Source: Amphiscolops sp. MND2022 (Eukaryota). Taken from it: DNA of 64,000 nucleotides. Of this stretch, positions 1 through 64,000 are shown piece by piece. The DNA is taken from assembly GCA_964187785.1 (NCBI GenBank), contig OZ076409.1, positions 63,304,001 through 63,368,000 on the forward strand, written 5' to 3'. The notes under the pieces were generated by a model, which saw nothing but the letters and a program-made list of their open reading frames with translations, was not told the DNA's origin and made no database searches. Position 1 is the stretch's first letter, and each line of letters starts with the position of its first letter. The position numbers and the translations under genes were made by a program.

Positions 1-141
1 AAACGTCAGTCAACGTTAAGTTTTACTTGCTTGATTAATATCAAGTCTGCTAAGATCTGAGCAGGTCAATATGAAATTTGGTATTTTCAGGATCGAGTCT
101 TGCAATCAGGTGTGTAAAATATTCTATTTTCAAAGAAATGT

Positions 142-718
142 ATTTTTAGTGGGCGCATTTTCCTTTAAGGAAAAAAGCCCGACTATTACAGTGGCTAGTT
201 TTTTTTTCTTTTTTTTTCGTCAGACACCAGAGCTCATCGCGTATGTACCACTTTTTACAGAAACTGATAAGTTCATTCAGGCCAAGTTCGACCAATGCAA
301 ACTTACTGCAAAGGGTCCCCCCTTTCGTTTTTTACCTTTTTTACGTAACCTACAAAACCGCAAGACTCCAAAGGGTCCCCCCTTTCAATTTTTTTTCGGC
401 AAAATTTTTCAAAAGAGTCCCCCCTTCGGATTTTTTGATATTTTGCAACAAAAAGTATGTTAATGAATCCCAAAGGGTCCCCCCTTTTCATTTTTCGGCA
501 CTATGCTACGTTTTCGAAGTTTTTTTCAAAAAAAAAACTTTTCAAAAAAAATTTTCAAAAAAATTTTCAATCCAGTCATATCGAGCATGAAGGGCACACT
601 TTGGGTGTCTCGAAAGTGTTTTCAAAGCTTTTCATGAATACATCCTGGGCATATTTAGAAAACTCTGAGCTTTTTGAGCCTTAGATATAGCGGCGACTTT
701 AGACGTTCCCGTCTTGTT
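142..718 (+). mobile_element. HINE-like short repeat, family A
   Basis: TTTTTAGTGGGCGC start, repeated AAAGGGTCCCCC units, end GATATAGCGGCGACTT...CCCGTCTTGTT shared with 43464-43566 and 47381-47425. Confidence 0.65.
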
Positions 719-3703
719 TACACCAATTGCGTCTTTCTTCACTTATTAGTTAATAGATTGAAGCGCAAATATTGTTGGAACGTTTCATTGTCCAGCATAG
801 CATTGATTTGCAAATACGTAAATGCCAGAAACAATCATTTGAATGGCAGGGATCACGCAGGCTAATCGTGATTGCAATATACTCATGCAATCTACTCATG
901 AAATAGCATTTCCCGTTCGAGCACACGATGTATAATAGGTCAATTTCAAGATGTTTTGGCCCTAGTAACAGCTTCCACAGAGTCTGTTTCGGGTAGGCCA
1001 AAGAAGCTTTTCAGAGACAGACAAGAAGGGAAGCCATGCAACACCTATTGAGCAACGAAATTATTGACAACGGTGTAAAAAACATAGGCGCAACTGCCAT
1101 TGCGCGATGGCTCCGAACAGACGAACTCTCCGAGGCTTCAAATTATTCAGCAAGCAAAATTAGATTCCAACTCGTGTCCAGGGATCATATGATCTTTCAT
1201 TGTATTATGTCAAAGAGCGTTGGCTAGGTCATTTGTATGAGACGATGTGAATTACAGAAATCTCTGCGGCAGTAGACGCTAGATAAAGCATTTAACATGA
1301 ACCGAAATTTTGCAGCTACACAAGTGAACTGTCAAGCCCAAATAAACATAGGTGCTATTGACAAGACGATTACCATTTGGAAGTAGGAAAAACAACAAAC
1401 TTAACTAGTTGGATATATATAACAATCAAAGGTATTTTGAGATGGGTTCGATATGGTTCAAGTGGTATAATTACGCAAACTTGGAAAAAAACCTTTAAAA
1501 TTTTGCAAAAATTGTGTTTTCGAAGCTAATAAAATCGCCCAGGCGGAAAGTTTTCGGAACTTTCTTACATGACCAGAAAGAGCATTCAGTTGCGGTTCTA
1601 ATTCTAAAATTATGAATTGTCTCGGAGAAATAGGCTTGGAGGAAAATAGCCGAAACATTCACTTATGCAGAGGGATGTCACGTTTTGGAAAGAGCTCACT
1701 ATGGAAAGAGCTCGTCGTGTCATGACCTGCTCGAAATATTGACGAAAAGAGTTACTGAACGAGATCAAAAGGGAGCAAGGCAACAAAAAGAAACAATATT
1801 ACCAATTATTGCGATTGTTTTCAACGTCCTAAAGCATCAAACAAATGATAGTTGCCGCTAAGTTGCAGTTATATCACCGTCTTCTATGGTTTAGAAAGTT
1901 GGGGATTGTTTTGAGCGGACAGGAAGAACTCAACTTGAGAAACAAACATTCTAAATCGAAAGGGAAAGTATTGTGTCTGACACTCTCACTTGTTTGAAGC
2001 TGCGTCCTCAAGTAAATACATCGATGAAAGATTTGCGCTGCTATTGATATTAAATTAAAACCCGCTGTTGTAAGGTTGACTGCAATGAGGCGGTTATGTT
2101 CACAAACAATTTTTTTTTACAAAAAACGATCGGGATAAGTCTCAAATTCCGGGTATTTCTGAAACACTGATATTTTTTCTCCATGACTTAAGATCCAATA
2201 TGGTCATTGGAAGAACCCTGAAACTAGACGTACTTGCGTGCAATAAAGAACAAGTACGGCTGACGATTGACATAAAACGACCAAATATGATTTGATTGAT
2301 CATTTTATGGTACTTGATTGCAACCTTCGTGAAAATTTGTTGTGCGAATTATTCAATTATGGGTTTTGGGGTCCAGTGAAACAGCTTCTATGATCATTCA
2401 TTTTTGATAAACAGAATCAAATTGTTCTGAACGGGCTCATGTTGATCGGGACTGAAACAACTAGAATGATGTTTACCACAAGTGTCTGTTGTATTTCCAT
2501 GAACGTTGACTTTTTATACCAACTGTTTGACTGACTTTATTTGCTGAAAATACTAACTTTTATCAAGATGTGCCTTCGACAGAATGCGTTTGAAAGAGAC
2601 TAAACGCAAATTCAATATTTGGATGCATGATAACAAACTCATGTGTAACGGTGGCAAATGAAAACAATAGTCTTTGCTAGTGAGGAACCAGATTTACATT
2701 TCAATGAGATGATATTCAAATTTTTAACGAGCCTGAAACCTTTTGGAATCTGTTTGAATAATAATCTTACGTTTTAGGCATCGGCGATTTTGTCAGTCGA
2801 TTTTTGGACTCCTAAAATCCAATGATTACGCTGAATGATAAAATAAAAACACTCATCTTTTCCCTATAGTACTACACACTGGGATGTCTCTACCCGCTCT
2901 GGTTTTGTCTGTTGAGATTATCTTGGTGTTCGTTACTATGAAAGTCAAAACGATCACCAACATTCGCTTCAGCGGGGGTCACAGTTTGAATATAACTCCA
3001 GCTGATATAACAAAAATATTTTTGGGTCCTAAAGGTATGACCGCCAGCTATGATCCGGCGGATCTCAGAAAAACACTGCGCCACTTTTATCCAAATAGTT
3101 CTTCGAAAAAAATGTTCAGATTTGCATTTGATATTTTATTAGAAACACTCCTCATTCTGAAACCTAATTAGGCTTTCGGACAATACGTCTTTGAATGTTG
3201 TTTCTGCAACAGTGTGATGCCTATTGCTGTTTAGCTAAATTGTTGACTTCAGCGGATACCAGATGAATTAGATTTATTTATCACATTGTTTCTAGAGCCA
3301 TTGGACCCCAAGTTTTTTATTGCTTTGTCTATAAAATGACTATTTTTTCCTGGAAGTCGAAATGACGATACCCAATTCAAAATTCAAATCGACAGTCAGT
3401 CTAACTGCTTTCATCAGTCCTCAGAATGAAAAAATTGTTCTAGGATCTTGTCAAAAAATATCTTGTTCTGTGCAGAATTAACATGCTCAACTCGAATCAT
3501 TTTAGTAGTTTCTTTCGAACCTGGGATGTTCCTCCAGTTAGATCTTTTGAGATACATTTTAGTAGTAGGCACTAAAAATCCCATGTGCGAATCTTGTTGT
3601 TCCATGGTGCTTTCTGTGCAAGATCAGAATATTTTTAATACATTGTTACTACGTAAAAAGTTAAATAAATTTATTGTTCTCTTTGCATCCAAAATAAATA
3701 AAT

Positions 3704-3724
3704 TATATATATATATATATATAT
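3704..3724. repeat. (TA)n microsatellite at the insertion site of element 1
   Basis: TATATA... run abutting the LTR TG. Confidence 0.9.
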
Positions 3725-5674
3725 TGTCGCAGGCTGCCGCCTGTGACGGCACTATGATTACGACAACAAGCAATGACCAAGAAGTCATACCCGGAACGCT
3801 GCCGACTTTTTAAGAATAAAACTGCTAAAACTTTGGAAACTGTTTACATCATGTATTTTTGTTTGTATTTATTTTTTGGTCATTTATACTGGATGTTCAA
3901 ATTAGTCTGTTAATATTACGATTTGGGATTAGCCAAATCAGTTCGTTGATGTAGTAACTGAATTAAATTGCAAAGTTGTATTGATGCTGTAGCAAACAAT
4001 AAGAGAGCAAGTTAACCGCGAGAAGGAAACGTGTTCGAGTGCGGAAACGTCCCTTCTCGGTGATATAACTCACTACAGTTGTGCTAGCCAATCACGTGCT
4101 GTAATTCTTGCTGTACTATTGTTGTATTTATTAATTGGCCGGTTAAGGCCGCCTGACGAAATTCCACTCTCACTGCTCACTACTTTGGTCAAACGGCCGG
4201 ATCCGGCCGTGAAGCAATAATGAAAAGGAACTAACTTATTACGTCAATACTTCATTAGTAATAATACAATTGTTCTTTCATGTAGTTTAAATGTTCATTG
4301 TTGATAATATGAAGCTTTGTTTAGTATTTGGCCGAGTAAGGCCCATTGAACTAATATATATTGTTTCAACTGGTACTCTGGTCAAATGGCCGATTGTGGC
4401 CATTTCATGCATATTTGTGTTTATTGTTCAGTTAACCAGATATTAACCCGGAACTAACATGAATTCATCTCTGAAACAAATGAAGGTGCTTATGGTACTA
4501 TATCATCTGCGTGATCCAAGCATATGCAAAATAGACGAATAAGGCCATTTTCCTTCACTTCCCTGTTGTGCTGTCTGTACTTACGGATTTAAGCCTATTT
4601 CGGTTTCAGCATGAAATGTATTTTCATGAATAGTGGATTCATACCATAGTCCTTATGTGCAGTTATACATTCCATTCTCAGTGTAGTATATAATAAATCT
4701 TGTGTCGGCACGTGCCTCCACTTCACTTTGCGTGAGTTATGTAAACGAAGGTATTTGTTGACACTTTGATGTACATGCCTTAGTCGGTAGTTCGTTTGAA
4801 GCTACTATTTTGACTATATGACCCATAAATGCCATTCCCTAGATGTCCCCGAAGATATGTGAATATCAGGGTTTTCATCATGGAGCTAATAGTCATATGA
4901 TACTATCAACCCAACTAGTTATGTAAGGAATGTGACTGTCATTCCCTAAAGGGTATAAATACTGTTATCCCATTGGGGAAATCATTAATTCCTTCCATTT
5001 TACTCTAGTTAAGTTTAATCTACAAACGGCACCGCTATTATTTCCGTGTTGATTAATTCATTATTGACTCGGGACTGTTTCAATGCCAACCACTAGAAAG
5101 CAAAAGAAAGCTAGAAAGTCTAGAGGACTTGAGATGTTATCAGATATTGAAAATCTGGATATCATGTTAGGCGAAAACCATTTTGATAAAAATGAGAGAA
5201 ATGAAAGTGTGAATAGTAATCAGGCCGGTAGGCCAGAAAGCTTATTTGGAGATGAACTTGGAGATGAGAATGAGAATGGGTTCCCAAACTCAAGAAATAA
5301 TGGACCAAGTCCAAATACCGAATTAGGCCACAATTCAATCAGAGAGTGTTCAAGCGTTGAGATCAATAGATTGTCAAGCGAGTTAAATTCACGTATATCT
5401 CGAGAGATGGACGAAATGATGAATAGTGTCAGTGTTCAGATTCAAAGAGCCATAAATGAGGCAATTAGTAGCCAAATTTTGCCTCAAATCCAAAATGTAG
5501 TTATGGCCGGATCGGGACAATTGACCAAAGAGAGATGGAACGTTCCGGCCGAGAGACCGGAAGGATATTCCGAAGCACTGCAAAACTCAGAACTTAGGAA
5601 CAATTCTAAGAATAAACAAACCAACGACCGCCCCAAAGACGGATTCACAAGCACTAACTCTCGTGCTTACGACA
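3725..5674 (+). repeat. 5' LTR of element 1 (1950 bp, TGTCG...CGACA)
   Basis: Terminal inverted TGTCG/CGACA, followed directly by TGG. The same end point is seen in element 2, where the 3' LTR meets flanking DNA. Confidence 0.9.
4954..4986 (+). promoter_or_regulatory. Putative LTR promoter: TATAAA plus Inr-like TCATT
   Basis: TATAAA at 4954-4959 and TCATT at 4982-4986 (~30 nt spacing), ~100 nt upstream of the gag ATG. Element 2 has TATATATT at the equivalent place. Confidence 0.6.
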
Positions 5675-6801
5675 TGGTGACAGGAGAAAACGAATCTCCA
5701 ATCGAAGTTCCTGAGTTTCTCACGGGACGAATCTCATCCAGAAACCATCTCGACAGGTCCTATGAGGATATTAACCTTGACACGACGATCCCAGCGCAAG
5801 AGAGAAATGCTCCGGCTACTCAAACTGACCCTATTACTCGACTAGCAGATGTCTTGACAACGATGCAGAATAGGCCGACAGCACAACAACTCACTATACG
5901 CCCAGTCAATTCAAACACAATGACTTTTGATGGCAAGAGTGAAAAATTTGAGCTGTTTGAGGACCTGTTCCACACGATGATCAAGATGCAACCGGAAATG
6001 ACGGAACAGATGAAAATAAATCACTTCCACTCATTGCTGAGGAAGAATGCTCTCCAAACCTTCCGGAACATCAGCTCGAGCAATAGACAGACTTTAGAGG
6101 ACGTATTGGTAATATTCAGACGAAAATACGTCAAACCTGAATCACAAGCAACTGCCAAACATAAATGGCACCGTCTAGTCTTCGATCCCAACACGATGAA
6201 ACTGCCAGATTTCCTTGAAGAATTAAATCAAGGGGCAGAAAAAGCATTCGGGGATCACGCGCAGAAAATGATTGACAGTTTGCTCTACGCAAAACTGCCA
6301 CCAAAACTAAAGCGGTCTGTAAACATGGCCAGACTCGAAAACGGCTCTTATGACGAAATAGTTGCTCATTTAGAGAGAGAGTTAGAACTAAATGCCCTTG
6401 AGGAATCAGACGACCTACCAATGGCCACAATGACCTCCTCGACAACAAAATCCAAGACTCCTCTAACTACTGGGCAAATGTCGGACATCACTTGCAACTA
6501 CTGCAAGGAGAAGGGCCATATAGTCAAAGACTGTGAAAAATTGAAAAAGAAAAAGGAAAAAGATGCCCAACAAGGCAAACAGACTCAGAAAAAGACGTAT
6601 CCGGAGTGTGGTACTTGTGGTAAAAAGAACCACCCCGAGGAAAGATGTTGGCAAGGTGCTGGTGCGCATCTCAAACCCAAACGCACCAGACCAGATGATG
6701 CTAACGATGGCAAACCGAATTCAAAGGCGCAGAAACCACAAAACAAACCAACATCTTCCAACTCACAGACCTCATCTTCCAATGATGAGTCAAAAAACTA
6801 A
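5083..6801 (+). CDS. gag: Gag (572 aa) whose first ~197 codons lie inside the LTR
   Basis: Capsid-like region (FDGKSEKFELFEDLF...) and two CCHC knuckles, CNYCKEKGHIVKDC and CGTCGKKNHPEERC. Confidence 0.93.
   Translation: MPTTRKQKKARKSRGLEMLSDIENLDIMLGENHFDKNERNESVNSNQAGRPESLFGDELGDENENGFPNSRNNGPSPNTELGHNSIRECSSVEINRLSSELNSRISREMDEMMNSVSVQIQRAINEAISSQILPQIQNVVMAGSGQLTKERWNVPAERPEGYSEALQNSELRNNSKNKQTNDRPKDGFTSTNSRAYDMVTGENESPIEVPEFLTGRISSRNHLDRSYEDINLDTTIPAQERNAPATQTDPITRLADVLTTMQNRPTAQQLTIRPVNSNTMTFDGKSEKFELFEDLFHTMIKMQPEMTEQMKINHFHSLLRKNALQTFRNISSSNRQTLEDVLVIFRRKYVKPESQATAKHKWHRLVFDPNTMKLPDFLEELNQGAEKAFGDHAQKMIDSLLYAKLPPKLKRSVNMARLENGSYDEIVAHLERELELNALEESDDLPMATMTSSTTKSKTPLTTGQMSDITCNYCKEKGHIVKDCEKLKKKKEKDAQQGKQTQKKTYPECGTCGKKNHPEERCWQGAGAHLKPKRTRPDDANDGKPNSKAQKPQNKPTSSNSQTSSSNDESKN
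5675..5686 (+). other. Primer binding site TGGTGACAGGAG (tRNA-Leu-like)
   Basis: Starts TGG directly after the LTR CA. Matches 11/12 to the complement of the typical metazoan tRNA-Leu(CAG) 3' end (TGGTGTCAGGAG). Identical in element 2 (33684-33695, -). Confidence 0.75.
6792..6798 (+). other. -1 ribosomal frameshift slippery heptamer A AAA AAC
   Basis: Sits in the gag frame immediately before the TAA. The -1 frame is open from here into pol (KKLTSPRLQYNQ...LMGYP). Conserved in element 2. Confidence 0.85.
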
Positions 6802-9800
6802 CTTCGCCACGACTCCAATACAACCAGCTAATATCTGTCCGACAATACATCAGATCGGACCCTCCAACGCAAACTTTCCACCAATACAACCAACAATTGA
6901 TGGGCTATCCCTCTGTTGTCTGGCAGCAGCAGATGGAAAAAGCTACCATTATTACTTACAATAATACCCATTTGTTCCAAAAACCAATTCCTGTATGGGA
7001 TCCTGATTACACATCTGCTTTCAATAGCCGATTCAGGCCCATTCCCTTGGTAGACGATTACAACCCTACCTACATAGACCCCGATTATGGACGAGATCCC
7101 TATTGGGACACGGAACTCTACAACCAAGATCTGTTACAATTCCAATACGTCATTGATGATATCGAACTCTACAACAAATCAGCCCATGAAAATCCTCCAA
7201 TCACCCACAACAAGAAAACTAGAGCATTGATTGAAACCTGGCAAATGAATGATGGCACAAGCCACCCGGTGTTCCCAAATCCCCTGGGGACCGAGAATAC
7301 TGAAAACAGTGGTGAAATCACGCCACAATCATTATTAGATGAAAAACAATTCCAAAATGTACTCATCACCAGAGATGGTGAACCAGACTGTATACCCCTG
7401 TCAACCAACATCAATCTCAAATGCAAAAAACGCATGCTTTATTTCCCAATGGACTTTGGGGAGTTGACCATAGACGGACTAATTGATACTGGGGTACTAT
7501 CCAGTGCGATCCCAGAAATGGACCTCCGGAAAATTCGCCTTTTATCACCACAATCTGTTATCCGAGAAGGTCCGCCTCCGAATTTCCAAATCATGGTCGC
7601 TAATGGGCAATTGGAAACTCCTAAGAGTACCATAGAGCTCAAATTTGAAGTTGGTGACATTGAGTTTCATGAGATTTTCATAGTCATGGAACATTTGACA
7701 GGACCGATCATTGGACTAATGTTCCTGCAGAGAAATCATACAGTTCTGAACATGAGACAAGGAATCTTGAACTTCCCGTTCTTTTCAATGCAGCTCAAAA
7801 CAGCTGATCATAAATACTCGAACGTGCTAGAGCCAATTCTAAACCCTACTGAAATAACCATTCCGCCAAACGACAGAGTCCTGATTAGGACCAATTCCTT
7901 ATTATACCCTGAAAACACGGTCACAGGAATTTTGCAACCGAGCGACCTTCTCCATGAAGAAGGCGACATCACATTCTGTCCAGCCTTGGTCACCTTGAAT
8001 GACGGCAATATATCGATACCAGTGAATAACTTCACAGACCACCCTTACAAACTCAAAAAGGGACTCCATATTGCTAGTTTTTCAGTCATGACGCCAGAAC
8101 AAATGAAATATGTCAAACCGGTAGACCCGGCATCAACCTGGCATTTGTTGCAAAACGACCAAGAGCAAGCAGCCCATTACGTCAGTAGCCTGATCAAGAC
8201 GAACAGAAATTCACAAAACCCCGAAAACTACTGGTTCCCAACTCCGGAAAATCCAGGGAATCCAGAAGAACACACTCCAATCCAGAAAAGAGTCCTCCGC
8301 GAGCTACAAGCCCTACAGGACCTAGAATCCCTTGATCCCACGAAAGACGAGGAATCTAGGGAAAAATTCTTAAGAAATTTTGATTGGAAAGACTCCACCC
8401 TAACCCTGGAAGAGAAAACCAAAATTGAAGAATTGCTAGTGGAATTTCACGACATTTTTGCGAGACACAGATTTGATATAGGCATGAATGAGGAATTCAA
8501 GGTGAAATTGACACCTAAGGACGATTCCCCAGCCTATAGCCAAAGCCTCCCTGTGCCAATAAACTTGAAGGAGGACATATTAGTCGAATTAGCCATGCTC
8601 CACAAATATGGCATAATAACTACTTTACCGTTCTCGAAATACGCCAGCCCAATATTCGCCCAAAAGAAACCAAATGGGAAGCTACGACTTTTGGTTGACT
8701 TGAGAAAAATCAACAACCTTATCTCGGATGATTATATCAACAATAATCACCCTGTTAGCACCTTGGTTGACGCTGCCCAACACTTGGCAGGCAAAAAACT
8801 GTTCTGTAAATTAGACTGTTCACAGGCATACCACTGCCTACCAATGGCCGACCAACGCTCAATCGAAATGTTGGCTTTCAATTTTGCCAGCCGTACATTC
8901 GCGTACAGACGCTTGGCACAAGGCCTTAGTCGGTCACTATCCGCATTCTCGAGTTTCATGAGGGAATACCTCGACAAAGTCATTAAAGCGGATCAGTGCG
9001 CCCAGTATGTGGACGATATCGGCATCGCAGCCAATGATGTTGAGCACCTCATAATGAACCTGAGAGCAACATTCAAATGCATTCAGGAAGCAGGCCTTAA
9101 GCTGACAATGCACAAATGTCACTTTGGCGCAAAAGAAATTGATTTTCTCGGACGGACTATTACCCCGCAAGGCGTCAAACCTCAGAAACAGAACGTGCAA
9201 AACTTTCTAGAAAAGACTAAATTCCCAAAGTCGAAAAAGGCTTTGCAGCGCTACTTGGGATTCTTGAACTACTACAGAAATTATGTCCCAAGACTATCTG
9301 AACGCCTTGCTCCATTCTACAAGATGCTCAAAAGTGACGAAAAGGTCCTAGTATCGAAAGAATTAGTCCAACAATTCGAAGAAATCAACAAGGCACTTGA
9401 CAAATGTTGCGACTTAGCCTTACAACAACCCATTCCTAACAAGCAGATTGCACTCATGACAGATGCAAGTTTCGGAGCTGCAGGATACGCAGTACTCATT
9501 GAAAATGATCCGAGTCAGAAATTCACGTCAATCCGCAAATCATATGCACCGGTCGCTTATGGTTCAAAAACCTTCACCCCAGCCCAGATAAAGATGTCAA
9601 TTTATGCAAAAGAATTTCTTGCGATTTATTTCGCATTCAAAGAATTCGGGCATATTTTCTGGGGAGCGCCGAAACCGATCATAATCCTAACCGACAACAA
9701 AGCAGTAACAAGATTCTTCCAAACGAAAATAATACCCCCAGCCCTGTGGAATGCATGCGATTATGTGATTCAGTTCAACTTTGTCATAGCGCATATTCCG

Positions 9801-12002
9801 GGAGCACAGAACACAGCAGCTGACTATTTGTCCCGATTGGAGGCAGATCCGAAGGATAAACTAGTCATGAAAATCCGAGAAGACGTGCAAACTTTACCCA
9901 TTGAGATAAATGTTCAATCTGCGGGGGTATCACAGGAAGAACAAATATTCTATACGCATGATGATGACGAGACAGAGGAACAGTATTGGGCAAGAAAAGA
10001 AGCAATCAGGAAAAATCCAATGACTGATGAGCCCACTGTTACCATAGAAACTCTGTCAACCAATTTGGTCAAACAACAACCAGACATCCAAGTCCGATTA
10101 AAGAAAACAAACCAGATAATCATCGAGCAGTCCAAAGATGCAGTATTGCAACAACTGAAGGCAAAGCTCCTTCATGAAGACTATTCAGAAAACATACTGC
10201 AACAGGATGCCCGATATAGACACTATGCAAATAATCTGGAACGAATTGTACTCAAGGACGAAATCCTGACGAGGCAATATTTTGATGAAACAGGGAATGT
10301 TAAATATCATCAAATTTTGCTCCCGCAACACCTACTTCGGGAATTGCTCCACTCCCTTCACGGGACAGCGCATAAACATCCCGGAATTTCAAAAATGTTG
10401 CAGGAAATCAGACAAAGGTATTACTACCCTAGCATGGCCAAACACGTCAAAAAGTGGGTAGAAGGGTGTGAACAATGTGCCAGAGACAAAAGAGTCCCTA
10501 ACGCAACAATCACACCTGAGCTGCTCAACTTGCCCGAATGGGACCTTGGACCTGAAGACGCCATGCAGATTGACCTATTGCCGAATCTTCCCCCAAGTGG
10601 AGGGTACGAAAATGTTCTAACGGCAATTGATGTTTTCTCCAGATATTTGTTCGCTTACCCTCTTACAGACGCATCAGCAATCAATGTGGCAAAAGCGCTC
10701 ATTGACATAATGACCAAGCATGCATATCTGCCAACGACTCTTATTACTGATAAGGGTACTGCATTCACTTCTACGATTATTGCGGAGGTTACGCAAATTT
10801 TGGGCATTACACTCAAATGTGCAACGACAAAGCACCCGCAAACAATTGGGAAATTAGAGCGGACCCATGCCTCATTAAAGACAAACCTCAAAATGGCATG
10901 TGGGGAATACCGCCGACAATGGCATAAATATTTGCCATTAGCAGTACTTAATCATAATACGAGTTATCATGCCAGTATTGGTTGTGAACCAACCAGAGTA
11001 TTCCATGGCAGAATTCCCTATAACATTCTGGATCACAAGCTTGGAAATAATCCAAACGAAAAGATCAACCCTACAACTGAATTTGCAGAAGAAATCCAAA
11101 ACCGAACAAAAATCCTAATTGACAAAACGAAACAGAACATTATGCAGTCGTACATCAAGTACAAAGAATATTACGACCGCAAAGCAAAAGCTGCTCCATT
11201 GAAGGAGAATGATTACTGTTTCGTCTTACAGCCGAAAGCGGATCATCAAGGATCAAAAATTCCATTTCGCGATTACCGTTGGGTTGGACCATTTGTAGTC
11301 CAAAAGGTTTTGCCAAATGAAAACTACATAGTACGAAGGATCAATACGAACAAAACTCAAATTTTGCATCGCATTCGCCTTAAAAAGTTTATTCCCAATC
11401 AACCGCTTGAGGACAATTTCCGAGAACAACGTCTGCAGCCAGACGAAGAAATTGTCATTCCGCAAGACGACCTATACGTTATAGCGTGGGAAACAGATTT
11501 TGGAGAGCAGCTAGTTACACGAGGCAGCGAGCCTATTCCGACTAGCGCGCCGAATGGCGAACAGCCGAACACGGCAGAAACGAATGCAAATGACGTAAAC
11601 GAGACCGAAGCGGATTACATAATCACGCGAGAAGAATTAAACAACGACAACGCGGCACACAGCCGGAATAAACGCTTAAATGATGACGTCACTGAAAGAA
11701 ATAAAGCTACTGCAGTGACAGAAAATGCCAAATCTGATTGGCCGATTCCGGCCGTTTCCCCAAAAAACCAAGAAAATTCTTTGCCGAATACGGCAGATGG
11801 ACCGGAAAATGATGAAACGTTTTCAGAAAGAAATTCAATGAATGAAAACGATGCACAAACCTCTCCAAAAAGGGGGGATGATATTATCGTGCCCGAAATA
11901 TCTGAAAGCGACGCTAGAAATGAAAGTCTGAGCCCTAGAGGAGGGAAATATAATCTCAGGCCTAACCCTAATCCAAACTACTCAGAAGACTTCAGATACT
12001 AA
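6792..12002 (+). CDS. pol: Pol polyprotein: aspartic protease, dUTPase-like insert, RT, RNase H, integrase
   Basis: LIDTG protease; YVDD RT; TDAS and TDNK RNase H; HHCC (H..HPG...CEQC) and D-D-E (QIDL, TDKG, LERTH) integrase. Uninterrupted ORF 6897-12002, extended upstream to the slip site. Confidence 0.96.
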   Translation, partial: KKLTSPRLQYNQLISVRQYIRSDPPTQTFHQYNQQLMGYPSVVWQQQMEKATIITYNNTHLFQKPIPVWDPDYTSAFNSRFRPIPLVDDYNPTYIDPDYGRDPYWDTELYNQDLLQFQYVIDDIELYNKSAHENPPITHNKKTRALIETWQMNDGTSHPVFPNPLGTENTENSGEITPQSLLDEKQFQNVLITRDGEPDCIPLSTNINLKCKKRMLYFPMDFGELTIDGLIDTGVLSSAIPEMDLRKIRLLSPQSVIREGPPPNFQIMVANGQLETPKSTIELKFEVGDIEFHEIFIVMEHLTGPIIGLMFLQRNHTVLNMRQGILNFPFFSMQLKTADHKYSNVLEPILNPTEITIPPNDRVLIRTNSLLYPENTVTGILQPSDLLHEEGDITFCPALVTLNDGNISIPVNNFTDHPYKLKKGLHIASFSVMTPEQMKYVKPVDPASTWHLLQNDQEQAAHYVSSLIKTNRNSQNPENYWFPTPENPGNPEEHTPIQKRVLRELQALQDLESLDPTKDEESREKFLRNFDWKDSTLTLEEKTKIEELLVEFHDIFARHRFDIGMNEEFKVKLTPKDDSPAYSQSLPVPINLKEDILVELAMLHKYGIITTLPFSKYASPIFAQKKPNGKLRLLVDLRKINNLISDDYINNNHPVSTLVDAAQHLAGKKLFCKLDCSQAYHCLPMADQRSIEMLAFNFASRTFAYRRLAQGLSRSLSAFSSFMREYLDKVIKADQCAQYVDDIGIAANDVEHLIMNLRATFKCIQEAGLKLTMHKCHFGAKEIDFLGRTITPQGVKPQKQNVQNFLEKTKFPKSKKALQRYLGFLNYYRNYVPRLSERLAPFYKMLKSDEKVLVSKELVQQFEEINKALDKCCDLALQQPIPNKQIALMTDASFGAAGYAVLIENDPSQKFTSIRKSYAPVAYGSKTFTPAQIKMSIYAKEFLAIYFAFKEFGHIFWGAPKPIIILTDNKAVTRFFQTKIIPPALWNACDYVIQFNFVIAHIPGAQNTAADYLSRLEADPKDKLVMKIREDVQTLPIEINVQSAGVSQEEQIFYTHDDDETEEQYWARKEAIRKNPMTDEPTVTIETLSTNLVKQQPDIQVRLKKTNQIIIEQSKDAVLQQLKAKLLHEDYSENILQQDARYRHYANNLERIVLKDEILTRQYFDETGNVKYHQILLPQHLLRELLHSLHGTAHKHPGISKMLQEIRQRYYYPSMAKHVKKWVEGCEQCARDKRVPNATITPELLNLPEWDLGPEDAMQIDLLPNLPPSGGYENVLTAIDVFSRYLFAYPLTDASAINVAKALIDIMTKHAYLPTTLITDKGTAFTSTIIAEVTQILGITLKCATTKHPQTIGKLERTHASLKTNLKMACGEYRRQWHKYLPLAVLNHNTSYHASIGCEPTRVFHGRIPYNILDHKLGNNPNEKINPTTEFAEEIQNRTKILIDKTKQNIMQSYIKYKEYYDRKAKAAPLKENDYCFVLQPKADHQGSKIPFRDYRWVGPFVVQKVLPNENYIVRRINTNKTQILHRIRLKKFIPNQPLEDNFREQRLQPDEEIVIPQDDLYVIAWETDFGEQLVTRGSEPIPTSAPNGEQPNTAETNANDVNETEADYIITREELNNDNAAHSRNKRLNDDVTERNKATAVTENAKSDWPIPAVSPKNQENSLPNTADGPENDETFSERNSMNENDAQTSPKRGDDIIVPEISESDARNESLSPRGGKYNLRPNPNPNYSEDFRY

Positions 12003-12244
12003 AGATTGAATTCTTCCCGAAAATGGGAGTTCTTTCTTATTATCTTTTTCTGTTTTTTTTCAGTCCCTCTAGTATCTTTTGAATAAATAATGGGACGAAC
12101 GAAGAACCCCTTTCAAAATAAATAAATACGGGGGTGAAAGATACAAACAATGAGGAAACAGAAATCAAAGGCAAACGAAAGAATAAATACAACAAAGAAT
12201 AAACAAAGTTTGTGAACTAGCGTACATAAATACATATGTACAAG

Positions 12245-15200
12245 TTACTTCTTAGAAGTTGAGGGTGTGGGAACACTGGTGACAGATGAACTAGAAGACC
12301 GAGACTTTGTAGTGCCCATCCGTCTTCTCTTTGTACTACTTGGGATCTGTAAGGCAGACTGCTCAGGTATAGGAGAAACTTCTTGGGGATCCAAGCTGAC
12401 AACGTTCCCTTGAGGGCCTGCTGCCGCTACTTTGTAGGATGAAAGTAAGGACTTATAGATTTTGGATCGCCCAAATGTGTCCACATAATCCCAAGGATCA
12501 TAAGTGGGGGCGAATGCTGCCCTTCCGAAATCAGAGGCGAGCAAGGAGAATTTTGGCAGACTTGAATCCTGACTGCAGAATGGGATTGAATCGGGAACCC
12601 CAGACAAGTAACTTTGTCCTGGCAACACGACATCAGTGAACCTTCCATGAGGGCCTACAAGACCAATGTTACCGAAAGTAACAGGAGGGAATTCTCTACT
12701 ACAAGCAGTAATGCATAGACAACACAACTTGAAGAGACGGAGAAGTCGTGGTTTAGCACGGAGGAAATCAACTCCCATGAGGAATTCGATCAAATCAGCA
12801 GATAAATCGGTGAAGTTGAAGTCAGCTGGATAAGTAATTCGCAAGTGGTCTATCAGACCGAGGTATTCTTCGCGATAAGAAGATTCATCAGCACTTGTGA
12901 CCCAAGATCGTAGCAGGAAAGTGTTATAGAGTACCTCAAAATGCCGCAAAGAAACATCAATTGGACGGCTAAACAAGACCTGAGGATTGAAAGCTGCCAA
13001 GCCTTGGACCAAGTGGGAATTCAGCCCCACCTGATGTAGCACTCCCTCTATCATGTGCTTGATGAAACTGAGTGCCTCCTGGACAAAATCGCTCTTCACT
13101 TCATTGACGGTCTTCTGGATTGTGGCCTTATCAGGTTTCTTGCCAACTAAGAGCCCTTCAGCCTTGATTTTACTGGCTGCAGCAACTTTCGAGGAGAGCT
13201 TCAGCCGAATCAGGAAGTCCTCCACCTCTTTGAATTTTCCTTCCGATGTTTTGAATCCCATGAGATGGAAACAGGAATTTTCTAAGGGGACAGTATCAGG
13301 GGTGAAACAGCGAGAACAGAGCCGGTACACAAATTGGCTAGCCTCACCAAACATGTAGAAGGATGCGTCACGTCGCTGATGGAGATTGACTACGAAGCTG
13401 GATAAATCTGCAACCATAAAAGGAAAATGTCCGATACAAGCAGAACAAAACAAAAGGAAACTACAAGAAACCACTAACAATCGCTGACAAGTCGTTGGAA
13501 AAACTCGAGTTTAACAGTGATAAACTCGTCACAAATGAGCGACCACTCAAAACTCTGTACCTGTGGAACACAAAGACCGTGTTAACAATCAGTAAGAAAT
13601 TAGTGGCCTGTAAAAGACCAAGGGAACTCTGAATCAACCACGAGGTGGAACGATTAGGACGAAAGACTTACTCTGCTTCGGACTCCTTGACCTTCTTGTC
13701 TGGCCGAGTGAACGGTTAGATAAGTGCGCACATTCTTCCATTGGTTGACCAGCTCTGTGCACAGTGTGGGCAGGCCTTTAAGGTCAAGTTTGCATGAAGA
13801 GATGGCCTAGAACAATAGAACGGGAGTGAAACGTATGCCTTTATTTTGAACCCGTGATTCACCTTGACTGTCATACCAACCCGATGATGTTCGGGGGACT
13901 CTAGGACCCAGTCCTCTGTTTGAGACCCTCCCAATGAGACCAAGAGGGCTTGCAACACTGAAAAGAAGTCGATCTTTCCAAAGACGCTGTAACTTCCTTT
14001 ATGCATCAGTGTGAACAGTGACAAGTGCTCGAATCGGGAACAGCTTTGGACTCCTCTGGGGAAGTAACTGCAATGGTCAAGAGTGCGTACAAAGTCCACT
14101 GAGCATCCAGAACACGCCACGATGTCTGCTCTGGTGGAGACCACGGAAAGGAACCGAGACAGTGATCCTAGCTCCCCTGTGAGTTGGGGTGATGGGAGCT
14201 TACTACGGCATGCAAACACGCGACACAACTTTTCGTCTTTCCAGAAGCGTACACTCATATGACGATAACTACCATAGTCTTCAAATTCTACTGAGAAACA
14301 TTGTTCGGCGGCTACCACCTGGGAGATGTCGTCCATTGCACAATTGAAGATATGCTGGAATATGGCCTGGAAAACACGAATACTCAATAGCGATTAATAC
14401 GACCCCCCCCTTCTTTTTCCAGCGGTCAATGAAGACTATACTTACAGTGAGACGTTCTTCGCCCCAGTCAAAATCACAAAGCGTAGCCTGGTAGTTTGTG
14501 AAGGACCCAATCCTTGCCCACAAATTGCGAAGTAAAGACAGGTCGCCGTGCGTCTGGATGTAGTCCGAGATGATACAAATTTGGGTTTTGGCACGCGAAT
14601 CAGGTGTCACCAGCGCTGTAGAGCTTCCTTTAAGGAAATCGTCATAAAAGGGGAAACGCTCCCCTATGTCCACCAATTCGGCATGGATAAATTCCGGGAG
14701 CTCTTTGGCAAGCTCAATTTTAGTCAACACCTTCCCGTTCCGGCCTCGTACTCTGTGTTGAACTTTTCCACTGATGGGGTCGACACTTCGAAGGTGTTCA
14801 TATCTCCACCTCTGATCGCGCCTCAAATGCTTCTCTGACCTGTGGTGCCGTATGATCTCGAAAGTGCCTTTAGTTTTTATAGAGATATTTTTCTTGCAGA
14901 TGTGGCACCACACCATGCAAGGGTTGTGGAGAGGGTCTGCAGGCCCAGAGATGAAGGACCGCGTCCAACCAATTTTGGAGAAAAACTCCTCCCGCATGGG
15001 GACCCCACGTTGGACTGTTCCAGATTTCCTTTTAGTCCTCTTAATCTGAGGGGCCGTGTTGGTCCTCTCCTCAATTGCTGCTTCCCTGATTGCGGACAGT
15101 GTCTCATCGGGACAACTCATTTCACTGGAGGTTCCAGCGTCAACAATTTTGGCCGGGATCTTTGCTTCTGAGGCTCGTTGTTTGGACCCATCGGCAGTAG

Positions 15201-16389
15201 ATCTCTGGAATGACTCGGCAATTAAAGCCATTTCTGCTGCACTATCCGATTCCCCATAACTCACCGACATGTCTTCTCCTGCTGAAGTACCTGAAGAACC
15301 TGGATCAGGTGGACCAATGTACGAATCACTCTCAGTTCCTCCCTCGCTAGTGTCACTGTCCATTCGAGGGTGGGGAGTTTGGGCTCGGTGCCGAGACCGG
15401 AAATGGGCAGTCCGTGACTCTGCGGTCGCTGGGGCCCCCCTTACTGCTCCTAAAACCATCTTCTCCATGGTTGTGAAAGATTGACTCAGTGTTTCATTGG
15501 TGAGAGTTTTGAGGAGGTGATATAATTGGGGCTCACTAAAAGCCACTGTGGGATGTCCAACTGGTAAAGAAAATGGAGGCGTTTCATCGAAAAATTGTTT
15601 GAGTATTGCCCTGCTCCTTCCTGACAATTCCTGCGTGGGGACACCGACCGTACGTCCTGAAGTTCCGGGTTCCGCCTGAATGGTAATCTCGGTAGCGGGA
15701 CCTGATTCGTCTCCTCCCTCCGTTCCTGACTCTGGATCGCCAAAGGCAACATTTCGGGTGTGATGATATCCCAACCTACTTATCTCATCTTCAGTCTTTT
15801 CAGCGTCACTTAATTCGTTCGGGAGTATCCTTTGATCCGACAATCCGGGCAATGCTGGGACCTCATATATGGAAGATGAGGTGTCTTCGCCGGCAGAAAG
15901 GTGTGTTCCAGAATGTTCTCTGATGAGGGATGTCGTAACTGGGACCAACTCTGGAAGGCTGCTCTCCGCTGTGGTAGTAATCCTGAGAGCTGACTCGAGG
16001 GAGGTCAAACTAGAAGGGTGAGCCTCACTTGGACCGACTGGTACTGGGGTACTCGTCCGGACTTGAGTTGCGATATCCGAGCCCGTAGCTGCTGATTCTA
16101 GGGTCTGTTGGACTTGGACCACAGTGTTTCCAGCTTGATCTGTCCCAAAATATGGGGATTTCTCTTTCTGACACACAACGCTGGCAGCGTATGCGTTAAC
16201 GTCTTCATCACTATCATCTTTTGAGGATGCCCGTTGGTCAAATTGATTTTCAGGCCTGGGACCCTCGCCATCAATTGCGGTAGAGGCTTGGACAAGGGTT
16301 GGATTTGGTGTCGAATGAGTTTCTTCTACTGGATTCTCTAAACAGAAAGAGATGAATTTTCGCGGCGAGCTTCCTTGGAAAGAATCCAT
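12245..16389 (-). CDS. Five-exon antisense accessory gene (~1269 aa): disordered N-terminus, BED-like zinc finger, inactive hAT-transposase-like body
   Basis: Exons 16389-14446, 14366-13881, 13806-13672, 13560-13479, 13407-12245. GT-AG introns of 79, 74, 111 and 71 nt (phases 0,0,0,1) join the separate ORFs into one frame. An alternative intron-2 donor at 13862 adds 6 aa. Zinc finger WCHICKK...IIRHHRSEKH. Confidence 0.82.
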
Positions 16390-17482
16390 TAAGCCGCATT
16401 AGAAATCTTCCGGAAGTGTTTGAAACGTGAACGAAACGTGCTATCACGTATTAGTTGATGGAAACAGGAAGCGCCTATCGGACAAATTAGCTCTGATCAA
16501 GTTAACTTTGTTCAAATTATAAAATCCAAACCAACCTGAATCAGAAGACATCCTGCCGTAGAAGAGCTGGATTTCGGGAAACAGTCCTAGATCGGCTTGG
16601 ATAATTGGGGGATAAGGCCGAACTCGGCTAAAGGTGAAGAGAAGTTGGAGAGGATCCGAAGGGAATAGCTGTCGATGGAAGCGAAAGCAAGAGCGATCGT
16701 ATACCGTTATCAAAGACTCAGACGAATAGACAATTCGAATATAACAATTATGTGAGTAAAAAGGAATTGGAATATAATAATAATCAAAGAATTGAAGAGT
16801 TGGAGTTCGTGGCTGAAGATTATTACCAGACTAATATTATGGGATTATTTACATATTTATTCTGTACATGGAGTCTGCCAGCGAAATGTACAAAGATTAC
16901 TTCATTATTTACAACTTATGGAATTATTGGCCGATTACGGCCGTTTACCCTATTTCGGTTTATCATCTTGTTCCATTTCGTTTGTTATCCTAATTGGGAC
17001 TTCCGTTATTATAGTTACTCAAATTGTTATTTCCGCTATTTTGAATTATTTTAATTTATCATTTTCGCCATTTTATTACTTAATTTTTCATTTTATCGGA
17101 GCTTAACTCTGATTGGCTGAAGCCGCGTTGAAAGAATTTAGCGGCGCGTGTCGTTAATAGCCTTCAAGCGACCCGTTAATTACCCACTTGAGATGGAGAG
17201 AATTGACGTTAATAGCTCAAGCGTCGTTCACACCTCTTCAGGTGATGGTGTTGATGACGGGTAAACATCGGTATATCAAAGGCGGCCGACTAATTATGGA
17301 ATTCCATTCAGGAATGTTTATGTCGGATCAGGACAATTTACCGAAGATTCAACCGCCGAAAACGAATTGCCGGGAAATGGCCCGAGTCGGCTAAATTCTC
17401 AAATTTGTTGAATTCATTCTATCTCAAACTTTGATTCTGACTAGTTGCCTCCTCAAGCTTCAAAATAGCTAAAAAACTCATA

Positions 17483-18265
17483 ATGAGCAAGTACAATCTG
17501 GCAAGAAAGTTATTCGACTTGGACTATGATTTTGACGAATCTAACGAATCTGTCATCTACATATCTAGTAGTGAGAGTGAAGCCTCAGATTGGGAAACCG
17601 ATTGTTCCACTGATACGGAACAACTGGTAGCCAGGATCGAGAGAGAGGTAATCTCCAGCCCCATGTTAATAGGGGGCCGCATTATGACTGTAGACTTGCC
17701 CGAAGAAGAAGAAGTTACAGAAGCTGGCCCGAGCTCCAGACAGATGCAGGCGGACGTGACCCCAAAGTTGGACCACAAATATTTCGATAAAGAAATGTGT
17801 TATGCTCCCCCAAAGAAGATAGGGAAATCTCGGATAGAGCTCTGCAAAACTCTACTTCCTGTCATGGAGTCACCTCTGTCACCGCCCCCTCATGAGAGAG
17901 GACCGTCTGTGGATACCCCGCTAGTAGTGGCCGATTCCGGATTTAGGGCTTCATACCACATTCAAAACACGAGGCCGTACGAGAACGTGAGCGAAACACG
18001 TTATACCGGATGTATGGTCTGCGGCCGCTCAGTAGATGCGATCAAGAAACAGCGAGTGGACTGGTACATGGACAGATCTACACCGAGAGATGAGCCAGAA
18101 TTCATAACAAAGCTGAGGAGAGAAGCCTACGAAAACGGATTGAACGCAGGTTCGTTTCTTTTTCTTGCACCCGCAGTGTCGCAGGCTGCCGCCTGTGACG
18201 GCACTATGATTACGACAACAAGCAATGACCAAGAAGTCATACCCGGAACGCTGCCGACTTTTTAA
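17483..18265 (+). CDS. Sense accessory ORF (260 aa, unknown function) ending inside the 3' LTR
   Basis: Acidic N-terminus and CMVC motif. Clear homologue in element 2 (27845-28628, -). AATAAA at 18267-18272 right after the stop. Confidence 0.8.
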   Translation: MSKYNLARKLFDLDYDFDESNESVIYISSSESEASDWETDCSTDTEQLVARIEREVISSPMLIGGRIMTVDLPEEEEVTEAGPSSRQMQADVTPKLDHKYFDKEMCYAPPKKIGKSRIELCKTLLPVMESPLSPPPHERGPSVDTPLVVADSGFRASYHIQNTRPYENVSETRYTGCMVCGRSVDAIKKQRVDWYMDRSTPRDEPEFITKLRREAYENGLNAGSFLFLAPAVSQAAACDGTMITTTSNDQEVIPGTLPTF

Positions 18266-19966
18266 GAATAAAACTGCTAAAACTTTGGAAACTGTTTACA
18301 TCATGTATTTTTGTTTGTATTTATTTTTTGGTCATTTATACTGGATGTTCAAATTAGTCTGTTAATATTACGATTTGGGATTAGCCAAATCAGTTCGTTG
18401 ATGTAGTAACTGAATTAAATTGCAAAGTTGTATTGATGCTGTAGCAAACAATAAGAGAGCAAGTTAACCGCGAGAAGGAAACGTGTTCGAGTGCGGAAAC
18501 GTCCCTTCTCGGTGATATAACTCACTACAGTTGTGCTAGCCAATCACGTGCTGTAATTCTTGCTGTACTATTGTTGTATTTATTAATTGGCCGGTTAAGG
18601 CCGCCTGACGAAATTCCACTCTCACTGCTCACTACTTTGGTCAAACGGCCGGATCCGGCCGTGAAGCAATAATGAAAAGGAACTAACTTATTACGTCAAT
18701 ACTTCATTAGTAATAATACAATTGTTCTTTCATGTAGTTTAAATGTTCATTGTTGATAATATGAAGCTTTGTTTAGTATTTGGCCGAGTAAGGCCCATTG
18801 AACTAATATATATTGTTTCAACTGGTACTCTGGTCAAATGGCCGATTGTGGCCATTTCATGCATATTTGTGTTTATTGTTCAGTTAACCAGATATTAACC
18901 CGGAACTAACATGAATTCATCTCTGAAACAAATGAAGGTGCTTATGGTACTATATCATCTGCGTGATCCAAGCATATGCAAAATAGACGAATAAGGCCAT
19001 TTTCCTTCACTTCCCTGTTGTGCTGTCTGTACTTACGGATTTAAGCCTATTTCGGTTTCAGCATGAAATGTATTTTCATGAATAGTGGATTCATACCATA
19101 GTCCTTATGTGCAGTTATACATTCCATTCTCAGTGTAGTATATAATAAATCTTGTGTCGGCACGTGCCTCCACTTCACTTTGCGTGAGTTATGTAAACGA
19201 AGGTATTTGTTGACACTTTGATGTACATGCCTTAGTCGGTAGTTCGTTTGAAGCTACTATTTTTACTATATGACCCATAAATGCCATTCCCTAGATGTCC
19301 CCGAAGATATGTGAATATCAGGGTTTTCATCATGGAGCTAATAGTCATATGATACTATCAACCCAACTAGTTATGTAAGGAATGTGACTGTCATTCCCTA
19401 AAGGGTATAAATACTGTTATCCCATTGGGGAAATCATTAATTCCTTCCATTTTACTCTAGTTAAGTTTAATCTACAAACGGCACCGCTGTTATTTCCGTG
19501 TTGATTAATTCATTATTGACTCGGGACTGTTTCAATGCCAACCACTAGAAAGCAAAAGAAAGCTAGAAAGTCTAGAGGACTTGAGATGTTATCAGATATT
19601 GAAAATCTGGATATCATGTTAGGCGAAAACCATTTTGATAAAAATGAGAGAAATGAAAGTGTGAATAGTAATCAGGCCGGTAGGCCAGAAAGCTTATTTG
19701 GAGATGAACTTGGAGATGAGAATGAGAATGGGTTCCCAAACTCAAGAAATAATGGACCAAGTCCAAATACCGAATTAGGCCACAATTCAATCAGAGAGTG
19801 TTCAAGCGTTGAGATCAATAGATTGTCAAGCGAGTTAAATTCACGTATATCTCGAGAGATGGACGAAATGATGAATAGTGTCAGTGTTCAGATTCAAAGA
19901 GCCATAAATGAGGCAATTAGTAGCCAAATTTTGCCTCAAATCCAAAATGTAGTTATGGCCGGATCG
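18177..19966 (+). repeat. 3' LTR of element 1 (truncated by assembly gap)
   Basis: Nearly identical to 3725-5514. By eye I found two substitutions (4812/19264 and 5037/19489). Confidence 0.95.
19535..19966 (+). CDS. Copy of the Gag N-terminal ORF inside the 3' LTR (runs into gap)
   Basis: Identical translation to 5083-5514. Confidence 0.75.
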
Positions 19967-20166
19967 NNNNNNNNNNNNNNNNNNNNNNNNNNNNNNNNNN
20001 NNNNNNNNNNNNNNNNNNNNNNNNNNNNNNNNNNNNNNNNNNNNNNNNNNNNNNNNNNNNNNNNNNNNNNNNNNNNNNNNNNNNNNNNNNNNNNNNNNNN
20101 NNNNNNNNNNNNNNNNNNNNNNNNNNNNNNNNNNNNNNNNNNNNNNNNNNNNNNNNNNNNNNNNNN
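19967..20166. other. Assembly gap (200 N)
   Basis: N run. The sequence after it is not the expected LTR continuation. Confidence 1.
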
Positions 20167-21959
20167 AGCGTTTCTATTTTTACGGACCAATAGCGTCGCT
20201 TGTTGACAGAATTATTTGTGCCGGTACTAGTTAGATTAAGCTTGGTTGCTAATAGCAACGCTTACTAGCTAAGAGAAAAGAATAGAACCGCCTACGCTTT
20301 CCGTTTCCACTCCGCTTGCTACTGCTGCTCAGCCAAGAGCAATCTCAATGCGTACGGAACACTTACGGAACGGATTGTAAAATTGTATTCTGCTGCTCAG
20401 CTATAGGTAATCTTAATACGTAGCATCTACGGAGCGGATTGTAAAATCACAAATGAGAAATACTGCTTCAAACGAAATCCAAACGAAGCTTTTTAAATCG
20501 ATGCTTTTGGAAGATTTAAGAGTTATGGTTTTTACACAAGGGAAACTGTACTGTAGGGAAGAATGATAGAAAATTGCAATGATGATTTTTACGTTCTGGT
20601 TTTTATGTTTTATACTATCATCATGATAAATCACTAAAAACACGTTGACATTACGCCTTACTCAGTTCCTCATTAAGGGAACAAATCTACTCGATTTACT
20701 ACAGCATTTAAAATATCTTAATGATAATCCTAATATGGGACGTAAGGTCAACGTCAATTCATCGGTTTCAAGTCAATAGTGATAGTAACATTTCTATGAT
20801 AATGACAATCGAGCTAGTGACCAGACTTCGATCATGTTTTGATAAATTTCATGATTATTGTGCAAAGTGTTGAAGTTGCTTTCCATTTATTATGAATATG
20901 TTGCGCTCATCTTTGTTGCATTACGTTAAAGTCCCGTTTGGGCTTAGTTTTGTGTTTGATGTAAATGATATAGCATACCATTAGTAGGTAATTCATATGT
21001 TTGAATTTGGGATTATAATTTCAGCATCGTTTGTTCCTTTATACCAAATTTCTACGTTTTTCCGCCGCTTCCAAGTTGATTCAATCCGTCGCGATTACGT
21101 CGCCATTTTCGAGTGTCATTCTTTTGCTTCGAGATTTAACTTCCCAAGTTGAGAATTGACTAATTGTTCATGCCGGCGTGCCTACGCTGATGGAAATGCA
21201 AGCTAGACTTTTGTTTTACCGCAATTTTGAGACTCAAACAGGAAGTGAGATTGCATGAACAAAAATGATTTCAACAAATTTTACGGAACGCTGACGTAAC
21301 TAGGAATTTTGATGCCTGTTTTTACGACGCGGGACTGAAATGATATGAATCATTAGCGCTTTTTGTTGAACAAACCCAATTTTTGTGATACCTAGGAATT
21401 TTTGGGTGAGGAACAAATGATGCTGAGAAAGTATAAATATGTAATACATACATGTAAACACACAGTTTTTGAATTGCCTTGTAACAATTAGTTCTGTTCC
21501 GTTACTATAACGTATCTAAAGATCTTTGAAGAATTCAACCTTTCCAAAGATACTTTCTCTCTCTCTCTCTCTCAATTAAAATGACAACTAGAAGCCAGAA
21601 AAGGAAAGCGGTAGCTGAGTTGGTCTCTGGTGATTTCGAAACCTCTGTAACCGAAAATTTTCCGCCTGAAGCTCTTGTAGCTAGTTCCAGCAAAATCCCT
21701 AGGATAGAATCTGAGGACTTAACTGAGATAAAAACGTCACTAAGAAAAGAAATTATGTCTGATCTGACTAAAATACTTGCAGAAAATCAAAAGGAAATGC
21801 TCAAGCTGATAGCACCTTTAAACAAAAAACAGACTGTCCATATGAATACTCAAGACTCGGACTCTGAACCTGAGAACGTCTCCGTAGCAAGAACGTCCAC
21901 CCCCGTCAAAACCCACACTGCGACTAACTCTAAAACAACACCAGTAAATAGTCGTAACA
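20167..21959 (+). repeat. Probable LTR (solo or 3') of a different family with an internal read-out ORF
   Basis: TATAAA at 21432, (CT)n at ~21555, ORF MTTRSQKRK... from 21581 with a coiled-coil-like segment. Ends CGTAACA (LTR-like ...ACA), after which the ORF loses protein-like character. Start hidden in the gap. Confidence 0.55.
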
Positions 21960-22116
21960 CCTACTCACCGTCAGCCTTTACCTTCTTTCTCAAAACCACC
22001 TACTTACAGCCTAAGCAGTTTATAATTGTAAAAGCGTTCAAAGATCATCTAGGAAACTGGAACTAATACTGACATGCTCTGGGTTTTTTAGCTAACTATG
22101 AAATCGAAAGCATGTA

Positions 22117-25100
22117 TTTATTATTTTCCGCCTATATTTGATATGGGAAAGGAAAATATTTAAATCAAACGGTTCTTTTTTACAAAATTTGCCAAGCACC
22201 AAATTTATACTTAACTTTAAGGGTGTTACCCATAGAATTCAACTCACATAAATTTAGCTTCGTGCGATTTTTATTTGTGGAGATTTTTGGACTTTTTTGG
22301 GGATGACGAAAATGAACTCATAATGACCCAAAATGACCCCGAAAATGACAATAATTCAAAAAAATTTCCCAATTTTTAACGTTTCTTATGCCGTTTTTGT
22401 CATTTTTCGATAGACATCGTGGATTAGAATATTAAAAACGTTCAACAAGGCTCGCATTCGTCTTCCAATAGTCTTCTTTGAAGAGATAAATGAGGTTTTT
22501 CAAAAGAAAACTAACACAAAAATGACAAAAATTCCAAAACTTTTCAATTTTTAACGCTTTTATGCAACTTTTGTCAAATTTTCGATAATCTTCGTGGATT
22601 AGAATGTTGAAAACGCTCAACATGGCAGGAATTCGTTGTCCCGTAGGCTTTCCCGAGGAGATAATTGCTGTATTCTAATTGAAAAAAATCTCAAATTGAA
22701 ACCGAAAATGGCAAAAACACAACAATTTCCAATTTCAATGTTTCTATGCAGTTTTTCGCTAGACTTCGTAGAATGTTGAAAACGATCATCAAAGTAAGAA
22801 TTGGTTGTCCAGTAGGCTTTTCCGAAAAGTTAATTGCGGCTTTCAAGTTGGAAAAATCTCAAATTGGGACCGATTTTGACAAAAAATCCAAAAGTTTGAA
22901 TGTTCTATTGAATTGAAGTTTCGGCAGACTTCGTGGTTTGGAAAACTTTAAAGGGTCCTCAGGAAAAAAGTGGTTGTCCAGTAATCTTTTATTAAAAGAT
23001 AATTGCAATATTCTGAATGAAAATGTCTCACATTGACACCGAAAATGACAAAAATCCCAAAACGTTCAACTTTTCAAAGATTTTGTGCATTTTACCCAAA
23101 TTTTTTGACTGTCTTTCTGTTTACAAACGTTGAAATGGGTCAACAAGGCAAAAATGTATTGTCCAGTACGCTTAGAAAGGAGATAAATGCAATTTTTTGA
23201 ACGAAAACTGTCCAGAATTGACATCGAAGAAGACAAAATTTCGAAAGAAAACTCCCGATTTTCACTATTTTGTTCAATTTTTGTCAAAATATCGATAGAC
23301 TTCGTGGACTACAATGTTAAAACACCTATGGCATGGGCAAATTTGTTTTTTCAACGAGCTTTCACTACAAGATAAGTTCAATTTGTAAAAGAAAAATGCC
23401 TCAAATTGACCCTGAATTGTCGAAAACTTTTAAAGTTTTTGTCGTTTTGGATGCCATTTCTGTACAATTTCCGAAAGACTTCGTTCTAAGTTCCAACAAA
23501 ATCAACTCAACAACAAAAGAACGAGCTATGAATTATATTTTCGAAGAGAACGTTGCAGCGGTTTGCTTCAAATACACTTCAGAATGACTCCAAAGGAGTC
23601 GAAAAAATTCAACAGCTGAGTTTTGTGCAACTTGAATACTTTTTGAATCGATCTGTTGTCAAACTGTTGGCAAACGATCATCAAAGAAGACTGAACTTGT
23701 AATCCAAAACGCTTTTAAAGGAATTTTTGCAGACTTTGGTTGGAAAATAGCTCAGATTGACCGCAAATGTCGAAAGTGTCGAAAGTATCGAAAGTTTTGT
23801 CAATTTCTGACATTTTCAGTGAATTTTTCCGTAAGATTGGAAAATTTTGATAAAATAAAAACTTCGAAAAGCGCCAGATGATAAAACTAACTCCGAAGAA
23901 TGTTTTCTAAAAAATTGCCTGGTTTATGGTCAAAATTTTCCCCAGAATGACTCAGATATTGGAAAAAGTGTGAGATTTTTTAAGTTTTTCTTACATTTAA
24001 GGCCGTTTTGAGTACAACTTTTGAGCTACTCACATAAAATGGTTTTAAAAACTCAACAAGGACCATTCGAGGTATCTCCAGTAGGCAATCCTAACCCAAA
24101 AATCTATGAAACAACAAAAAAGCACGTTGTTTGACAAACTAATCCTAATTTTTGTTCAAACCACGAATGTTCTTTTAAGAATAGAACTACTAATGACCTG
24201 AGCGTTTAAACATTACAGTATTCAAAACTCATTTGGGAGAAAAAGTGACATGAAGTTCATCGAGTTTACAGCAAAGGGTGTCAAAGTTTCCGAACTTTCT
24301 TTTTTTCGACATCATAGTCCCAATTTTGGACACTTTCCGAACATTTACTTCAATCAGCATGACCATAGGCTCAAAATTGAAACGTGTAGCTACCGGTAGT
24401 GTTTTGAAAACATATCAGACTAGTTAATTTGCACGGCTTTCAAAAACTTTACCTAAAAACGTAAATTTCGACTTCATTTGTCCAATATTTAATATTCAAA
24501 AACCTTCAAGCAAAACCACTAGATATGGAGTACACCTTTTAAAGGAAATTGTTTCGAGCTACTTCGTGGGTAAGAATGGTGTAAACATTCAACAACAACT
24601 AAACTCGGTGTCCAGTGAGCTTACTTTTGAAGAGCCATCTGTAGATTCATGTTAGAAAATTCCTCAATTTGACCCAAAGGTTATCAAAACTATTTCTAAT
24701 TTTTGACACTTCTGGTGAAACTATGTGCAATAACATAACAAACCGGGGTCGCTCAACTTTCCTAAAGTTGCAAAAGACTTAGTATCAAGTTTTTACCATT
24801 TTCTCAGTGCCAAAAATACCTCAATAAATACGTGTGAGACTAGGAAACCACTTTTTCTCCAACAGGAATCACAAAAATTCAGTTTTTGGTTTTGTCCAGT
24901 TAAGTTTTACTATGGCGAAACATGTTTCAAGTTGCAAAACTACTTTTCTCAAGCCGAAATCAGCTATGAAAGCAAGGTAGTACTCTTTGATCAAATGAAA
25001 GTTTCAGAAGGACGCCAGAGCCGAAAAAACTGAAATGAGGTAATTTCCACAATCAATAAGAAACCTCGTCAGTTCCAAATGATCAAAAGTAACAAAGAAG

Positions 25101-25437
25101 TCACCCTCAAGACGCGGAAAACTTTATTTTTATTTACAGAAAACCTCAAAATCTAAAAATTGCGGAAAATATTTTTCGAAAATTAAATTCCAAAAGCTCA
25201 TTGAAAATTTTCTCTTTTCTCATTAAGTCGCACAGTGCCGAAAAAATGAAAAGGGGACAGCTATAACAGAAACAATAGATCAGGCGTTTCCTTTAAAATG
25301 GGCTAAGATGAATCTTTTCTTTTCTTCGAACTTCTTTGCTTTTTTATAGTGCATTGGCTATTTTTGAGCCTCAAATTTATGTAGTTGTAAAACAGTTTGC
25401 GGCGGAAAATGTCTCGCTGCTCAGTGGGCGTCTCGTT
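22117..25437 (+). mobile_element. Long non-autonomous Helentron/HINE-like repeat (family B) with internal tandem arrays
   Basis: Reverse-complement homologue of 60081-63153. Subterminal TTATTTTCCGCC ... GGCGGAAAAT. Ends GTCTCGTT. Degenerate ~120-140 bp internal repeats. Confidence 0.6.
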
Positions 25438-26185
25438 CTGTATTCAAATCACACTCTTTTGCTGCAAAATTTAAAAGTTCCACTTTTTCAAAACGTTCAA
25501 GTAGGATGATATATATAAATAATTTATCCTGACGTTACTACAACCCAGTTTCGAAGTTTGAACCCGATTCACTATATGAATTGATCACGTATTTATTTTG
25601 ATAATGAAACCATTTCATGACAAATGTTCAGAGGCATGCAGGGTTCTTAAATTTTTATATTATATTGGAAAGATTTGAATTTTTAGAATAACTCAAATTA
25701 TTCATGAATTATTTGGAATCAGAGGAACGGAATAAGATCCACGAATTAGATCAAAATCGAAAACGTGAATTAGACCTAAAAGTAACTTGGTTTCGTCTTA
25801 TTCTTGTTTTAGGTACTTTTCTTGTACATTGGTAATCGAAAAATAGAGTAAAGTAGAAAACCGAATTCTATCTAAAGGAATAAGATCTAAAATGACATGC
25901 TAAACTTCGAAAAGAGGAACAAGATCTAAAATTGACTTGAATAAGATCTGAAACTCCGAAGTGGAATAAACTAGATCCGAAGAAAAAATTATTTGAAGTA
26001 TAAAACATGCCTCTGATATGTCCTAAATTCCTTTAGTGCCCCCTGGGGCCGCTTATCTTCCCATCTTGCTAGTAGTCAAACGGGAGCAAAGACCTAGCGG
26101 GAACAGAGATCGCGAAGCGATCACAGTGGTGAGAGCTAGTCTTTGCAACGGCGAGGGCGAGCATCCAGACATCGGATTTGCCCCG

Positions 26186-27933
26186 CATCATGAACATTAT
26201 GACTAGATAAATCACCATTTTGGTGAACTTCGTCCTGTTCATTTCTCAGATTGCTTTTTGCATTCAGGCTCCGCTGAACTTCGGGATTAGGTTCCGGTCT
26301 CTCAGCCAGAACGTTCCAACCTTTTCTGGTCACATGTCCTGATCCAGCCATAACGACGTTTTGAATCTGGGGAAGTACCTGATTGCTTATAGCGTCATTT
26401 ATGGCCCTTTGGATTTGGACACTGACTGAATTCATCATCTCGTCCATTTCTCGGGATATGCGAGAATTTAGCTCACTTGACAATCTATTGATTTCAGCAC
26501 TTGAATTAGCAGTAACTGAGTTACGGTCAAAATCGGCACTGGTACTAGGGTTGGTAACCCTCTGGTTCCTATGTGTGCTACCTTCACCATTTTCTGATTC
26601 ATTGCTAATGAGGCTTCCTGACCTCCTAGGCAGGTTGCTATTTAAGCTCCCTTCTCTCCTTCTTGCATTGAAATGATTTTCGCCTGACATTATATCAAGA
26701 TTTTCAATGTCTGACAGCATTTCAAGTCCTCTTGACTTTCTAGCTTTCTTCTGTTTCCTAGTTGTAGGCATTAAGACACACCGGGTCAAATATTGAACTA
26801 TTTAAACCGGAATACTAACAGGGTTACTATTTTATAAACATCGTATCTAGATCAGGTAAAGGAAAAATTGTGTCCCTCCTGGGCAAGATGTCTCAATATA
26901 TACTCCCAGGTGAGTGACATTCACATTCTTTACATTCACGAGTTAAGAAATGAAATCATATGATACGCAACATCCAAGGAAATATCCTAGCGCTTGCATA
27001 TTTCGGGATTTTCAGTCAACAACATCAGAAAGATGTTCAATCAGTTTAATAGCATCAAACAAATTATCAGCTAAAGTACTTCCACCGAAGTGTCAACAAA
27101 TACCTCAGGTTACATTCTTCACAATGGAATGTGCTGAAGGCACGTGCCGACACACGCTTACTATTAGGTGCGTCAAGAAAAAAAAAGCGCTAATACATGT
27201 TTGGATTTAATACGACTCAATTTTTAATATTAGCATCTCAGAGGTACATTTTCATATTATGGCCAGAATTGGCCAAAACTATAAGGTGGAATAATACATC
27301 AAGTGGATGTGGAAAATGGCCTTAATTGTCCATTTCACTCGGATAAGTTTATTCAGTTACTAGTACAGCACATAAGCATGCATTTAGTGTAAAGCACAAA
27401 CAGATTAGCTCCGGTAATTAGCGCCAATGCATCATAATACACAAATTAGACGGAACCGGCCATTTGACTAAAGTACCAATAAAAGCGAGCCATATTAAGT
27501 CAAAAGGCCTTATTCGGCCAGAATTGAACAAAGCACTAATACTACAAAAGAAACGATCTGATTGTCTAATAATTGCACTGCGAGCTTTAACGCCGAGAAG
27601 GGACGTTTCCGCATTCGGACTTGTTTCATTCTTGCGATTAATTTGCATGCTTCTTACCATTGCATCATTTCAATCTGCATTTCAACTTCACATCTTTTAC
27701 AAATTTCATCAACAATCCGATTTGGATAATCTTAAATCGTAATTTTTAACAGACTAATTACATAAGTAGCAACGTATAAAAAATGTACTGATTGAAAAGA
27801 TAGACATAACTGTCAAATATGAGTTTCAAATCCAAAAGTTTAGTTCAAAATATTGGTGATGTACCTGGCATATTTTCCTGTCCTGTAGTTGATGTGGTTA
27901 TCTTCGTGCCATCACAGGCGGCAGCCTGGGACA
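26186..27933 (-). repeat. 3' LTR of element 2 (contains read-out ORF 26771-26136)
   Basis: Homologous to 33696-35458. The terminal CA is altered or lost. Confidence 0.9.
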
Positions 27934-28628
27934 CTGCGGGTGCGATAAAAAGCAAACTACCTGCGTTCAATCCGTTGATATAGGCCTTCCGTCTCAATTT
28001 TGTGAATTCGGGTTCGTCACGGGGGGTTGAACTTTCCATGTACCAATTGATCATTTCTTCCTTGATTTCGTCTACTGATCGTCCACAGACCATGCACTCC
28101 TTGTAGAGCTTCTCGCTGACGTTTTCTTATGGCATCGTATTCTGCACGTGGTAGGAGGTGTGAAAGGTTCCCATAACCATGTGAACTAGGGCAGTGTCCC
28201 GACTAGGCCCTCTCTCATGTTCCGGTGATGACATTGGCGTTTCAAGAACGGGCGATATCGTTTTGCAGAGTTCTATGCGCGTCTTTTCGAACTTCCTTGG
28301 CGGAGCATACCACTTTTCTTTGTCGAAGTATTTAAGGTCCAGCTTTGGTGTCACATCTTCTTGCGCTTGGGATGAACTCGGCCCTGCTCCCGCCTCATCT
28401 CCTTCGGGATCGTCCATTGTCTTGAATCGGCCACCGATTAACATGGGGCTAGATATAACCTCCCTATCGATTCGGACTATTAGTTGCTCGGTGTCCGTAG
28501 AACAATCAGTTTCCCAATCTGAAGATTCGTCTTCGCTGCTGGATATATAGATCACTGATTTATCAGTTCCGTCAGAGTCACAATCTTCTAAGTCGAACAG
28601 TTTTCTAGCAAGATTAAATTATGCTCAT
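27845..28628 (-). pseudogene. Frameshifted homologue of the 260-aa sense accessory ORF
   Basis: SDWETDCSTDTEQL, CMVCGRSVD and APAVSQAAACDGT shared with 17483-18265. Confidence 0.88.
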
Positions 28629-29691
28629 TATGAGTTTTTTAGCTATTTTTGAAGCTAACAAAGGCAACTGGCCTGTAACAAGATTTGAGGTAGAATGAAT
28701 TTATCAAATTCAAGAATTTAGCCTAGTCGGGCCTTTTCCCGGCAATTCGTTTTGGCGGTCGAGTCTCCGACAAAACATCCTAATCCGATAATGAACATTC
28801 CTGAATGGAATTCCATAATTAGTCGGCAGTCTTTGATAGTTTGATGTTTACCCCTCATCAATTTTGTTACTAGAAAAGTTGTGAATGACGCTTGAGTTGT
28901 TAATATCAACTTCACCCATTTCAAGTAGGTAATTAACGTGCCGCTTGAGGGTAATTATCGGCACGCGACATCAAACTTTCTCAAAATGGCTCCGACCAAT
29001 CAGAATTACACTTTGATAAATTGAAAATTGAAAAATAATATGGCGTAAAATAATAATTCCAAATAATCCAAAATGGCGAAATTTTAAATAAGAATAACTG
29101 GGATAACAGAACAAAACGGTAAAACTAAACGGGGCAGACGGCCATAGTTGGCCACTAACTAAACAAGCTGTACATAATGAAGGATTTTCTGAACATTTCA
29201 CTGGCAGACTCCATGTACATTTTTAAATATGTAGATAATCATATAATTTTAGTCTGGTAATCTTCTTCAGCCACGATCTCCAAATTTCCCTTTTCGATAG
29301 TTACATTATCCAATTCCTTTGACATTTCCATTGTTAAGTTAGTATTGTCCACACTGGCACCCTTTTTACGGCATCCAACCATATCGGTCTTCAACTCTGT
29401 TGCTGACTTATCCCTCCTTCTGGAGCATCCTGAGCTTCCCTTTTCCAGCCATACCCGGCTCGAATCCACAACTCCCGACAGCTGGATCAGAACAGTCCCC
29501 GTCGGAACAACAACATAAAAGAAACATGTCTTCAAATTCAGGTTGGTCTGGGTTTCCTTTATTGAACTAGTTTAGCTTGATCAGGGCTAGACTTTGTTCA
29601 CACAGTGCTTCCTGTTTCCACTAGTAAACACGTGACAACACGTTTCCCTTGAGTTTTCAATACACTTCCGGAAGATATCTAACGCGGTAAA

Positions 29692-31319
29692 ATGGATTCT
29701 TTTCATGGACGCATACCGCCTAATTTCATCTCTTTTCTTTAGAGAATCAAACTACTGAAGATGCCAAGACACCAGCCAACACTTCTGCCAATGCCCCACT
29801 CACTGATTCTCCAACTAACGTGGAACCACAAATTCAAGACCCGATTACGACTCAAGAGACAACTCACCATCGGGTGGAAGGCGTCACTTCTACCCACAGT
29901 GCAGATAGTGATGCAGAGATGTGACAGCGTACGCTGAGTCCATGGTCCGACAATAAGAGAGTGCACAGACGCTAAGCCAGTCACAAGAAGACGTCACTCA
30001 CACAGAGCCAACTGTAGGTGAAGCCCCAAGAGTCTCAGGTGATTCCTCAACACCAGTCGCAGCAGAGGACAGGAGATCAAGTACACCGCTAGCATCTGAT
30101 GAAGAAGAAACCCCAAACGTTGACCTGTCCGCCTTGGAATCAGCTTTCCAGGTAGTCATGGCCTCTGACTCTCAATTATCGGAGCTCGTTGATCCCGCTC
30201 ATTCTGGCAACAACACCAATGGCTATTCACCTGCTCAACATGATAGTGAAGCTGTATCTTCCGTCTGTGATGCTCCATCTCTTCCTGGGGATGAGTGTAA
30301 AGTCCGCTATTTAGCCAACCAGGCGAAGATGATGGGGGGACTGAACAGTCAAGCTTGTTAGCACTAGTAGCCTTAATGGACGTCGTCCATTCTCTCATGG
30401 ATCTGAGACCGAAAGAGGAGACGAGACTGGTTCGGGGCTCCTTGTTCCTGGTTCCAGTAAACAGCCCCCTACGAACGTCCCATCACAAAGAGAACCCCCA
30501 CGTCTTTCCAGGAGAAGCCGCGCTATCCTGAAGGAATACTTCGATGAATCTCCATCAACTCGACTCCCAGTAGGACATACCACCGTGGCCGTTACTGAGC
30601 CACAGGTTTATCACCTCTTTAGGGTCCTTACCGATGAAACCCTTAGCCGAGCACTTTCCACCATGGAACGGATGGTAGTCGATGCTGATCGGGGGAACCC
30701 GACTGTCGCCCCTTCTCGGACTGCTCATTTCTATTCTGCTAGACGTGCCCAATTTCCTGGACCGGGCAATGATGGAGATTCAAGTGGGAGCGAAACTGAA
30801 AGCGAAGCAGTGTTGGTAGCTAAGGACTCTGAACTGTCCAGTTCAGGTGAGACAGGAGATTCCCCATACTATGGGGAAAGTGACAGCGCCACGGAAATGG
30901 ACCTCATATCGAAGTCTTTCAAGAAGACAGCTGATACGCAAGGCACATCATTGCCCAAGACGCCCATTTCGAATGCTCCAGGAGAATTGGGGACTGACAC
31001 ACTAGAGTACAGCAGTCAAGATGCCACACTTTTCGAAATCAGAGACCAAGCTCGTGATACAGCCATTGCCGGACCGTCAAAACCCAAGAAAAAGAAGGGC
31101 AACAAGAAACTCTCTGGACGAGGTGTACCCATGCGAGAAGAGTTCGTTTCAAAAATCGGATGGACTAGGTTCTTCATTTCTGGGCCCTCTGACCCACTCC
31201 AAAATCCCCATATGGTTTGGTGTCACGTCTGCAAGAAGAACTTTTGATCTAGTTGTTGTAGATCTAGATGTTGTAGATCTAGACACCATCGTACTGAACG
31301 TCATCTGCGCCGGGACCAG
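29692..31319 (+). pseudogene. 5' remnant of the antisense zinc-finger/hAT-like gene in element 2
   Basis: MDSF start, EPQVYHLFRVLTDETLS, GVPMREEF.SKIGWTR.FISGP.DP, WCHVCKKN and RHHRTERHLRRDQ all match element 1. Frameshifted. Confidence 0.88.
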
Positions 31320-32578
31320 TTTATAAGAGTGGTCTGTGAAATTGTTGACAGGTATCGATATACTGCCATCATTCAGGGTGACCAAAGCTGGGCAAAAGGT
31401 GATGTCACCTTCTTCGTGTAGAAGGTCACTAGGTTGTAATATCCCAGTAACAGCATTCTCGGAATAAAGTAGGGAGTTGGTCCTAATTAGGACTCTGTCG
31501 TTTGGCGGAATGGTGACTTCTATGGGGTTAAGTATTGGTTCTAGCACGTTGGAATAACGGTGATCAGCTGTCTTGAGATGCATCGAAAAGAACGGGAAAT
31601 TCAAAATTCCTTGTCTCATGTCCAGAACTGTATGATTTCGTTGAAAGAATATTAGTCCTACGATTGGTCTCGTTAGGTTCTCCATCACTATGAAGATTTC
31701 ATGGAACTCAATATCACCAACTTCGAATTTGAGCTCTATGGTACTCTTGGGAGTTTCTAATTGTCCATTTGCGAACATTATTTGAAAGTTCGGAGGCGGA
31801 CCTTCACGGATAAAAGATTGTGGTGATAAAAGTCGGATTTTCTGTAGGTCATTTCACGCATTGCACTGGATAATGCTCCAGTGTCGATTATGCCGTCTAT
31901 GGTCAATTCCCCAAAGTCCATCGGGAAACATAGCATGCGTTTTTTGCATTTGAGGATGATACTGGTCGAAAGTGGTATACAGTCTGGTTCAACTTCTCTA
32001 GTGATAAGGATATTTTGAAATTGTTTTTCATCCAATAATGATTGCGGAATTGGTTCAGCACAGGTTTCAGTATTCTCGGTTCCCAAGGGGTTTGGGAACA
32101 CCGGATGGGTGGTACCATCATTCATCTGCCAATTTTCAATCAACGCTCTGGTTTTCTTATTATGTGTTATTGGACGATTTTCGTGGACTGTGGTTTGGTA
32201 ATGGGCTATATCATCTAGGACGTACTGGAACTGAAGTAGGTCCTGGTTGTAGATCTCGATGTCCTAATAGGGATCACTGCCAAAGTCTGGGTCAATATAT
32301 GTTGGGTTGTAGTCATCTATTAAGGGAATGGGCCTGAACCGGGTAGTAAAGGTGTTTGTGTAGTCAGGATCCCAAACAGGAATTGGTTTTTGGAACAAAT
32401 GGGTATTGTTGTAAGTTGTGATGATAGCTTTTTCCATCTGTTGCTGCCAGACAACAGAGGGATAACCCATCAATTGTTGATTGTATTCGTGAAAGGTTTT
32501 TGTTGGAGGGTCCGACCTGATGTATTGGCGGACGGATACAAGTTGGTGGTATTGGAGTCGTGGCGAAGTTAGTTTTTT
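31320..32578 (-). pseudogene. pol: Truncated, disrupted pol of element 2 (protease and dUTPase-like part only)
   Basis: IIDTG motif, an in-frame stop and frameshifts. Ends at DHSYKL at the deletion junction. Confidence 0.9.
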
Positions 32579-34281
32579 GACTCATCATTGGAAGATGAAG
32601 ATTGAGAATTGGACGATGCTGGCTTGTTCTGAGGTTTTTGAGCTTTGGAATTTGGTTTATTATCATTTGAATCCTCAGATCTGTTGCGCTTGGGTTTAAG
32701 GTGTGCACCTGCGCCTTGCCAACATCTGTCTTCTGGATGGTTCTTCTTGCCACAAGTTCCACACTCAGGATAAGTTTTCTTCTGAGTCGATTTGCCTTGT
32801 TGGGCATCTTTCTCTTTTTTCTTTTTCAACTTTTTACAGTCTTTGACCATATGGCTCTTTTCCTTGCAGTAATTGCAAGTTATGCCCGACATTTGCCCAG
32901 TGGAAAGAGGAGTTTTGGGCTTAGAGGATGAGGAGGTCATTGTAGCCATAGGTAGGTCATCTGACTCCTCGAGAGCATTAAGCTCTAAATCCCTCTCCAA
33001 GTGAGCAACTATTTCGCCGTATGAGCCATTTTCTAATCTGGCCATCTTGACCGATCGCTCAAGTTTTGGAGGCAGTTTTGCGTACAGGAGACTGTCAATC
33101 ATTTTCTGTGCGTGGTCTCCGAACGCCTTTTCTGCGCCTTGATTTAATTCTTCAAGGAAGTCTGGTAACTTCATTGTGTTTGTGTCAAAGACCGAACGGT
33201 GCCATTTATGTTTGGCGGTCGCTTGCGACTCGGGCTTGTTGTATTTACGTCGGAAGATGACTAATACGTCCTCACGTGTTTGTCTATTAGCTGAGCTGAT
33301 GTTTCTGAACGTCTGAAAAGCATTTTTCCTCAAAAGTGAGTGAAAGTGATTGATTTTCATCTGTTCCGTCATTTCTGGCAGCATCTTGATCATGGTATGA
33401 AAAAGATCTTCGAATAACTCAAATTTTTCACTTTTGCCGTCAACGGTCATGGTATTAGAATTGACCGGGCGTCTAGTGAGTTGTTGAGCTGTTGGTCGGT
33501 TCTGCATATTGGTCAAGACGTCTGCCGGTCTGCTAATTGGGTCTGGATCGGTAGCCGTGGCGGTTTTCTCTCGTGCTGGAATCGTCGTGTCAAGGTTGAT
33601 GTACCCATAGGACTGACCGAGGTGATTTCGAGATGGAATACGTCCCGTCAGAAACTCAGGAACTGGATTTGGAGATTCGTTGTCTCCTGTCACCATGTCA
33701 TGAACCTTATGACTAGATAAATCACCATTTTGATGACCTCCGTCCTGTTCATTTCTCAGATTGCTTTTTGCATTCAGGCCCCGCTGAACTTCGGTATTAG
33801 GTTCCGGTCTCTCAGTCGGAACGTTCCAACCTTTTCTGGTCACATGTCCTGATCCGGCCATAACGACGTTTCGAATCTGGGGAAGTACCTGATTGCTTAT
33901 AGCGGCCTTTTTGACCCTTTGGATTTTGACACTGACTGAACTCATCATCTCGTCCATTTCTCGGGATATGCGAGAATTTAGCTCACTTGACAATCTATTG
34001 ATTTCAGCACTTGAATTAGCAGTAACTGAGTTACGGTCAAAATCGGCACTGGTACTAGAATTGGTAACCCTCTGGTTCCTATGTGTGCTACCTTCACCAT
34101 TTTCTGACTCATTGCTAATGAGGCTTCCTGACCTCCTAGGACGGTTGCTATTTAAGCTCCCTTCTCTCCCTCCTGTATTGAAACGATTTTCGCCTAACAA
34201 TATATCAAGATTTTCAATGTGTGACAGCATTTCAAGTCCTCTTGACTTTGTAGCTTTCTTCTGATTTCTAGTTTTAGGCAT
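32569..34281 (-). CDS. gag: Gag of element 2 (open, 570 aa)
   Basis: C-terminal two thirds highly similar to element 1 Gag, with both knuckles and the AAAAAAC slip site. Confidence 0.85.
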   Translation of the reverse strand: MPKTRNQKKATKSRGLEMLSHIENLDILLGENRFNTGGREGSLNSNRPRRSGSLISNESENGEGSTHRNQRVTNSSTSADFDRNSVTANSSAEINRLSSELNSRISREMDEMMSSVSVKIQRVKKAAISNQVLPQIRNVVMAGSGHVTRKGWNVPTERPEPNTEVQRGLNAKSNLRNEQDGGHQNGDLSSHKVHDMVTGDNESPNPVPEFLTGRIPSRNHLGQSYGYINLDTTIPAREKTATATDPDPISRPADVLTNMQNRPTAQQLTRRPVNSNTMTVDGKSEKFELFEDLFHTMIKMLPEMTEQMKINHFHSLLRKNAFQTFRNISSANRQTREDVLVIFRRKYNKPESQATAKHKWHRSVFDTNTMKLPDFLEELNQGAEKAFGDHAQKMIDSLLYAKLPPKLERSVKMARLENGSYGEIVAHLERDLELNALEESDDLPMATMTSSSSKPKTPLSTGQMSGITCNYCKEKSHMVKDCKKLKKKKEKDAQQGKSTQKKTYPECGTCGKKNHPEDRCWQGAGAHLKPKRNRSEDSNDNKPNSKAQKPQNKPASSNSQSSSSNDESKN

Positions 34282-35458
34282 TAAGACACACCGGGTCAAA
34301 TATTGAATTATTTAAACCGGAAAACTAACAGGTTTACTGCTTTATAAACGTCTTATCTAGATCAGGTAAAGGAACAATTGTGTCCCTCCTGGGCAAGATG
34401 TCTCAATATATACTCCCAGATGAGTGACACTCACATTCTTTACATTCACCAGTTAAGAAATGAAATCATATGATACGCAACATCCAAGGAAATATCCTGG
34501 CGCTTGCATATTTCGGGATTTTCAGTCAACAACATCAGAAAGATATTCAATCAGAATAATAGCATCAAACAATTTATCAGCTAAAGTATTCGCACCGAAG
34601 TGTCAACAAATACCACAGGTTACATTCTTCACAATGGAATGTGGTGAAGGCACGTGCCGACACACGCTTACTATTAGGTGCGTCAAGAAAATAAAATGCG
34701 CTGATACATGTGGGGATTTAATACAACTCATTCTTAATATTAGCATCTCAGAAGTACATTTTCAAATTATGGCCAGAATTGGCCAAAACCATAAGGTGGA
34801 ATAATACATCAGGTGGATGTGGAAAAGGGCCTTAATTGTCCATTCCACTGGGATAAGTTTATTCAGTTACTAGTACAGCACATAAGCATCCATTTAGTGT
34901 AAAGCACAAACACATTAGCTCCGGTTAAATACAAGCCTAATTAGCGCCAATGCATCATAATATACAAATTAGCCGGAACCGGCCATTTGACTAAAGTACC
35001 AATAAAAGCGAGCTATAATAAGTCAAAAGGCCTTATTCGGCCAGAATTGAACAAAGCACTAATACTACAAAAGAAACGATCTGATTGGCTAATAATTGCA
35101 CTGCGAGCTTTAACGCCGAGAAGGGAAGTTTCCGCATTCGAACTCGTTTCCTTCTTGCGATCAAATTGCATGCTTCTTACCATTGCATCATTTCAATCTG
35201 CATTTCAACTTCACATCTTTTACAAATTTCATCAACAATCCGATTTGGATAATCCCAAATCGTAATTTTTTACAGACTAATAACATAAGTAGCAACGTAT
35301 AAAAAATGTACTGATTGAAAAGATAGACATAACTGTCAAATATGAGTTTCAATTCTAAAAGTTTACAGTTTAAAATGTTGGTAATGTACCTGGCATAATT
35401 TCCTGTCCTGTAGTTGATGTGGTTATCTTCGTGCCATCACAGGCGGCAGCCTGCGACA
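33696..35458 (-). repeat. 5' LTR of element 2
   Basis: TGTCG...TGACA followed by TGGTGACAGGAG. Direct repeat of 26186-27933 with many substitutions and small indels. Confidence 0.9.
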
Positions 35459-36173
35459 CCCCGCATTAGCTGGGGGAAAGTACTTGAAATATTGTAATGC
35501 ATTTACGGAAGGTGATATGTTGTTATTGAATAAAATGATGTGAGAACTGACAATTTTATAAAATCAATGGCAGTAAAAAATGGTGATTGTTATTTATTGG
35601 TTATTAGTTTTGATTGCGTCAATTCCATCTGCTGGAGATTCGTTTCTGAAGACTTGGGAATTAATTCTGTCTTCAAACGTTTTTGTTTAAGAAAAAAATC
35701 TTTTGTGTCTTATTCCGTAATTTACAACTTATTCCGGTTGTTCTAGGTCTTATTCCTCTACTTTTCGGTTTTTGGTCCTATTCCTATTGAAATTTCAGGC
35801 CTTATCCCTTAGGTCTTACTCCTGGTCACCTTAGGAATCAAACTGGAAAGTATGAACTTACTATTTGTCATGTCAACTCTGCACCTTAGAGCAAAACGTA
35901 CTTCAATGTGAACTTTTCTCTATAGCCCAACGAATTGTTTTTGCCACTGGTATGTATAAATGGCTGCTTACATTTCATAAAAAGGGAAAAATTTTCCCTA
36001 ACTCACAAAACGTTTTTAAATACAACCCAGATAATGGAGAATTTGGTATATGATGACGCGTTGGCATTCTATTGAACTTCATCGAATAACTCACTGAATA
36101 ATTCGTGGAATATTCATGAATTTTTCAGGCCTGAATTAATCCTTAACAACCTTGGTGTCAAAGTCAACCTCAC

Positions 36174-39100
36174 CTGAACCAATCCTTGATGGCCCTGGCA
36201 GCACCACTGTTCTCACTCGTACGACTGCGTGACCTCTCTGACCTTTTGGGGCTCACACTCTTGTTTCTGCTGCGACCCCTCCTCACAGGGCTGAATGCCG
36301 ATTTTCGACCGGGGTTAGGCGGATCAGGGGCTACAAAATAGAAAATCAAATTTTAAAAAATGTTCATCAAATTATGATATGGAAAAAATGTGGGTATTCG
36401 CTTATTTGTGGTTTGGAAACTTCAACACTATACAAAGTCATGGAAATATAATTGGGAGAAAACTTTCAGTAGATTCTAAAAAACACTAGTGTAAAATGAA
36501 AGGTTCAGAGATTTTCCAAAAGGGAAATGCATTTTTTTCAAGTGCTTCGACGACCTTGAAGATGCACAGCAAAAAAAACTCAGTCATTAGCAATAAAATT
36601 ATTTGACTCAATCATTGTAAAAACATATAACTATAAAAACAAAACGAGCGACGCATTAAATAGGTTTTGCGGACAGCAAACCAGATATCGAGCAATACAA
36701 TAGTTTGACGTGTTCCTAAGTATTCATTTGGTTCGCTGGTTTTGTTACGGAAAAGGGATCTAGAGGAACGAAAAAAGCTTAACACAACTAGGTGTAGTTG
36801 CATTTCGGACCTGGAACAGTGTTGAAGGTCACGCTAGTGCTGCTTCGGGGTGAAGGCTGACTCTGACCATCAGACAAGGTCACGTTACCGACCTGGACCA
36901 CTAGAGAGTTCCTGTTGCTCTTGACATTGCCCTGACCCGAGGTCGTATCTCCAGTCACCGCTGGAGATATCTTTCTCTCACTTCCTTGACCCATGAACAT
37001 GAGCTCCAACGTAACAGTACCCTGGAAAAAGGCATTAATTAAATCTCGAAAGAAAATAAAAACGTGAACAAAATTTGTTAAGTTGAAAGAAGAAAAGCTA
37101 TTCAAATGGGACAAAGGTACAAAATTATTGAAATTCTATAAGAATGCCAAATCAAATATTTGAAAATATTTTGATCCTTTGTGTTACTTTTTCTCCGAGA
37201 AAAGGAATCAACAAAGTTACCTTCAGAGTTGAGCGACACGAAATACTTAAATTTACCAGCGTGGCTGAACTCTATCCTAACGTTTCACTGAACTCACATG
37301 TTGGCTGGCGCCTGTTGTGACGTAGGGGTTGACGAGTTTGAATGTGTGACGGGAAACATTGACCCGTCTGCACTCGAGCAGGTCCACTTTGCACTGACCC
37401 AAAATATTCTTGTCTTGCGACTGGTCCCGATCATACACAGTCACTGTCAGGTACTTCGTCCTGCACGGAAATTTAACAAGCATGTGTAGTAGCATGTACA
37501 AGGAAACGGAACCATTCAGGGTTTTTTTGCTATTGTGAAACAAAATAGCTCGAAATTATCAAGATTTCGTTGCTTCGAAAATTTCGGTTAGGATTGAAAT
37601 TACGAACAGGCCTTCAATTCAGAAATTGTTTTCGATGTCTCCAACTGCAGATTAGAATACAAGCTGAACCAAAATAATTGACGAAATACATACGAGTTTT
37701 TCCAAACACTCTATTTCAATTCTAAATTCAAATATTACCCAGAAGTTTTGTGAGGTTGCATTTTTGGCAGAAAATGCCATGACTGTTTTTGTGCAACCGA
37801 TACTCACTAAAACATGGATTTTCATACCTCCTTCCAATGTCAAATAGGAAGTGTTCGTCCCAGAAAGGCTCCACAGTTGAGTGGATGGTGTTGGTTCTGT
37901 GCTTCTGGGCGGGGAAGTCTGACTCCAACATGCAGTACGGGTTGCAGGTCCCTGCAAATACATGCACGTGAACCATTCATGGGAGACATGGGTAATCGCA
38001 GTGACGTAATTTCAGATAGAGTGCATTTCATGATTAATTTTATTTTGAATGCTAAAAATCCACCTATCAGGAGATGATTAGCGATCAGAAGAAAAGTAGC
38101 ATTCCGGGTCTAACGCATCATAGATGTAAATGCAATTCCCTGCATGAAAGCATACAATTTCATGCAAGAAAAGCAATACGTTTTCTATTCATGGAATCGC
38201 ATGGAAGTCCATGTATCCAGTTTCCACAGAATAAAGTTGATCTTATGAATCAATGTATGCATACATCGAATTGCATGGAAATCTGATTAAGTAGGTCCCG
38301 GAAAGCCTTGAACAAGACTCAGCACCCAATGTAATAAAGATTTCGACATGCTTATGACAAGCGTTCCATGGTCCATAGCTTGTCACAATTATGGCAAGTG
38401 TCAATTGATGTATCGCAATTTTGGATTTTTAATGGCTAGTAAATTTTGCTGTGATGCAATGAGAAAGAGACTTATCTCAAACCTGTTTCAGTGGACACTG
38501 GGCTTAACATGTTAGCCTTGATTACTTTCACCAATAATCTTCTGTCAGTTGGTCTGAAACAAAAAAGCTGGAAATTCATTAAGAAAACAAAATCGTCACT
38601 GAAAGATACAAAATCAAACAAATGCGAACAGGAAATAAATCGACAAAAGTCCGTATCTCAGGTAGAATCACTTTGATATGACACGTTATTTGGAAAATTG
38701 ATCAAGATCGGTTGTATCAGAACATATCGTCAACATTATATCTATAGAAAACTATTATCACTTGACAGCCAAATTTCCAAAATCACTCAGTGAACTCTTA
38801 AATCATTTCTTATTTGACTTATCTTGCCGTCTGAACTCAAGTTGAGTTTCTTCCAAATAAATCTCTTCTTGTTTTTAATGTTCCACTTATCATCATTGAA
38901 ACGTTTCACACAGGGCATTTCAACAACTTATTTGTATTGCAATATATTTCAATATTTGTATTGTTGTCATATTCGGTTCATTCCGGTTTGACCTTTACCA
39001 AGTTTCGGTTCGAAGAACTTCACACTCTATTATGTGTCTAGCCTGCCATGTTTATTTACAAACAGAACTTTTGCTACATACATAATTAGATTTACCATTA

Positions 39101-42100
39101 TATACATTTTGGTACTTATGATATAGTTGCCGAACTATACATATAGAAAGTATCTTAACCCTCTCTTTTAAATTAGAAGCTTCTTTGTTGAGAATAGAAC
39201 ATGGCACAGTCAGCCGATTTTTAAAAACCAACTGGAACTCTTTTAACAGAACAAAGCTATGACGGAAAAAAACACGGTACCGAACCTAGAAGCAAAGGCT
39301 TCGGATGGAAAGGCAATATATACACCGAGACAATGGTTGGAACGATTTCGGCAATTCCCAAAACGGGAACACAAAATAGATATTGAACCACTAATGAAAG
39401 AAGAAGACATTACCGAATGGTCCGGAAAAGAACAAATCATCCAGGAAGATATTATCAGGGGGGTTGGGACCCGAAGCACTGTACCAGATAACCCGCGCTG
39501 AATATAAAACGGAACCGGATAGTATCAAGATCAAAAGTTTGATCCGGTTATTTACCGAGTACTATCTACCGAAGCGGAACACATATCACAACCGCGGAGA
39601 TTTTTTCTGGGCAGAACAAACGGAAGAAGAAACACCCGAAGAGTTCTGGAGAAGACTAATCGAGATCGAAAAAAATTCAACTTCAATACAATATCATCCG
39701 AAGAACTACTAATATCCAAATACATGACAGCAAACACCGATAAAAAATTACGGGACAAAATGATGAGAGAGAAAACGCTGGAACTGAATAAAACAATCGA
39801 ACTAATAAAACAAAACACATACGAAAAGAAAAACAAGAAAAACACAAAACCGGAAGCTTTGATTTCGACAAAAGAAAGACACATAATAAAAGAAGAACCG
39901 ATACAAAGTATGGAAAAATTCGAGACAAGACCAAAAACCAAAATCACGGGAAACAGACCATGCAGATTTTGTGGAGAACCATTACACAAATGCCCAGCAC
40001 AAGAAACAAACTGTAACAAATGCGGAAGAAAAAGACATTACGCAAAAGTATGCAGACAAAAGTACGTCAACAACCGAACAGTGAAAAAATTAACCAAAGA
40101 AGAAACTGACGACCGAAACGAAACATCAACCGATTCGGAAGAAAGCATACACCATATCAGAGAAATAAAGTAAATCGAAGAAAAGAATAAACACTACACT
40201 GCAACAGTGAAGAGAAACGGGAAAAAGAAAGAATTCAAAATTAACTCCGGATCATCAATAACAATAATGCCACCAGATGAAACGATACTAGAACTAACCG
40301 GGATACAGAAAATCACAAACAGATATCAAGAGGTAAACAAAAATGAAGTAAAATTCCGGGGGAAAATTCCGGTAAATGTAGAGTACGAAAACAACAAACA
40401 GAAAATGGACATCCTAATAACCGAAAGAACGGACATGACACCACTGTTAGGGATGGACTGGGTGAAGAAATTCAAACCAACAATCGGAAAGATACAATTG
40501 GCCGAAACCAACTAATCGGAACGCGAGAAAGTGTTCAACAAATTTACGGACTTGTAAACTTTTTTTTTACAAGAATAACGAAGAATAATTTTTACAGAAT
40601 AACGAAACGATAAAAAACACCGAAATAAATATCCAACTGAAACCGGGACATTATCCAGTTAAACAAAAAGCCAGACCGGTACCACTCCACCTACAAGAAG
40701 ATGTAGGACGAAAATTGGAGAAACTAATAAAAACAGGACATCTAGAAAAAATCAACGATGTAGACGAAGACTGTTTTGTTTCACCGATTGTAATCACAGT
40801 AAAATACAATAAATCGGTAAAAATAGCACTGGATTCACGGAAACTAAACGACAGCTGCATCAAAATGAGACTACACATGCCGAAAATCGAGGAATTACTA
40901 AACCATCTTTCGGTTGAAATTTCCCGAGACCGGACACTACAACTGTTCATATCAAAAATAGATCAAGACTATACATACGTTCAGATGAAACTATCAGAAG
41001 AAACAAGCCGACAATGTGTATTCGCAATAATCGGGGGAAATTTAACGGATATTACCGATTCAAAAAAGGGTTTTAAGGTCTCGTCGATATACCCACATTA
41101 TTTCAGAAAAAAATTACCAAACACTCGAATACAGCACACCAGCCTGGTTAGATGACATAATCATAGTAACCCAGGTAAGCAAACAAGAACATGAGAAGAA
41201 ATTATTCGACATATTGAATGAACTGGAAAAAGCCGGTTACCGAGCAAGCAAAAAAATCCGAATTTTTTATGTATCGGATAAAATGATTGGGCCACGAAAT
41301 TGACGAAAACGGAATAAAACCGAATGAGGAAAAAGTGGAGGCCATTCTAAAATTAGAACCACCGAAAAACACGAAAGAACTAAAATCGTTCCTCGGAGCA
41401 ATCCAATACATGGCAAAATTCCTACCGAAACTTTCGGGAAGAATCGACAGACTTCGGAAATTACTAAAGAAAAGCGAGACATGGAAATGGGGAACCGAAC
41501 AACAAGAGGACTTCGAAAAAACAAAACAGATGCTTACCGGAAGCCCATGTCTTGCACATTACGCAAAAGATAAAGAAAACATAGTCACGACTGATGCAAG
41601 TACAACCGGACTCGAAATTACACCATGGCAAAAACAAGATGACGGTAACACTAAACCGATAGCTTACGGAAGCCGATATTTAAATGACACCGAAAAGAAA
41701 CAATCCATCGGTGAATTGGAAATATTGGCGGTGGTGTGGGGACTAGAAAAGTTTCGATTCTACCTATACGGAAGAAGAGTTCATCTCTATACCGACCACC
41801 AAGCATTAGAAACAATAATTAAAAGAAACCGAAGTAACAAACAAAACAGCGCGAGTTTAACAAGATGGTTAGATTGACTTACGCATTTTGACATAGCAAT
41901 ACAACACATCGCAGGCAGTAATTTGAAATTCACCGATTATTTCAGCAGAAATCCGGTAGGGGGAGCCATGCCGGAAGAAAATTACGATGAAGAATATGTA
42001 ATTAACATACTCGCCGACCAAGTAAAATTAAATTTGAAATACGGACCACTATTCGCGGGTGGTGAATCAAAATCGTAGCGAAACTATAATCGAAAGAAAG

Positions 42101-45100
42101 AAGAATGATTCCGAGACACACACTGAGCGCAAAATAAACCAATCACAAACGAATGAAACGTCCGAGAATGAAAAACACGTGAACTAAATCGAACAAAACA
42201 AAATAACAGCATCCGGGCAGTCCGAAATTAGCACTCCAAATTTCAGCAAGCCATCTGTTAAAACAGAAAACGATAAAAAGGACCGAGAAAACTTTTACCA
42301 TTGGGGAGCCACTAGAGAGATTATGGATATAATCAGGAGGAGAAACAACAGCCCCGAAACACGGAGACTAGTGGAACAGCGAAACAATCTATCAAGACCG
42401 GGAACGCTAAGACGCCGGTATGACCACCAGACACAAAGAACGATATACGCACCCTCCCGGCCAAACAAATGGAGTAGGGAGGAAATAGCCGAAATCGACA
42501 CTGAACTTATCGGGAGAGCCAACAGAATCGGCGGTGGTTATCAACAAATAGAGATTGAAGAAGAACAGGAAGAACCGGAAGACATACGGGAAGAAGGAGA
42601 GATCGAACAAGCAGCCGAAACGGAAGAATATAGCGTGATCATGCGGGGCGATAACTTACCGATCGTGGATTTATCGAAATACAACACCGACGGAAAAAAG
42701 GCGAAATATATTCAGATGAACCATATCGTCGGAAAACTCACAACGAACGAAAAAGCTACCGAAGATCATATCAAGAAAGCAGAATTCGAATTCATGATGG
42801 ACTTAAAAACATTGATCTCAAAAACCGCAATCGACCCCGAACTGACCCGAGTACGCAACAGCATGCGCCGAGAAGACAAGAAGACAATTCCGGAAGGATA
42901 CCGGACAGCATTCGACAAACTGTCAATCAGGTGGGGCCTCATATTTGTCGATGATCAAATCGTCGTTCCAATAGATCTCAGAAGACGATTACTTGACATA
43001 CTGCATTTTGGTCACTCCGGTACAACCAAAATGATCTAGGAAGCGAAGATATTCTGGTGGCCGGGAATGAAACAAGACATCGAGAACAGAGTCAAGGACG
43101 GCACCGCATGTCTAGCATCAGGTAAAAACCTCAAATACCAATTACCGAAAAAACATTATTACCGAAAAAGAACTAGAAAATTATCCGAACCCGGCCAAGA
43201 AATACAAATCGATTTTACCGGAAAATTACATAACAAAAATTTAAACGGTGAAATACAAATACTAATAGCGGTAGACAGATTTAGTAAATGGCCAAGAGTA
43301 AAAGTTTGCAAAACATCGGAAGCGAAAGAAGTAATTAACTTCCTAACGAGTAATTTCCACCTATACGGAATTCCCGAAAAAATTAAATCCGATAGAGGCG
43401 GAGCTTTTGTCTCGAAAGAATATAAACAATTTTGCAAAGACCGGAATATAGAAATAGAATACTGGATTTTCAAACAGTCGAAAGGGTACCCCTTTTTACA
43501 ATTTTAAAAACTTTGCGCTTTTTGAGTCTTAGATATAGCGCCGACTTTTGACGTTCCCGTCTTGTTCTTTCTTTGTTTTTCTCTCCAAAGTCTTCAAATT
43601 TAGCATATTGCAATAGATTGCAATAGATTTATTTTTGGTAATGTTCATTGCAAAATCTTTATTGGAAATACTTTAATCCAAGATAATATTGCAATATTAT
43701 TTTGAAAAACCCTGGTGTCACAGCGTGAATAGAAGCAAAACTTCGGGAAGAACAAATTTTTCTATATTTTCAAAGTATCTGATATCAGTGGTCAACTTTC
43801 TACATTGAAATGTTTCACAAAAGTAACATAGTATCACAAATAGATGGAAGGGACATTTTTGTCCTTTCTAATTTCTGAAAAATTTTAACTGAAGGTAATA
43901 TACCCTTTGGATTCATAGCAAATACGCAGCGAAAATATACGCTCTGTTGAACAAAATGAACGACGCTCTGTAAAGGTGTATCGTTCGGTGTGAGTCTGCA
44001 ACAAAACGGGAACTTCTAAAGCCGGCGGGCGCTATATCTAAGGCCCAAAAAGCGCAGATTTGAAAGACGCGTAGGACGTTTTCATGAAAAACTGTTTTCG
44101 AACCTCTGCCTCCTCCTTACAAAAACGCAATATAAGTCGGATATAACGTCAAAAATTCGGATATAGTGCTTAACTCCGGATATTACGAGGGGAACTTCAG
44201 TTAAATCGAAAGGGGACCCTTTGAAGACAGAAAAAATTCGAAAAAAAGTGTCACAGCGCCGAAAAAAAAATTGAACGGGCGACTTTTAGTCGCGTCTGGT
44301 TTTGTATGCTACGTTTAAAAAGTAAAAACTGAAGTTAGCGATAACTTAGATGCATTTCCCAGCTATCCGTTTAGTTAACCAAAACCGAACAAAAATTTCG
44401 TCGCTTCGAGTCTGTCTTGAAGAAAAAATGAGTGACTGTAATAGTCCGGCTCTTTTATTAATAAAAGCGCCGACTAAAAAACAGCTTCTGGTCCGCACCC
44501 CGATCTAAACTCAAAAAACAAAAAGTCATACAAATATGCTCCGTGGTGAGTTTTTTCGAGAAACTAGCCAGGATCTCTGGTGTTGTATTTGACCCAAAAA
44601 TTTCCAGACAGGACACCCACAGGGCACAGGAATTTTTTCTGCCCTTAATTAGTTCAGCAACAACTAGTTTTAGGGCTTGAGCGTAGCTAATAAAGAAAAT
44701 GGCACGTATTTACTCTGAAATACATTCAAACCGTTTTATCAAAACAGTATCTTAATTGTTTGGCGGGTGACCTGTTAAAAATCATTCCCACGAAAAAATG
44801 TAAAACTGTGCTAATTTCATGAAACAGTAAAAAATCGAAAAATTATTTGTAATTTCAAAAAAACTTTCCAAAATTTTCAATATTTCAATATTTTCAAAAA
44901 GTATGTTTATGAGCTACTTCTTTTTTTGTTGAATTTGTTGATACTCATGGCGCCGAAAACGTTTAGAAATGCATTAAAAACTGCGTAAAAAGATCCAAAA
45001 ACAAGCCGGGAACTTCATAGGTTGGCGCCATATCTAAGGCTCAAAAATAGCAAAAAGACATGAAAGTGTCAAAAAACTCAAAGTATCAAACTCACAAAAA

Positions 45101-48100
45101 GACTTTCAAACTCACGGAAACTCCAAACGACCGAACTGGCGCGCCAGGTGCCCACTAGCGCCCGCTAAAAAGGGGGACCCTTTCGCCTTTTTTTAACATC
45201 GATTTTGCAAAACATCAAAAAACTGAATCTGGGACCCTTTGGTGAAAAAAAAACAATTTTCCGAAAAAAAACTCTCACAATGCCGAAAAAAACTGAAAGG
45301 GCGGACCCTTTAGTCTCAACCGGTATTGTATGTTACGCGGAAAAAGAGTAAATACTTTTTTGGTTCATTTCGCTACGCCAAATGATTCAATTTGGGATCA
45401 TAAAAATTCGTAGAACTTTTAGGAACTATTTTGGTCAGTACGTGCGGATTGAAAAAATTTTTAAAAAGAGTTACTATAATAGTCGTGTTTCACTTCATGA
45501 GGCGCCGACTAAAAATTGAAGGGGGCCCTTTGGGAAACATTTTTATCGAAAAAAGTCTCACAATGCCGAAAAAAACTGAAAGGGGGAACCCGTTGGAACT
45601 TTTCAACATCCTTTCTGTCGCCAAGCATTAAAAAAGTTGAAGGGGGACCCTTTGAGGAAAAAAGCTTTTCGAGAAAAAAGTCTCACAGTGCCGGAAAATC
45701 CTGAAAGGGGGACCTTTTAGTCTTGCCCGGTACTAAATTTTACGCGGAAAATCAGGAAAAAAAGTTTTGATTCAGTTCGCTACACGAAATGGTTCAATTT
45801 GACACCATAATATTTCGCAGAACTTTTGAAGAAATATTTTGGTCAGTTCGTCTGGATTAAAAAAAAGGAGTCACTATAATAGTCGCGTTTCACTTCATGA
45901 ATCGCCGACCAAAAAAGTCAATGTAATAGTCGCGTTTTACTTTATGAAGCGCCGACTAAAAACAAAAAACGGCGTTTTAAAACTTCCCTATTTTTACTAA
46001 TACGTTTACTATGATTTTCTGAAACTCATGCGGAAACTTTAATTCGTCAATATTTCTATGTTGTAATTGCTGCACTTTTATCAACTTGCTTCAAAGATTC
46101 ATTGAAAATTTGGCGGCAATTTTAGGCCACAAAGTTTTGCAGGTTTCGTTATGCATCGTTTCTATTTTTGACTGCAGCTGAAACGTTGTCAATTTTGCCG
46201 CCATTTCAATGCAAATTAACTGTAGTCACGTCATAAGATGCAAACCAGCGTCATCTTCAGCGTGCTACTTGAGAAGCGGTGATAAAGTCGAAGTAGTTGA
46301 GAAATCAAGGTGTGAAAACAACATGAACAAAGTGAAAAGTATTATTAACTTTGATTGCAAATGTGGAAGCTGCAGTGTAATCTTAATGATTTACCACCAG
46401 AAGCTTACTGAACTTTGTTTTATTTTAAAATTTAGTTTAAAATGTTTTATTTTAAAATGGAATATGGCTAGAAAAAGCAATCTATCAGGAGTAATCCACG
46501 ATTATAGGAGTACTACAGCACGACAGGAATCCCCAAAGACGTTCGCAAAAAGTAGATTTCCCAGTGTGAGCTGGATAAAAACTATTCATTGTAAGAGGCT
46601 TGCATGTTTCGCAGAACAGCGCTAACAAAAGTTCGGCAAAATGTTTGTTGACAACGTTCTCAAATTCATTTCGAAGATTGTTTTCAGCTTATCAATTGTT
46701 CGAAATTTCAACTCTTAATTTTAACCAAACTAATGCTTGTACATCAAAAATATGAAATAAATTGCAAGCACCTTTAAATGCGAGGAAATCTAGAAGTTTG
46801 ACACTCACTTCACCTTAATTAAAATAACTGATACTTGAATAGCTATTTTTTAGTCGGCGCTTTTCGAAGAAAAACGCAGACTATAGTAGTGACTTCTTTT
46901 TTAGTCGGCGCTTTTCGAAGAAAAACGCAGACTATAGTAGTGACTTCTTTTTTTAAGACCAACGAACTGACAGATTTTATAAATTTTATAAGTTGGCACT
47001 AACACTAAACCGTGTCACACTACTTCACTGCCACTTGGCCACTACGGCTTTTTCGAGGTCTGACAAGCAGAAGGACATGGGTTCGAGTCCCGCCATGACC
47101 AAAAACTTTTTGTGCAATTTTTTTTCGGCTTTGTGAGACTTTTTTTGCAAATATCTCCAAAGGGTCCACCCTTCATTTTTTTGTCTATTTTGCAAAAAAA
47201 TGGATGTTAAAAAACTCCCAAAGGGCCCCATTTTACATGTTTCGGTATTATGCGACTTACGGGTGACCAAAAAAAATTTTTGAAAAATTTCAAAAAAAAT
47301 CGGAATTTTTTTTCAATTTTTCCTCAAACGGGTACTGTAGAAGAGAAAACTTGACACTTTGAAGTCCTTTTGTTATTTTTGAGCCTTAGATATGGCGCCG
47401 ACTTGGGCCGTTCCCGGCTTGCTGTTATTACTTTTTAATTATCACTCAATTGATTCCCAGAGCGAATACTCAAAGAGGTGTAAAGCATCATCTTCTGTCC
47501 TAATTGAATCATATGAAATTAAATGCATTTGGATATCATTCGTATGTAAATTGTGTTCAATCGAATAGACTGTTAAAAAAACGTCACCGACCTTAATCTA
47601 GGCGTTGGAACAGGTATAGGCTGCCCATCAGCGGCGCTGGGTGTTCCGGTGGATGTGGCACTCAAAGTCTCCTTCTTGATGAGTTCTATCATCTCCTCCA
47701 CTTTGGAGACCAGACTCTGGTTGGCGGAGGAGCCGGCTATCACTGCCTCCGGGAGAGAGGTGCAGCTGCTCAAATTCAAGTCCACGCTCGTGTTGGAGAT
47801 GCACTGATACACCTGTATTGTCAGTTCTGCAAAAACAAGCCTTATTATATATATTTTTTAAAAAGCTCGGAAGATTCCAGATACTCGTAGATTATGTCTT
47901 CGGTGATGTAGCGACTACTTCTAACTAAATGTCAGATAGTCAACACTAGGAGCCCCAGTTAAGCTACACAGCCCTATCTGATAATTTCTCAAGCTTAATC
48001 TGTAATCAGCTTTTGCGGTCAGCGGTGTCGACCATTCCCATTTTGCCGCGACTAATTCGAAGTGTTGTTAATGTAAGTTTTCTTCAAATGACTTGAACGT

Positions 48101-50261
48101 TGTTTTGGCCAGAAAGTCTATAAAGCCAAAACTTTTCCTTAACTGAAACGCATCCAAAATTTTGTTTCATCAACACTTACACTAGGCAGTAGTAGTCAGG
48201 CGAACCAGCAAGTTGAAAATATATATCCTCATTCAAACCAGCATTCAAAAATCAACAAATTGAGAAACAATGATTTTTTTGTTCAAAGACATCTGAGAAG
48301 CAAAGTCTTTGAAGACCTAATTGTTGCCGAGACAGTTCGTTTAGAGCTTTGGTGAACTGCTCCATGCTTTTGAAGAGCAAAAATAAGCAGCTGGATTATA
48401 TCTTATCAAATTACCAGGTATGCCACAAAAAATCATGTTTTTGACTAATATTCAACGTTGCTCTGACCGAAACACCTTATGAAGCGACAAAACTTTTCCA
48501 ATAAACTTCTCGGAGAAAATGTAGCCAAATGCCCTGCCAATTTTACCACGCAAAAACTGAACCACTATCTAGAAAAGTTTCTGAGAATATGGCCTTCAAA
48601 GAAAACGTTTCGCCACATGTTGCGAATAAAGCAAAGAAAAGGAACAAAAACACAAATGTGTACCAATAAGACATTTGGCTTTGCTAGAGCTTAAAAAATG
48701 GCAAAAAAACAACAAAATTGCGTTTTACTTTATTGAGCGCCAACAAGAATTACTTGACCTTGGTCAATTGAGGGTGTTGACGGCGTAGATGGAAGAGAGG
48801 AAGAACCACTTTTGGCAGCATCCAGAAACGTCACCTTGGCAATCTGAGGTCTGCCCATAAATGACCCAGTGATACGGAAGTGGCTGAACGAATCCCAGGT
48901 TGGAGTCAGAATGACCTCTCCTATCAACTTTTCCACGGTAACCATCGGTGAGTTCTTCGAAGAAGAAGTCTCTAGTGTAGGAGACGAGTTGTCATCAAAC
49001 GCCAATTCGAAGAGTAGTTTTTTGGCTTCAAAGTGACCGACGATGCAAGTTATTCCTGAATACAAACGAATTTTGTTTACATCAGGGACCTAAGTAGAAT
49101 CAGGAAAAGCCTGAAGTTTTTCAGATCGACAACCGAAGATGTCAAACAGATATTTTTCGGTATTGAATAATACTTTTTAAGTAATGCAAAAAACAATGAA
49201 TGGTTTGTGGCTGCAATTAAGCCAGAACTTAGCTCCCTAGTTGGAAATTCTTGAATTTTTAGATGCTTTAAAATAACACCAATAAATCTTAGACAATCTT
49301 ACATGCTCAGAGTTCGTGTTTTTTAAAATAAAATTCACTCCTTCTAGGATTTTCATTTATTTTGACATATTTTCAAATAATTTTGGCAGTTCCAGAGTCC
49401 AGCATCAAAGAACTGTAAAAGAGTAAAAGCTCAGTATTTGTGGAACGTTTTAAAACTACATTGGGTGAAACTGAGCACGGCGAAAAACAATGGATTGACT
49501 ACCGCTTTAAGTAACCAAATATGACATGAGCAAGTTTGATAATTTGACATTGACTTATAATTTAAATATTATACTAGTTATCTTACACTACTTCTGGGAT
49601 ATAATTATGATATTAATACTTCTATGATGTCATGGTTCATATATCCCATCGAGAATATAGTGTTTTTTTAAGAACCTTTGCAATTTTTGTAGGCACAATG
49701 CAAGGGACTATGTATTTAAAACCAATGACATGACATTCACAAAAGTGAGTTTTTTCCAATAGAAATATTCTACCATTAGGTGCCACTTCAGCTCTGAGTT
49801 TCGTCAACTTCGGCGTCCTTGATTTCTCGTTCACGCTTTTAAACACAAAAGACCTCGAGTTCTTCTTGCTCCCAGAAATGGCGCTGATTTTCTTGGCCTG
49901 CTCGTTCAAGCCTGCAATCCAATCTTTCGCAATGATTCCACTTTTGTTCTTATGAGGTCCAGAGAAGGCGAATTTGAGCAAGTTATAAACCCATTTCTCT
50001 ACACTGCGCAACGCTTCTTCGTGGGGTATGTTAACTTCCACAATGGCTGTTGCCGCAACATTTGCGAGTTTTTCGGAGTCACATAGGCTGGCAGAAATGC
50101 TAGGACTTCTTTGGAAAGAGCTCTCGCTGACAGGAGTTGCAGCCACGTCTTGAGTAGTTTTTGAAGCCAAAATTTTTTCATCCTGAACTTCAAGCCTGAA
50201 TCTCCCAAATGCAGCGCTGCTGAGTTTCGGTTTTCGAGGTTCTAGATGAATTTTGTAGTAC
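36174..50261 (-). CDS. Host multi-exon gene, C2CD2/C2CD2L (TMEM24)-like C2-domain protein (partial)
   Basis: Phase-compatible exons ~50261-49774, 49055-~48754, ~47826-47592, 38553-38483, 37951-37828, 37460-37298, 37021-36811, 36330-36174. C2 motifs RRLLVKVIKANML, CNPYCMLESD..QKHRT...EPFWDEHFLFD, VTVYDRD, LGQCKVDL, GTVTLELMF; upstream WIAGLNEQAKK. Candidate hydrophobic micro-exon 51543-51511. The exon 2/3 boundary is uncertain and the start and stop were not found. Confidence 0.72.
38962..43463 (+). mobile_element. Decayed, 3'-truncated Ty3/Gypsy element, Mag-like, inside a host intron
   Basis: Short LTR 38962-39201 (TGTT...AACA). PBS-like TGGCACAGTCAG (tRNA-Ser-like). Tandem knuckles CRFCG..H.CPA/CNKCG..HYAKVC. 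RT (WLDD), RNase H (TDAS) and integrase (IDFTG, SDRG) fragments with many stops and frameshifts. Confidence 0.88.
43999..44481 (-). mobile_element. HINE-like short repeat, family A
   Basis: AACAAAACGGGAAC...GCTATATCTAAGG start and GCGCCGACTAAAAAA end. Confidence 0.6.
44998..45962 (-). mobile_element. HINE-like repeat, family A, with internal tandem duplication
   Basis: ACAAGCCGGGAAC...GGCGCCATATCTAAGG start. Reiterated AAAGGGGGACCC and CGCCGACTAAAAA modules. Confidence 0.65.
46846..47425 (+). mobile_element. HINE-like short repeat, family A, with duplicated 5' end and tRNA-like segment
   Basis: Subterminal inverted AGTCGGCGC (46852-46860) / GCGCCGACT (47395-47403). 5' module present twice in tandem. 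B-box GGTTCGAGTCC at 47080-47090. Confidence 0.65.
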
Positions 50262-51204
50262 CTGCGAACAATTTGAGAAAAAAAACTTGAAGAATTTGAT
50301 GAATTTGAGAAGAAAAGTTGAAAACTACTTTTGAAAATGTTTTTGAATCAAACAGTTACAAGTGTGAACGATAACCAAGTTTTCGCATATTCGTACATCG
50401 TGTCTATTGGAAACTTTAATGCCAATTCCGGAATTGATAGAAGAAACTTCTCAATTAAAAATGCTTCAACCATTCTTTTTCATTTTCTCCAGGAAATTTC
50501 TTCCTACAAGTGGTTTCCATAGTCGAAGTTGCCGCGAAGTTTTACAGGCACCTTCAAAAATGCCGGCTAATTTTTATAAAACATGGAAAATTCAGCGACC
50601 CTGCATTGAAACATTTTATAGGATTAAAATGCAGTTTCCACTATTTCAATTAAAACTGAAAACAAATCCACTTCTTCACCAATGCGATCATTTTGTTTTC
50701 ACGCGTAAGTTTCTCAAGCAACTACCTTATGAAATCACCGTTAGTCAAATAGCAGGCTGAATATGACACTACTTTGAAACTTATAATGTGACTGAAAATT
50801 ATTTGCAATGAAACGCGGTAAAATTGATGAAGGTCTCAGCTGTTTTCAAAATTAGAACAGCGTCTTGATGAAATCTGCAAAACTTCGCGGCTCGGAATTG
50901 CCGCCAAATTTAGGATGGATTTTATAGGCAGCTTGATAAACTTAAATTGCATCAGCGAAGTTTTAATGCATGGACGTTTCCTTGAAAATTTTATAAAATC
51001 ATGAAAAATTAGCTTGGTAGCCTACAAAAACTTGTAAAAAGTTCAAGCAGTTCCAACCAGGGTATTCAAGTTCAAGTATTCCAACCAACGAGGAACTATA
51101 TCAGTGGTTGCTCTATTCCGTAATCCGTAATGAGGTTTCATCAAAAAAGTAACTCTGCATCAGCGACGGCCAATGTATAGGATCCATTTAATACCCATTT
51201 AAGG

Positions 51205-51410
51205 GATCCGTCAAGTTTCACCTTATTCAAACAATTGAAACCCATTAAAAGAATCCATTTCCCTTAATTGAACATATATGTTCAATTAAAGGAAATGGAT
51301 TCTTTTGATGGGTTTCAATCGTTTGAATCAGGTGAAATTTGACAGATCTGTATTAAAAATTGAAATACCACACTATATAATCTTGGATTTCAAACTTTAA
51401 TACAGATCTG
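51205..51410. repeat. Two abutting inverted repeats (144-bp palindrome plus 68-bp hairpin)
   Basis: Spacerless palindrome 51205-51348 centred on AACATA|TATGTT with a few mismatches. Second IR CAGATCTGTATTAAA...TTTAATACAGATCTG at 51343-51410. Confidence 0.9.
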
Positions 51411-52826
51411 CTGCAAAAGTCAACATTTTATGAAATTTTTCAAACAGCAACCATTTTAAATCTATTTGGTGCGTGCAGAATAAGCTTAACGTGTGATGAA
51501 TAGAACTCACTCATGAACGACAAAACAACAAAACATCAGAAAACTGAAATAGGATTACACTTGAAAAATTTAGAAAAATGAAAGAATGTCGCATTGTTTT
51601 ATAAAATGAAAAAGGCCATTTTTGTCTCATCCGTATTTGTAATTTCAGTAAAATCATTGACAAATAGGCCCCTGTGGGGCACAATAACACTTCTGCTCTG
51701 GACTTTCATGTTCAATATTAGAAGCTATCTGGAATAACTATACATTCCTGTCTAATCATTATATTGCGCACAATTGTTCACAGTACCAATTTACACTGCC
51801 GTTAATTTTTCTCCGATTAAAGAAAACATAACTATTAAGCGTATACGAAGTTTCAAATTCGCATTGGATAGCAGGTGAAGCTCTCGGAAAACGAATTTTC
51901 AACATTCAACCGCTTCATCTCAATGAATTCGGCGTGCGAATGCAAAATTAACACTCTCTCGCTCACGCTCTCTAAGCTTTCAATATTTTATAGATAAAAA
52001 GCCGAAATTACAAGAAGCCTGAAAAAAGTGTACCACTCCCTGCGGGGTTCGGAATCTGATAATGAAACAAGTTGGTGCCCTGCGTAAAACTCGAAAACCA
52101 CATCTCAATAAAACACTTGAAACGGCAAGTAATACAAAAGGGACATTTTGATTTTTTTTTTGCTGTAACGCAAAAAATACTGTAAAAACTATTTGATATC
52201 TAAAAAATATCACAGGCATTCCAAAAAAATCACAACTGGAAGGAAGAAAGAGCAAACTTGCAGGATGGATAAGAGCTTCAACAATGAGAAATATTATCAA
52301 ACTCGATCCAACACGGAAGCTTAAAATAGGAAAGAGTTTGTAGAAGAATGGAATGATGACCTAGGCGGCGCCGATAAACAAACAACTCTCACGAGACTTC
52401 AAAACTCCTACGCAGCAACCGTTACTTCCCCCAGCATGCATTAAATATCGATTTTCCAATCCCTAACACATTTTATGAATCGAAAAATTTTGAAAAGCGA
52501 ATAATAGAGTTCTTGGAGCACAAAGACTTCGAGTGTTTTCCAATTCGATCGCAAAACGACTCAATGAGATCTTGCATTTTCGTACATATTCCAGTTCACT
52601 CTTGAAAGTTTTGATAAGATTTTGTTCATTATTATTCATAAAAACCTCTTTAAATATTCACTAAGAATCGTCGTAGGAGTCAGATAAAGAGTCGCGAAAA
52701 ATTTAAGGACTCTGCAAACAGTTGTTATTCTTTACGATCATTTTGTCACTGTTCGCACTACCAGTAACGTCGTTCTATGAAGTTTTGATTGAAGGACAAA
52801 AATTTATTAAATTCAGGATGTGAGAG

Positions 52827-54064
52827 TGTCACAGGCGGCCGGCTGTGATGGTAACGTTTATGCAGTTTCCAATGGGGGCGATAGTGAGGAATGCGACACT
52901 CCAACTTACCTCTCCTCTGAAAATACCACGAACTACAAACTGTGGAGTTTATTAGTTCTAACACAGTCATGTAGCATTTTATTTTGCCATAAACTTACAT
53001 TGTAATCATGCAACCTTGGTTAAGGTAAACTATGCAATGTGTCAATTTGCGTGTCCTTATGACACCACAAACATATTCAACATGTTTGCCGGAGCAATAC
53101 GCTCATTGGTAGTCAAGAACATGAAATAACCTAAAAGTCATGCCTCTGATAATAAAATAATCAATAGTGCAGTTATATAGTGGGGCGCTTGATAAACAAG
53201 TTGATCCTCTTTATAGACGACACTTCGGTGCGGTGTCTTTTGATGTCAAAGTGACAAACATCGGCAAGTATAGACCGTCCCCTCCCTTCTCTTTGATGAT
53301 GCTATAAATAGAGATGACCACAAGTGACGTTATTGAACTGTGCTTTTTTTGTACCATGAAATTAATAAAATCGAAAGTCGTGCAATTGAGGATATATATG
53401 GTGCCACCCTAAAAAGGGGAGACAATAAATTGAAGAGTGAATAAAACGAACATTGTTAAAATACTCCAACATTTGGAATTACTCTAGCTGTTATTTTAAA
53501 ATACCAGTTACTGAATTTTCCCTGAGAATGCCCTCAACAAGGAGCAAGAAAGCGAAAAGCTAGAAGATCTAAAGAAGCTGACAAAATGTCGGACTTGGAA
53601 AACCTGGACGTCATGATAGGGAGCAGTGAGTACACTCAAATTGAAATAGATCAAATGACAGGGTTTTCAAACATGTTAGACAGGGATGATAATGAAGGTA
53701 CCGGGTCTATGAGAGGAAATTCATCCCAAGAGACCAAGATTAGAAATATGTCAGCCAATAGGAATAATACAGACTTTTCAAGAAATATAGAAAGTTTGAC
53801 AGGTGAAATGAACTTGAGTAACTCACAAGAGATGAACAGTTTGATAAACGGGGTGAATTCACAAATTGAGAGTGCAATTAATACTGCAATATCTGAAAGA
53901 ATTCTCCCAAGGATGCAGGATGTTTTTGAGACCACGGTAGCAAGGCAGTTGGGGAATGTCCCCAGATTGTCTAGGAGACCTCATAATTGAGAGAATGATG
54001 TGCGCGAATAGGAACTTTCAATCGCACCAAAATTTGTTAGAACCTGAGGAGGAGAGTCCCAATA
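52827..54064 (+). mobile_element. Old solo LTR distantly related to elements 1 and 2
   Basis: Starts TGTCACAGGCGGCCGGCTGTGATGG. Holds a frameshifted ORF MPSTRSKKAK...MSDLENLDVMIG...ISERILP, homologous to the Gag N-terminus. Flanked by GAGAG at 52822-52826 and 54065-54069. The 3' terminus is decayed. Confidence 0.75.
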
Positions 54065-57000
54065 GAGAGCTTGGTTGGTAGCTTGAAAGGTTTTGGCATA
54101 TTTGATAAATAGATATGCTGATTAGGAACATTTTTTGCGGCACTTTACTTAGACTTTTCGGCGCCACTTGTTGGCACGAAATCCCTTTTTTCTACTTTTT
54201 TTGGCAATTTGGCGAAAAACAAGTAACAAGTCATAAGTTTGCAATTGAAAATCGCAAATTCGCAATGTATTTTACAAACAAAAGTTTGTTCAGAGTGTTT
54301 TCCGTCATGTTAGGCCGATCAGCCACGAATGCGTTCAGGAAAGAATAAAATGTTCAACGTTTACATTTAAGTGATGTGCACCTCGCAAAGTCGTAAATAT
54401 CTATCTGCGAAGGGTCTGAAATACCTTCCCCTCGCTAGAGCACCCATATTTCGCAATGCAGTTTTTTTTCAGAAACTTGAGAATGTTTTCTCAGTGCAGC
54501 AGAAACAGCAAGATTATTTGTTTCGGAGAAGTCATCCGGTTTCGAGAAAATTCTATCCAAAACTTTAACGGTATTGGTGTCAATGAAAGCCGAATTTTCG
54601 CTTCAGGTGATATTTTCACCAAAGAAACGGAGAGCTGCTGTGAATCCAATTTCCTTAACCACCAGGGAACATTGCATTTTCTTTAGAAGTTTTTTGCTTC
54701 CTCATTGTCTCGGTTGTCATCTTTTTCATCGAAGAACTGCATTAATTGCTTTCAATTATCAGAGATGATGAACCACACTGAGACGAGCCACGTCCCCCAT
54801 CTTGTCTCAACGGGAATAGGGTACTTCATTTTTTCCCGCCAAGATTTGCTAAGTCATTCGCGCGTCTAGGAGATTCTTCGAAGACGTTTGTGTAAAGTTG
54901 AACAAATTTTTTTGCCTCCGGGACTCCATCACACAGTCGGGAAGATTACCTTTTTGTAATTTCGATACGAAATGGAGGAAGTGATTTATCGCTGTCCATT
55001 TTCCCGACGATAAGAAATGCATAGTACTTTTCACTGTGCTAGTCTGCTTCGTTAAATATAATGCAGAAAGCCGGAAATTCATGCAGAATTTCAATAAGTT
55101 TTAAACTGTGTTACATCCTGAACTCAAATATCAAATAAGTTTTCGTCGTTTTTGGAATTTCTCGGCTGTGCCGAAAATTAATGTTCCTAACGCTGATCTA
55201 TGCTCCAGAAATGCAAAATATCGAGGAGCTGGACTTCGGTAAAAGACTGCAGTGCTGAAATAAACCTAAAAGGGGAACTCTTTAGTCTTCCGGCTAATTT
55301 GGGAATAATAAAAAATGTTTTGTGTGGGACTCGAACTCACCTACTCCTGCTTCTCAGACCCTCACTTGGCTACAGCCACGCTCTCATTCACTATGCCAAG
55401 TGGTCGTATCGGTCTCAACTTGAAATTTATGAAAATTTATGAAAGTGGACGTAACAGGGTGTCTGAAGATAAAAACTTGCCACTGTAAGAGTCTTGCCAT
55501 TTCACTACTAAAATCTGCCAACTAAAAATAGCTGTTTTTATGCCAAACGTAGGGGGTGCAACTTATGTGCCGATCGTCTTGTAGATATACGGTATGTTAC
55601 TGTTTGAAGTATTTGGAACCACTGGAACCGTGGAATCGGGCAATTATCACTGGTGCATCTTATTATGTACTATCCAACGTTTTCGATTGAGCATCAAAAA
55701 ATTTGTTTCGTAAAGGCATGGCAATGTACGCTAACCTGTAAACACTAAGGAAAGGAATCTCGGATATTTTGATGAGATACTGAGCAAACGCCAGGTAAAT
55801 CAGCAAACTAATCAAAACTAAATCTAAAACGTCGATATTAAGTTTGCGCAAAATGAGAATGGTTCTGAAGAAAGGGTGGTTGAAATGTGCGTATCGCGGG
55901 CATGTCTCTATATCGAAGTTTCTAGAACAATATTCTTCGTGAGAAACCTCGCGATCCACCTGAAGTAACTCTTGAATAAGAGGATCGTCTGTTATTGCTA
56001 ATTCTTCATCCATCTCAACTCCGTTTCCTGATTAAAAAAACTCTCAAGGACCGAATGGTAAGTCTTTGATGTTCGAGACAAATGCTTGAGGAAGGTTTCA
56101 CAGGCAAATAGATTTCAGTTCCTTTTTTTCTGGGAATGTATTCTATGCTCCGAGAACTTCAGAGTTCGCTTATGCATGAAATTCAAACAAATTGACTCCC
56201 ATGTGAGCTGTAAAACGTGAAACCAAACCAAGCGCTGACCAAATTTCACACAAGTAGATTCAACTTCGCCTGATTTGCTGTTCTTTCACGCTGACGTGAC
56301 TTTAACAGCCAAAACCGGAATCTACGTAACGCAACAGAACATTCAAAGGAAACAGCCAATGGTTCCAGAGATAACACCACACCAGAGTAACAGACTATCG
56401 TTGCTGGAATGTGCTGGAGTATGCCAGAAATAATATTGCGCAAATCCAAGCTAAGCCAGACATTATTCCATGTTGGCGAGATTGTTCTGCTCATTCAAAA
56501 ATACCAATGCTTTTCCAAATACGCCTGTAGGCCTAGAGCAATTTTGGGAAACGTCGTTTTTGTTTGTTTTCACAATACATATTAAGGTTGTTTTTGCTTA
56601 ATCTGAGAACGTCTATGAAATTTTGAAACAAAAGGTTAATTTGAAGTTTTCTCGACCGACTTTGAGTGAATTTTGCACTAAACAGCTTTTCTACTTTCCC
56701 GATATTTGATCGATGACGGCCCAGAGTCTGAATTCGGTGAAACATGGCTCTAAATTTTTGAGGAAAAGTATGACCTAATTGAAGAAGGGCAAACGCCGGT
56801 AAAAGGTAGCACCGAAACATGGTCCCGAGGCAGACATTTTAAATCTGGACAGCAATTCTTTGAAAAATGCTATTTTCGACAATTTTTAAAATATTTGGCC
56901 CGTGAACTATATCTAATACCATTTTCGACAACTTCAAAAATGGGAAAACAAACTTACCATTTTCATTGTTTGCGAACATTCAACATCAAGAAAAAAAAAG

Positions 57001-57436
57001 GAAGAATGAAATTCTCCGAGTATGATTCAACACTATTCCAGCAAAGTAGAATATTCGACACAAAACGTACTAGTAACGCATCAACGGATCTGCTTTTCAA
57101 CCAGAACCTGGCAATATAAAAAAGAAAGAGAACAAGTTTAAAATATATCAATGGCGACAACAAAATTCCATTGTGATAGACGAATATTTAGAAAAAATTT
57201 TTGCTATGAAATCAAAAAAAAATATCATGACCAGTAGTTGCATTCACCGACGCATAGCTCGTTGAAACCAACTCCAAAAGGGCAAACAAATGGATCTCGT
57301 AGGCATTTTGATTGTTTTTAAAACCCCTCGGCCGACAATTTTTTTAACCAATATCCAGATATAAGGGTTGAAAATTGAGATTATCTTCAAAACTAACACC
57401 CACTGTCACAATTTTTCCAAAACAACGAATATTGAA

Positions 57437-60400
57437 AACAAGACGCCCGCTGAGCAGCGGATATTTTCCGCCCCGAACTGTTCTACAATTACATAAGTTT
57501 GAGGCTCAAGAATAAGCCAATGCACTATAAAAATGCCAATAAGTTCGAAGAAAAGAAAACTTTGATTCATCGTACCCCATTTTAAAGGAAACCCCTAATT
57601 TATCATTTCAGAGAGCTGGCCACTTTTCGTTTTTTCGGCACTATGCGACTTACCGAAAAAAAGAAAAATTTCAATAAATTCTTTGAAAATAATTTTTTAA
57701 AAACAAATTTCAAAGTTTTTAGTTTTCGAGTTTTTCTGTAAAGGAAACAAGTTTCCCGAGTCTTGAGGGTGACCTCTTTGTTACTTTTGATCACGTGGAA
57801 CTGATGAGTTTTCTTCTCGATTGTGCAAATTACCTCATTTAAGTCTTTTTCGACTCTGTACCTCTTTCCGAAACTTTCATTTGGTCAAAGTGTACCCCTT
57901 GCTTTCATAGCACATTTCGGCTTGAGAAAAGCAGTTTCGCGAGCTGAAACTAGTTTCGCCATAAATGGTAAAAGGGAAAATGGTAAAAGCTTGAAATTAG
58001 GTCTGTTTCAAATTTAGGAAAGTTGGGCGATCCCGGTTTGTTATTTTATTGTAAATTGTTTCACCAGAAGTGTCAAAAACTGCAAATAGTTTTGACAACT
58101 TAAGGGTCAATTTGAGGAACTTTTCGAACATGAATCTACAGATGTCTTTTCAAAAATAAGCCTACTGGACACCGAGTTTAGCTGTTGTTGAATGTTTACA
58201 CCATTCTAACCCACGAGTAGCTCGAAACATCTTTCTTAGGAAGATGTACCCCATATCTAGTGAATTTGCTTGGAGGTTTTTGAATGACAAATATTGGACA
58301 AATGAGGTTGAAATTTGCGTTTTCAAGTAAAGTATTTGAAAGTTGTGCAAATAAACTTGTCTGATATCTTTTCGGAACACTACCGGTAGCTAGACGTTTC
58401 AATCCTGAGCCTATGATATTTCTGATTGGAGTGAGTTTTAGGAAAGTGTCCAAAATTGGGACTATATTGTCGAAAATGAAGAAAGTTCGGAAACTTTGAC
58501 ATCTTTGCTGTAAACTCGGTGAACTTCATGCCCATTTTTTCCACAATTGCGTTTTTAATACCTTATTGTTTAAACGCTGAGGTCATTGAAATTTCTCTTC
58601 CTTAAAAACTTTCATGGCTTGAACAAAAATGGGATTAGTTTGTCAAACATTGTGCTTTTTTGTTGTTTCATGGATTTTTGGGTGTTTTTGAGACCAATTC
58701 CAACAAAAAATGCAGTTATCTCTTTAAAATTGCCTACTGGAGTTACCCGGATTAGTTAGTGTTGAGTGTTTAAAACCATTTTATGCAAGAAAGTAGGTCA
58801 AAAAAAACAACAAAAAACTGCATGAAAATGTAAAAAAAACTTGAAATTTTTCAGTTTTTCCAAAATATTCAGTTTTCCAAGGCTCACCGAAACAACAAGT
58901 TTGCCCACGCCTTAAGCGTTTAAACACTGTAGTCCACGAAGTCTATCGATATTTTGACAAAAAGTGGAAAAAAAAGGAATTTGAAAATTTTTCGAAATTT
59001 TGTCTTTTTCGATCTCGATTCCGGACAATTTCCTATTGAAAAACTGTATGTATCTCTTTTCTAAGCATACTAGACAACACTTATTTTCCTTGTTGACCAT
59101 TTTCAACGTTCCAATTGGCGAAGTCTGTCAAAAATTTGGAAAAAATGCATGAAATCTTTGAAAATTGGAATTTTTTGGGATTTTTGTCAATTTCGGTGTC
59201 AATTTGAGACATTTTCAATCAGAATATTGCAATTGTCTTCATTAAAGACTACGAAACGTACCAATTTTTTCATTGTTGACCCTTCAAAACATTCCAATCC
59301 ACGAAGTCTGTGAAACTTTAACAAAAAAGGCATAAAACTTTACTTTGAAAGATGGAAAATTTTGTGTTTTTTGTCAATTTCGGTGTCAATTTGAGATATT
59401 TTCATTTAGAAAAATGCAATAAACTCTTGAAAATGGTCACTGGACAACCAACGTTTTCCTTGTTGACCCCTTAAAACATTCCAATCCACGAAGTCTCCAA
59501 AATTTGACGAGAAATGCGTAGAAACTTTGAAAAATGGAAAATTTAGGGAATTTTGTCATTTTCGGTGTCAATTTGAGACTTTTTTCAGTAAAAAAACAGC
59601 CATTATCTCTTCGGAAACGCCTACTGGACAACAAACCTTGTACCATGTTGATCGTTTTCAACATTCTAGTCCACGAATTCTATCGAAAATTTTACAAAAA
59701 CTGCTTAAAAACGTTAAAAATCTGGAAATTTTTGGTTTTCTTTGTCTTTTTTGGGTCTTTTTCTTTGCAAAAAACCGCATTTATCTCTTCATAAACGACT
59801 ACTGGACAACGAGTTTTTGTCTTTGTGAATCTTTGCACAATCTAATCTACGACATTTATCGGAAACTCGACAAAAATTGCATTAAAACGTAAGAAAAGTG
59901 CAAATTTTCTCTTTTTTGGGGTCATTTTTAAGTTATTTTGGGGTCCTTGGGGTCAACTAAAAAAGTCCGGAAATCTCCACAAATACAAATCGCACGAAGC
60001 TAAATTTATGTGAGCTGAATTCTATGGGTGAAACCCTTTAGCTTTGATATAAATAAAATCTTGGCAAATTTTGTAAAAAAAACAAGACGCCCGCTGAGCA
60101 ACGGGTTATTTTCCGCCCCGAACTGTTCTACATCTACATAAGTTTGAGGCTCAAGAATAAGCCAATGCACTATAAAAATGCCAATAAGTTCGAAGAAAAG
60201 AAAACTTTGATTCATCGTACCCCATTTTAAAGGAAACCCCTAATGTATCATTTCAGAGAGCTGGCCACCTTTCGTTTTTTCGGTACTATGCGACTTACCG
60301 AGAAAAAAAAGTTTTCAATAAATTTTTTGAAAATAATTTTTTTAAACAATTTTCAAAATTTTTAGTTTTTCTGTAAACAAGTTTCCCGAGTCTTGAGGGT

Positions 60401-63153
60401 GACCTCTTTGTTACTTTTGTTGATCACGTGGAACTGATGAGTTTTCTTCTTGATTGTGGGAAATACCTCATTTAAGTTGTTTTCGACTCTGTACCTCTTT
60501 TCGAAACTTTCATTTGGTCAAAGTGTACCCCTTGCTTTCATAGCACATTTCGGCTTGAGAAAAGCAATTTCGCGAGCTGAAACTCGTTTCGCCATAAATG
60601 GTAAAAAGGAAAAGGATAGAAGATTGAAATTAGGTCTGTTTCAAATTTAGGAAAGTTGAGCGATCCCGGTTTGTTATATTATTGTAAATTGTTTCACCAG
60701 AAGTGTCAAAAATTGCAATTAGTTTTGACAACTTTAGGGTCAATCTGAGGAGCTTTTCGAACATGAATCTACAGATGTCTCTTAAAAAAATAAGCCTACT
60801 GGACACCGAGTTTAGCTGTTGTTGAATGTTTACACCATTCTAACCCACGAGTAGCTCGAAACATCTTTCTTAGGAAGATGTACTCCATATCTAGTGAATT
60901 TGCTTGGAGGTTTTTGAATGACAAATATTGGACAAATGAGGTTGAAATTTACGTTTTCAAGTAAAGTCTTTGAAAGTTGTGCAAATAAACTTCTCTGATA
61001 TCTTTTCGGAACACTACCGGTAGCTAGACGTTTCAATCCGGAGCCTGTGATATTTCTGATTGAAGTAAGTTTTAGGAAAGTGTCCAAAATTGGGACTATA
61101 TTGTCGAAAATAAAGAAAGTTCGGAAACTTTGACATCTTTGCTGTAAACTCGGTGAACTTCATGCCCAATTTTCCCACAATTGGGTTTTGAATACCTTAT
61201 TGTTTAAACGCTGAGGTCATTGAAATTTCTCTTCCTTAAAAACTTTCATGTCTTGAACAAAAATGGGATTAGTGTCAAATATAGTGCCTTTTTGTTGTTT
61301 CATGGATTTTTGGGTGTATTTGAGACCAATTCCAACAGAAAATGCAGTTTTCTCTTGAAAATTGCCGACTGGAGATACCCGGATTAGTTAGTGTTGAGTG
61401 TTTAAAACCATTTTATGCAAGGAAGTAGGCAAATAAACAACAAAAAACTGCCTGAAAATGTAAAAAAACTTGAAAACTTTCAGTTTTTCCAAAATATTCA
61501 GTTTTCCTAGGCTCACCGAAACAACAAGTTTGCCCACGCCTTAAGCGTTTAAACACTGTAGTCCACGAAGTCTATCGATATTTTGACAAAAAGTGGAAAA
61601 AAAGGAATTTGATAATTTTTCGAAATTTTGTCTTTTTCGATCTCGATTCCGGACAATTTCCTATTGAAAAACTGTATTTACCTCTTTTCTAAGCATACTA
61701 GACAACACTTATTTTCCTTGTTGGCCCTTTTCAACGTTGCAATTGGCGAAGTCTGTCAAAAATTTGGAAAAAATGCATGAAGTCTTTGAAAATTGGAAAT
61801 TTTGGGGATTTTTGTCATTTTTGGTGTCAATTTGAGACATTTTCAATCAGAATATTGCAATTATGTCTTCATTAAAGACTACGGGACGTACCAATTCTTT
61901 CATTGTTGACCCTTCAAAACATTCCAATCCATGAAGTCTGTGAAACTTTAACAAAAATGCATAAAACTTTACTTTGAAAATTGGAAAATTTTGTGTTTTT
62001 TGTGAATTTCGGTGTCAATTTGAGACATTTTCATTTAGAAAAATGCAATAAACTCGTCAAAATGGTTACTGGACAACCAACGTTTTCCTTGTTGACCCCT
62101 TAAAATATTCCAATCCACGAAGTCTCCAAAATTTGACGAAAAATGCGTAGAATCTTTGAAAAATGGAAAATTTAGGGACTTTTGTCATTTTCGGTGTCAG
62201 TTTGAGACTTTTTTCAAATTAAAAACAGCCATTATCTTTTCGAAAACGCCTACTGGACAACAAACGTGTACCATGTTGATCGTTTTCAACAACCTAGTCC
62301 ACGAATTCTATCGAAACTTTAACAAAAAAGGCATAAAACATTACTTTGAAAGTTGGAAAATTTTGTGTTTTTTGTCAATTTCGGTGTCACTTTGAGACAT
62401 TTTCATTTAGAAAAATGCAATAAACTCTTACAAATGGTCACTGGACAACCAACGTTTTCCTTGTTGACACCTTAAAACATTCCAATCCACGAAGTCTCCA
62501 AAATTTGACGAGAAATGCGTAGAAACTTTGAAAAATGGAAAATTTAGGGACTTTTGTCATTTTCGGTGTGAATTTGAGACTTTTTTCAGTGAAAAAACAG
62601 CCATTATCTCTTCGGAAACGCCTACTGGACAACAAACCTTGTACCATGTTGATCGTTCTCAACATTCTAGTCCACGAATTCTATCGAAAATTTGACAAAA
62701 ACTGCTTAAAAACGTTAAAAATCTGGAAATTTTTGGTTTTCTTTGTCAATTTTGGGTCTTTTTCTTTCCAAAAAACCGCATTTATCTCTTCATAAACGAC
62801 TACTGGACAACGAGTTTTTGTCTTTGTGAATCTTTTCAACATTCTAATTCACGACATTTATCGTAAACTCGACAAAAATTGCATTAAAACGTAAAAAAAT
62901 GCAAATTTTCTTTTTTTGGGGTCATTTTTAAGTTATTTTGGGGTCATTCTGGGGTCCTTGGGGTCAACTAAAAAAGTCCGGAAATCTCCACAAATACAAT
63001 TCGCACGAAGCTAAATTTATGTGAGCTGAATTCTATGTGTGAAACCCTTTAGCTTTGATATAAATAAATTCTTGGCAAATTTTGTAAAAAAAAAAAACCC
63101 GTTCGATTTAAATATTTTCCATTCCCATATGAAATATGGGCGGAAAATAATAA
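57437..63153 (-). mobile_element. Head-to-tail tandem dimer of HINE-like family B (units 57437-60080 and 60081-63153)
   Basis: Both units start AACAAGACGCCCGCTGAGC on +. Perfect 13-bp subterminal IR TTATTTTCCGCCC (60106-60118) / GGGCGGAAAATAA (63138-63150). Internal tandem repeats with an extra block in unit 2. Confidence 0.7.
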
Positions 63154-64000
63154 AACGCAGAACACTATGGTTTTGAACACAATAGAGAAGGAAGAGCTAT
63201 TGCATGAACTGAACTAGTTTTGATGCCACACTTAGGCTTTCGATTTAGTCAGAAAACTTAGTTTTGGTGTTAACGACCAGGCGCATCATTTTTGTGATTT
63301 TTCTCTAGTCCAAATCACACCGAAGGCATCAAAAGAACAAAGGGAACTTTGAACATTAAACTGCAAAGACCCAAACACAATGTCGCAGCCTCATGGTTGC
63401 TCTAGACCTGCTGTGCAAGAGTGAAAAAGAGAACAACTGATGCAGCCCAAAGAGATAAAACTTGCCTTAAGAAAACTTTGCAAACTGTATAAACCCCCAT
63501 TTCATGTCTCATTATTTGTTCCGGCTTTGGATTTATGTCATGTAAATATTTGATTTTGTATTTTTTTCTTATTGATGTGCAAACGGTGACAGCAAAATGA
63601 GATACATTTATCATAAGTGCTTTTTTGATTCTTTATCTTTAATCATAACCCAATCTGATGACACATTTTGGTGAATTCGAATTGTTTCGATGAATGGAAA
63701 TTGGTATCAGATTAATACGTGGCTTTTCTGAACATTAGACATCCGTCACTGTACGGAATTGTGAAAACGAATATACTTCATTGTGCTGTTTTCAAATATT
63801 CATTATGCGGTAATATGCGGAAATTTCCAGCCGTATATGCGGAAAATTGTTACCGCTTATACGGCATTATGCGGAAATCAGTAATTTCCTTCATACAGTG
63901 AGATAGTGCTATTTATACGTCACCATGCCGAAAATCGACGGCGCACATGCGTAAACATACGTTTACCCATATTATTCCTAATACGGTGCTATACCAGTGT

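Follow-up and report, generated by a model that had tools for sequence, protein, structure and literature searches.

We describe a spliced antisense gene that is inherited as accessory cargo by a large clade of Ty3/gypsy LTR retrotransposons. In the most far-reaching interpretation, to which we assign a probability of roughly 55%, a class I clade has domesticated a class II transposase: an intron-bearing, antisense and catalytically dead hAT protein would serve the elements as their own DNA-binding trans-regulator, encoded in a cassette that is swapped between families and present in thousands of copies, with identity between families down to ~27%. The argument rests on comparisons among copies, which address whether the gene is real and how it is inherited, and on structural comparisons, which address its ancestry.

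Results

The carrier element

The gene lies in an LTR retrotransposon in the window, by which we mean the whole 64,000-nucleotide stretch analysed. The carrier is a Ty3/gypsy element, as seen from its paired LTRs, from gag followed by protease, reverse transcriptase (RT), RNase H and integrase, and from the 5-bp target-site duplications (TSDs) of its relatives. The 5′ LTR (3725..5674, plus strand) is 1950 bp long, runs from TG to CA and has an imperfect 10-bp terminal inverted repeat; the 3′ LTR (18177..19966, plus strand) is truncated by an assembly gap (N at 19967-20166), and the two differ at 2 positions over 1790 bp. A probable primer-binding site (5675..5686, plus strand) begins with TGG immediately after the 5′ LTR, and pyrimidine-rich bases lie upstream of the 3′ LTR. 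The gag ORF (5083..6801, plus strand), which features a zinc knuckle, starts within the 5′ LTR and crosses the LTR end at codon 198. It is followed by the pol frame (6789..12002, plus strand, stop to stop), in which Pfam places the domains in the Ty3/gypsy order. A second accessory ORF of 260 aa (17483..18265, plus strand) extends 89 nt into the 3′ LTR and stands head to head with the antisense gene. For the TSDs, the ends of ten LTR pairs were taken from the 47 matches listed; the duplications of these related elements are 5 bp in 10/10 pairs and have no common sequence. The flanks of another element in the window, element 2, had hinted at a hAT-like 8-bp TSD, which we rejected given the 5 bp seen in all ten relatives.

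A five-exon gene on the antisense strand

The antisense gene occupies the minus strand between pol and the 3′ LTR. Its joined exons comprise 3810 nt and encode 1269 aa with a single terminal stop, separated by four GT..AG introns. Exon 1 (14446..16389; here and below on the minus strand unless stated) encodes aa 1-648, beginning with a low-complexity N-terminus of ~480 aa that is rich in Ser, Thr and Glu and contains a basic, NLS-like patch at aa 450-454. Beyond it lies a C-x2-C-x16-H-x4-H finger (14827..14907, aa 495-521) that is BED-like by pattern. Cys495, His516 and His521 are each kept in 6/6 divergent copies and Cys498 in 5/6, and Pfam searches of the ORFs and of alignment members gave no zf-BED match. 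Intron 1 (14367..14445) is 79 nt long, and 69-222 nt among relatives. Exon 2 (13881..14366, 162 codons) would hold a putative degenerate RNase H-like core, and is followed by intron 2 (13807..13880, 74 nt), exon 3 (13672..13806, 45 codons), intron 3 (13561..13671, 111 nt) and exon 4 (13479..13560, 27 codons plus 1 nt). Intron 4 (13408..13478, 71 nt, phase 1) is absent from P0008 and P0078, two distant database proteins that align gap-free across the exon 4-5 junction. Exon 5 (12245..13407, aa 883-1269) encodes an all-helical domain and then a Ser-rich tail.

One splice site required a choice, as the window copy would also permit an alternative in-frame donor for intron 2 at 13862. We place the donor at 13880 because this gives an exon 2 of 162 codons with GT at that point in 5/6 divergent copies; 13862 is not the donor matched in relatives, and a third candidate, 13876, breaks the frame. 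No plus-strand frame of at least 150 aa overlaps the five exons in the window.

Nothing at the margins of the gene resembles the ends of a DNA transposon. Between its flanks, inverted matches reach at most 10 nt, in a single AT-rich 10-mer, and direct matches at most 9 nt, in agreement with an earlier sequence-only reading that saw neither terminal inverted repeats (TIRs) nor a TSD around it. Immediately upstream of the ATG, a block of ~450 bp (16390..16839) travels with the gene in close copies, with 90-100% identity in 7/8 copies checked, and beyond it identity falls off at copy-specific points; this block is a candidate antisense promoter or 5′ UTR. The same reading had reported a homologue in element 2. 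A remnant is indeed present there (29918..31361, plus strand), antisense to the gag-pol of element 2 and 32-48% identical to the gene model, but exon 1 alone is represented, by model aa 63-530. An internal deletion cuts the remnant off before intron 1, so that it says nothing about introns, and the case for them rests on copies elsewhere in the genome.

Purifying selection on the spliced frame

To measure selection, we aligned the 29 best other copies, which are 85-99% identical at the DNA level (40 matches yielded 30 loci), and counted codons differing at one position, taking as shared any variant found in at least three of the 29 copies. Shared variants comprise 419 synonymous and 138 non-synonymous changes and 0 stops, for an overall dN/dS of 0.10. 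Within the protein, aa 1-480 stand at 0.20, the rest of exon 1 (aa 481-648) at 0.01, exon 2 at 0.05, exons 3-4 together at 0.06 and aa 883-1200 at 0.05. Reading the minus strand in its two shifted frames, as a control, gave 1.8 (8 stops) and 2.0 (29 stops). Among private variants dN/dS is 0.44 and there are 22 stops, as expected from decay after insertion, and the spliced frame is open in 11/30 copies. Exons and introns also differ in the damage they tolerate: none of the shared indels that break the frame falls in the 3810 nt of exons, and 12 fall in the 335 nt of introns. This contrast, together with that between the spliced and the shifted frames, rules out chance ORFs. GT..AG is intact in 113/116 introns across the 29 copies.

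The exon-intron structure extends to far more distant relatives. In six copies chosen from the tier of 52-59% identity, exon lengths of 162, 45, 27 and 386 codons are kept wherever there is no frameshift, and the four introns span 69-222, 95-101, 107-111 and 67-70 nt. Counted by hand, both splice dinucleotides fall exactly at the projected site in 19/24 introns of these copies, and the five misses belong to copies with a frameshift or point change. These comparisons of copies show, at the level of sequence, strong purifying selection on the spliced frame. They confirm that the antisense five-exon gene is genuine, its splicing being deduced from the conservation of exons and introns between copies. 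The model of five exons, four GT-AG introns and about 1269 aa that had been proposed from the letters of the window is thereby upheld, and the comparison of dN/dS and intron conservation across copies that accompanied it came out in its favour.

Clade-wide inheritance and exchange between families

The tail of integrase, on the opposite strand, adjoins the gene end in 30/30 close loci and 5/6 divergent loci. We also counted motifs across the 1.07-Gb assembly. A strict cargo motif gave 740 matches (control 2), a looser one 4362 (control 722) and an RT motif of the clade 6019 (control 0). Both motif lists are complete over the first 20.3 Mb of contig C1, and there 38/100 RT motifs have the cargo motif in antisense 3.0-5.2 kb downstream, as against 0.7 expected by chance and 0, 0 and 0 in three control geometries. 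This figure is a minimum, since copies with a mutated motif escape an exact match, and it falls short of showing that most copies carry the gene. Motif matches are spread along contig C1.

A nested DNA transposon is rejected on two grounds, the lack of TIRs or a TSD around the gene and its fixed position across families. The earlier claim that the gene is heritable, spliced antisense cargo and not a nested insertion is strongly supported by selection, conserved splice sites, position, integrase adjacency, the TSDs and motif pairing. Such sequence comparisons strongly support the view that the gene is clade-wide accessory cargo of a large Ty3/gypsy clade, inherited with the element.

Relatives of the protein are not confined to close copies. 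Searching 1.84 billion proteins with a profile returned 575 matches, and among the 150 matches listed, those aligning at least 190 residues have 26-54% identity; the ten matches that we looked up are ENA representatives without protein names. No related loci were found in metagenome and viral contigs. Within the genome, elements whose LTRs are 98% identical to those of the window element carry cargo only 56% identical, and judged by this discordance the cassette is exchanged between element families.

Structural evidence for a probable hAT ancestor

The gene probably derives from a hAT DNA transposon gene, an origin first suggested by the order of short motifs. Part of that suggestion found support: matches in the ESM Atlas and a structural alignment to Hermes both point to hAT, whereas no search at the sequence level returned a hAT match. 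In the Atlas, the ten best matches that have a family all fall in a hAT family or clan, with scores below 0.9 and only 112-130 shared features; exon 2 gave no usable match there. For exon 5, a model built from a deep alignment reached a pLDDT of 86.8, and its residues 1-261 (12623..13405) align structurally to residues 368-597 of the Hermes transposase (8edg_A), with 169 residues aligned in a weak, colinear match that ranks 7 of 48,161. Other rows listed in this comparison align 41-99 residues, mostly one helical hairpin. The Hermes WW...P.LS.LA...PA.SAASE stretch (540-602) lies within the aligned Hermes range, and the alignment ends (model 261, Hermes 597) where manual motif mapping predicts. 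A model from a shallow alignment had a pLDDT of 40, and the fold search from it was uninformative. Foldseek gave no match at E≤0.001 against PDB and viral libraries, and Hermes was absent from a second look at the Foldseek list. A complex prediction for the exon 5 and exon 2 pieces scored 0.14.

The sequence searches covered several levels. Pfam gave no hAT match for the ORFs or for 93 + 6 alignment members, with PF05699 above cut-off in 0/93; PDB searches with profiles A1-A5 gave no hAT match; and profile and Atlas searches of exon 2 for an RNase H-like fold were blank. Two weak tests, with longer proteins in a 5.8-billion set, and hmmsearch and hhalign comparisons to hAT frames from 20 host loci found no hAT homology, the templates in the latter being Ac-type and shallow and reversed controls scoring equally. 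PF14291 had 0 matches in the genome itself, where the control was equally silent.

Probable loss of catalytic residues

By manual mapping, the protein is unlikely to work as a transposase. Residues were mapped onto the hAT catalytic sites by hand, without a scored alignment, and for exon 2 the mapping was guided by general hAT motifs. So mapped, the position of the first catalytic Asp holds an invariant Glu (aa 677, 100%), preceded two residues earlier by a second Glu (97%); that of the second catalytic Asp holds Ser (98%); and the CxxH position reads C-F-R-F (C 98%). For the third catalytic position, Hermes Glu 572, which we take to be the catalytic Glu, falls at model residues 236-239, in a Pro-rich coil with a pLDDT near 60, and none of model columns 228-245 exceeds 40% D/E. 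The impression that the DDE residues and CxxH are substituted agrees with this hand mapping, in which the first site keeps an acid. Some metal binding may persist through the invariant Glu at aa 677. According to the available part of PMC4763223, CxxH is required for hairpin formation in Kat1 and Hermes.

Discussion

The mechanism we propose begins with an ancestral element that would have received a hAT DNA transposon gene in antisense; the captured gene would then have lost its TIRs and catalytic residues and been retained. Introns that are antisense to the genomic RNA are not spliced from it and so survive reverse transcription. The gene, which stands head to head with the second accessory ORF, would have a promoter of its own between 16.4 and 17.4 kb, and the transcript made there would be spliced. 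The protein, imported to the nucleus by way of the basic patch at aa 450-454, would bind DNA without cutting it, using both the BED-like finger and the transposase scaffold that it retains, and its long acidic, Ser/Thr-rich N-terminus would recruit host factors. Most likely it would sustain transcription of the element family, either by activating it or by countering its silencing. We hold the odds to be about even that this chain is right as a whole. A target strictly specific to one LTR family is hard to square with the exchange of cassettes between elements whose LTRs are 98% identical.

Other readings keep the gene but change its function or descent. The same hAT-derived protein could act at integration, binding cDNA ends or target DNA and aiding nuclear import of the pre-integration complex or the choice of target. 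Such a role would suit a transposase scaffold evolved for holding DNA ends and target DNA (as described in the available part of PMC10368747), the very strong conservation of the core and the basic NLS-like patch. However, the TSDs have the ordinary 5-bp length that integrase produces and share no sequence in 10/10, motif matches are dispersed along contig C1, and the protein has no obvious route into the particle because it is made from a separate mRNA; we consider this role unlikely, if the best placed of the alternatives. Slightly more doubtful is the idea that the cargo is real but not of hAT descent, being either a host gene that was captured or an orphan fold with a coincidental hAT likeness. 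Against it, two methods independently return the family named beforehand, the long and colinear structural alignment stops where the manual mapping predicts, and a CCHH finger lies at the expected position.

We give still less credence to a negative regulator or copy-number control, exerted by a protein that binds element DNA and damps transcription or by the antisense transcript itself. A transcript converging on pol across a 243-bp gap could form dsRNA, and a dual role of convergent antisense transcripts is discussed in PMC7264820, but purifying selection at the level of the lineage fits a benefit to the carrier more easily than a cost, and an RNA-only role would not yield a dN/dS of 0.05. 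Finally, it seems very improbable that the protein retains nuclease or recombinase activity on element DNA through an altered active site. In favour are the invariant Glu mapped to the first catalytic site, the 97% Glu two residues before it and the conservation of the entire core, but the mapped second and third positions have no conserved acid, CxxH is missing and there are neither TIRs nor 8-bp TSDs.

The domesticated-transposase reading can be set against other antisense genes of LTR elements. The closest parallel is aORF-3R of the plant elements Retand, Grande, RIRE2 and PvRetro13 and of fungal Boty (PMC7264820 and the available part of PMC11963269), which has the same place and orientation and, like our gene, is present in many copies and conserved like functional genes. 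These aORFs have been proposed to be nuclear DNA-binding regulators with their own antisense promoter, properties that we infer for the gene here. The Retand/Grande type has the TRP28 domain (PF04195, in the part of PMC11963269 available to us), whereas our gene has no PF04195 match in Pfam; it also has four conserved introns, whereas the word 'intron' is absent from the available part of PMC11963269. PMC7264820 describes the origin and function of aORFs as unknown, and antisense and spliced aORF transcripts as still to be looked for. It calls a nested-transposon origin unsupported because the aORFs have no similarity to other transposable elements; in contrast, our gene points to just such an origin and, if the domestication reading is true, would be a clear case of it.

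Likeness to hAT transposases (Hermes, PDB 8EDG, and the FAM200-, GTF2IRD2- and ZMYM1-like Atlas clusters) consists of a CCHH finger, BED-like by pattern, lying upstream, a core of similar length (~700 aa) and a colinear but weak match of fold that would span the insertion domain and the C-terminal region. Unlike hAT elements, the antisense gene has no TIRs or 8-bp TSD and no PF05699, and by manual mapping does not conserve DDE and CxxH; its protein has an extra low-complexity N-terminus of ~480 aa, and its carrier is class I. ZBED1/DREF, ZBED6 and DAYSLEEPER are hAT proteins domesticated by their hosts. Here, by contrast, the domesticating host would be another transposon, and the gene copies number hundreds to thousands. 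Kat1 (from the available part of PMC4763223) offers a further likeness, a transposase scaffold under purifying selection outside a mobile DNA transposon.

More distant comparisons concern accessory genes in general. HBZ of HTLV-1 and APH-2 of HTLV-2 (cited in the available part of PMC11963269) are likewise antisense, nuclear, regulatory accessory genes of reverse-transcribing elements, the last two properties being conjectural for our gene, but they have no sequence relation to it, and its promoter would be internal and not in the 3′ LTR. Extra ORFs of rotifer LTR elements (PMC5408684) and AlkB-bearing Ty3/gypsy elements of orchids (PMC12786077), each known to us from part of the source, also show fixed capture of an extra functional gene. 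However, the proteins differ, and the available part of PMC5408684 uses none of 'transposase', 'intron' or 'hAT' as a whole word. Term look-ups in PMC12786077, PMC5408684, PMC6431247 and PMC9911081 turned up nothing relevant to a spliced hAT-derived antisense cargo, nor did the literature, as far as article listings show, yield a description of such a gene in an LTR element; an entry may exist in a repeat library, as Repbase, Dfam and GyDB lay outside the comparison.

These findings have several implications. First, the origin and function of antisense accessory genes become testable, because the candidate ancestor has solved structures; the finger and scaffold together predict DNA binding, with a target that can be mapped. 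Second, antisense orientation allows an LTR element to keep a gene with several introns through long evolutionary time, and annotation tools that seek only long ORFs will miss such cargo. Finally, there is a puzzle of selection: translated from an mRNA of its own, the protein should work in trans, where cheaters could exploit it, yet in a family of thousands of copies dN/dS in the core stays near 0.05.

Mosaic elements and the antisense cargo

Mosaic elements on two contigs of the host genome assembly (G000:C11:48209638-48226158 and G000:C1:46276907-46293419) have cargo just 56% identical to that of the window, whereas their LTRs are 98% identical. Identity upstream of the cargo (window 16840-17600) also ends at varying points among copies. 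This mismatch between LTR and cargo identity, together with the copy-specific upstream breakpoints, suggests that the cargo cassette is often exchanged between elements. Ordinary hAT transposons are numerous in the host genome (150 scored PF05699 matches), and none of the 20 host hAT loci fetched (L031-L050) had sequence likeness to the cargo.

Within the antisense gene, intron 4 (window 13408-13478) is conserved close to the level of the exons across the antisense-gene loci L024-L030 (0.89-0.97). Among related database proteins, P0008 and P0078 lack this intron, and in P0026, P0130 and P0051 the frame reads through it.

Sequences flanking the cargo

The head-to-head neighbour of the antisense gene is a second accessory ORF of 260 amino acids, on the plus strand at window 17483-18265, which extends 89 nucleotides into the 3' LTR. 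Its N-terminal half is acidic, it contains a C-x2-C motif, and it had no meaningful match in Pfam. Homologous frames are present at 29 of 30 loci, and element 2, the second LTR element in the window, has a counterpart on the minus strand at about 28127-28618. On the other side of the cargo, the stretch that separates the stop codon of pol from that of the antisense gene (window 12003-12244) has the hexamer AATAAA four times on its plus strand; the minus strand lacks it.

Gag start and LTR ends

At window 5083-5686, the gag ORF starts about 590 bp within the 1950-bp LTR and crosses the LTR end and the primer-binding site in frame, at codon 198; each 3' LTR therefore also holds an N-terminal piece of gag. 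Gag of element 2 likewise starts inside the LTR and reads past its end. Just before the 3' LTR, window 18130-18176 contains no polypurine tract; it is pyrimidine-rich, with a terminal CAG resembling a splice acceptor, and element 2 has a similar stretch ahead of its 3' LTR.

Other repeats

The genome-wide search with the loose cargo motif returned one identical 21-base match repeated a dozen times in contig C1 (for example, at G000:C1 positions 3042936, 4133127 and 4480154). This match is unpaired with the RT motif of the carrier clade; it may represent a different repeat or else belong to a family that is distant or non-autonomous. Elsewhere in the window, 22100-25450 and 57400-63150 contain arrays with a unit of about 170-185 bp, plus a duplication of about 2.63 kb, and the two regions are mutually inverted.
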